Source: Raillietiella orientalis
Taxonomy: Eukaryota
Direction: 5' to 3'
Assembly: GCA_036172245.1 (NCBI GenBank)
Contig: JAYWIR010000046.1
Location: forward strand, 1,426,001 to 1,490,000
DNA length: 64,000 nt
The notes under the pieces are model-generated. The model saw only the letters and a program-made list of their open reading frames with translations. It did no database searches and was not told the origin of the DNA. The first letter of the stretch is position 1; each line of letters begins with the position of its first letter. Of this stretch, positions 1-64,000 are shown piece after piece. Both the position numbers and the translations under genes were made by a program.

Positions 1-3000
1 CGCCCCTCAGGACGCACTCGACCCCTGGAACAGAGTTTGCAGATCACGAAACGGGCCATCGGATTATCCTCGGGCAGAGTCGACCGGATCTTTTGGTTGC
101 GGGCCGCAAGTGGACACGCGACGAGCCGAAGATCCCAGGCGCGATGGCGCTAGTAGCCGGACCAGCATCCGGCGCGTGGCATGCCCGATGGCTCCCACTT
201 TCGCTACCGCTCACGCATCTTCCTTCCGCTCTCACTGGAAGACCCTCGGATGCGAATGACCCCTGCAAGGGAGAGTCGGAGAACCTATCCTTCCTCTAGG
301 ACCTTGTCCGGCCGGACTGGTGAGCAGCCCTCGAAGAAGAACCCACGCGGGCGCAGGCGAGGATTCATGGCCGCCTCGCTCGCTTCAGCTCTCTTCGGCG
401 GGTCCCAAGGTCACGTTCAGGTCAGGCTGGAGGGAAAAAAAAAAGAAGGATAGGGGAGGGAGTATTTATGGGTGATGAGGTTCGACTCTGGTGTGTTCGT
501 CTGAGGGTGCCACCGGTCTGTCCCGAAATGCGGGAGCCTCCCCGACGAACCAGGCCACTTGAGAAGGTTCGCTGCAAGAACCAGACGTCGACCCGGACAC
601 TCCGCGGAAAAAGGGAAGGAGGGAGAGGAGAAAAACCTTCAGGATTCCTCGGGCTCCACGGGTCGCTCTTCGTGAACGTTCTGTGGTGTGGAATCCGCAG
701 CAGCGAGACAACGCACCACATCTCAAACTTCTAGCAGGAGCGCCGCGAGCCGACAGGGAGGAGACCTCCGAACGGGCGGGGGCGGGTAGAGGCATCGACC
801 GCTACACAGCGGATCGGGACGTAGCCCCGGGGCGGCAGCCAGCAGGCGAACGGCAGCAACGCCGTTCTTCGGCGGGCTGCGGGCCCGTTCAGCCAAAAAT
901 CCTCTCCGACGACTCGGGCGCCTCCTGCGAGATGGCAGCAGCTGCGCAGCAACATGGCTGGGAGGCGAAGAGGTGCAGCGGAGCTGAGGCAGGGCAACCC
1001 GCTAGAGCAGTCACACAGGGAGGAAGAGGTTGCGCGGAGGACAGGACTCCTCGCGCCCTCCGTGGATGCTAGCAGACTCGTCCTGAGGGGCCGACCGGAA
1101 GTTTCCGCGTGGAGCCGAGAAGCTTACAGTCCCTGTGGGAGGAGGGCGGCAAGAGGGCTACCCTGTCTCTCTCTTCCTCTTCGTGCACCCTTTCGCAAAG
1201 CCCAAGCAGAAAGCCGCACCTGAGTCTCCTCATGAGCCGGAGTTCCCGATGACCCGGGCTCCGGCTAATCTACGGCACGATGATGACCCCTACTTCAATC
1301 GGTTAGCCCGCGCGTGGCGTCTTCCCTGCGGGAGCGCCTTCCCCCTTGAGATCCTGACCCTTCGAGTGAGCGGACGGGGCTGCTCCCGAAGTTCCAGATT
1401 CATTGCGGGCGGATGGTCATCTTCGAGCGCCTCGAGCCATGCCCGGTCTCCCGCTCCTGGCGAAACAAACCCAGAGACGAGGTTCCCTCCGGAGGTTCGC
1501 CTGCGGCATCTAATCGGCCTCATCTGGTGCGCGAGGACTCCCCGCTGACCCACTCCATTTCTAGAAGCCTCACCGGACTGTGGGGGACAAATGCTGACCT
1601 CCAAGAACCTTCCAAAGATTCCTCTCCCCTCCCTCACCCCCCTCCTCATCCCCGAAATCCCCATCGTCGTCGCGCTGGCAACGCCCTCCACCCTTCCATC
1701 CCCCTGAGAAGGGTGTGCAAACGGACTCCTCGTGCTTCCTTAGGGAACGCGGATTTTCCTCTCGGATAGCCTCCTCGGAGCAGCACGTAGCTGGCGGAGC
1801 GGAGATCCTTCCTGGGAAATGGGATCACAAGGTCCGAAGGACCCGAGCTGCAGCGTTTGCAGCTTCCGTAGCGCAAGCGTCTCAGCGTTCTTGCGGGCCA
1901 AGAGCCCTCGTACTGCCCCAGGGGAACCCGCTTGCCTTCCCGCTATCCACGATCTGAGCGCGTCGCGCTCGCGCCTCCCGCGCACGTTTCTGAGAGGGAG
2001 GGAGGAAGAGGAGAACTGCTTCCGAAGGCGTCCTAGCGATAACGCGACGTTGGCAGCAGCCCCCTCCGTCGTAACAGCCCCCGGCTCCGCGTGCAGCATC
2101 CGTCCCGAAATTGCTCCCCATTCCTCTGCCTGCCTGCGGCCGACCGCCTCCGGGAAGGCAGAGAGGTGGACTCAGCTGGGAGCCGGACCGAGCCGCTTGT
2201 TCGAACGTCCGCCGCCGCGCCTCTCAGTGGAACCGCGTGCGCGCGCCTTCTCTCAGATCGCCCGAACTGATGTGGAGAGGTGTCCTGCTGGACGATCCGC
2301 CGCGCAGCAATGTGGGAGGTTGCGGACCGTCAGGAGTCAATTGGCTGACTTCATTAGCGTTTCTTAATGGCTCCTGTCAACTTTCTAAAGCGAGATGGCT
2401 CTGCCGAAACGCGCCGCCTCCGCACCGAGTCAGACAGGCAAAGACGCCTTCTGGCGGAGAGGCCCATCGCTGAATCAGGGAGGGCACAGGCATGAGAGCA
2501 GCACACCAGGCAGAAGTGTCCTCCGCTGTGTGCCAGCGAAAGCGCGCGGAAGGAAGCCTGCCCTGCCATGTGCCGACAGCCACCCTGCTCTGACCAGACC
2601 TTTTTGCCTGATTGCCGTCGTGGGAGGGCAGGAATCGGAAGGTCTGGGCACTCTTGTCTGCCACCACTCCCTTCAGTGAGAGATTTTCGTTTCTTCACCC
2701 CGTCCTTCTTCCGAGAGGCATAAGCAGATGAGGCCACTTGGGGGCACCTACGCGGTTCAGTTGCCGGGAGACAGGGAGTCTGAGCGAGTGCCGCTGCTCC
2801 CTCCCTGACCTCTTCTCCCCTTGTCGCCGACCAGTGTGATGGAGCTGTCACAGGGAGGTGGGACTCGGAGCTGCGTCTCCTTGGATCCCCGGCTGGGCCT
2901 AACGTAGTCCCTTCCCGTCCACGTGGGCCCACGTGGCCTGAGCCGCTTCCGCGCAGGGCGAAGGTCCCCCCGTGGAAGCAAATGTGCACACCCACGGGAG

Positions 3001-5750
3001 GAAGAGTCATTGGGTGGTGCTCCCTTTCGTTTGGAACGATCAGAGGGAGGAGGACCCCACTCAGAGTGCAACCGTTGCCCCAAGGGTTGGCTCTGCCAGG
3101 GGTATTTCACACCCTGTGCGAGGCCCCGAAGAGCCTTTCAGGACATCGATTGCAGGGAGGAGCAGAAAATGTCCCTCCCTCCTGCCTCTCACTTGCTCTC
3201 GCTTCGGCGGGGAAGGGGAGGCGGACCCCTAACAGGCTGAGAGATGAGGGAGATGGAAGGGAGGAGCGTGACGAACGCCTTCGAGCCTCGATCGGTAGCC
3301 TCCACCCACCCCCTCGAATCATGTAGCTCTCCAATACCCAGAAGGGTGTTCCTGGAAGCACCTGCCAAGGGGACAGTCCGCTCGGGCGGAGGATGTGCCC
3401 TGACAACGGGAGACGTCGTCGAATTGCGGCGACCCATCTCCCTCCCATTGGAAAGAGGAAGACAAGAAGGGTGAGGAGGAAAGCCGAGGTCGTCAACCCT
3501 TGTCCGCGAGAGCGGGAATGAACAAAATCCACTTACTGGTGGTCAGCTCAGCGCCGGAGACCGTCCATGGAGTCGAAAAGCGCAGGAGAAACAGGAGCAA
3601 GAGGAAGTGCATCGGTCTCACCATGGAGAAGCTTCTCGGGAGAGAGATCGCTGAGGGGAGCCGTTGCTGCGGTGGCTCATGGGAGTCTCGTTGACCGGGC
3701 AGCACCGCCCGAGGCAGAGAACAAGGAGGGAGAGGGGGGCAGGGAGTGAACTCTGGATGACCGGGTGGGATTCTTCTCTCCCTTCGAGGAGAACAGGGGG
3801 GTGTAGAGAGAGGCTTGGAGTCCCAGAGAGCAGTAGCCGCCTAGGGACAACAGGAATGGACAATCTGGTCAGCAGGACGGCTTCGGCTCCCAGGGTCACC
3901 TGAAAAGGTAGGACGAAAGGTGAGACTCGGTTGCATGAGAGGTCTTCTAAACGCTTCCTCCCTCCCTTCCTCGGAGCGGGAGAACTCGGTTCGCTTCTGC
4001 CTGAGATTTCTTCTGAGATTTGGCGCTTCCAGAGGTGACCAAGAGGGACAGAACTTCAGCTGGCCGCGAGCGAGATGCCTCTCTTCGCGGGCCCTAAGCG
4101 GAAAGTCGCATGGCAGTTTAGCCCTGGACTGCGATCCTCGGTCCTAGCGCGCGAGGGATATGTGGGCTGCAGAAGACCACAGCCCGGGGAGACCGCCCAC
4201 AACCGGAAGAGCTCTGCCAGCAGTGTTCCCAAACGTCCTCTTCCCCATGATACTCATGGGTCGACCGGGGGGAGATACAAACTCCAGCTCTTTTCCAGTT
4301 TCTTTTTTTTTTCCTTGTCGCCCCTATCTGCGTCCCGGGAAGTTGCAAGGGTGCCGTTTCCTAGCGTCCTTCGACCCAGGGCGGTAGGGCGAGCAGCTCC
4401 CGTACGCCCGAGGCGCCGACCAGCCGCTGTTCTTTGAATCCGAGAACCCCGAACGACACTGCCGGCCTCCCACTTGCGGTTTGTCACGTGTCGCAACTCC
4501 CTTGGCCCCTTTTATCGACAGGATACCTCCAAAAGTGGTCTCTTTCCGCTCGACACCTCCGGACACCCCGGCTGGACACTGCGCAGAAGCGAAGGAGGTC
4601 AATCTTTCCCCACGGCGACCCCGGACTCTTCTCGATCTTCCTAAAGGGATACAGATCCTCGACTCTGTCGCCAGCCCTCTCCTCCGTTCCTCTCGAAGGG
4701 CATCCTCTGGGGCGGAGGACCCACAGAGCTTGGGAAGATGCCGAGGGACCCGGAGGGCAGAGGAACCCCCCCTTCCCGGCCCCTCACCTCAGCAGTTGGA
4801 GGCTTCTCCCTGTCCTTCTTCCTACAGCGGGATTGTCATTCGCCCACTAGAAAAAGTAGGGGCAGGAGGGAGCAGACAGCGCGCGTTTCCTGGGATGCTG
4901 ACGGTCGGCGCCGTGTTGGACGCGGGAACACCACAGAGCACCCGTCCGACAAGCCGCACGCACGCACGCACGCATGCACTGACAGCTCCTCCGTCCCGCT
5001 CGCCACCTTTTCTTAAGCGCCGAGCCCGCGGGCCATCCAACCGTCCCCACCCGGCGGGGAGCGGTCACCGTCGTGCGCCCGCTCCGCAAGCAGCAGCCGC
5101 CGCCGCGGGCGCTCGCGAGGAGTCTCGCATCCCTCCACCGCCGCCCCTTGGGACCTGCCCCGAGGAGAAATCCGGACACCCTTCCCCTCTCGGAGAACAT
5201 CCCGCCCTCCGAAGAAGGGCAGCCATCTAGCAACCAGACGCCCTCGCGGGACAGGGACCTTTTCTCTAGAAGCCGCCTCATCCTTGATGCCCCCAGGCGA
5301 ATTCCCAGAGGTTTATAGGCCGAAAAAATCTCGAGACCGCCTCGGAGCAACCTGCGCTCCGTCTGAGAGTGCCACTGGAGAAAACGGCAGCTCGCGAGAG
5401 TCCACAGCCCCACGACCGAGGAGGGGGGGAGGAGGAAAGGGAGACGTTGGCTGGAGGGTCACCCTTGAAGCGTTGCCGAGAGAACGGAAACACTTGCTCC
5501 TCCCGACGCCGAGGAAAGGAGAGGATCACCGCCTGGACTGCGGCTCTTGGTCCCGATGTGCGGGAGAGGAACTGCAGGAGACCATCGTCCGGGAGACGGC
5601 CTGCAACCAAGGGGCGCCGCCGGCTGTATCCACGAACGCTCTCTTCCCCACGGCTCTTCCTGTGGAAGAGAACCCAAGGAAAGAGGAGACTTTGCGATGC
5701 CTGAATTTTTTCATCCGGTCATTTTATTAAAAAATAGACTGGGACTGTAA
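1..5750. mobile_element. GC-rich, heavily decayed non-LTR retrotransposon (Tx1/L1-like) fragments in mixed orientation
   Basis: RT-like motif on + at ~1135-1195 (GGGRQEGYPVSLFLFV resembles RGVRQGCPLSPLLF). APE-like tail on - at ~500-700 (DPWSPRNP...VRVDVWFL). Composition resembles the clearer LINE pieces. Boundaries not resolved. Confidence 0.4.
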
Positions 5751-7600
5751 AGAGGTCTCGATCAAGGGGAGGTCCACCGACATGCAGGCCGGGATACCCA
5801 AAAGTCTGGAACGGGGGAAAAGAGGAGGGAAAACAAGAACTGGGGTAGTTACGGAGCGAAAAGGAGGGGATTGAATGAGGAAAAAACAAAAAAATTATAA
5901 CAAAGGGATGCTAGGGTGAAAGGTCACCGGTGTGCGCCGTTCCTTTCTGTCAAAACCGTCTCTGGATGGATGCCGGCGATCTCCTCCGTGTCTTCCTCTT
6001 CCAGGTGACGCCACCTTGCAGCCGTCCTCATGTAGGCGGCGCTACCATCCCGGTGACCTCTCTTAGCTGCATCGTCGACTTCAGCACATGGCGGGCCGTA
6101 ACGATGGTGCAGACGCAACCCATCGCTGCAATCATCGCGCCCGGCGCTAAGAACCGTCGCAGCAGGTTGCGGCGTCCCCCCCTAGTGAAGGAGCGCTGAT
6201 GCCAGCCTCCGCCACAGTTCCTGGAGAACGCTGCATTGCAAAAGCAGGTGCGGCGGGATCAACTCCCTAAACCCATATCTGGAACAACAGTTTGGGGATG
6301 CAACCCCTCCGGCAACCAGAGTCCCGGAGCTCGTTACACTGGAATCTTCAATGAAGAACAGCACAGCCTGTTTCCAAGAGACGTGCAACACAGAAGTGTC
6401 CAGACAATGGGGAGGGACCACAGGTTCTTCGGGGGGAACACTCAAAGGTTCACTCCATCGAAAGAGTCCCGTGGCCGCGGTGAGCGGAGTGGCAGAACCC
6501 ACCAACTCGCGCGTCTTTCAGCAGCCAAGGAGTTTCATCCTTCCCGCGATGGTGCAGGAAAATTTCTACCTCCTCGGTCGGCTACTGTCTTTCTTTCCCA
6601 GAGCGCAGACAGTGCTGCGGTGAGGGATATGGTAGCCAGAATCGACCACTTTGCCGTGTCCTGCATCACCACTTCCAAGGCAACAAAGGTCAAAGATCTT
6701 CAGGGACATTCCCTGGAATGCAGCCCTGGACTCAACAGCCTCCTGCCATTAAAGTTCATTGGGCGGAAGAGGTTCACACTTGGACTTCCACTAGGGAGGA
6801 GAGTTGCCTCAGGGAAAAAACTAATTCCCCGCATCCTGCGATGGGTTCTCGGCAGCAACGAGAGTGGCCTTCGCTGCCGGCGCATCTCCGCAGGATGAGT
6901 TGCGCAAGCGCACACGCGGGAAAGTCCAGAGCCGGATGTGAAGACCCAGAAGTGGGCCCGGACGGTTGTGGCAGGAGAGGGCACTTTCAGGGAAAAAGCT
7001 GCAGCTGCTTGAGACCGGACGGGTCGCAGCAGGAGAGGCTCGCTGCCTCAAGCAGGTGTGGTCCAGACCGAAGAGCTGATCGCCAAGATGCTGCCCAAGG
7101 GGAGTCGTCACAGTCTTCTGGTCCTTCGGCAGCAGTCCTGACTGATGCCAGCCTCTTGGGTCCCTCAAGGAGTGTTCCCTCACTTGCGCGATCCAGCCAT
7201 CCCCATCATGGATCCTCCTATTTCTCCCGCGTGCCGGTAGCAGGAGCCTTCCTGCGTGGTAAGCCTCACGGGCGTATACTGAAAATCGACCCTGCGATCG
7301 GACCCGAGAGGCGCTTGGCGCGGTGTCTGTCCTCCCCTCCGGTAAGCAGGGATCGCCTTCCTCTTTTTCTTCCTCCTCCTCCTCCTTTCACGTACGCCTT
7401 GCTGCTGCGTGGCCGATCCAGTTCCAAGATCTCTGACCTGGAACGCCGAGTATGATTTCCGTGCATTCCGAGTTTCCATGGAACCACGGAAACGAGGTGA
7501 TAGTCCGTCGGGCCTTATACGAAGAGCTGACCACGTCCGCCTCTTCCCCGCCGGCTCTCCTCCTGGGCTTCTGTTAGAGGAAAAGACTCTCCGACACCTG
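5740..7600 (-). mobile_element. Decayed Tx1/L1-like LINE 3' portion (C-terminal zinc-binding region and 3' UTR)
   Basis: RELIPPHLLLQCSVLQELWRRLASAL aligns with RETFPHLLIECVALRRTWYRLLSAI of the 42607-43227 LINE ORF. AYMRTAARWRHL resembles ISMEKASRWRRL. A pyrimidine-rich 3' UTR follows on the minus strand. Confidence 0.65.
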
Positions 7601-7726
7601 TCGCTGCCCGCAGCAGCTCTGCGCCCGCGGTAAGCGCCAGCTGTTCATCCAGGAGGCTCCTCCCGGACGAAGCGGGAATCGTCTTGGCTACAGGTAGGGG
7701 GAAAGTCGCTTCCGAAAGGCTCGATA

Positions 7727-8003
7727 GCAGGGACGCGGGATGAAGCCGAGCTGCGTGACAGCACAGCTTTCGTCCCGTCATTCCAGGAGCGGTCCCAACC
7801 GCGGGCATGGCAGGGAGACATGTACGACGGAAGGGCTCGTCTCACCCTCCCCCCGCTCTTCGCTCCCATTTGGCTCCCGGGACCCGAAAGTCTATCCTTC
7901 ACCCTCTTCACCTGCGTCATTCCAGGAGTGGTCCCAACTGCTCCTGGAATGGCGGGACGAAAGCTGTGCTGTCACGCGGCTCGGCTTCATCCCGCGTCCC
8001 TGC
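7727..8003. repeat. 64-bp inverted repeat (7727-7790 / 7940-8003) with an internal 24-bp direct repeat
   Basis: Arms are reverse complements with 2 mismatches. cgtcattccaggagYggtcccaac occurs at 7776-7799 and 7915-7938. Confidence 0.9.
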
Positions 8004-9059
8004 CTACTCTTTTTTGCTGTCTGGGGATTCCGATCGTCTTCTCTGGTTGAACGAGGGTGCCTCAGATATGTCCTCGAAATGACTTTTTCGACCGAGGTGC
8101 ACTTCTCGAATGATCGACAAACCTCTTCCTCCATTCCCCCCAACCCCCACCCCTTCATCTGGTGCCAGAAGGAGCGGTCCTGGTGCTTCTTAGCCCCCGC
8201 AGACTCGTGAGCAGACCGAGCGGCTTCCCTCCTGAGTGCGTCGAAAGAAGGGACCGTGCAGAAATGAAGACAAGGCCTCTGCCCCCAAGATGGAGACGCC
8301 ACCCAACCCCGGACGAGCTGCATGGGCGGGCTGGGTGACCCTGCGCCCTCGGAGCGACCTTTGCCCAGTCAGGCTCGCGCCTGGAAGGGAGCGCTAGAGA
8401 AGATGCACCTGCACCTGACGGGACGACCCAAAAGGAGGAGGACCACATGTTCCTAAGCTGCCTCTGCAACGATTCAGCAACTCCTTGCGCTTCCGTTGCC
8501 ACCGCACCGCCACCCGACCGCTCCTCTCTCACCATTTGTTCATTACCCCAGTTCCTGCCGCCTCCATCCCTCTGAGTGCACGGTCTCATCACGACTTTGT
8601 CCCCATCTCCTTGTGTGTTCCTTGCCTCCTCACGTACCCACTGTTGTGTCACCACGTCATTCCCGTGGTCCTCGCTCCCCCATTCCCTGTGATTTGATTT
8701 GTTCTCATCTTTGCAGATGTTTATCACCTCTTGATGCGCATCTTTGTTTCGTTCCTTGTGATCTTGTTGCTCCCCCCTTCCCCTCCTTCCCTTCCGTTAT
8801 CCGATGCATTGACTCTTCCCCTCTAGACTACGTCGGTCGCTCTCGCGAGGTGCTTGGGGTGTACCTGTGTGCACTGGATTGGATCCAAAAGTGCCCTCGA
8901 GTTGCATAGCTCGTGCACTGTGGGAGAGGGAGGCAGCGCCATCTAATAGCGAAACGAAGTAGTGACGCGTAAGTTCTCCAAGGAGCAGCAAACACCGGCG
9001 AAAAACATCTCTTTCTTCTATTCTTTTCACCATTATCGGACGTAATCGTCAGATGCGCG

Positions 9060-9340
9060 CCATTGCAGCAGATGGGAACCGTGGAATGCGATCCGAATAC
9101 GATGAAGAGAGTGATTCTTATGGATTGCTTTAGCTGTTCCACTAATAGCGTCGAATTATTCTGATGTTGCAGCGATTACTGCCACTTCTGCCTTGAAGTG
9201 ATCGGACCGAAGGATGAAAATCTTCGTCATTCGTGTTGCATACATGCAGCCATAAGCGCTGCGTGTTTGTGTGGTGTAGAAGTGGCTCCTCGCAGCGCTA
9301 TTTCCGTGATTTTCCTGCCGGGAATCCACCACGCGAGCTA
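9060..9340 (-). pseudogene. Possible F5/8 type C (discoidin) domain relic
   Basis: Minus-strand RKITEIALRG (cf. KITAIATQG) followed by TKIFILRSDH (cf. KVF.GNSD), with frameshifts. Confidence 0.3.
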
Positions 9341-10108
9341 TGAATAGCTTGCAATGAAATGGGATTGTAACTGTTGCAATTAGATGTGATTTTCCTTTGT
9401 ATCAAGATGGAGACCACTGCAAAGCATGACCAGGCTGAAAAATGGTGTTTAACGAATCAGTAAATCAGCATGCGCACATGCACTCTCCCAATAAGCAAAA
9501 ATAGCCAATGGCTGTGAAATGAATTCTGACTCCGTAAAGGCTGCTTCGGAAAACCAGTGAATACGACGCTCATCACGTGATATCGATTTTTCGGCAGAGT
9601 GCGAGCAAACTGATTGCCTCTCCTGTGCTGCATCTCGACCAAGTCCGAGGAGCAGACCTGTGAACACTCATTTTCTTTTTCCTGGCCGGAGCATTGTTTT
9701 CACGGCACGCAAGTACTTGGCAACGGCCAATCCTTCCAGAAAATTACGCGTCCCCTCGGTGGTTCTGCAGACTTTTGTGCGACTGCTAATACGCAGCCCT
9801 GCAAACAAATCAAGTCGTGAGTGTGAAACTTTGTCTTCGGAGACGCAGTCAAAAACATGCCGATACTAATGCTTGCGTGTTTTGGTCCGATTTCTCCTTT
9901 CCCTCTTGGCTGCGGAGATGACTCTACAGATGATCTCCCACTCAGCAATTCAGTCATTGAATTCATTACGTGCATGCTTTGGATTGATTGTCATTTGTGC
10001 TGACGTCACGTTGGGTCGCCGAAGAACAATGTCGATCAGGATCTGGAAACGACTAGTAGAGAAGAAATGATTCTGCAAAAAATGTTAAACTGTTTTTCTC
10101 TTGTTCTT

Positions 10109-10113
<5 letters not shown>

Positions 10114-10146
<33 letters not shown>
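10114..10146 (+). repeat. Poly(A) tract, 33 nt
   Basis: Directly visible. Confidence 0.95.
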
Positions 10147-10147
<1 letters not shown>

Positions 10148-10502
10148 AAGCAGTCATTCATGTAGACAAATAATTATTTACATTCAAGTGAGGATGATAG
10201 GACACTTCGTGGGACCAACATCGACTCAAGGACTTAGAGTTGCACGAGAGAACTTTCCCTCCTTCTGTCTTCAAGGAAAACATGATGCACTGCTGCTTTC
10301 AGGATGCTTCCCAGCAACGATCTCGTTTTAGGCATAAAAGGCCTTTATAAATGAAAGGAGGAGGAAGCACCGATGATAGAGGATGAGTGCAGTCGCAAAG
10401 ACCCGAGCTGTGTGCCAACCGATGTTTGTCTGCCAATAAGAAGCGGAGTGTCCACCAAAGGATTTTTAGAAATTGCATCCGCAAAAATACGAGGCGCAGA
10501 TA

Positions 10503-11080
10503 TACGAGGCGCATCTCAAACGTAAGGACCGATCTGATATAAAGAAAGAACAAATAAGAGAAACAAAATGCATCAGTGGTTCTAAACATATACATACCCG
10601 TGTCTTTTTTCTACGTAGTCCCCATTTTTTTGCAAACACTTTTGATACCGTGGAAGAAGCTTTTTGAAACCTTCTGCATAAGGTTCCGCCGCCTGGGAGT
10701 TCAGCCAGTTCAGCAGCACTGTAGTTTTCAACGCCTCACTTTCCTCGAATCGCTTAGCCACTTCTTGAGGTGCAGGAAGAGGTGGTAGCTCACTGGGCTC
10801 GAGGTTTGGACTGTAAGGTGGGTGATCAAAAAGTTCCCATTTGAATTTTCGAATTGTTTGGAATGAGTGAACAGCAGTGTGTGGGATCAAAAGGGTGTGC
10901 TTTTGGTAGACTTTATGAGGCCTGGAACAACCATTATTTCTCAAGTCTAATGCGAAGCACTCTCAAAACTGCAGCGTGCCACTCAGAAACGATGATGTGG
11001 AATGCTGGGATCAGGAATTGTTCTCCTTCACGACAACGCGCGCCTTGGCAACAGTACGCATCATGTCTCAAGTTGTGCAA
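10503..11080 (-). mobile_element. Mariner (Tc1/mariner) transposon remnant, 3' half, with an internal inversion
   Basis: Minus strand: PHTA...WELFDHPPYSPNLEPS...RYQKCLQKNGDYVEK, ending in a terminus reading TA-cgaggcgcatc on + at 10503. Plus strand ~10882-11043: WDQKGVLLVDF...GIVLLHDNAR with stops. Confidence 0.9.
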
Positions 11081-11229
11081 CAATTTCCAGCTCATCTCGC
11101 ATCCATGATTACTCGGGAAGTAGTACGAAATCACAACATGGGTGCTGAACGACAACTGTAGTATGTTATCTGGAAGAAGCAAAAGGTACTGTCTTTGCAC
11201 ACACGACGCGACGGATGATCTACGCCATC

Positions 11230-12800
11230 GAGGTGGCCCTCTCATGAAATCTCTCACCCACTGCCTACCCTTTTCTGCTGTATGGGGATTCCGATCGTCT
11301 TCTCTGGTTGAATGAGGGTGCCTCAGATGTGTCCTCGAGGTGATTTTTTCGACCGCGGTGCACTTCTCAAATGATTGATAAAACCTATTCCTCCCTTCCC
11401 CCATCCCTTCTTCAAATTCTGCCGCAGGAGCGAATGCTCTGAATCGCCGAAATGGGATTCAGGCCCTCTTTCAGATCTTTGTATGGGAACAAGGGCGACA
11501 AAAAAATGGCAATGGAAACCTGCAGTCTGCTCAAGAAATTCACGAAACCTGCAATAAATTCTACGCTCTTATTACTGAGGAGCTTTGCCTTGATGAAGAC
11601 ATTTTTTTCTCCATTCCATGCGGACGGATCTCTCGGGAAGGACAAATCCCAGATGGCATGGCAGATCCTCATGCACAGGTCGGAGACTTGTGAAACTGTT
11701 TTGCTGAAAAGTCCGTCCTCGCAGAGAGCCGGTGGGCTCTCCCTACATGCATGGATCATGCACACTTGATCTCCCACTGATTTTATCGCTTTTGAAAATT
11801 TCCATGGCCAAGATGGAGCTTTGCTCCTACGGGGGCTTGTCCGCTGATATCTTCTTTTCTTTGCTGGTATAGGTTCCTTGTTTCCTCTCTGTAAAAATGG
11901 TTCGTGTCATCCATCGCCAAGGAGTGTTGTTGGAGAGTAAGCGGAGTACCTCTGAGTGCTCTGTACGAAAGCCTTTTCCTTCGTCGAGCGGCCAACATCT
12001 CAATTTGCATTCGCCCTACGGTCACTCACGAGAGTTGTATTTCGGAAGCCGGGTCACGGACAGGCACTGTTGATGCTTGCCCTGTTCTCAGGAACTTTGT
12101 CCTTTGATTTCTTGATGGACAGTCCGGCTCTTCTTGACAACTTCTCGATGTTTTCTTGGTCGAGAATCCGGGAGATTGACAGTCCTTAAGGTGTTGCGTC
12201 ATCCTTCTGATGCTCTCCCACGCAGCTCGAGTCTTTCCTTGGACTTCATTAGCATTTTCAAGTGCGCAAGTACTCCTCCAGCCTTTGCAGAAGATCCATG
12301 AACTATTTTTTCGCATATTCTTTATCCCTGCATTTTCTCTCCTTCGCGATGGTCCCTGGATGTCCCTGGTCCCTTTCACCTCAGTGTTTATCTGCTTAGT
12401 TCAGCAGTGCTGTGCTCATCATCAAGTTGAAGCACAAATTCACTTCCCACCTCAGCAGCGAATCCTCTGCTCTATGGAGACGAAAGCTGGTTGGAAACAT
12501 CCTTTTTCCCTGTTTGCTATGCTGGCCACGCGACGATGAGAGAAATGAGAGAAGTCGCCAGCTCCAACACCATTGTCAACAGTAATTTCTTGAACTCCTG
12601 AGCTTATCGGATTCCATGTCATCCTGATCTTCACTTAACCGGCTGCATCTCGGAAACCGCAGTTGACAGGCCTGATGCTTCTGTTAGGTCCCACGTGATG
12701 GGAACGCTTAGGTTTCGGCATCTTCGCCTGCCCGATGCAGTCAGCCGGCTTCACATCACCGTCAAGCAATGGAATCTTCTTCGCTGTCTGGATGACTCTT
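11230..12800 (-). mobile_element. Decayed Tx1/L1-like LINE ORF2 (endonuclease end, linker, RT start)
   Basis: ENANEVQGKTRAAWE (cf. linker GAQIRSRARW). WEIKCA*SM and SPPALCEDGLFSK...PSAWNGEKNVFIKAK (cf. EIk.Ai..m, KSPGPDGL...P.sW...lipK). Many frameshifts. About 140 bp is shared with 8010-8150. Confidence 0.6.
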
Positions 12801-14249
12801 AATTACAGGGTTAATCACGTGCTAAAAGTGGGAGCGAAATTGCAGGTGGAACGGCTGCAATTATTCGGAAGTTGAATCACCCTGAGTAGTGGTCCATTTT
12901 TCATGTTCGATAAGATGCACACTCAAGGGTGTTGTTGTTGCTTTTGTTTTGGGAGTCGGGAACTTTTCTTTACCGCTTTACCCCACTTCACCGCATTCCG
13001 GCTTCAAAAACATAGAAAGCAGCAAATTCCACGGCATTCTGAGCACCTGGTCCACAGAAGTCTGCAAGCGCCACAGAAAGATCCACACAATGATCCCATG
13101 TGTCCTATTCATACGCTAAAGTGCTCTGTCCATTAATAGGTTGCACTCTAGTGTGATTATATGGAGGCACCTAAGTAGATGTTTCGGAAAAGAAAAGATG
13201 GAGGTATTGCTGTTGTTACTGTTTAATACTACATACGCTCATGCACGTACAGTGCATGAGCGTATGTGGAAACCTGATCAAATCTCATATGGCTTCATCT
13301 ACTTACTGTTCATGAAAATGCAGTGCATAAATATCTTAGCGTTTTTGATTTCCAGATTTACAGTTGTCACGTAAAACTTGGCTGATAAAACCTCATGTGA
13401 GAGGCTCGCATTTACGAAGTCCTCTGGATGATGTTCATGTGTGTGCTTGTTTTGCATTCCAGTGCTCATCCTTGCAAATTATTTGGGATTTTCCGTGATG
13501 CCTTCCTCTTTTTCATCTTTACATTCCCATTATCGACGTTTCCTTCTCTATGATGCAGACGTGGATAGTGAGCTGCTGATCATAGTTTTTCGATGAGTGA
13601 ATATCAAAGTGTCAAAGTTCTAATGCATGGACACAGAAAGCTATTTAAAAGAAAGAGGGTTTAGAAACCACGGTGTGCTGGCTTTGAATCTGGTGTCGAT
13701 CTGCACCTACAACTGCCATCTGGTAATTGCTGCGTGAAATGAACGCAAACGAGCTTCGAATGACCCGCTATTGCCTAGACTCTATATGACATATTGCACA
13801 CACACACACATACTAAAACCCAACTACCGAATTTTTGTTTCATCATTAATCAGTCATTCTTCTTTAGGCATCATTCCAAATAAACTTTTGGCTCTATTGA
13901 TGTTTGTCTCAGAGGCAGCTTTTTAGATCTTCGTTCTTGAACAAATCCTAGCCCAGAGTTAAATGCAATGAAATATCTCGTCGTTTTTCTAAGATTCTTG
14001 TTCAAAAGCTACAAGTTTCCACGCAATTTCCATTAGCTTCCATATAATCTTCCTTAGCAGCTAATGGTGAATCTTATTTACGCTTGTTGTTAGGAAGGTG
14101 CTTCCTACTCATTCCAAATTCTAAATTCATTCACCTCTTCTTGGAATTCCACTTAAGTGATGCGCTTCTTTTTGGGGTATGTTTTACGATGGAATTTTTA
14201 CCACCCCTTTTTCTCTTTCTCAGAGTCATAATGACGACTACCCCGCTAA

Positions 14250-15300
14250 CTGCAGCAAATACCTACAGTTAGCGTTTGTTTATTCTGAGTGAAAACTGCT
14301 CCATCTACCCTTCTGGAACTATTGATGCTCGAATTGTCGAAACTAATAAGTAGTCTTTTGATTACAGTGGACCAGTTGTGCCACAGAATTATTTTCCGTG
14401 CATTACTTCTGGAAAACACATGTCCAAGGGAAACATCAACTTTCTGCTATCATTTTTTATTCTGCTCAGTAATATGACAGCTAACCCGATGATATTTTCA
14501 CCGATTCTGGATGGCCCCCAAATGATCTATTTTTCGATGAAGCAAGCAGCTTCGAAATGAAGTGGGAAGCTGGGAAACTTTCTGGGTCTAACGTTGGACT
14601 TTGTGTTTTGGAGCTCAGCGCAACTTTGATTGAGAGAACAGAACCCACACAAGATTAACGCACTGAGTCCCTGATAAAAGAAGCTCAATATGTCGAGAAA
14701 AGGACATTTTCAAAGAGAAATTCTCTCTAAAATCTTCGTTGCCGATGAAATGCAGGCCAAGCAAGCTTGAGAAACGGCGTCACATCATTCATAAATAAAT
14801 CGATCAGCAGATAATTCGAAATTCTTCTTCCTTATATTATATAATACATGCAATGATCACTCTGATTGCATAGCGGTGTTCGAGAAGGACTTCGGGTTTC
14901 CGATCAAAGAACAGTCCTTTGATTAAATGGAAGGGTACTTTTTAGTAGATCAGTGAAAACTCTTCTATTTATGTGCAAAGAACACTTTGAGGCCTAATGG
15001 GACGATTTCTAAGGTTCTGTAACATAAAAAAGAAGGATATTCTTGAATTCTATAATTAGTTTTATGCTGCGAAATCTAGTCACTTTTGATATAGATATGT
15101 TTTTTTTGCTTATTACACGTAAGATTCAAAGGAGATGAATAAGATGTAAATCATATCTTTATAAAGACACCCAAGCCAACTTAGTTTTCGATCCAATGCC
15201 ACACTTTTCTTGCTGATCTTTACTTGCAGGCCTACAGTAAGCGACGCCACGCATCTTGAAGATAGAAGGATGATTGTCTGTAGGTTATAATGCAATATTA
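14250..15300 (-). pseudogene. Cluster of discoidin (F5/8C) domain relics
   Basis: Minus-strand VALDRKLSWLGC (~15170), HFIGNEDFREN...SRHIELL (~14690-14750), and DVSLGH...VIKRLLISF...AVFTQNKQTLTV (~14270-14440). Stops and frameshifts present. Confidence 0.45.
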
Positions 15301-17049
15301 CTAGCCATAGATAATCTTACGATACGCCATGATAATATCTTATGTTATGTCATCATTTGGACTTCACTCTAAAATTCATATTCTTTTCGAATTGCACAGA
15401 AAGTGTTAGAATATTTGATATGGCATAATGCAAAAACATTCGATCATTTTGTGAGCTTTGAGATGTTCCCCGCTCCTACTTTAGTTCTCAAAAGTATTTT
15501 TAATGTTGCCATCGCACTATCAAAAGCGACATGAAAAAAAAAAAGATCCGCTTTAGGATTTGACATTCCAACCTGCAGCATGCGATCATCATAAAACGTT
15601 GCAAGCCAAACATGTTTTACGATGAGATTGAAAAAGCAATGAATTCGAAATTAATGCTGAAGGGATGAATGCTCTCTCTTATGATGGTCGCATGGATACG
15701 TGGGACATTACACAACACAAAGATGAAGGATGAAGTGAAACCGTGTTAGAGAGAAGTTTTGTGAACCTAACAACCTTGTTAATATATTGAAAGGCGCAAC
15801 GAATCCAATAAATTGTTCCCCTGTAGAAAGGCTATATGGAGGATGCTCATATTCCTCATAAGTGCGTGGAATGATCACGAGTTGTTGACCCAAAGTTACG
15901 ATTTGCCATCTGGGAAATGCACGCTACATAAAAATTTTGTATGATTTGTCAACTAAATTCGTACAATGAAGTAGCTTCCACTGCTACTGATAGTTCCTCC
16001 GATATTGTGGACTCGGCTGCAAAGTCCACCCGAGCGCTCAGAGGAATCACGCAGAGGATCAAATGAAGCCAAGCACCGCATTTGAAAACATTCGAACGAA
16101 CCAAGCAGGTGTTTCCGAAACCAAAGAAAATGCAAGGGATGTTAATGAAATACCTGAGGAAGCACATCGAGAATTATCTCTGTCTGTGAGTGATCTTCGT
16201 TCTCGAGCTCCGGGATTTCTTGTGAGCCGGAGAAATCGTCAATTACGTCAATTAGGAACCCTTTTTTAATTCTTCCCGCAAACATCGGTGTGTTCACGTG
16301 TCAGGGCTCCTTCAGAAGGCAGCATGAGCAGCAGCAGCTCCGGTGAGATGAGGCCAACTCATCAGACAATAATGAAAGTGCACCTAAACCTATGAAGTTT
16401 GTCTTGGAAATTAGTTTCGGAGGGATGTTTTAAAGAGACAGGATTCAGAAACCAGAAAGGTGGACTCGATTTTTGCATTCTGTAACTTTGCGGAATTGCA
16501 GTTTGCCTTCCAGTTCGACAAACGATTTCTGTATCTGTAATTAACACATTGGTCAGAGATAGATCGACATATTATCAGCTGATGGATTTAGCTTCATCTC
16601 ATATTCCTTTCTCCCAAATTCTAGAGAAAAAAAAAATGGCATACAAATCTTCCGTGAATTTTAGTGAAAAAAAATCACAAAATCATGATTTTTTTTTTCA
16701 TCGACCATAAGATTGGAAAAGTGCATTCCATCAGTTCAAAGTGCTCTGCCAGCTCAATTTCGGACTAGCCGTTTTAAATAGCATTTTAAAAGCCGATTTT
16801 TCCTACATTATATGAAAGAGACGAGCCCCACCAGAGACGATTTAGATTTCCAAGTAAGACTTACAAGAAGGAAAAAAACGTTATGAAAGTCACTTTTGAT
16901 CGGAAACAGCAAAATGATCACTTTTATTTAATGATCACTATTATTGCAGCTTGCAGATGGAATAGCAAATCACCAGGTGGCATAGAAAAAAACGTGATAA
17001 AAAATCAAATATGGAGGAAAAAAAGGTATCGGAGAAAAGAATGCACACA

Positions 17050-18950
17050 GAGTAAAACGAAAATCCATTGCATTGAGCCGTTAGATTTCAATAGAGCTGG
17101 TTTTCAATACAATTCTCAGATATGCTTCATCACGAAAATTGTATGGAAGAGTCATGACCTCAAGAAGTTGCTCAACGATTCGAGGAAAGTGAGGCGTTGA
17201 AAACTGCAGTGTTGCTGAACTGGTTGAACTCCCAGGCGGCGGATGTGCAGGTTTCAAAAAGCTTCTTCTACGGTATCAAAAGTGTTTGTAAAAAATGGTG
17301 ACTACTTAGAAAAAAGACACGGGTATGTATATCTTAAGAATACTGATGCATTTTTGTTTCTCTTATTTGTTCTTTCTTTATATCTGATCGGCTTTACTTT
17401 TGAAATGCGCCTCGTATATATTCCAACCAAATCCGTGCTCTCATTCCTAAGGATGGTTAACATATTTTGGCAATTTTCTGGTTCATAGTGCAGGCATTCT
17501 TGACAAAATGCTGAATAGAATGTTCGTGTCAACCGTGAAATAAACTGAGATTACAATCTTTTATCTTGATGATGTAAAACCAATCATAGTGCAAAACAGA
17601 TATACCATCAGTGATACCTACTTACAGCGAGTCACCAAGTCACTCATGGCAAATGAATCGATCGAAAAAAGTGTATAATGCTAATACAAAAAGCAAGCTG
17701 ACCCTGCAACCTATATCAGCAAAGTAATGTGTAGATATGCAATAGAATAAAGTTTAATAAAGAATGCAACCAACATGAAAACACATACTGGAAGATTTCT
17801 GATCAGAAGCAGTCCGTCGCCAACGATACATGGTTTGGACTGAGGATGGGCACTCTCCTTGCTATCAACGTCCCATTTGCGAGTGGAAAGAACTCTTTCA
17901 TCTGTATATTTCGAAGGCATACAAACTGCTTTCATCGGCCGTCCACTTTCGGCAATATCGATGCTTTTTAGAGAGCGCTGGAAAATCCTCGAAAGGGGAT
18001 AATTTAGGAAGGTAATCAAGATCTCCATAGCAATTCCAAGCTGATGCTTTTCTCTAGAGTAGAAGGCGTCTATAACTTTTCGAAACTCTATGTACCAACC
18101 GAAAAGAATTCATGAGCGAGAAAGCTTCTTGCCTTGCGTCTCAACCGCGTTCCAATAGTTTCGGAACCACTACCGTTGGTTTCCTAATCAACTTTCAGTG
18201 GAAAGAGTAACAAAGCATGTCTTAAGCAGGAATGAAACCGGACCATATGAAGCTACACCAATTCCACGCACCGTCTAACAGATGCAATTGTATTAAAACA
18301 TTTGAAACAAATTCTTCAGACATCTAGCAACCCACTACTTCAGGCGGATTGAATAGAGAAGACAGGGGTATAATAACAGATATCACTCTACGATTTCCTC
18401 TTTGAATATTCAGAAATCAGAAAATCTACACATACTCAACAAGTATGATAAACTAGTCATTTTCCGTCGCCAACCAACTACGAGAATTGTGAATTACAGC
18501 ACAAAAATCTCCATTTTCAAATAATTCTTGCATTCACTTTCGTTCGCTTACAATTCCCTATTGTCTCAAAACAAGGAAATCAACCGGTTCCTCTCAAAAT
18601 GGCTGTCATCATGCTGCCCTGTGCAACATTCTAACTCCCAAAGAATTGCATGAATTGCAGGTGAAAATAAAGAGTATTGCGACTGTCGACCCATACTTAC
18701 GCTGTTGATTTCTCAAGACGCCTTCCAAGATTAACCATTCGGAGTCGGTCGAAGACTGTCAATACAAAATATAACCACCTGTTGCGAACAAGAGCCCTCC
18801 TTCGGCAAGACATGGTTCCACCCTTCCCAATTGTTTCCTTGGTTTTCCTTTATTTCTGTCAAAGAACTCTCACATCCCTCTAAACGAGACACTGCTGCCT
18901 AAGGGTTATCTGCAGCAGTCTTGGCGGAAAAGACCACTCGGAGCCTGAAA
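17050..18950 (-). pseudogene. Cluster of discoidin (F5/8C) domain relics, interrupted by a mariner fragment
   Basis: SRLEGC; NG*SWK...YSLFSPAIHA (~18640-18750); LKVD*/KPTVV/NAVETQG, VSKSY...AWNCYGD and LIARRVPILSP (~17840-18200); AYLRIV (~17120). Confidence 0.5.
17157..17416 (+). mobile_element. Second mariner remnant (3' end and TIR), same family as the 10503-11080 copy
   Basis: Closely similar to the reverse complement of ~10503-10770; ends ...atgcgcctcgTA. Confidence 0.9.
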
Positions 18951-19184
18951 GAAAGCAAATAAATACTTCCACGTTCTTCGCACGACTTTTGCCGATCTGT
19001 GATCAAGATGCAAGATGAAAAAGCGATCGAGTTCCTTGCTTGAGGCGGTTTTTCTTCTCACCTACCGAGAGCGATGGATCAGGGATATTGGTGCAAGCTG
19101 TCCATATATACGCAGACACACGGGGAAAAAAAGCCGACCAAACCGGCACAGCCTTCCGTTTTCATTCTTAAGAAGAGACGCTCA

Positions 19185-19515
19185 GGAAGTCGGAATTCGT
19201 CAGGGAGTGTGTAACGACTCACCTGCCGCACAACTAGCCCTGGAAATGGATGGCGCTCAAGCGTCGAGCCTGCTCCCAACCGCCGGGACTGAGTTGTTCC
19301 TGCCTTCAGGACGCGTTTCGGAGGACGGCAGGTTCCTCAGGTTCCAGCGAGGAACGAAAGGTCGTGACGGTGCACCCTGAAGGGTTTGGGCATGAGCTCG
19401 CCTGGAGCCGCTGTCGGAGCAGATCTTGGTGGTAGTAGCAGTGTGATCCTGGAGGTCTGATGCGGAGAAGGATTCCATACGAACAGCCTTTGAGCATAGT
19501 TCAGTCGATCCTAAG
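19185..19515 (+). pseudogene. Isolated, diverged 28S (LSU) rRNA fragment
   Basis: Matches conserved LSU segments in the correct order: GGAAGTCGGAAT..GGAGTGTGTAAC.ACTCACCTGCCG..CAACTAGCCCTG.AAATGGATGGCGCT, GCAGATCTTGGTGGTAGTAGCA, and GGAGAAGG.TTCCAT..GAACAGC...CAGTCG.TCCTAAG. No flanking rDNA. Confidence 0.9.
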
Positions 19516-19599
19516 TTCCCGGAGAAGACATTGAGGCTCATAACCAGCTCCTTGCATACCAACAGATGATTCCTTAAACCCTAAATCCGATAGTGTGTG

Positions 19600-22110
19600 T
19601 TAGAAACGAGGAACATCACATCACTTTCCACCAGTCTGACAAGAGGAGGTGGGATAGTTTGATAACAACTTAACAAGGAAGCACAATAGAAAAGAACTTA
19701 TTTCCAGCCACACACATAAAAAATGAACACCCAATTCCACATGTTCACCTACCGATCGCTGATTCAGGATTGGAAAGTGCTGAGGCAGATGATAGGATTG
19801 CAGAAGGCAGCGGCAGAGGTCCCGAGTAAACTTTTCGAAGGCTCCCTCATATCCCTGGTGTGAATCGTCATAGCCTTCTTCATTACCAGCATCGTGATGA
19901 AAAGGTTGGAAACCCAGAATGGGAAAACTGTAGCGGCCATGGAGCCCTAGCAGGTCTTATGAAGAAGAAAATTGGAGTTCATAACTACAGAGGTTCTAGC
20001 TTGGACTGATGGACGCATCCTACAAACGGTGCAGGAAAAAGTCCAAGTGCGGGGTAACCCAACTCTGAGGTGTGACCGGAAACCGTAGGAAACTGTGAGA
20101 ACTATCAAGAGAACCCCAGTGGACAAGTCTTGCAGAGCTCATTCTGAGGGTTTGCAGTCCAGTGATGCAGACTCCATGATAAAACATCAGGACGCCATAT
20201 TCTAAATTTCCGGTGGTAGATCGAACCTGTTGCACCAATCGCTCTGCTATCAATGCGGTATCGAGTGGGCAGCTGATTCTAGGTTCTCCTCATCGGTGTC
20301 CCTTCTTTGGATGTAGGCTTTCATCCTGCCTGCTCTCACTAAGGTCCTTGAGCTAGTGTGATCCCACCAGAGTTTCCGAATCTTCTGGGTTGCGTAGTTC
20401 CACATACTTTTCTTATAATGGAACGCTCGCATCTCGTTGCGGACTGTTCGCACTGTCTTCTTCGCTACATCTACCAATCCGTTTCCCACGACATCGGAAA
20501 GAAATAGGGGATCACTAGAGACAGTACTTCTTCCTGAAGCTCCTTGCTTTGAGGAACCACTTTCAGTCGGTTGATGTTCCCCAAGGCTTGGTCATACCTA
20601 CCCATTGGATCGCTTTCCTCACCAGCAATGCCACAGTGCCACTTGAAACATTGATTAAGCTTCAAGTTGGTACTCTGAGCAGCGTAGAATCACTCGTTCA
20701 AGGTAGCTGGATCTAGCCACAAGTGTTGTCGAGAGTCCAGGAGCTTGATCACATGTTTCGTCGACTTTTATTCAGTCGCGCCATTTTCCCCCGGGAAAAA
20801 TACAGAAATGTTCGATTTTCACTCTGAAAATGTACACTTTCATGTGAGCTTTCTTTTCATTTTCAGCATGCCGTGGCTTGATTTTCAGTTTCATCGAATA
20901 AAGGACCTCTCCGACGGGAACTCTGGGAAGAAGGACGCTGTACCACAAGTTGGTCCTTCCTTTCGAAAAGTCCGAACGGCAGTAATTGGTCTCTTCTTCA
21001 ATGGCTTCTCTCGGAATTTCCTTCCAGCACACTGTCAACGCCGGAACTTCTATGCTGTGGATTCGCAGGTATTTTAAACCGTAGCACACTCGGAATCCTT
21101 TCACCTTTCAAGCAGTGATGGCAGGGACTTCTGTGGTTAAAAGTTTCAATTTGTTGACACTCATCATCAGGCTTAGTCTGACCTTCATCGACCCGATAGC
21201 CAAACAAGCATGTTTATCAACTACATCCTCCATTAACCACAGGAGGTCGTCTGAGTAAAAAAAACTATGTAATTCTTCACTCTTCCATTTTCAATAATTT
21301 AGGAAGCACAATAAGGGATTAGTGAAGAAATTGTCTTCATGCACAGTACAAATAAACGCATAGAACCAAGAGCATATCCTCACCGGATGCTTCTTTCCAT
21401 TAGCATGCTACTCTTTTAATGACCGTTGAGTCAATATTCAAAAGCGCTTCTTTAAACTCCGATTTCCCACATCTGAAAAATCGACTTGGAAGACCTAGTT
21501 TTCTCAAATTCTTCAGGAGCATCTCGTGGTCCACAATGTCAAGACCCTCTTCGCATCCGTGAAACCTGGCATCAGGTCGTTGACGATGAAGCGGACCCAG
21601 AGGTTGGTTGCTCGGAAACGCATTACGTTGTGAGACGTGCATATCTGCGTAAGAGAAATCACGGTTGCCATGATTGAACGTAAGCGGTTGACCCCGATCA
21701 GGACCACTTCGCACCTGCGTTTTCAGGATGGACATTGGTGTCCACTGGGTGACCTTGGTAAAGCTTCCAACCTTCGGCCGCAACCTCTTCCTAAAACTAG
21801 CGCAAGTAGGCACGAAAACATCTTAGAAACTAAACGCGGGAAGGGAAACATTTACGACTCTCATGTAGAGTTTCTTTGCGACAATTACCTTCCAAGGTTC
21901 GAAGTGTACCGGAAACTACTGCAAGCCCTTGGAAAACTGATGCGCAATACGCGAGGAGGGCAAGCATCCGGAACATCGAAACCAAGAACGCGCCGCGTGA
22001 AGAAAAATGTCATTACGATAGGTAACAAGCATACATCCTGCAAACCTCTATACGCATCTGGTAATTTCACATCTGCAGAATCAGACACAAAATTCCAAAC
22101 CTCAAATTGA
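19600..22110 (-). mobile_element. Decayed Tx1/L1-like LINE (RT and C-terminal region)
   Basis: PKVGSFTKVTQWTPMSIL (cf. PKKGDL...NWRPISLL), DIVDHEMLLKNLRKLGLPSRF, FYSDDLL (YADD box, ~21245-21262), KYLRI, GRTNLWYSVLLP, and ARLVHWG (cf. ARLSHWT at 42.8 kb). Confidence 0.8.
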
Positions 22111-22158
22111 GACATGATGCACTTTTTAGCAGGTACCGCAACGTTCCTGCTTGTCTGT

Positions 22159-22491
22159 TCATCTAATTCTTACGTGAGATCGTTTCCCTTCCATTACAAA
22201 ATGAAGTTTATTAACGATGCAACTGTAATGCATCTTTCCCTTGATCTCATTCCTGGGTATCCAAGTGACCGAGTTGCAACACGTTTGTTTCTCCAAGCCA
22301 TAGCACCATTCCACGATGCAAAAGTTGGAAATGAGCACCGATGCCGAACCGTGGGCAAACACTTGCATTAAAGCAAACCGAACAGAAACAGGCCGAGCAC
22401 ACGAAATTTCGTGGGTATGGGTGTATTCAAGCTCTAAGTAAGCTTTCATGGATTCTAATTTACTTGCTGTAAATACATGAAGCCTGAACAC
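22159..22491 (-). pseudogene. Discoidin (F5/8C)-like domain in an open 110-aa frame (exon or relic)
   Basis: VFTASKLESMKAYLELEYTHTHEISC...NSVTWIP...IVNKLHFVMEGKRSHVRIR follows the domain motif order (W.a...yLqidl...h.ita; dg.tW; vvN.l...aryVRI). Confidence 0.5.
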
Positions 22492-23356
22492 GCTTTAGCA
22501 ATGCATTGAATAAAACCTATATGCAACTATGATACGGGGTTGTTCAACACCACACCAAACTCCTCCTCTTCTTCAGTTACATGCTGAACATCCGAATATT
22601 CAGTCGAAAGTTTGCTGCTGAAAGTACTTTCCCCATTAACTCCCCATGCAATGTGGAATTCAGCCAAGCTATGGTAACCCTCTTTTCCTTCTGATCTGGG
22701 AACTGCTTCTCACCAGAAAACAACAATCTGATTTGCACTTTTTTTTTTGTCCTTTTTTCTTTGCTTTGCTATTTAACCATTGGAAACACATGACCATTTC
22801 CAACTTCCTGGTGTCAACAGCTTCAGCATGAATTTTTGGTCTCATCACCTTGCAAATTTTCTTTTTTACCCTCCCCCCACACCATCTCTGTTCATTCCTC
22901 AACAAGCAAAAGCTTAGAACTTGCTTGAATGCTGTTCATCACGGTGCACCACAAGGAAGCAATCAGCAAGTCATGCTGCTGCTTCATCTAGATGCTCTTA
23001 AGCATATCCTTACATTGGGGAGGAAGGGGGTGAGGGGGGATGAATTGGCAACTTAGGAAAACGACATACCAAATAACATACAAACACAAAGATTCCAAAA
23101 AAACGTATCATTACTATTCATTTTTATCCCTTTATCCTTTAGTTGATGCTTCCAGAAGATTTTCATGGAACATCATACAAAAGTTTCTTTTATTATCATT
23201 GGCTATGGCAGTGCAATCCAAGAGCTGCTGCACAACAGTGATACATTTTACATGGGATTTACATTGGGCACATCTCATTCAAAAAGATGAGTTCCTCATG
23301 AAGACACATGAAAAAATGTTGAGAATGCTCCAAGAGTGTGCCATTCATCCATAAGG

Positions 23357-24655
<1,299 letters not shown>

Positions 24656-25049
24656 GCTAACAATCGGCGGGTCCGATGCTTACTTCCAACATTCACCGCA
24701 TCACAGTTCCAAGCATGTTTCACGTGCCTGAGCGGCAACTGTAGCCTTTCGCACGGGTCATCCCATTCGTCAAACCGAATTGTGCACAAAAGCATACTTT
24801 GATACGGATATGTATGTGGTTTTGCAAGAGTTGCACGTTTGGCTGCCCCTCATAAATGGGGTGATTGTAGTTTTCGCGTTTATGAAAAGCCGCGTAATTT
24901 TCAAATGCAGAATGTATGATCTGTAAATTCCATGAATGAGATTAAACTAAAATTAGCATATGAAGTAGGGTGATTCTTTAGATCGGGGAAAGCTTTGTCG
25001 GTCTAGACCCTAGAAGGAAAGGGTAGGATAGGAGGTAAGCTAGTTGAAG

Positions 25050-25550
25050 GGATTATCGCTTCATATGCTATCTGAAGGGAGGACAAGAGCTTGCTGAAAG
25101 ATGCTCGCCTAAAACAATGATTCTTTGCACGTATTCAAACTGGTGGAAGAATCCTTACAGACTGACTTACGAATCGTTCGAGGAGGTTTTTTTTTGGTCA
25201 TTTCACCCATCCTTCTTCCTCTATCCCTTCCTGATTGTCCCATAACTTCTCTCTTTCACAGCACTTTTTCTTCTCTACTCGGAGATCAAGCTGCATCTTC
25301 CTTTTCGCTCTTTGAAGAGGCAAGTGACTTCTTTTATCATCTAGTGGCCACCAATGATTTTGCCGCTGTCCAGCTACGCCCTAGTATCATATCCTGGATA
25401 CTCCATCCGTTCCAACGCTTCCTTAGCTACAGTCTCAGGAGTTTAATACACAGACTCATTTAGAGAGGACAGAGGCCTCCGCTGTGTACTCCTGTTTTTG
25501 AGTCCGGAGAATCGAACCATCTCTAGTAGCAGCAAGACTTATCAAGTTCT
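25050..25550 (+). mobile_element. Possible decayed LINE APE-endonuclease fragment
   Basis: TGGRILTD, LLGD and RSLIHRL occur in APE-like order. Weak. Confidence 0.3.
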
Positions 25551-26971
25551 AGAGGCGCCTTCGCTATTCTTCCCCTATGGAGACGCTTGTTCCTTTTCTT
25601 TTTATCCTCCTCGCCTGTGCTCATAAGATCATTCGTCATTCGTGATTGCTGAGCTTCTACCAACTTATAAGCAAGAGATAAAAGAGCCCAGTATTATGCT
25701 TGCTACTACTAGTGTCTTGTTCTCAATTTGAACTCTAGCAGGTTCATGCTGCGGGGCAAGCAAGGGCACAAAAATTTTCAGTCAACGGTAAGATCTTTGT
25801 TTGTAAATCCGTAAAGATTTCGTCTTACAAGCAGGATTAATGGCAGATGAAGAAATGAAACAATTAGAATTCCGGCTTTACGGTTACTCTATTCTGCAAT
25901 CGTCATGAAGAAAAAAGAATGGTCAATTGAAACCGTTATGTGCTTTACACTCAGTTTTCTCCATCCACTGGAATGAAAATGTGTATTTGCATTTTATTAG
26001 CTTTTTATTAGCACTGATCGATATCTGTGATCTGCATTACAATAAAAGCAAAGCAGATTTCGAATACGATTTTTCTTTCGTTGAAATCTGCACAATAATT
26101 ATAGTGCTTCTATGTTGTCGTTTACATCTTGGATTAATAATGTTTAAACATACATCCTTGGGAATCATTTAGGGTAAATATCAGACCGTGGTATTCTCAC
26201 TGATGCTAAGAATTTGTAAACCAAGAGTTTGTTGAACTCACTTTAATTTTTCTTTTGATAGAAGTTTTCACATTTTTATACTAATACTTTGATGCTGATG
26301 AAAATTTTGGATTAAGTAGGAAATCAAAATTACATCTGGCTGCCGACTCAATAATAAAAGTCAATCCAAAGTCTTATTAGGGAAAACTGTTCTTTGAAAA
26401 ATTGTTTTTAAAAAAAATAACTTTACATAAAAGTACAATGAATACACTATTTGATTATAATTAATTAGTTAAATCTACAAATAGATTCACATAACGTTCT
26501 ATCGAACACAAGCAGTATCTATAATTCCTTGCACAAAATTCAGTTTCGTAGCGGGAGTAACACTTGCACTTTGCACCAATGACCAGCTAGGTTTGAATTC
26601 AAAGTAACGTCTAGTCATTTATTTTGGGCAAGTACGTGTGGGAATGTTTGGCAGAAAATTACTTGTTAAATGACGGAAAACCTAATGACAGTGTATTCTC
26701 AGGGTTAGGGAAAGGATATGAGAGTTTTTTTAGAGTGAATTTTCAAATAATCAATGTATTTATTCATTTTATCAATTTATTCATTTTCATTTTATTTTTT
26801 GATATATGCATATGCCGGACCTAGATTGTTATTTTTTTTCAAATTAAATTAAAACTATAGTGCCTCAGCTTCAGTCAAATTAATTATTCGTTTCAGTGAT
26901 GTCATTTGTGTTACGAATTTTTGTATGATATACTAACTGCGACCATTAAGAAAATCATCAATTCAGTAAAA

Positions 26972-27615
26972 ATGAATGATAACCATTCTGTTAATAAAAG
27001 GTAATATTATGTATGCTCTCCAAATTATACCAAAGGTTAATTTTCTTGTAGACTCCAGCAAGAGTTGATGTGCTTAATGGTAAGTGTTGTTGGGTATTTC
27101 TTTATTAAGTATGTTTAGATGAATGGCGATAAAAGCATTTCTGCATTTCCCGAAGACAGCAACATATTTCAGTGGATTGGTACTGTCTGGGGACCTCCAG
27201 GCACTGTGAGTATTCATATTCATAAGTGAAAATAAAAGCTAGTGTGAATGGCAGGTATATGAAGGATTTCATTATAAACTTCGATTAGAATTCCCGATAT
27301 CTTATCCTTATAACCCACCCAAGATTCAGTTTTTAACATCTTGTTTTCATCCAAATGTGGATTTAGAAGGCCGTATATGCCTGGACATATTGCAAGACAA
27401 GTGGTCAGCCTTATATGATGTTCATAGCATTCTTCTTTCTATTCAAAGTTTGTTAGGAGGTAAGACACTATTATTTCACCATATTTGTGAGAGTAATTAT
27501 TTCAGAACCAAATAATGAAAGCCCATTAAACAGTCAGGCAGCCAATCTTTGGTCAGATCAGTCAGCTTATCGACAACATCTATTAGTACATCAAAATCAA
27601 AATAGCAATAAATAA
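26972..27615 (+). CDS. UBE2C: Ubiquitin-conjugating enzyme E2, UBE2C/UbcH10-like, 5 exons
   Basis: Exons 26972-27000, 27052-27079, 27119-27205, 27255-27459 and 27506-27615 give [23 protein letters not shown]...[25 protein letters not shown]...EPNNESPLN. An additional 5' exon cannot be excluded. Confidence 0.92.
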
Positions 27616-27621
27616 AGTGTA

Positions 27622-28701
27622 TTATGTGCTTAATCCAAATAAATGCAAAGCATTATATGTTGTTGTTAAAGCTAAATCTGCAGGAGATATTTTGAACAGT
27701 GCTGCTGCCAATTCAAGAGTAGCACTCAAACTACATGGTTCATTTCGTTGGAAGCTGCAGTAGCACTGCAACCTATGCAGTGATTGATTTGAAAATTTGC
27801 ATCTGATTTCAGGGGGCAGTCTTGATAGGCGTGGATTTGGATACATATAAGGTGCCTCACTCTGCAATAACATTCGCTCTATAGGCAAAACGCCTTGTTG
27901 CAAGAAGTGCATTCCATTTTCTTTCCACAGAGAGCCTGATAATGCTAAATAAAATCCTTTAGAAAGATACACCTCAGCTTCTAAAATGGTCCCAGAAAAA
28001 CATTGAATTATTACTGGAGGCAATGTTTTTCCATATTCTTGAAGTACAGATAACAATTGCTGTTGGGCTCCTCGTTCATGTAAAAGTAATGGTTTGTTTA
28101 ACAGGCATGCTAGCTGAACCTGGCAGCACAATGTTTACGGCATTGCTTGACAGTTTTCATTTTAATTTTTTTTTTTTTTTTTTTTTTTTTTTACCTGCTG
28201 ATGAAGGACATTCAGTTGGTCAGGAAGAGGGGAAAATAATCTTTGCAAATCTAATCCACAACTACCAACTGCAACGCATTCTGGATTGGCTGCTAAAGCT
28301 GCAAGCTGTGTGCCTGTTTCTTCCGTCCATGATTTAGCTTCATGAGGACTAATACCTACATAAATAATCATTTGCATTTCATTGAACATATGTACCTGCA
28401 GCACAATACAAGATTCCTGGATACAACTGGCTAAGTCGCAAGGCTTCTTTACTATGATGCAGATTTGTTCCTGTTACGATTATTTTTTTCACACCTAATA
28501 GATGTTTCTTATGTGTTTGCAAATTTTACTCTCACCTGCATCTACTGATCTTGAAATAACTGAATCAAGATCTCTCTGGAATTTTCGATTGGTTAGACTG
28601 GCTCCCACATCAACTATTATGCACCCTTCTGAAAAATCACTCTCCTTAGATTCTTCAGAAGTATTTAAATCTGAAGATTCACATCTTTCACAGGCAAACA
28701 T
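27622..28701 (-). CDS. TatD-family DNase-like protein (crn-2 type), 4 coding exons, with metal ligands substituted
   Basis: Exons 28701-28536, 28494-28396, 28355-28195 and 28119-27622 give IVDVGASLT...KIIVTGT...AGISPHEAK...VAVGSCGLD...PLLLHER...IIQCFSG...LLQSEAPYMYP...RNEPCSL. Confidence 0.9.
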
Positions 28702-29399
28702 ATCAGACCTTAATCAGCTGATTGCAGAATTACCAACCTAGCCGTCCATAATCAAAGTTAAGCAAAGTGAGGCATCAAAAGATTTAATGATAAAATACAG
28801 AAAAATATCCTACGCGCTACATTCCTTCTTTATTTCGAAAACATAAACTGATCAATGAATCAAGTTCTAAATATCAATAAAGAAGATTCAAACTTTTCAG
28901 GAGTATACAAATACTCCAAACGAAAAAGTGCTCTTCAAAATCAAGTCACATTTGTGAAGACGAAATATCATATAGTACATAGATAACAAATGAATTTTTA
29001 AATTGAGAGAATCGACCTTAAAATGCATATTCAATAGTCACGTGACGGATCATGATCATTAGTAAATGAAATGTTTTCAATAAAATAACAAATAGAATTC
29101 CAACTATATGCAAAAACTGATAACTCATATACGTAATAGATTGCCCTGCTAGCTTTGTTTAGCATATTTTATTGAAAAAAATTGCATTAATCTACAAGGT
29201 GAGTGCTTTAATATTCTCCATGATTTTTGCAAGACTAAAACTACTTATAGCAACCAATATTGTCCCAACGCATGTCGTGTTCTCTTTTCAAGGAATAACT
29301 TCCCTTTCAATAAAAAGCATGCTTCATAAATTGATTAGAATGCTTTGTAAAAGGCTTTCATTATTTATGAACATTATATTATTCATATAGGTGTTCGTA

Positions 29400-31400
29400 T
29401 AATCAGAGAATATGGATATAACATGCTGATATTACTGGTCTTTGCCGTTTCGAACTTCATTCAGTTGTTCTTAATCAGATTTCAATCAACGATGTCTTTG
29501 TTTTAAATTTCCTTGCTGAAGTGCCACTTAATTCTGATGCTTAGTTTTCAATTATTTAAGTACGACAGTACGACATTTCGTTTAATTAACCTTTTTCTCG
29601 ATAATCTCAATTTTTTTTCATATAACTACTCTAGGACAATTACCATTAATTGAGTCATTCTTTGATGACTATCTATTTAATCAGTATCTACAATTACTTT
29701 CCACTGATATTTTCACTATACTGTCATTATTCGGAACTTTTCAGAAGCATGCAACTCCACTGAGTTATAAAAATCCTAACTGTATCATTATATTCAACAA
29801 GCTGTATGTCTCTTTCTGGATTCTGAGCATAATTGACAGTAAGAATCAAACTACCAACTTTCAAAGAAGAAAATTTTCTTGGAGTGGGCCATTATTTTCA
29901 TCAGTAGTTTCTGAAAATCGAAAATTTAATGGAATGATGATGATGTAATTAAATGAAAGATTAAGTGTTTTGAAGTTTCATTTGTTTTTTTCCTCAAGTT
30001 GTGTTCAAGTCAGTTCCAAATCTCAATCACAATACGTTCCATAATTGGTTCTGAATATCAAAAAATGATGATGACAGTGTAAATAATTTTGCATATTGCA
30101 AAACTACTGCTTCTGAATGATTACAATCAGGATTTTGGTATGAGGAACAAAATGCTGAAAGTCCAAGAGTCCAGCGATGTCTGGTGTAAAGATACACATT
30201 TGAATCCTTCGGGAGTTACGAAAACCATGCCGCCTTGTGTTGAAATTCAGGGTGTCTGCGGCAATACGAAAGTAGTGTATTGGGATTGTCAGTTTTATAA
30301 AATTCCGTTCTTAAGCACACTGTTTCTTGTTCGTGATCTATCACCAGAAGATCGCAAAATACAAATTCACAGCAATTCCCTCATATCTAGCTCTGAGAAA
30401 CTTGCACTGAATTGACATATCTTTTCAAGTAATTGACATCTAAAATTCTTTACTAAGAATTGAATAACTGATTCAAAAATGCAAATACGAGGAATGTTCA
30501 AATGTGTCCTAGAAAAAAAAAATCAAGTTCTTTGTTTTTGGATAAATGCAATAAATATTTGCATATATGCTATATCCTCAGTTATTTGCATGCATTTCTA
30601 AGGAGGTTCATTGTACCGGTCTTAGCAAAAAAACGCAATTACAAAAACGAGCACATTCAAATTTCGTTTTGTAGAGTAAGAGTTTTTCATTTACGGCATA
30701 CCATGAGATCTTAATGATCATTTCCAAATATTCCATTATATTGCATACATAGTGACACATTACAATAAAGTGGAAGTATTCCATCAGGAGTATTTGGGAT
30801 AATAAATCCGTGTTCAGAAAATAAGGCATTTTGATATTGAGTCCCGAAAATAAATGGAGAGTCATTAACCTTTGCAATTATTTTTTGGAAAGTACTTGTG
30901 AAAGAGATATGCAACTATTATTCGGGGTAACGTAGAGCATTAGCATGACATTTCACGTTTCAAGAAACTGGTTCGGACAAGCTTTCATCTAAGAAAGTAA
31001 AAATACCAACTGAACATGTCACAAATAGACAATAACATACAGAAAAGAGCTTAAGTGAATTCAAGTGAAAATTACAATTCGGATATAAAGTACTACAAAG
31101 GATCAATGAATGAGCACAACAGTTTAAATTCAGTACACTAATGGTAGACAAAAAGCCGCTTGGATTCCATTTCAAGTATAATGATTTCTGATGAAGTTTT
31201 CCGACATCACCCTCATGACACGTCAGCTGCTTGATGTTTGCATTAAAAATATAGAAATCTCCATTATGATCAATCTGAGCGCAATCTTAGTATTTCCAAA
31301 TAATCCCCAGTATTCTCCATGAGGTAATTTCATTAAGCGTAATAATTCAATTCTTTATAATGAACAATCAATACTGAATAATTAAAATATTGTTTCAGTA
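29400..31400 (-). pseudogene. Cluster of discoidin (F5/8C) domain relics
   Basis: HGEYWGLF / DHNGDFYIFNAN...SLYLKWNPSGFLSTISVLNLNCC (~31110-31325) and QYTTFVLPQTP*ISTQGGMVFVT...SLDSWTF (~30155-30285). Confidence 0.55.
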
Positions 31401-34357
31401 TTATTGCCACTCCAATTCTAATTCGACTCTGCGGAGATGTCTTTTTTCTTCTTTTTGATTTCAAGATCTACTTTTGATCTTTCTATTTAGAAATGCATCA
31501 ATTACAACAAAGAGGTTCACTTTCTTCATCAGTATCTAACTGAACCTTTTTTTATAGTTTTGATCTTAAATTAAATAAATGTCATCTTCATGTTTTGATC
31601 ACTTCATCTTGCTTTAGTCAATAGTCACATTTCCTTTCTCTTGAAGTCCAGAATTGAAGCATTTAAATTTATAAACTCTTTTTATTTTTTTAAAGTACGA
31701 AATATTTAGTTTCCAATAGTGCCTAGTGATAGTTAAATATTGTTCTAAAATATTGATATTACATAAGACAACGCAAAAAAATTTTTTATTAAAACTCAAA
31801 ATTACACATATAGACCAATTAATAAGTGGATTTAAATCTTAAAATGCACAAATGTAATCAAGGAAATTAATTCACAAATAAAAATTAACTGTTATGAAAA
31901 ACACAACTCGAATATGCTTGAATTATACCGTATTTTCAAGCTCTGGTTTTTAATTTTCACAGATGTAAATTTAGAGCTTTCATTCATCAAGATATTTTAG
32001 AATGCTTTCTTCAGGCACATATTTCTCTTCCAATCAATTTATTACTTAAATTATATGATGTTAATTAATAAAAGTAAGGAAGTAATATGCTCTTTGTATA
32101 TGGCAATGTCTCATGCTTTCCCTGTTCTCCATCATTTAAAGTGTCGCATTGGATTTGCATGTGGGTACTGCGATATGTGAACGTGTGTCCAGTTTGATAT
32201 TATGTTGGTTTTCTACAATTTAAGTGTGAACATTTGGCTTTAAAATGTCATCTCTTTAATTGGATAGAATTCCAAGGAAAATTAGCATAAGAAGCTAAAT
32301 TAATCAGCCTTTTCTCCCTTTGTTACTAGAAATGTTCGAGCTATTCGAGATCAGTAGCCTGTGTTTGCGTGTGGGTAGGTTTTAGGCAAAGTTTCCAGTT
32401 TTATTTTTTGAAGTAGATTTTGTAGATTGAGTGACTTGTTTTCAATTACCCTATGCAAGAACAAAACTGTTGAGAATTGGGTTTTATGTTTTTGTTATGA
32501 TAGCATAGGTTATAGGTTATATAATTACGCTAGGATATTTTATAAAATTAGCTAGGATAATGCCATTTCTGGTGTTCAGAGACACGGAAACAGCCGAAAT
32601 GAAGCATTTGTTACCATAAAAAGCAAAATATGTGAAGACCTGAATTTGTTCCCGTGAATTTTCAAGCAAATTATCTGCTTGTAGTGTATATGCATTTACC
32701 TTGACGTTGCATGTGTTTGTTTCTTTGCTTGCATGTACGTATGCGTGTTGGATTATACTTTGAGTTTATGTTGTAGTTTTTTATTTATTTGTACTTATCA
32801 TGTTCTCTAAATGCTGAGGCCATATTTAATTCAATTGTATATTATAAGATACTTGAGAGACTGCGTGCGTGCAATTGGTTAAAATGGTATTGAAGGTTGA
32901 GAATTGATTTAAATAAATTTAACACTCGTAACATTTAATATTGCCAAATGGGATTTTAGCAAATCCAATCCGATTTTCATGTGATTTGGAAAATTATTCA
33001 GTAGATTCTTTTTTTCCTATTGATTAGAGTTCTCAGTATTTCAGCTCCGGTTTTATGTAAGTATTTAAAAAAAAAATTAATCACCAATTGGTTTTTTTTT
33101 CATAAGCTTAAAAATGTATAGAAAATTGTATTAAGCAGTTTGGAACTTTCATTTTATTATGTTAAGGGAACATATTTAAGGGTGTTTCAAAAAATTGTTC
33201 TGATAATGGGCATTGCATGAAAGTTGGAATGTTAATACGTTTTTATCTAGATGAAAGGTTCTCATAATAGTATGATCAAAAGACTGGTTTTAAATGTGAA
33301 ATAATAAACTGTTTGGTAAATCCTCTGGGAATTAAGCATCAGCTTATCTGAATTTCCGCAGCATAGTTTGGCTGCTAATGCATGCATTTCCTCAGTTTAG
33401 ATGCTAGTCTGTATTTTGCTTGTGTGCAGAAATTATGAGAATCCAAGTTAATGTGAGATACATTTAATGAATATTGATGCTAGGAAAGTAATGCTTTTGT
33501 ATCATGTGAAACATCTTAAATGTATTATTGTTTATTTATACCAATAACAGTTCAAAAAGTGAGTAGGGTCTGTAATAAAAGCAAAGTTAATGGTTGGTAA
33601 GTTGGATGTGTTTTGATAAGTTATTTGTTGTAATTCTTGTTTAGTTTAGTTGTTGAAGAAATGATTGGCATTGTGATAGTTATCACTGGTATGCATAGTA
33701 CTGATAACATGAATGACATTGTCTTCAATATAGTTTGTGCTCCATTTAGATCCCTGGTTAGTAAGAAAGAATAATTCTGTGTGCTGATGGATTGTAATGA
33801 ATCCAAGGAATTTGCTTTGCAGAATTTTTGCTCACTAGCAGCTTAGTAGTAATGCACAAAGTCTTGAGTAAATTTTTTTCCAGTAAATTTACAATTATGA
33901 ATTACTTACAATAATTGGTTATTTCATGTTTTTGTTTTTGTTTTTTTTCAAAAAAAAACGTAGTTTATTTAGTCGTAGTTTATTATCTTTTGGTTTATCT
34001 TGGATTTTTATTTTTTTATAAAAGGTAAATAATTTTTACCATTGTGTGTCTAATTGTTAGTTTTTGTCATTTTAGTTTTATACTTTTTAGTGTGCTTCTA
34101 AATTTGTTTAACCCCCTATTTTTATTTTTATTTGTTGTACAATTTCGAGTACACCTTCAGGTATTCAGAATGATTTTGTAGTATTCTTGTATGTTGTGCT
34201 TTATAAAAAAATCTGAATTTTGAACCAGTTATACATATTTAACTCTTTAAATTCAAAGCAGAGTAATTATTAATTATTTTGTGCCTTTTCAGAGGAAAAT
34301 AGACTTTTAATTCTTTTTATATAGTTTATTATGACAGTTGAATTCTAAAATCGTAAC

Positions 34358-36881
<2,524 letters not shown>

Positions 36882-37499
36882 AAACATCAGTCAAAAATAA
36901 AAAATTATTACTATATTATATATTTATTATTATGTTATGGAACTACTACACGTATACCAAAGTAATTGGACTGCATATTGGACTGTTAAGGTAAGGACAT
37001 TAAGTAATCTTCAGAGAGGGCACCAAAATGATCTCCAATTATGTGATGAATTGTAATGAGTATTTGCTCAGTCAAATGATGGAAAATGAGCATATTACTT
37101 TACACCACATAAAGTTATATTCTAAACAATTTTCATGTCAATAAGTAAGCAGGTACTGTTTAAAAACTCCATCTTGTTAATTGTGAAAAAAATCCATGTT
37201 TAAGGTACTGAGCAGTCAGTTTTTTTTAAAGTCAGTGTTTTTTTTTGCTGACTTGTTACATGATTCCTTGGTTTAATTTTATGGTAAAACAAAATCCAGT
37301 GTTTCTGCAAATGGCAGTACTTTTCACAAAGATCCAACTTTTTAATATGCATAATTGCATTTCATTCACACTTAAGTGCATCTTTACTATTTGAAATAAA
37401 ACCCTCTTAAATGGAATGCTTGAGGAACCCAGTTATGTAAATATGTTCATGACCTAATTATACAGAAACAGCTAACGTATTTGTTTTGCATAATTCCAA

Positions 37500-39450
37500 A
37501 AATTAAAACTTCTTGACTCATTTGTTACATGTCTATATTTTTCTAAAAGCAGCAGGTTCAAATACATAACAAACCAGGAAAACTATAAACTTCCGTGGAT
37601 CTTATTGATGGAAGTTTCGAATTTTTCATTTGATCCAGCAAAACATTTTCAACATAACAAAATACGAAATAATTAAAAACTTGCTTAGTTAATGAAAATA
37701 ATTCTATTTTATACATTATACGAAATCATTCCATTTTGGATTGTATCACCTTCCTTGCATCCTGTCCTGATTTAATGAAGAAACAGCTGCATCAATGATC
37801 AAACGTATCTTCAGATTATTAACTTCTAGTTAATATCTATTTTTCCATCAATTTCATGCAGGGTTTCTTCCCATAGGTCTTGCCATTTCCAAATGCAGTC
37901 ATTCTAAATAATACAAATACAAGTACAAAATTTCAAATGTGCAATAGTGATTTCAAAACACAAATACGCATAATCATTTCAAGAAATACAACACATGATA
38001 ATTCATCTAAACGAAAATTCTAGTTTTTTTTATAAGGCCAGTAGTGACCCCATGAGATCATTACTATTGGCCTCAGAGGTTGGATATCCTTTCAGGGTTC
38101 TTTTTGCTGCTTTCCTTCCAGTTCTTTTTTTTTTTCTTTTCTGGTTTGCTAAGTACTGCAAGATGTATCTATTCTCAGCATCGTCCACACAATTATTTGC
38201 TATGCTGGTGTCACAAATGCAAGTTGTAGCCACACAGCTGCCAACACAGGCATTCTTTTTAGCAATTTGCAGCAGGCATTCTTGTTTGCTGTACTGTGTA
38301 TACAAGTATTACCCAAAAGATAGTTGTCAAATTGATTAATCCTCACCACTGATCAATGCTTTTAGTGTTTTTTTTACATTTGGTACAATTGTTGTGAAAG
38401 TACTGTTTACGATTTCCTTGGATAATAAATGCAAAATTAAATTTGTGTACAGTTTCGTTGAATCAACTGATTCTTCATTTTGAAATTTGTTTTTCTCCAA
38501 ATCCTCTAGATACTCAAGAAAATGTATTTTTTTTACCCAGATTTTTACGGATACTTAAAAACTTAAAAAGTGGATAAAACATCTAGCTAACATTACAACA
38601 GATTTGAATGCTAACCAATCAGGATGTACTTGTCAAAGGAACTCATTTACATGAATAAGTACAAATATCACACCATGGAATTTTTCATGAGATGAAAATG
38701 TGTTTCTTTTGCTCAAAGAGGTGACCTAGTCACTCTAGTTTCTCAACTATATAATAACCTAAGAATGTTATAAAAATGTAATTCAATGCAATATATTTTT
38801 GTGTGCTCCATTTTGAATATACTGCATTTAAATTTGCCATGCAAAACATTGAACTCGAATTGGACAATCCTTTAGTTTCTTTTAAAGGCTGAGTCTAAAA
38901 AAATTCTCAAAAGTGGAAGCAAATTACACTGAAAAATGAAACTACAACACCAAACTATAAAATAATGAGTTTCAAAATAAATTACAACTTCTTGCATTGC
39001 CTGATTAACCAGAAAAAGCTTCAAATTATTATTAACTAGATTGAATATCATTAACTTGGCCACACAAATAAACTAAGAGCTCATTTTAAATGCTTGGTTG
39101 AACTGCAAGATATAATAACAAAAATCTATAGTGTTAAACAATACAAACTGACTTAACTTCTGAATAGCACTAATAATGTAATTCAGAGTACAAGATATTC
39201 CAACAAACCTCTAGCACATCTTCCTCTCTACACAATGTCTGTTTCAAAATACCAAAGTCTATATCATTTGCTGTAGTTGGAAGCAGTGGAAAACAATCTA
39301 TAGTTTTGTTTATTTGTTCATAAATATGTAATTTGTCTGGGAGCAATCCTGTTAAAAGGAAAATTATTTATTAGATCTCAGTCTCTTAATCAGCACCTTG
39401 GCATACTTTCTGTGACACATGCATTGTTTCCACCTGTCCCCTCAGAATCT
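37500..39450 (-). pseudogene. Possible discoidin (F5/8C) domain relics
   Basis: EYLEDLEKNKFQ...HLLSKEIVNSTFTTIVP (~38380-38515; cf. HYLSPPIVARFIRIVP), DIDFG (~39250), and CFAGSNE (~37630). Confidence 0.4.
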
Positions 39451-41234
39451 GAAACATAAGACCAATCTTTGAGTAATTTTGCACATAATGTATTATGACA
39501 TTCTCATGAAGGAGATGCAAAATTAGTTGCTAAGGAGAAATTACATGCAAAATAATTTTGACATTTAATTTATCAACAACTAAGCTTTATGAGATTCATC
39601 ACAGAATGAACTATGAAAGTCCTTATATATCTTACATACTTTCTCACAGATAAAAAATTCTCGAGGCTTTCTTTCTAGGTACTCTATAGAAATATGAGAT
39701 TATTTTTGCTGAATTTATTTGTAAAATTGCACCTTTTACTCTATAAGTCTCAAAAGCATTCTATATGAGGGAACAGAAGTCGCATCAGTGTTAGATGAAA
39801 TTATTGATATGAATGAAACTTTCAAACTGGTGAAATAGATTGTAAAGCTTTTTGAAGTTTACACAAATAAAATATCAACAGAATTCAAAACATTCTGTTG
39901 GAATTTAAACAAATACCAACAAATTGGTTTAAAGGCAAAAATATGGAGGGAGAAGGGGGGAAGGGGTATACACTTAGTCATTAAAAAAAGAACAAATCAG
40001 GCTTAACTACAGAAGAATTTTTACACTGATGAAAAGAAAAAAAGTCAGATACAAATTTTTAATTCTAGAGAACAGATGTGGTAAACACAAATTACATACA
40101 TGCCTATTATTATGTTTACATAAGTTTGGTATGATTTTGTAAAACACATGCTTCGTTTCGATGGCAAATTAATCGTAATGAAAAAACTTCATAGGTTAAC
40201 AGAATACAAACTAACTGCCACAAAAATTTCGATTTCACAAACACTAAGATCAGCAATTTTCAAGCAACACAAAGTTGTATTTATTTTGACTACAATTCTT
40301 GCTGAATTGACTTTATTAATCTTTTTCTATGATTACAGATTTTCACCGTTTTGTCCAATTAGGCAGAAAATAAACAGTGTTCCAAAACAGTGCCCTTTTT
40401 TCAATTGTCAATATTTTTTTTTAAACTACATTTAAGGGTAAATAACAATGCGTCCACGGATTAAACTTCTGATTACTACACGCTTTTCACACCATGTAAA
40501 TTCCAAAACATATTAACGTTTAGGCATATGCATGTTTATTTAATGATCAATTAAGATGATTTGTAAAACAGAGCGTAAGCCTGAACTTACAGCTCTTTCG
40601 ACACTGCAAGCATTCGCATGACTGAACAAAGTCCGTGAAGAAAAAACCTTACCATTAATAGAAATGCTAGTAACAGTACTGTCAGCCTTCTTTTCGGATA
40701 ACCTAAAATTAATTCAACATAGAATTAGCGTTTTGGAAAATCTTGTGGCAACACATTAAAGAATTTCTTACACATCAAAGAATAAAACAGCGGAAAGTTT
40801 AATTAAACATCTAAGAACCAATTTTTGTTTTGCAACCTTTTTTAGACTATTTTAGGGATAAAACAATATATAATAAAATCACAATAAAACTAATATAAAA
40901 TTACTTTTTTTTCCCAGGAAATATGATTCCCTTCACCGCACTCCAATTGCGCGACTGCATTTCGGACTTAAGTTCACCAGCTGCTGGGTAAAAGCCGCCG
41001 CTGAGAGATTACTTTCAACTAGTAGCATCCACAACTTTTAAAATTCCGATCATAATTAGCAAGATTGTTCTATGAAAACAAACATGTTTCCCACCATTCC
41101 AGTTCTCAGAAAATCATTTTTCATAAAGCAGTCTTTGCTGTCCTATATCTTTGATTTAGCCGACATTTTCAAATGATTATAAGATAAATGCATCTACACG
41201 ACAATGGAAAATAATTAGCATCATGCAAGTGTAT

Positions 41235-41239
<5 letters not shown>

Positions 41240-41268
<29 letters not shown>
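41240..41268. repeat. (AT)n microsatellite
   Basis: Directly visible. Confidence 0.95.
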
Positions 41269-41271
<3 letters not shown>

Positions 41272-41519
41272 CCTAATGTATCTATATATATGTGTGTAGG
41301 TAATTATATATATATATTGGGTGTATATGTGTGACAAGAAAATTTAGAAATAGGAAAATGCAGATTTGTCACGATCTAGCTGAGAAAGAATGCTTTATGA
41401 TACAAAAAAATAGCAGAAGCTTCACACTGCAATATATCATTTCAGTTTGCGATGCCTTTCATATGATTGCAGTTGTGATGCTAATTTTTTAACTTAATTG
41501 ACACTTCATCTTTCAATAC

Positions 41520-42300
41520 GCACAAACGTTGAATTCGGATTACCGTGATGTAGCCATCTCTGTATACAAAGAAAACACAGCACTCACACATTGTATGTTC
41601 GTTCTAACTGTGATCAAAGAGCATTGATTTTTTGATTCGCTACTCTCACTTCTAACCAAATTTTGCAAAACATCTATTATGTATTCGATGTATTTAATAC
41701 GATTGCACTTGTACCGCTTGTTTATTTCAACCAGTTCTTCTGAAAGTATGCATGAAAGCTGAATCAGAATACTCTTGAGAGTTACTATCACCGTCTACAA
41801 GAAATACGGCATACTTTCACACTTTGTGTATTCATTGAAACTGAGATGAAACAGCCGCGAGTTATGGATTCCCCACTGTAATTAGTGACCAAAGTTTGCA
41901 TTATGTGTTTCAATTTCTCGACTGACTCCATATGATTGCACCAGTATCACTAATGGTACATGCTAATTTTCTAACTTTACTGGCTTTTTATCCTTTGGGA
42001 ATGCAGGCTCGGATTACCGTGTTGTTTGCTGTCTCTGTATCCCTTGGTTTACATTGAAGTCGATCACGTTCCGGAGGAATGGCGAGGAGGGAACAGATTT
42101 TGATCTGCCGTGTTGCTAAGGTAACAAATATTTGAAACACAGAGAAGTGATTCTTTGAGAAAGATCCTGGCAAGGAAAAGGATTTCCATTGGATTCACAT
42201 TTGTACATAAATCCAAATAACCCGTTTTCTCTCTTTCATTCAAGCGCAAATCGCCGGTAAAACCCAAGCGTTTAACTACATATCCCACATACACATTAGA
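41520..42300 (-). pseudogene. Discoidin (F5/8C) domain relic(s) with ~475-bp periodicity
   Basis: One frame with stops: ASKVRKL...GAIIWSQ...LWSLITVGNP*LAAVSSQ...V*KYAVFLVDGDSNSQEYSDS...TF. The motif tcggattaccgtg...tctctgtat recurs at ~41535 and ~42009. Confidence 0.5.
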
Positions 42301-42525
42301 TAATATAATTATGTAACATAAAAATATTAACATACATAATATATTCATAACATAATAATATTAATTTCATACCTGATTTTAAATATACTGTTTATATTAA
42401 ATCTTGAAAGTGAATGAAAATATTCTTTGATTTATACTAAACTATATTTATTATATCTTGCACTGAGTATGAAACCCTTGGTTTACTTTGAAATCTCTCG
42501 CGTGGGGAGACCCATACTTCATTTA

Positions 42526-43360
42526 GGGCGGGGCACATTGGACTCTGTGTTGCTTTCATGGCAACCGGTGTTGGAAATAAAAAGGGGAAGTTTTATTTCC
42601 CACTGATTGATAAAGGCGTGGACGTCCCGGGAACTAGCGGACGCTACAAGCTCGAGTGTCCCGCCAAATGGAATTGTGCGCGGGGTCGAGCTGCTCGGCA
42701 TGCCTCCGGAGGAGGTGAAGTGGCCCCCGGCGTATTGGGACAGTGGCACCCTCCCTTTGGATTGGCAGGAGACGGCGCTGCTTGTGCTCCATTGGGGACT
42801 TTTAAGCAGAGCACGTCTGTCTCACTGGACATTGGGGAGATTGGATGCCCATTGTGCAGAGTGTGGGGAAAGGGAGACCTTCCCCCACTTACTCATCGAA
42901 TGTGTTGCCCTCCGCCGAACGTGGTATCGACTCTTGTCGGCCATAAACGTAGCGGTGGGCGACCCTAAAAACATTTTTCGTCGCCTCTTGATACGGAACT
43001 CCCTGCCAGGTGCCGCGTGTGTTGCAGTTCTCTTTCGGGAAATATTGGACAAGTGGAACGCGTCAATTAGAGGCCGCAGTAGTCGGAATGCCATCCACTG
43101 GGCAGTCATCTCCATGGAGAAGGCTTCCCGTTGGCGCCGGCTAAGTAAAATTCGGCCAGCACTTGTTCGCATCCAGAACCTCCCCACGGCGAATTGTAAT
43201 CCCTTTCCTTCCCTCCCCTCCCCATAATCATTGTCCCCCAAGCGTTTTTACTTTTTTTGTTCTTTTTTTTCCCTTTTTCCCCTCCCCTTCGCCAGTAGAG
43301 AAGGCCTTACCGGAAAGGCCGGAACAAGTCGGAAAGGACAAGTGCATAAGAAAATAAGAG
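42526..43360 (+). mobile_element. Tx1/L1-like LINE, internally deleted copy (5' motif, C-terminal zinc-binding region, 3' UTR)
   Basis: ORF 42607-43227 contains CAECGERETFPHLLIEC (CCHC zf-RVT-type) and is followed by a pyrimidine-rich 3' UTR. Confidence 0.8.
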
Positions 43361-43459
43361 CAATGTGTTCTGACAGGAACACAAATACAGACGACCGCAA
43401 TTAATAATTGTAAAATTTTTTTAATACTAAAAGTCCCTGCTTACCCGGGTGAAAGATTT

Positions 43460-45680
43460 GGGCGGGGCACATTGGACTCTGAGTTGTTGCACCGAGGTGT
43501 CGCGCGACCTCGCGAGACTCCTCGGTGGAAAAAAGAGCCCTCCCATACGAAACTAGTGGACAACGTCCAGGAACTGACGAGACTCCTTCAGCCGAAGCGA
43601 TGCCCGTCTACCAGGACAACGACCAGCCGCCTCCCATACAGAAGATACCACCATCAACAGAGTGATGCGCGGAATCGCCTCTTGCCGGCACTTACGCATA
43701 GCCTGTTGGAATGTCAACGGGCTTCGTGACGAAGGCAAGAGGCGCGGCGTGGCCGACATCCTGCGACCTTTCGACCTGGCACTTCCCCAAGAGGTACACG
43801 CTCTCAGAGGAGAGGACATTCAGGAGAATCGAGAGGTTCACAGGAGGGAGGCTACTATAGCGTTCCGGTGGAGACCACTCCCGCAGAGTGGCCTCCCTGC
43901 TGAAGCCAGCCGTCGCTAATGCGATGCGCACTGTACAGTTCGACGTATTCACTCGGTCAAGCCGGGGCGTTTATTGAAAAACTTTCCGACAGTGTTTGCG
44001 GTACAAGGCTGGAGCAGGGAAGCAGGCCTGGCAATCCGAGTCTGCCTGCTTACTGGACGAAGAAGGCCAGGAGCAATCCACTCCAGCGCAGGTTTGCCGC
44101 ATCTTGCGGGATTTTTACTCCTCCCTCTAAGAGAGGAAAACATCAGAGCGCGTCTTTGCGCAGCGTCTGCTGCCAGAGGGAGCGCCTGCGCTAAGGGAGG
44201 AGCAACTTCACCACTTAGACCAAGAAATCACGAAGACGGAGATTATCTCCGCCATCGTGAAACTAAAAAAACATAGAGCACCAGGGAAAAACGGCCTGCC
44301 AGCGGAATTCTATCAACACTTCGCGACAGAGCTGGAGCCCCTGGTGCACAAATTATGTACGCTGATCCGTGAACGTGGGGATGTTCCCAACTCGTTCCGA
44401 TCAGCTGGAGTACGTCTCCTGCCCAAGGGAGACTTGCGCAACGTTGACAACTGGCGTCCCATCACTATAGTGAATGCGGACGCGAAGTTGCTTGCGAAAC
44501 TCTGGTCTCAGCGACTGGGACGGGTAGCGGAATCCGTGGTCAGTCCGGAACAGACTTACGCTGTTCCCGGACGAACCATGGAGGCCAACCTGTTCCTCAC
44601 CAGCAGCTGGTGGCAGTTGCAACAAAGCGAGGCTCAGCTAGGTCGTGAGAGTCTTGGACTCCACAGATCGAAGGAGGGCAGCCGAAGGGGAGAAGTGGCG
44701 CCCGGAGCCCTTGCGGTCGCAATCGATCTGCGTAAAGCTTTCGACAGCGTCGAACAGGAACTCCTCCTGGAGCTTCTGGAACGCATGGGATTTCCAGCCG
44801 ACTTCCTGGCCTACCTGCGCTCTTGCTGGCGCCTCACATACATCAATATATGTTTCAGCGGCCGGCATGTGTACGGCGAGCCGGTTCGTCGCGGCATCCG
44901 GCAGGGCGACAGCGTCAGCCCCCTGCTCTTCAGAATCTACTTTGAGTAGGTGCTGAGAGCATACAGGGAGACTTTGGCAACACTGCACAGCTCGTGTCCC
45001 GGCACGCCTGCCGTGTCGGCCTATGCGGAAGACCTTCTGCTCCTGCTCACCGGGTCCACCCCGGCATCGGCGCACGACGATTTCTTCGAGTTGCTGCGCC
45101 GCGGGTCACGCCTCGAGGTGAACAGGACGAAGCCGTCGATCATCTTCACTGACTCGCCGTTGACAGGGCGCTCCGACTGGATCCGCTTGGCGATCCCCAC
45201 AGGGGGGTGCATCAGGTACCTTGGCGTTTTGTTGGGGGACTTCTGCATTGCAGAAGTCGGGTTCGACCGTCTTCTTGGAGTAAGCGATCGGCCCGCACCG
45301 ACGGCAAGGGACGGCAAGTTTTACTTGCGGAAACGGGCCGCGGAGTGGAACACCTCTGAGGCCCCCCCACTTTGCCCACTACTTTTTATGTGTCCTGCAC
45401 CTCACCAAATTAGGATACGGACAAGGGACCTCATCAGGAAAGCCCTTTGGGTCAACCAGAGGCCACGCGTCCGACTAAAAGACATGCGCGCTCCACGAAG
45501 GGAAAGTGGACTTGGTATTCTGACGTTGCAGCGAATGAAGCGACACATCCAACTAACAAAACTTCCCTTTGGAACAAAATATTGGACAGCAACATGGTGT
45601 GCTAACTTACGACTCGGCCACACGGCAAGCGGCTGTGATGGACTGACAACAGCACTCGTGACCAACGAAGGTACAATGTA
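43460..45680 (+). mobile_element. Tx1/L1-like LINE ORF2 (partial APE endonuclease and RT), pseudogenised and 3'-truncated
   Basis: IACWNVNGL...QEVH (APE N-terminus), APGKNGLPAEFY, NWRPITIVNADAK, IDLRKAFDSV, GIRQGDSVSPLLF, AYAEDL, IRYLGV and PRRESGLG. In-frame TAG at 44947-44949. Confidence 0.93.
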
Positions 45681-45739
45681 AAATTGTGGTTCACATCCAC
45701 GTAAACAAGAGGCCCTGATGAACAGAAACCCATGCATCT

Positions 45740-46232
45740 TCTGGAGCCCCGCAAACTGGACAAGCTGGCTGCAACCAAAAAACTGCACCTTCGCACCCGC
45801 AGTCCACTTTCGAAACTCCAACCGTATATAATTGTAACAATAAGCACTTTTGAAACAATGCAGCAGTTGCAAAATGAGTTTTGATCTAAATTAAGCAACG
45901 AATGAAAGGCAAATTGTAACGATTTCTAAAATGCATTTCTTTAAAAAAATAAAGGCATCAAGTCGTTTAAAAGGTTCGATGGCGATTAAACGTAACAGAA
46001 ATTGCTTTTCTATGCACATCACTCGATGCAAACCTATAATTCAGCATTAGCTATGCATTTCAAAAACGTTTGCCCAGTCTTTCTATCAGGACTGCTCAAA
46101 ATGGCAAACCTCGTATAAAGCTGTTGCAAAATGTACGCAAAGAAGAAAATGCCAGGTTGCTCGCAAGACTACGATAAACAAGACAAGATATTCTTAGTTT
46201 GCAAAAGGAGATCGAATTAGAAATACAGACAG
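45740..46232 (-). pseudogene. Diverged non-amplified subunit of the array; clearest discoidin C-terminus
   Basis: LHCFKSAYCYNYIRLEFRKWTAGAKVQFFGC (cf. F.PPI.ARYIRL.P..W...I.LR.E..GC). Nucleotide similarity to both halves of the 2.2-kb unit. Confidence 0.6.
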
Positions 46233-49200
46233 CTACACATGTAGTGTCATTTTATGAAAACAAAACAGAAACGTAACAACCTCGTCGTAATTGCTGTCAC
46301 TTGGAAGGCAATAACTCGAACTTCCTACAACCACTTTCCAATGTTTCTCGGAATATGGAATACAACATTGGTGTCTCTTCCTTTGTCGGAATCGGTTAAT
46401 TTCTTCATAGCGAACATGCCATGGAAGCTATCTCACAGGAAAACAGCTGTTGTGGAACAAGAGTCAAGATATCTTTGCTCCTTCAATTCAAAGAATATAA
46501 AAGCGTGTCCTTTGATTCGCAACCTTAGTTTCCTGGACAACGAAACAGATGTCAGAGTGTACAATCCCTTGGAAAAAATACCTATTCATCATTGTTCATA
46601 TTTCCAGCCTGAAATTGACTACATTTGCGAAGATGATATCAAGAATGCGGATGCGTGTTCTTCCTAGCAGGAAATAATTAGCTCTGCATGAGAATACAAA
46701 CGAAACTCATTGAAAATGTCAACTCAATATAATAACTCAATACAGAACAGAAGTCACCAACTATCTAAAACAACAGGAATGCTTGTTGACGATTTTCAAC
46801 ATTAGTTGCTACGTTATGAATTCCGTAGTGAATCGGTTGTCACTTGCTGCCATGTCGATGACACTGGAATTGTCAGGTCCCACCAAAAAATTGCAGATTC
46901 CCAATGGCAGTCGATTTGCGACTTGTCAACCGTATGAAACCGAAACAATCGGTGCATTCAAAATGAGATCAGCAGATGCACGCTAAATTTTAATCACAAT
47001 TACGTTAAGAAAGCAAGGAAAATAGTAAAATTTTCCAAATTGCGCTGCCTAAATGGCGTCCGCATTTGCAGTGCAACCTTCAACTTTGTAACGATTCAGC
47101 TATGCAGAAATTGCCTCTCTTTGCAAATGAGTCGACGTCAACACCTAGATCAGAAATCGCGATGCAACTGAAACTGTTTTGCCTGTTTTTATTGTTTCTA
47201 TGAGCATGCCGCAACTTGGCAAACCTCGTCGATCGAGGTTGCGAATTTTTTAGAAAAATTGTAAATAGCAGGCTGTATCGAAGAATAATGTTGATAAAAC
47301 AAGTTATTCTTTGTTTGTCCAAGCAGATCGAAATCGAAATAAAGAGAGGTGAGGGTGTAGTGCCATTGCAGAATCAAAGAAAAGGAACGAGAAACATCTT
47401 TGCTGTTAATGTACTGGGAACGCAGTAACTAGGACTTCCGACGTAGATTTTCTAGTGTGTCTGGGTATATTCAATAGCACTTACGTGGGTGCTCTTTTGC
47501 CGCCATGGGCGACATTCATGTGAAAGCACAAGAGCGGAAAGGTCTTTTGCAGAGACAACCTTGTCTTGGAACTGCCGTGGAAAGATCTATGATTTGTAGT
47601 TTACTTTGGCTCTGAATGTTTGGTCTTCACTTTGTGACATTCGTTTCCATGACAATGGGATGGATTTAGAGTGTTCATTTCTTTGGAAGGAAAGGAAAGT
47701 CCGTGTTCTTTATCGCTGTTGTCTTGAACTGTTATCTTCTGTGGAGTATATGTGTGAAGTACGCCGATGCATTCTCATCAAAGCAACGAAAATATACCTG
47801 TGCGTAGAAAGTGGAAAGCAACCGAATGCAGACATTAGTTTGCTCGAAAGAATTACTTCGGCACAGACGTAACCAAATCCTAGAGGAGAACGAGTGCTAT
47901 TACAGGAATTGCTTCATTCGTTTAGGCGACAATTATTCTGTAACAAATCAGTTGTGTCGCACAGAAATGTCGATGGAACTGGACATATTAATGCTCACCG
48001 AAAAATTGCACCTGCGCTCCTGTAATCCAGATTTGGATTTAGACGGTATGTGATCCGAACCATCGAATCTTTGCAGTTGAGTGTTAGAGATGCGTATTTC
48101 GTTATGTTTTTGATAGCCAAACGAATTCAACGCAAATTCAATTCTTAGAAAGTTTTCCCTTCTCAAATAGTGTTATTATTTCGATTGAAACGCTCTGCTT
48201 TATGGCGAAGAACCATGGGAAGAACTGCTTATGTTTGCGCATCAGTCGACGTGCACACATCGAGACACTATAGATATTCAAACCAGCTGCACAGGGTTTG
48301 AATCCGCTTTGCGCCACTTAAAGAACCTGTCTATGGCTGTGCTTATGCTTTCCGAGAATCAAAATGACAACTAGCGTTGAAATGTTAGTAACCAAGTGTA
48401 GGCATTCTTCGTTCGTCGACACAGATCGAATGGCCAATCCAAGCAGCTAGAGATGTAGTGTCATTTTATGAGAACAAAACAGAAAAGTAACAACCTTGTC
48501 GTCATTGCTGCCACATGGAAGGCAATAACTCGAACTTCCGACAAACAATTCCCAATGTTTCTCGGAATATGGAATACAACATTGGAGTCTCTTCCTTTGT
48601 CGGAATCGGTTAATTTCTTCATAGCGAAGATGCCATGGAAGCTGTCTCACAGGAAAACAGCTGTTGTGGAACGAGAGTCAAGATATCTTTGCTCCTTCAA
48701 ATTCGAAGAATATAAAAGGGTGTCATTTGATCCGCAAACTTGGTTTCCTGGACAACGAAAGAGATGTCGGAGTGTACAATCTCTTGGAAGAAATAACTAT
48801 TCATCATTGTTCACGACAGCAGTCTAAATTTGACATGATTTGCAAAGATGATATCAAGAATACGGATGCGTGATCTTCCTAGAAGGATATAATTAGCTCT
48901 GCCTGGGAAAACAAGCAAAACTCATTGAAAATGTCAACATAATATAATATCTGATACAGAACAGAAGTCACCAACAATCTAAAACAACAGGAATGCTTGT
49001 TGACGATTTTCAACATTAGTTGCTACGTTATGAATTCCGTAGTGAATCGGTTGTCACTTGCTGCCATGTCGATGACACTGGAATTGTCAGGTCCCACCAA
49101 AAAATTGCAGATTCCCAATGGCAGTCGATTTGCGACTTGTCAACCGTATGAAACCGGAACAATCGGTGCATTTGAAATGAGATCAGCAGATGCATGCTAA

Positions 49201-52200
49201 ATTTTAATCACAATTACGTTAAGAAAGCAAGGAAAATAGTAAAATTTTCCAAATTGCGCTGCTTGAATGGCGTCCGCATTTGCAGTGCAACCTTCAACTT
49301 TGTAACGATTCAGCTATGCAGAAATTGCCTCTTGCACATCAGTCGACGTCCACACCTAGATCAGAATTCGCGATGCAACTGAAACTGTTTTGCCAGTTTT
49401 TATTGTTTCTATAGGCATGGCGCAACTTGGCAAACCTCAATGATCGAGGTTGCGAATTTTTAGAAAAATTGTAAATAGCAGGCTGTATCGAAGAATAATG
49501 TTGATAAAACAAGTTATTCTTGTTTGTCCAAGCAGATCGGAATCGAAATAAAGAGAGGTGAGGGTGTAGTGCCATTGCAGAATAAAAGAAAAGGAACGAA
49601 AAACATCTTTGCTGTTAATGTACTGGGAACGGAGTAACTAGGACTTCCGACGTAGATTTTCTTGTGTGTCTCGGTATATTGAATAGCACTTACGTGGGTG
49701 CTCTTTTGCCGCCATGGACGACATTCATGTGAAAGCACAAGAGCGGAAAGGTCTTTTGCAGAGACAACCTTGTCTTGGAACTGCCGTGGAAAGATCTATG
49801 ATTCGTAGTTTACTTTGGCTCTGAATGTTTGGTCTTCACTTTGTGACTTTCGTTTCCATGACAATGGGATGGATTTAGAGTGTTCATTTCTTTGGAAGGA
49901 AAGGAAAGTCCGTGTTCTTTATCGCTGTTGTCTTGAACTGTTATCTTCTATGGAGTACATGTGTGAAGTATGCCGATGCATTCTCATCAAAGCAACGAAA
50001 ATATACCTGTGCGTAAAAAGTGGAAAGGAACCGAATGAAGACATTAGTTTGCTCGAAAGAATTACTTCGGCACAGACGTAACCCAATCCTAGAGGAGAAC
50101 GAGTGCTATTACAGGAATTGCTTCATTCGTTCAGGCGACAATTATTCTGTAACAAATCGGTTGTGTCGCACAGAAATGTCGATGAGACTGGACATATTAG
50201 TGCTCACCGAAATATTGCACCTGCGCTCCTGTAATCCAGAGATTTTGACGGTATGTGATCCGAACCATCGAATCTTTGCAGTTGAGTGTGAGAGATGCGT
50301 ATTTCAAGTTGTTTTCGATAGCCAAACGAATTCAACGCAGATTGAATTCTTAGAAAATTTTCCTTTCTCAAATAGTGTTATTATTTCGATTGAAACGCTC
50401 TGCTTTATGGCGAAGAACCATGGGAAGAACTGCTTATGTTTGCGCATCAGTCGACGTGCACACATAATTCCATTACCTTCTTATTAGATATTCAAACCTT
50501 TAGTTAGGGTTTGAATCCGCTTTGCGCCACTTAAAGAACTCTGTCTAAGTGGCTGTGCTTATGCTTTCCGAGAATCAAAATGACAACTAGCGTTGAAATG
50601 TTAGTAACCAAGGGTGGCATTCGTTCGTCGACACAGATCGAATGGCCAATCCAAGCAGCTAGAGATGTAGTGTCATTTTATGAAAACAAAACAGAAAAGT
50701 AACAACCTCGTCGTCATTGCTGTTACATGGAAGGCAATAACTCGAACTTGCGACAAGCAATTCCCAATGTTTCTCGGAATATGGAATACAACATTGGTGT
50801 CTCTTCCTTTGTCGGAATCGGTTAATTTCTTCATAGCGAAGATGCCATGGAAGCTGTCTCACAGGAAAACAGCTGTTGTGGAACGAGAGTCAAGATATCT
50901 TTGCTCCTTCAAATTCGAAGAATATAAAAGGGTGTCATTTGATCCGCAAACTTGGTTTCCTGGACAACGAAAGAGATGTCAGAGTGTACAATCTCTTGGA
51001 AGAAATAACTATTCATCATTGTTCACGACAGCAGTCTAAATTTGACATGATTTGCAAAGATGATATCAAGAATACGGATGCGTGATCTTCCTAGGAGGAT
51101 ATAATTAGCTCTGCCTGGGAAAACAAGCAAAACTCATTAAAAATGTCAACATAATATAATAACTGATACAGAACAGAAGTCACCAACTATCTAAAACAAC
51201 AGGAATGCTTGTTGACGATTTTCAACATTAGTTGCTACGTTATGAATTCCGTAGTGAACTTGGTTGTCACTTGCTGCCATGTCGATGACACACTGGAATT
51301 GTCAGGTCCCACCAAAAATTGCAGATTCCCAATGGCAGTCGATTTGCGACTTGTCAACCGTATGAAACCGGAACAATCGGTGCATTTGAAATGAGATCAG
51401 CAGATGCATGCCTAAATTTTAATCACAATTACGTTAAGAAAGCAAGGAAAATAGTAAAATTTTCCAAATTGCGCTGCTTAAATGGCGTCCGCATTTGCAG
51501 TGCAACCTTCAACCTTGTAACGATTCAGCTATGCAGAAATTGCCTCTCTTTGCACATCAGTCGACGTCCACACCTAGATCAGAATTCGCGATGCAACTGA
51601 AACTGTTTTGCCAGTTTTTATTGTTTCTATAGGCATGGCGCAACTTGGCAAACCTCGTCGATCGAGGTTGCGAATTTTTAGAAAAATTGTAAATAGCAGG
51701 TCATATCGAAGAATAATGTTGATAAAACAAGTTATTCTTGCTGTCCAAGCAGATCGGAATCGAAATAAAGAGAGGTGAGGGTGTAGTGCCATTGCAGAAT
51801 AAAAGAAAAGGAACGAAAAACATCTTTGCTGTTAATGTACTGGGAACGCAGTAACAAGGACTTCCGACGTAGATTTTCTAGTGTGTCTCGGTATATTGAA
51901 TAGCACTTACGTGGGTGCTCTTTTGCCGCCATGGGCGACATTTATGTGAAAGCACAAGAGCGGAAAGATCTTTTGCAGAGACAACCTTGTCTTGGAACTG
52001 CAGTGGAAAGATCTATGATTCGTAGTTTACTTTGGCTCTGAATGTTTGGTCTTCACTTTGTGACATTCGTTTCCATGACAATGGGATGGATTTAGAGTGT
52101 TCATTTCTTGAAAGAAAAAAGACCGTGTTCTTTATCGCTGTTGTCTTGAACTGTTATTTTCTGTGGAGTATATGTGTGAAGTATGCCGATGCATTCTCAT

Positions 52201-55200
52201 CAAAGCAACTGAAATATACTGTGCGTAGAAAATGGAAAGCAACCGAATGCAGACATTAGTTTCCTCGAATGAATTACTTCGACACAGACGTAACCAAATC
52301 CAAGAGTAGAACGAGTGCTATTACAGGAATTGTTTTATTTCGTTTTTACATACCATTCTGTAACAAATCAGTTGTGTCGCACAGAAATGTCGATGGAACT
52401 GGACATATTAGTGCTCACCGAAAAATTGCACCTGCGCTCCCTGTAATCCAGATTTGGATTTAGACGGTATGTGATCCGAACCATCGAATCTTTGCAGTTG
52501 AGTGTTAGAGATGCGTATTTCGTTATGTTTTCGATAGCAAAACGAATTCAACGCAGATTTAATTCTTAGAAAATTTTGCTTTCTCAAATAGTGTTATTAC
52601 ATCGATTGAAACGCTCTCCTTTATGGCGAAGAACCATGGGAAGAACTGCTTATGTTTGCGCATCAGTCGACGTGCACACATGATTCTATATTAACCATAG
52701 ATATCCAAACCAGCGGTACAGGGTTTGAATCCGCTCTGCGCCACTTAACAAACTTTGTCTATCGCTGTGCTTATGCTTTCCGAGAATCAAAATGACAACT
52801 AGCGTTGAAATGTTAGTATTCAAGAAGGCATTCTTCGTTCGTCGACACAGATCGAATGGCCAATCCAAGCAGCTAGAGATGTAGTGTCATTTTATGAAAA
52901 CAAAACAGAAAAGTAACAACCTCGTCGTCATTGCTGCCACATGGAAGGCAATAACTCGAACTTCCTACAACCAGTTTCCAATGTTTCTCGGAATATACAA
53001 TACAACATTGGTGTCTCTTCCTTTGTCGGAATCGGTTAATTTCTTCATAGCGAACATGCCATGGAAGCTATCTCACAGGAAAACAGCTGTTGTGGAACGA
53101 GAGTCAAGATATCTTTGCTCCTTCAAATTCGAAGAATATAAAAGGGTGTCATTTGATCCGCAAACTTGGTTTCCTGGACAACGAAAGAGATGTCAGAGTG
53201 TACAATCTCTTGGAAGAAATAACTATTCATCATTGTTCACGACAGCAGTCTAAATTTGACATGATTTGCATAGATGATATCAAGAATACGGATGCGTGAT
53301 CTTCCTAGAAGGATATAATTAGCTCTGCCTGGGAAAACAAGCAAAAAACATTAAAAATGTACACATAATATAATAACTGATACAGAACAGAAGTCACCAA
53401 CTATCTAAAACAACAGGAATGCTTGTTGACGATTTTCAACATTAGTTGCTACGTTATGAATTCCGTAGTGAATCGGTTGTCACTTGCTGCCATGTCGATG
53501 ACACTGGAATTGTCAGGTCCCACCAAAAAATTGCAGATTCCCAATGGCAGTCGATTTGCGACTTGTCAACCGTATGAAACCGAAACAATCGGTGCATTCA
53601 AAATGAGATCAGCAGATGCACGCTAAATTTTAATCACAATTACGTTAAGAAAGCAAGGAAAATAGTAAAATTTTCCAAATTGCGCTGCTTAAATGGTGTC
53701 CGCATTTGCAGTGCAACCTTCAACTTTGTAACGATTCAGCTATGCAGAAATTGCCTCCTTTGCACATCAGTCGACGTCAACACCTAGATCAGAAATCGCG
53801 GCAAGAAACTGAAACTGTTTTGCCAGTGTTTATTGTTTCTATGAGCATGCCGCAACTTGGCAAACCTCGTCGATCGAGGTTGCGAATTTAGAAAAATTGT
53901 AAATAGCAGGCTGTATCGAAGAATAATGTTGAAACATGTTATTCTTTGTTCGTCCAAGCAGATCGAAATCGAAATAAAGAGAGGTGAGGGTGTAGTGCCA
54001 TTGCAGAATAAAAGAAAAGGAACGAAAAACATCTTCGCTGTTAATGTACTGGGAACGCAGTAACTAGGACTTCCGACGTAGATTTTCTAATGTGTCTCGG
54101 TATATTGAATAGCACTTACGTGGGTGCTCTTTTGCCGCCATGGGCGACATTCATGTGGAAGCACAAGAGCGGAAAGATCTTTTGCAGAGACGAGCTTGTC
54201 TTGGAACTGCCGTGGAAAGATCTATGATTCGTAGTTCACTTTGGCTCTGAATGTTTGCTCTTCTATTTGTGACATTCGTTTCCATGACAATGGAATGGAT
54301 TTAGAGTGTTCATTTCTTTGGAAAGAAAGGAAAGACGGTGTTCTTTATCGCTGTTGTCTTGAACTGTTATTTTCTGTGGAGTATATGTGTGAAGTACGCC
54401 GATGCATTCTCATCATAGCAACGAAAATATACCTGTGCGTAGAAAGTGGAAAGCAGCCGAATGCAGACATTAGTTTGCTCGAAAGAATTACTTCGGCACA
54501 GACGTAACCAAATCCTAGAGGAGAACGAGTGCTATTACAGGAATTGCTTCATTCGTTTAGGCGACAATTATTCTGTAACAAATCGGTTGTGTCGCACAGA
54601 AATGTCGATGGAACTGGACATATTAGTGCTCTCCGAAAAATTGCACCTGCGCTTTTGTAATCCAGATTCGGATTTAGACGGTATGTGATCCGAACCATCG
54701 AATCTTTGCAGTTGAGTGTTAGAGATGCGTATTTCGTTATGTTTTCGATAGCCAAACGAATTCAACGCAGATTGACTTCTTAGAAAATTTTCCTTTCTCA
54801 AATAGTGTTATTATTTCGATTGAAACGCTCTGCTTCATGGCGAAGAACCATGGGAAGAACTGCTTATGTTTGCGCATCAGTCGACGTGCACACATAACTC
54901 TATATTAACTATAGATATTCAAACCAGCTGCACAGGGTTTGAATCCGCTTTGCGCCACTTAAAGAACTCTGTCTATGGCTGTGCTTATGCTTTCCGAGAA
55001 TCAAAATGACAACGAGCGTTGAAATGTTAGTAACCAAGTGTAGGCATTCTTCGTTCGTCGACACAGATCGAATGGCCAATCCAAGCAGCTAGAGATGTAG
55101 TGTCATTTTATGAGAACAAAACAGAAAAGTAACAACCTTGTCGTCATTGCTGCCACATGGAAGGCAATAACTCGAACTTCCTACAACCAATTTTAATGTT

Positions 55201-58200
55201 TCTGGAATATGGAATACAACATGTCTCTTCCTTCGTCGGAATCGGTTAATTTCTTCATAGCGAAGATGCCATGGAAGCTGTCTCACAGGAAAACAGCTGT
55301 TGTGGAACGAGAGTCAAGATATCTTTGCTCCTTCAAATTCGAAGAATATAAAAGGGTGTCATTTGATCCGCAAACTTGGTTTCCTGGACAACGAAAGAGA
55401 TGTCGGAGTGTACAATCTCTTGGAAGAAATAACTATTCATCATTGTTCACGACAGCAGTCTAAATTTGACATGATTTGCAAAGATGATATCAAGAATACG
55501 GATGCGTGATCTTCCTAGAAGGATATAATTAGCTCTGCCTGGGAAAACAAGCAAAACTCATTGAAAATGTCAACATAATATAATATCTGATACAGAACAG
55601 AAGTCACCAACAATCTAAAACAACAGGAATGCTTGTTGACGATTTTCAACATTAGTTGCTACGTTATAAATTCCGTAGTGAATCGGTTGTCACTTGCTGC
55701 CATGTCGATGACACTGGAATTGTCAGGTCCCACCAAAAAATTGCAGATTCCCAATGGCAGTCGATTTGCGACTTGTCAACCGTATGAAACCGGAACAATC
55801 GGTGCATTTGAAATGAGATCAGCAGATGCATGCTAAATTTTAATCACAATTACGTTAAGAAAGCAAGGAAAATAGTAAAATTTTCCAAATTGCGCTGCTT
55901 GAATGGCGTCCGCATTTGCAGTGCAACCTTCAACTTTGTAACGATTCAGCTATGCAGAAATTGCCTCTCTTTGCACATCAGTCGACGTCCACACCTAGAT
56001 CAGAATTCGCGATGCAACTGAAACTGTTTTGCCAGTTTTTATTGTTTCTATAGGCATGGCGCAACTTGGCAAACCTCGTCGATCGAGGTTGCGAATTTTT
56101 AGAAAATTGTAAATAGCAGGCTGTAACTGAAGAATAATGTTGATAAAACAAGTTATTATTCTTTGTTTGTCCAAGCAGATCGGAATCGAAATAAAGAGAG
56201 GTGAGGGTGTAGTGCCATTGCAGAATAAAAGAAAAGGAACGAAAAACATCTTTGCTGTTCATGTACTGGGAACGCAGTAACTAGGACTTCCGACGTAGAT
56301 TTTCTAGTGTGTCTCGGTATATTCAATAGCACTTACGTGGGTGCTCTTTTGCCGCCATGGGCGACATTCATGTGAAAGCACAAGAGCGGAAAGGTCTTTT
56401 GCAGAGACAACCTTGTCTTGGAACTGCCGTGGAAAGATCCATGATTCGTAGTTTACTTTGGCTCTGAATGTTTGTTCTTCACTTTGTGACATTCATTTCC
56501 ATGACAATGGGATGGATTTAGAGTGTTCATTTCTTTGGAAGGAAAGGAAAGTCCGTGTTCTTTATCGCTGTTGTCTTGAACTGTTATCTTCTATGGAGTA
56601 CATGTGTGAAGTATGCCGATGCATTCTCATCAAAGCAACGAAAATATACCTGTGCGTAAAAAGTGGAAAGGAACCGAATGAAGACATTAGTTTGCTCGAA
56701 AGAATTACTTCGGCACAGACGTAACCAAATCCTAGAGGAGAACGAGTGCTATTACAGGAATTGCTTCATTCGTTCAGGCGACAATTATTCTGTAACAAAT
56801 CGGTTGTGTCGCACAGAAATGTCGATGGGACTGGACATATTAGTGCTCACCGAAATATTGCACCTGCGCTCCTGTAATCCAGATTCTGATTTAGACGGTA
56901 TGTGATCCGAACCATCGAATCTTTGCAGTTGAGTGTTAGACATGCGTATTTCGTTATGTTTTCGATAGCCAAACGAATTCAACGCAGATTTAATTCTTAG
57001 AAAATTTTCCTTTTTCAAATAGTGTTATTATTTCGATTGAAACGCTCTGCTTTATGGCGAAGAACCATGGGAAGAACTGCTTATCTTTGCGCATCAGTCG
57101 ACGTGCACACATGATTCTATATTAACCATAGATATCCAAACCAGCGGTACAGGGTTTGATTCCGCTCTGCGCCACTTAAAAAACTTTGTCTATCGCTGTG
57201 CTTATGCTTTCCGAGAATCAAAATGACAACTAGCGTTGAAATGTTAGTATCCAAGAAGGCATTCTTCGTTCGTCGACACAGATCGAATGGCCAATCCAAG
57301 CAGCTATAGATGTAGTGTCATTTTATGAAAACAAAACAGAAAAGTAACAACCTCATCGTCATTGCTGCCTCATGGAAGCCAATAACTCGAACTTCCGACA
57401 AGCAATTCCCAATGTTTCTCGGAATATGGAATACAACATTGGTGTATTTTGCTTTGTCGGAATCGGTTAATTTCTTCATAGCGAACAAGCCATGGAAGCT
57501 GTCTTGCAGGAAAACAGCTGTAGTGTAACAAGAGTCAAGATATCTTTGCTCCTTCAAATTCGAAGAATATAAAAGGGTGTCATTTGTTTCGCAACCTTTG
57601 TTTCCTGGACAACGAAACAGATGTCGGAGGTGCACTCACGGTAGAAAGGGAGGAAGTCATCATTGTTCACGACAGCAGTCTAAATTTGACATGATTTGCA
57701 TAGATGATATCAAGAATACGGATGCGTGATCTTCCTAGAAGGATATAATTAGCTCTGCCTGGGAAAACAAGCAAAACTCATTAAAAATGTCAACATAATA
57801 TAATAACTGATACAGAACAGAAGTCACCAACTATCTAAAACAACAGGAATGCTTGTTGACGATTTTCAACATTAGTTGCTACGTTATGAATTCCGCAGTG
57901 AATCGGTTGTCACTTGCTGCCATGTCGATGACACTGGAATTGTCAGGTCCCACCAAAAAATAGCAGATTCCCAATGGCAGTCGATTTGCGACTTGTCAAC
58001 CGTATGAAACAAAAACAATCGGTGCATTTGAAATGAGATCAGCAGATGCATGCTAAATTTTAATCACAATTACGTTAAGAAAGCAAGGAAAATAGTAAAA
58101 TTTTCCAAATTGCGCTGCTTAAATGGCGTCCGCATTTGCAGTGCAACCTTCAACTTTGTAACGATTCAGCTATGCAGAAATTGCCTCTCTTTGCACATCA

Positions 58201-61200
58201 GTCGACGTCCACACCTAGATCAGAATTCGCGATGCAACTGAAACTGTTTTGCCAGTTTTTATTGTTTCTATAGGCATGGCGCAACTTGGCAAACCTCGTC
58301 GATCGAGGTTGCGAATTTTTAGAAAAATTGTAAATAGCAGGCTGTATCGAAGAATAATGTTGATAAAACAAGTTATTCTTTGTTTGTCCAACCAGATCGA
58401 AATCGAAATAAAGAGATGTGAGGGTGTAGTGCCATTGCAGAATAAAAGAAAAGGAACGAAAAACATCTTTGCTGTTAATGTACTGGGAACGCAGTAACTA
58501 GGACTTCCGACGTAGATTTTCTAGTGTGTCTCGGTATATTCAATAGCACTTACGTGGGTGCTCTTTTGCCGCCATGGGCGACATTCATGTGAAAGCACAA
58601 GAGCGGAAAGGTCTTTTGCAGAGACAACCTTGTCTTGGAACTGCAGTGGAAAGATCTATGATTCGTAGTTTACTTTGGCTCTGAATGTTTGGTCTTCACT
58701 TTGTGACATTCGTTTCCATGACAATGGGATGGATTTAGAGTGTTCATTTCTTTGGAAGGAAAGGAAAGTCCGTGTTCTTTATCGCTGTTGTCTTTAACTG
58801 TTATCTTCTGTGGAGTACATGTGTGAAGTATGCCGATGCATTCTCATCAAAGCAACGAAAATATACCTGTGCGTAAAAAGTGGAAAGGAACCGAATGAAG
58901 ACATTAGTTTGCTCGAAAGAATTACTTCGGCACAGACGTAACCAAATCCTAGAGGAGAACGAGTGCTATTACAGGAATTGCTTCATTCGTTCAGGCGTCA
59001 ATTATTCTCTAACAAATCGGTTGTGTCGCACAGAAATGTCGATGGGACTGGACATATTAGTGCTCACCGAAATATTGCACCTGCGCTCCTGTAATCCAGA
59101 TTCGGATTTAGACGGTATGTGATCCGAACCATCGAATCTTTGCAGTTGAGTGTTAGACATGCGTATTTCGTTATGTTTTCGATAGCCAAACGAATTCAAC
59201 GCAGATTGAATTCTTAGAAAATTTTCCTTTCTCAAATAGTGTTATTATTTCGATTGAAACGCTCTGCTTTATGGCGAAGAACCATGGGAAGAACTGCTTA
59301 TGTTTGCGCATCAGTCGACGTGCACACATAATTCTATAATAACTATAGATATTCAAACCAGCTGCACAGGGTTTGAATCCGCTTTGCGCCACTTAAAGAA
59401 CTCTGTCTATGGCTGTGCTTATGCTTTCCGAGAATCAAAATGACAACTAGCGTTGAAATGTTAGTAACCAAGTGTAGGCATTCTTCGTTCGTCGACACAG
59501 ATCGAATGGCCAATCCAAGCAGCTAGAGATGTAGTGTCATTTTATGAAAACAAAACAGAAAAGTAACAACCTCGTCGTCATTGCTGTTACATGGAAGGCA
59601 ATAACTCGAACTTCCGACAAGCAATTCCCAATGTTCCTCGGAATATGGAATACAACATTGGTGTCTCTTCCTTTGTCGGAATCGGTTAATTTCTTCATAG
59701 CGAACATGCCATGGAAGCTATCTCACAGGAAAACAGCTGTTGTGGAACGAGAGTCAAGATATCTTTGCTCCTTCAAATTCGAAGAATATAAAAGGGTGTC
59801 ATTTGATCCGCAAACTTGGTTTCCTGGACAACGAAAGAGATGTCAGAGTGTACAATCTCTTGGAAGAAATAACTATTCATCATTGTTCACGACAGCAGTC
59901 TAAATTTGACATGATTTGCAAAGATGATATCAAGAATACGGATGCGTGATCTTCCTAGGAGGATATAATTAGCTCTGCCTGGGAAAACAAGCAAAACTCA
60001 TTAAAAATGTCAACATAATATAATAACTGATACAGAACAGAAGTCACCAACTATCTAAAACAACAGGAATGCTTGTTGACGATTTTCAACATTAGTTGCT
60101 ACGTTATGAATTCCGTAGTGAATCGGTTGTCACTTGCTGCCATGTCGATGACACTACGGTCAGGTCACCAAAAAATTGCAGATTCCCAATGGCAGTCGAT
60201 TTGCGACTTGTCAACCGTACGAAACGGAAACAATCGGTGCATTCGAAATGAGATCAGCAGATGCATGCTAAATTTGAATCACAATTATGTTAAGAAAGCA
60301 AGGAAAATAGTAAAATTTTCCAAATTGCGCTGCTTAAATGGTGTCCGCATGTGCAGTGCAACCTTCAACTTTGTAACGATTCAGCTAAGCAGAAATTGCC
60401 TCTCTTTGCACATCAGTCGACGTCCACACATAAATCAGAATTCGCGATGCAACTGAAACTGTTTTGCCAGTTTTTATTGTTTCTACGAGCATGGCGCTAC
60501 TTGGCAAGCCTCGTCGATCGAGGTTGCGAATTTTTAGAAAAATTGTAAATACTGTTCTGTATCGAAGATGAGTTTTTATAAAACAATTTATTCTTTGTTT
60601 GTCCAAGCAGATCGAAATTGAAATAAAGAGAGGTGAGGGTGTAGTGCCATTGCAGAATAAAAGAAAAGGAACGAAAAACATCTTTGCTGTTAATGTACTG
60701 GGAACGCAGTAACTAGGACTTTCGACGTAGATTTTCTAGTGTGTCTCGGTATATTCAATAGCACTTACGTGGGTGCTCTTTTGCCGCCATGGGCGACATT
60801 CATGTGAAAGCACAAGAGCGGAAAGGTCTTTTGCAGAGACAACCTTGTCTTGGAACTGCCGTTGAAAGATCTATGATTCGTAGTTTACTTTGGCTCTGAA
60901 TGTTTGGTCTTCAATTTGTGACATTCGTTTCCATGACAATGGGATGGATTTAGAGTGTTCATTTATTTGGAAGGAAAGGAAAGTCCGTGTTCTTTATCCC
61001 TGTTGTCTTGAACTGTTATGTTCTGTGGAGTATATGTGTGAAGTATGCTGATGCATTCTCATCAAAGCAACGAAAATATACCTGTGCGTAGAAAGTGGAA
61101 AGCAACCGAATGAAGACATTAGTTTGCTCGAAAGAATTACTTCGGCACAGACGTAACCAAATCCTAGAGGAGAACGAGCGCTATTACAGGAATTGCTTCA

Positions 61201-64000
61201 TTCGATGCTGCGACAATTCTTCTGTAACAAATCGGTTGTGTCGCACAGAAATGTCGATGGAACTGGACATATTAGTGCTCACCGAAAAATTGCACCTCCG
61301 CTTTTGTAATCCAGATTCGGATTCAGACGGTATGTGATCCGAACCAACGAATCTTTGCAGTTCGGTGTTAGAGATGCGTATTTCGTTATGTATTCGATAG
61401 CCAAACGAATTCAACGCAGATTTAATTCTTAGAAACTTTCCTTTTCTCAAATAGTGTTATTATTTCGATTGAAACGCTCTGCTTGATGGCGAAGAACCAT
61501 GGGAAGAACTGCTTATGTTTGCATCAGTCGACGTGCACACATAATTCTATATTAACTATAGATATTCAAACCAGCTGCACAGGGTTTGAACTAAGCCAGC
61601 GCCACTTAAAAAACTTTGTCTATCGCTGTGCTTATGCTTTCCGAGAATCAAAATGACAACTAGCGTTGAAATGTTAGTATTCAAGAAGGCATTCTTCGTT
61701 CGTCGACACAGATCGAATGGCCAATCCAAGCAGCTATAGATGTAGTGTCATTTTATGAAAACAAAACAGAAAAGTAACAACCTCATCGTCATTGCTGCCA
61801 CTTGAAAGGCAATAACTCGAACTTCCGACAACCAATTCCCAATGTTAATCTGAATATGGAATACAACATTGGTGTCTCTTCCTTTCTCGGAATCGGTTAA
61901 TTTCTTGATAGCGAACATTCCATGGAAGCTGTCTTACAGGAAAACAGCTATAGTGGAACAAGAGTCAAGATATCTTTGCTCCTTCAAATTCGAAGAATAT
62001 AAAAGGGTGTCATTTGATCCTCAAACTTGGTTTCCTGGACAACGAAAGAGATGTCAGAGTGTACAATCTCTTGGAAGAAATAACTATTCATCATTGTTCA
62101 CGACAGCAGTCTAAATTTGACATGATTTGCATAGATGATATCAAGAATACGGATGCGTGATCTTCCTAGAAGGATATAATTAGCTCTGCCTGGGAAAACA
62201 AGCAAAAAACATTAAAAATGTACACATAATATAATAACTGATACAGAACAGAAGTCACCAACTATCTAAAACAACAGGAATGCTTGTTGACGATTTTCAA
62301 CATTAGTTGCTACGTTATGAATTCCGTAGTGAATCGGTTGTCACTTGCTGCCATGTCGATGACACTGGAATTGTCAGGTCCCACCAAAAAAATTGCAGAT
62401 TCCCAATGGCAGTCGATTTGCGGACTTTGTCAACCGTATGAAACGGAAACAATCGGTGCATTCAAAATGAGATCTTCAGTTGCATGCTAAAGTTTAATCA
62501 TAATTATGTTAACAGAGCAAGGAAAATAGTGGAATTTTCCAAATTGCGCTGCTTAAATTGCGTCCGCATTTGCAGTGCAACCTTCATTTTTGTAACGATT
62601 CGGCTATGCAGAAATTGCCTCTCTTTGCACATCAGTCGACGTCAACACCTAGATCAGAAATCGCGATGCAACTGAAACTGTTTTGCCAGTTTTTATTGTT
62701 TCTACGAGCATGGCGCAACTTGGCAAGCCTCGACGATCGAGGTTGCGAATTTTTAGAAAAATTGTAAATAGTAGTCTATATCGAAGAATAATGTTGATAA
62801 AACAAGCTATTCTTTGTTTGTGCAAGCACATCGAAATCGAAATAAAGAGAGGTGAGTGTGTAGTGCCATTCCAGAATCAAAGAAAAGGAACGAGAAACAT
62901 CTTTGCTGTTAATGTACTGGGAACGCAGTAACTAGGACTTCCGACGTAGATTTTCTAGTGTGTCTCGGTATATTGAATAGCACTTACGTGGGTGCTCTTT
63001 GCCGCCATGGGCGACATTCATGGAAGCACAAGAGCGGAAAGATCTTTGCAGAGACGAGCTTGTCTTGGAACTGCCGTGGAAAAGATCTATGATTCGTAGT
63101 TTACTTTGGCTCTGAATGTTTGGTCTTCTATTTGTGACATTCGTTTTCATGACAATGGAATGGATTTAGAGTGTTCATTTCTTTGGAAAGAAAAAAAAGA
63201 CCGTGTTCTTTATCGCTGTTGTCTTGAACTGTTATTTTCTGTGGAGTATATGTGTGAAGTACGCCGATGCATTCTCATCAAAGCAACGAAAATATACCTG
63301 TGCGTAGAAAAGTGGAAAGCAAACTCGAATGCAGACATTAGTTTCCTCGAATGAATTACTTCGGCACAGACGTAACCAAATCAAAGAGTAGAACGAGTGC
63401 TATTACAGGAATTGAATCATTCGTTTCTACAATGATTATTCTTGTAACAAATCATCTTTTTCGCACAGAAATGTCGATGGAACTGGACATATTAATGCTC
63501 ACCGAAAAATTGCACCTGCGCTCCTGTAATCCAGATTTGGATTTAGACGGTATGTGATCCGAACCATCGAATCTTTGCAGTTGAGTGTTAGAGATGCGTA
63601 TTTCGTTATGTTTTCGATAGCCAAACGAATTCAACGCAGATTGAATTCTTAGAAAATTTTCCTTTCTCAAATAGTGTTATTATTTCGATTGAAACGCTCT
63701 GCTTTATGGCGAAGAACCATGGGAAGAACTGCTTATGTTTGCGCATCAGTCGACGTACACATAATTCTATATTAATTATAGATATTCAAACCAGCTGCAA
63801 CAGGTTTTGAATCCGCTTTGCGCCACTTAAAGAACTCTGTCTATGGCTGTGCTTATGCTTTCCGAGAATCAAACACAACTGGCGTTGAAATGTTAGTAAC
63901 CAAGTGTAGGCATTCTTCGTTCGTCGAGATCGAATGGCCAATCCAAGCAGCTAGAGATGTAGTGTCATTTTATGAGAACAAAACAGAAAAAGTAACAACC
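46233..64000 (-). repeat. Tandem array (macrosatellite) of ~2.21-kb units; 8 full copies plus the start of a 9th; runs off the window
   Basis: The anchor tgtagtgtcattttATG has its ATG at 46254, 48468, 50680, 52894, 55110, 57325, 59544, 61755 and 63972 (period 2211-2219). The unit appears derived from minus-strand discoidin-like coding sequence. Confidence 0.97.

What the first reader, a model, noticed from the sequence alone, without database searches (positions are those of the whole stretch)
46233..64000. The 2.2-kb macrosatellite is a hierarchical amplification of a decayed protein-domain repeat
Each unit has two diverged ~1.1-kb halves (catcagtcgacgt at ~48240 and ~49337; aligned blocks gtagtgYcatt and acttccgac). 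Differences between halves are often synonymous in one minus-strand frame: VVFHIPRNIGNCLSEVRVIAFHV vs VLLNIPRHTRKSTSEVLVTAFPV (gtt/gtg, att/ata, gtt/gtc, gcc/gcg), and QFFG with caa/cag and ttt/ttc. Domain-end motifs recur about every 550 bp, i.e. ~4 domains per unit. Many stop codons are shared between units, so the sequence probably decayed first and was amplified afterwards.
Basis: partly seen in the sequence, partly recalled or inferred. Interest (0 to 1): 0.75.

Follow-up and report, generated by a model that had tools for sequence, protein, structure and literature searches.

The report
Non-coding two-part 2.2-kb satellite repeat
This is an ordinary non-coding tandem repeat whose 2.2-kb unit is an old duplication of a 1.1-kb piece, and no test run here shows that it was ever a protein-coding sequence.

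Summary
The array is real. Eight full 2.2-kb units (92-96% alike) run head to tail from 46186 to the window end, preceded by a truncated, divergent edge copy at 45774-46185. Each unit consists of two homologous ~1.1-kb halves, 646 of 1076 aligned bases identical (60%), z about 77 against shuffles. So "hierarchical amplification" holds for two levels.

- No codon-position bias between halves (p = 0.53).
- No excess of synonymous changes in any of six frames (z from -2.4 to +0.95).
- The quoted 23-residue peptide pair is what chance gives (P = 0.36).
- Stops are shared between the halves in all six frames.
- No ~550-bp sub-period.
- No Pfam match, and no match for the one frame searched (+ strand) among 1.84 billion proteins.
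- Differences among units show no phase bias (p = 0.76), and 41 of 48 indels break the frame.

Best reading: a non-coding dimeric higher-order macrosatellite of an arthropod-like genome, beside LINE fragments and about 9 kb from housekeeping genes. This kind is known (potato 2D8, Rsp, alpha-satellite dimers). Low interest.

The parts
45774..46185 (+). Truncated, divergent edge monomer. It corresponds to the last ~410 bases of a 1.1-kb half-unit and marks the left boundary of the array.
   Evidence: blastn of a unit against the window hits 45774-45934 and 45996-46362 at 66-68%. Semi-global alignment: 266/395 (67%) to the tail of half A and 253/394 (64%) to the tail of half B, scores 202 and 110 against about 5 for shuffles. 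Nothing in 42000-45773 resembles the unit.
46186..63907 (+). Eight full 2.2-kb units in head-to-tail order, starting at 46186, 48400, 50612, 52826, 55042, 57257, 59476 and 61687.
   Evidence: the repeat finder spacings of 2209-2221. blastn of unit 2 against the window gives 92.5-96.5% over the full length. MAFFT identity matrix 0.916-0.963. One Logan contig of run X1 carries a 'goes back 2212' joint, which is the tandem junction.
63908..64000 (+). Start of a ninth unit, cut by the end of the window, so the array is open-ended.
   Evidence: blastn: unit positions 1-96 match 63908-64000 at 94.8%.
48400..49509 (+). Half A of reference unit 2 (consensus positions 1-1110).
   Evidence: Halves A and B align over 1076 columns with 646 identities and 27 ungapped blocks.
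49510..50611 (+). Half B of reference unit 2 (consensus positions 1111-2220).
   Evidence: Same alignment. blastn self-hits at an offset of about 1109: 118-177 with 1227-1286, 635-710 with 1745-1820.
49332..49358 (+). Best-conserved block between the halves (27 nt, holding CATCAGTCGACGT with a GTCGAC palindrome). Its partner in half B is at 50440-50466.
   Evidence: the repeat finder D1: 89% over 27 nt at spacing 1108. The 13-mer is exact in 15 of 15 half-units found. A 13-base identical run is what 60% identity predicts: null 12.4 +/- 2.5, P = 0.42.
44131..45681 (+). Flank, not part of the repeat: a non-LTR retrotransposon (LINE) reverse-transcriptase fragment that abuts the array. A second LINE tail lies at 42607-43227.
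   Evidence: Pfam RVT_1 at E = 4.5e-16 for 44131-44949, and zf-RVT at E = 3.8e-05 (below the curated cut-off) for 42607-43227. No similarity to the satellite unit.

Best explanation
The region is a non-coding macrosatellite with a dimeric higher-order structure.

Proposed history (inferred):
1. A ~1.1-kb segment of unknown origin was duplicated in tandem.
2. The copies drifted apart neutrally to about 60% identity.
3. A block of two adjacent, by then different, monomers (A and B) became the unit of amplification and homogenisation, by unequal crossing-over and gene conversion. This gave the present array of 2.2-kb units at 92-96% identity.
4. The array edge escaped homogenisation and keeps an older, third monomer variant.

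Shown here: the tandem order, the two levels of identity, the uniform and frame-blind divergence, the mosaic pattern among units, and the absence of any coding signal.

Not shown: the mechanism of spread, and any chromatin or other role. The array most likely has no sequence-specific function of its own.
For: - Tandem array of 8 full units plus a cut ninth, period 2209-2220. Units are 91.6-96.3% alike.
- Halves are 646/1076 identical, z about 77, with an autocorrelation peak at 1107/1113, z = 7.9.
- Jukes-Cantor distance is 0.571 between halves and 0.065 between units, about nine-fold older.
- Divergence between halves is uniform. The variance of 40-nt identity is not above permutation (P = 0.67) and the longest identical run is 13 against 12.4 expected.
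- The nearest neighbour of each unit changes from one 300-nt window to the next. Units 2 and 5, three units apart, are 100% identical over several windows, which is the mosaic expected from gene conversion or unequal exchange. Mean identity does not fall with distance over 1 to 4 units (0.938-0.940).
- The edge copy at 45774-46185 is 67% and 64% identical to the tails of A and B.
- Non-coding by phase tests: p = 0.53 between halves, and 122/131/120 variable columns among units, p = 0.76. The phase test would have power 0.76 if 30% of the divergence had accrued under an assumed coding pattern.
- Synonymous fraction is at null in all six frames.
- Stops are shared between the halves at 4, 5, 2, 6, 1 and 1 homologous codons in the six frames.
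- Each frame has 23-38 stops per 740 codons. The longest ORF is 122 codons, against a shuffle mean of 109 and a 95th percentile of 145. There is no period-3 power.
- Only 7 of 48 indels among units are multiples of 3.
- Pfam: 0 matches at or above the curated cut-off for 49 array ORFs of 50 aa or more, and 0 for six read-through frames over two units. In the same window Pfam finds HSP70, TatD, UQ_con and RVT_1, which serves as a positive control.
- phmmer of the read-through + frame of unit 2 against 1.84 billion representatives: 0 at E <= 0.001.
- Two word-index protein searches: 0 hits.
- No Rfam family and no tRNA.
Against: - Sites identical between A and B are somewhat less variable among units (odds ratio 0.65, p = 0.001). 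This fits site-to-site differences in mutation rate, but weak constraint on some positions would give the same result.
- Stop trinucleotides are fewer than dinucleotide shuffles predict on both strands (23-38 per frame against 38.9 +/- 6.2). By my arithmetic on those counts the shortfall is not confined to one frame.
- Two minus-strand frames share only one stop each between the halves.
- Only 8 units of one array were seen. Genome-wide abundance, chromosomal place and transcription are unknown, and no whole genome is held.
- A non-coding RNA product was not tested with expression data.
Confidence: 0.82

Rival explanations
1. One reading: the 1.1-kb monomer (or a ~550-bp quarter) descends from a protein-domain repeat that decayed and was then amplified.
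For: - Half-unit homology is real.
- Two minus-strand frames share only 1 stop each between the halves, against 2-6 in the other four frames.
- Stop trinucleotides are below the dinucleotide-shuffle expectation.
- The tests cannot see a coding past if all visible divergence accrued after decay. Power is only 0.05-0.32 when 10-20% of the divergence was under constraint.
Against: - No phase bias (p = 0.53; the best single block gives p = 0.026 among 6 tested).
- The synonymous fraction and residue identity are at null in every frame.
- The quoted peptide pair is not better than shuffles.
- No 550-bp level.
- No Pfam, PDB-sequence or large-library match.
- Half-unit and unit lengths (about 1109; 2209-2220) are not kept to multiples of 3.
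Confidence: 0.06
2. The monomer is a non-coding piece of a mobile element or of the rDNA spacer (for example a LINE untranslated region, a non-autonomous DNA transposon, or an IGS segment as in potato 2D8) that was captured and amplified. This concerns origin only and is compatible with the best explanation.
For: - LINE fragments abut the array (RVT_1 at E = 4.5e-16).
- Reviews state that TE-derived satellites are common and that almost any segment can be amplified (passages of PMC10048060). The 2D8 precedent is described in passages of PMC8122249.
Against: - No similarity between the unit and 42000-45773, on either strand (scores 18-24 against null maxima of 26-29).
- No terminal inverted repeats at unit or half-unit boundaries; the only inverted pairs are 14-24 nt at 75-87%.
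- No transposase or RT match in the read-through frames.
- No rRNA in the window.
Confidence: 0.15
3. A live gene whose tandem exon blocks are hidden by introns, or a functional long non-coding RNA or protein-binding array kept by selection.
For: - The 13-mer CATCAGTCGACGT is exact in 15 of 15 half-units found.
- A = B sites vary less among units (odds ratio 0.65).
- The array lies only about 9 kb from housekeeping genes.
Against: - Among-unit changes show no phase bias in any 300-nt window (13 windows, p from 0.24 to 1.0).
- 41 of 48 indels break the frame.
- A 13-base identical run is expected at 60% identity (P = 0.42).
- No Rfam family.
Confidence: 0.04

Closest known systems
Potato (Solanum bulbocastanum) 2D8 pericentric repeat: a 5.9-kb unit made of two diverged ~3-kb monomers (passages of PMC8122249)
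   Same: A kilobase-scale tandem unit that is itself a dimer of two diverged monomers, and non-coding.
   Different: 2D8 is homologous to the rDNA intergenic spacer, whereas no source sequence was found here. The unit here is 2.2 kb and the halves are only 60% alike. The organism is arthropod-like, not a plant. Chromosomal position is unknown here.
Dimeric and higher-order alpha satellite of primates, and the Drosophila Responder dimer (passages of PMC8122249)
   Same: Monomers inside the unit are far more divergent than neighbouring units. In alpha satellite the figures are about 70% against 97-100%; here they are 60% against 92-96%. The array edge keeps an older monomer form.
   Different: The monomer here is about 1.1 kb, not 120-171 bp. 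There is no relation to nucleosome length, no CENP-B-type box was shown, and only a dimer level exists, with no higher level.
Human macrosatellites: DXZ4 (3 kb, not obviously protein-coding; abstract of PMC3218863) and D4Z4 (3.3 kb). That D4Z4 holds the DUX4 ORF is implied by the title of PMC6451109 in the listing and otherwise recalled.
   Same: Unit size in the kilobase range, and an uninterrupted tandem array near genes.
   Different: D4Z4-type units carry an intact ORF; these carry none. DXZ4 is CpG-rich and binds CTCF; this array is 40% G+C with CpG observed/expected 1.06, and no factor is known. There is no sequence relation.
Regular and complex higher-order repeats in the beetle Tribolium castaneum (abstract of PMC5737470), and the 1.1-kb higher-order satellite noted elsewhere in this same genome (scan note e1-7593496, unchecked)
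   Same: Arthropod tandem repeats with long monomers and higher-order organisation. The scan note likewise found a proposed coding origin unproven.
   Different: No sequence likeness to other windows of the scan was found (0 windows). Whether the two satellites of this genome are related could not be tested.

Membership tests
Satellite DNA with higher-order (dimeric) repeat organisation | Head-to-tail tandem array of the unit | tested here: met
   8 full units at spacings of 2209-2221. A tandem joint also appears in a Logan contig.
Satellite DNA with higher-order (dimeric) repeat organisation | Monomers within the unit are homologous but much more divergent than neighbouring units | tested here: met
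   Halves are 60% identical (646/1076); units are 91.6-96.3% identical.
Satellite DNA with higher-order (dimeric) repeat organisation | Non-coding | tested here: met
   No ORF beyond chance, no phase bias, no family match.
Satellite DNA with higher-order (dimeric) repeat organisation | High copy number, long arrays, heterochromatic or centromeric place | not testable with these tools
   The array runs off the window end, no genome is held, and Logan contigs give no copy number.
Macrosatellite (unit of one to several kb) | Unit length in the kilobase range | tested here: met
   2209-2220 bp. Size class as defined in passages of PMC8122249.
Macrosatellite (unit of one to several kb) | Copy-number polymorphism between individuals | not testable with these tools
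   Only one DNA run holds the stretch, and only as contigs.
Coding tandem repeat (protein-domain array, or ORF-bearing macrosatellite of the D4Z4 type) | An open frame, or a frame with synonymous-biased divergence between copies | tested here: not met
   23-38 stops per frame per unit; synonymous fraction at null in six frames; phase p = 0.53 and 0.76.
Coding tandem repeat (protein-domain array, or ORF-bearing macrosatellite of the D4Z4 type) | Recognisable protein family or homologue | tested here: not met
   Pfam gives nothing at or above cut-off. PDB sequences: 0 for one minus frame. 1.84 billion representatives: 0 for one plus frame. Word-index searches: 0. Only one frame went to each of the large searches.
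Coding tandem repeat (protein-domain array, or ORF-bearing macrosatellite of the D4Z4 type) | Repeat and indel lengths kept to multiples of three | tested here: not met
   Unit lengths 2209-2220. Only 7 of 48 indels are multiples of 3.
Transposable-element-derived satellite | Homology of the monomer to an element (protein, terminal repeats, or flanking LINE) | tested here: inconclusive
   No match to the adjacent LINE, no terminal inverted repeats, no TE protein family. The genome's own element library could not be searched.

The most novel reading that the evidence does not exclude
The 1.1-kb monomer is the last trace of a lineage-specific gene or mobile-element ORF on the minus strand that lost its frame before the A/B duplication. 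The array would then be a fossil of a gene amplification, and the few positions kept between the halves and among units (for example the 27-nt block around CATCAGTCGACGT) would now serve as docking sites for a chromatin protein.
Probability: 0.05. Interest if true: 0.35.

Novelty: new member of a known kind. Interest (0 to 1): 0.12.

Why it matters
It matters little beyond annotation. The region should be masked as a satellite with a 2.2-kb dimeric unit, not searched for genes. It adds one more arthropod example of a kilobase-scale dimeric higher-order repeat lying close to housekeeping genes, with an older monomer preserved at the array edge. That may help anyone cataloguing this genome's satellites or studying how higher-order units arise. 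It is also a caution for raw-sequence reading: at 60-70% DNA identity, a run of apparently synonymous codon differences is what chance produces.

Tried and rejected
- Whole-genome search for other copies: no genome is held for this window.
- RNA evidence: no RNA holder was listed for the stretch. One DNA run held 0.22 of the words, and two further runs of the same study held next to none. This says nothing about expression.
- Laying run X1 gave only short contigs of variant copies and one tandem joint. It gave no copy number, and parts of the stretch were without cover.
- Rfam over the whole window: 0 matches at gathering score. tRNA scan: 0.
- Tandem Repeats Finder (period up to 500) sees nothing in the array, since the period is 2.2 kb.
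- A 4.4-kb third level was suspected because offset 4426 had the most shared 12-mers. It was rejected: mean identity at unit distances 1, 2 and 3 is 0.9376, 0.9385 and 0.9403.
- The 13-mer or 27-nt conserved block as a selected box: not longer than expected at 60% identity.
- Metagenome scan for the 22-nt conserved block: 0 matches.
- Earlier notes of this scan: none near the place, and none by sequence or among relatives.
- A literature search for the land-crab satellite that I recalled found no held paper naming it, so it is not used.
- The organism was not identified. "Arthropod-like" rests on unchecked scan notes and on intron-poor HSP70 exons.
Full report
**What is there**

The last 18 kb of the window is a head-to-tail array.
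- The repeat finder gives eight copies of every 300-nt probe at spacings of 2209-2221.
- blastn of one unit (48400-50611) against the window finds eight full-length copies at 92.5-100%, plus the first 96 bases of a ninth at the window end.
- A MAFFT alignment of the eight units gives pairwise identities of 0.916-0.963.
- Tandem Repeats Finder, limited to periods of 500 or less, reports nothing here.
- A short contig from the only public run that holds the stretch carries a "goes back 2212" joint, which is the tandem junction. That run may be the source sample, so it is not independent support.

**The two halves**

- On the majority consensus of the units (2220 nt), circular autocorrelation peaks at offsets 1107/1113 (z = 7.9) and nowhere else above z = 3.1 apart from the neighbouring offsets 1106/1114.
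- A gapped alignment of positions 1-1110 with 1111-2220 has 646 identities in 1076 columns. Its score is 248, against 5.8 +/- 3.1 for 50 shuffles.
- The quoted motifs are at the quoted places and alternate every ~1.1 kb.
- Jukes-Cantor distances are 0.571 between halves and 0.065 between neighbouring units. The half-unit duplication is therefore roughly nine times older than the spread of the present units.

**No further levels**
- Quarter against quarter gives nothing. Local scores are z = 0.2 (A1/A2) and -0.4 (B1/B2), against 8.7 and 10.4 for the true pairs A1/B1 and A2/B2.
- With the permissive scoring that detects the halves, and at three cut points, quarter pairs reach z <= 2.1 against 38-53 for the true pairs.
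- Offset 553 has z = 2.3 among 2219 offsets.
- There is no 4.4-kb level above the unit. Mean identity at unit distances 1, 2 and 3 is 0.9376, 0.9385 and 0.9403. The excess of 12-mers at offset 4426 probably reflects recurring spacings (2209 + 2217).

**Left edge and surroundings**
- Similarity to the unit begins at about 45774, not 46233.
- The 412 bases at 45774-46185 align to the tail of half A at 67% (266/395) and to the tail of half B at 64% (253/394). This is a third, older monomer variant, truncated on its left.
- Nothing between 42000 and 45773 resembles the unit on either strand.
- That flank holds LINE fragments: RVT_1 at E = 4.5e-16 for 44131-44949, and a weak zf-RVT for 42607-43227.
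- Further left lie ordinary genes: HSP70 exons at 35028-36878 (E down to 9e-97), a TatD DNase at 27625-28473 on the minus strand, and a ubiquitin-conjugating enzyme exon at 27243-27512.
- The array edge is thus about 9 kb from housekeeping genes. These hits also show that the Pfam procedure finds coding sequence in this window.

**Tests of the coding claim between the halves**
- Mismatch rates by phase are 0.376, 0.410 and 0.413 (chi-square p = 0.53). Of six ungapped blocks of 60 nt or more, one reaches p = 0.026, and its excess lies on a single phase with no support elsewhere.
- For each of the six frames I counted identical, synonymous and non-synonymous codon pairs and compared them with 300 within-block column shuffles. 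The synonymous fraction lies at z = +0.25, -2.37, -0.33, +0.54, +0.40 and +0.95. Residue identity lies at z from -2.9 to 0.0.
Shuffles reach 11 in 36% of trials in that frame and in 81% for the best of six. Another frame of the real pair gives 12.
- A simulation with an assumed 0.25/0.15/0.60 coding pattern gives the pooled phase test power 0.76 if 30% of the divergence had accrued under constraint, and 0.96 at 40%. The test is blind below about 20%.
- Homologous codons that are stops in both halves number 4, 5, 2, 6, 1 and 1 in the six frames. No frame is free of a stop that predates the A/B split or arose twice. The two low counts are on the minus strand; I do not regard them as significant, but I record them.

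**Tests on the units themselves**
- Each frame has 23-38 stops per 740 codons. Dinucleotide shuffles give 38.9 +/- 6.2.
- The totals per strand, 94 and 95, are below expectation. By my arithmetic on the counts, the split among frames (23/38/33 and 35/24/36) is not uneven (chi-square p about 0.16 and 0.25).
- The longest ORF is 122 codons, against a shuffle mean of 109 and a 95th percentile of 145.
- Period-3 power is 0.61 of the mean spectrum, below the shuffle median.
- Among the eight units, 373 columns vary, split 122/131/120 by phase (p = 0.76). None of 13 windows of 300 nt is below p = 0.24.
- Of 48 distinct indels, 7 are multiples of three.
- Ts/Tv is 0.88 and CpG observed/expected is 1.06.

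**Homology searches**
- Pfam on 49 stop-to-stop ORFs of 50 aa or more from the array (42 from the first two units and seven of the longer ones elsewhere, out of 162 listed): nothing better than E = 0.03, and nothing near a curated cut-off.
- Pfam on six read-through frames (X at stops) over two units: one chance-level row (E = 0.37).
- PDB sequences with one minus frame: 0.
- phmmer of the + frame with the fewest stops (737 residues, one unit) against 1.84 billion representatives: 0 at E <= 0.001.
- Only one frame could be sent to the largest search, so the minus frames were tested there only through Pfam and one ORF.

**How it evolves**
- Divergence between the halves is spread evenly. The variance of 40-nt identity is not above permutation (P = 0.67), and the longest identical run of 13 is as expected (P = 0.42).
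- The nearest relative of each unit changes from window to window. Units 2 and 5 are identical over several 300-nt windows although three units apart. This is the mosaic left by unequal exchange and conversion.
- Sites identical between A and B are less often variable among units (odds ratio 0.65, p = 0.001). I read this as rate heterogeneity, although weak constraint is not excluded.

**Comparison with known kinds**
- Passages of the review PMC8122249 describe the same architecture at other scales: alpha-satellite dimers and higher-order repeats (monomers about 70% alike, blocks 97-100%), the Drosophila Rsp dimer (two 120-bp monomers at 84%), and potato 2D8, a 5.9-kb unit made of two diverged ~3-kb monomers.
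- The same review places units of up to a few kilobases under macrosatellites.
- The abstract of PMC5737470 reports higher-order repeats in a beetle.
- The abstract of PMC3218863 describes DXZ4 as a 3-kb array that is not obviously protein-coding.
- An unchecked note of this scan (e1-7593496) reports another 1.1-kb higher-order satellite in the same genome, for which a coding (piggyBac) origin also failed. No sequence link to it was found.

**Verdict**

The region is a real, cleanly two-level, non-coding macrosatellite. The hierarchical part of the finding stands; the protein-domain part does not. It is a new member of a known kind, of low interest.

Noticed in passing
window 35028-36878 (+): Four long exons of a DnaK/mitochondrial-type HSP70 gene (Pfam HSP70, E from 3e-16 to 9e-97; one exon of 213 codons). 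The antisense ORFs hit PF10712 (NAD-GH). From recall, I take that as the usual antisense-of-HSP70 artefact.
   Followed up: partly
window 27243-28473: A ubiquitin-conjugating enzyme exon (27243-27512, +) lies tail to tail, about 110 bases apart, with a TatD-family DNase on the other strand (27625-28473, -).
   Followed up: no
window 1-9000: About 60% G+C with many overlapping open frames on both strands and no family searched. G+C then falls to about 31% by 26000-42000. This is a sharp compositional switch within one window.
   Followed up: no
window 42607-45681: Two LINE pieces in the same orientation, a zf-RVT tail and then an RVT_1 core. The second ends within about 90 bases of the array edge, with no poly(A) visible in 45681-45774.
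   Followed up: partly
window 10685-10771 and 17157-17243; 8000-8146 and 11261-11407: An 87-nt inverted repeat (93% complementary, arms 6.4 kb apart) and a 147-nt direct repeat (84%). These are probably dispersed-element fragments.
   Followed up: no
window 41240-41317 and 10114-10146, 28166-28192: An (AT)n microsatellite of 40 copies, and pure A33 and T27 runs.
   Followed up: no
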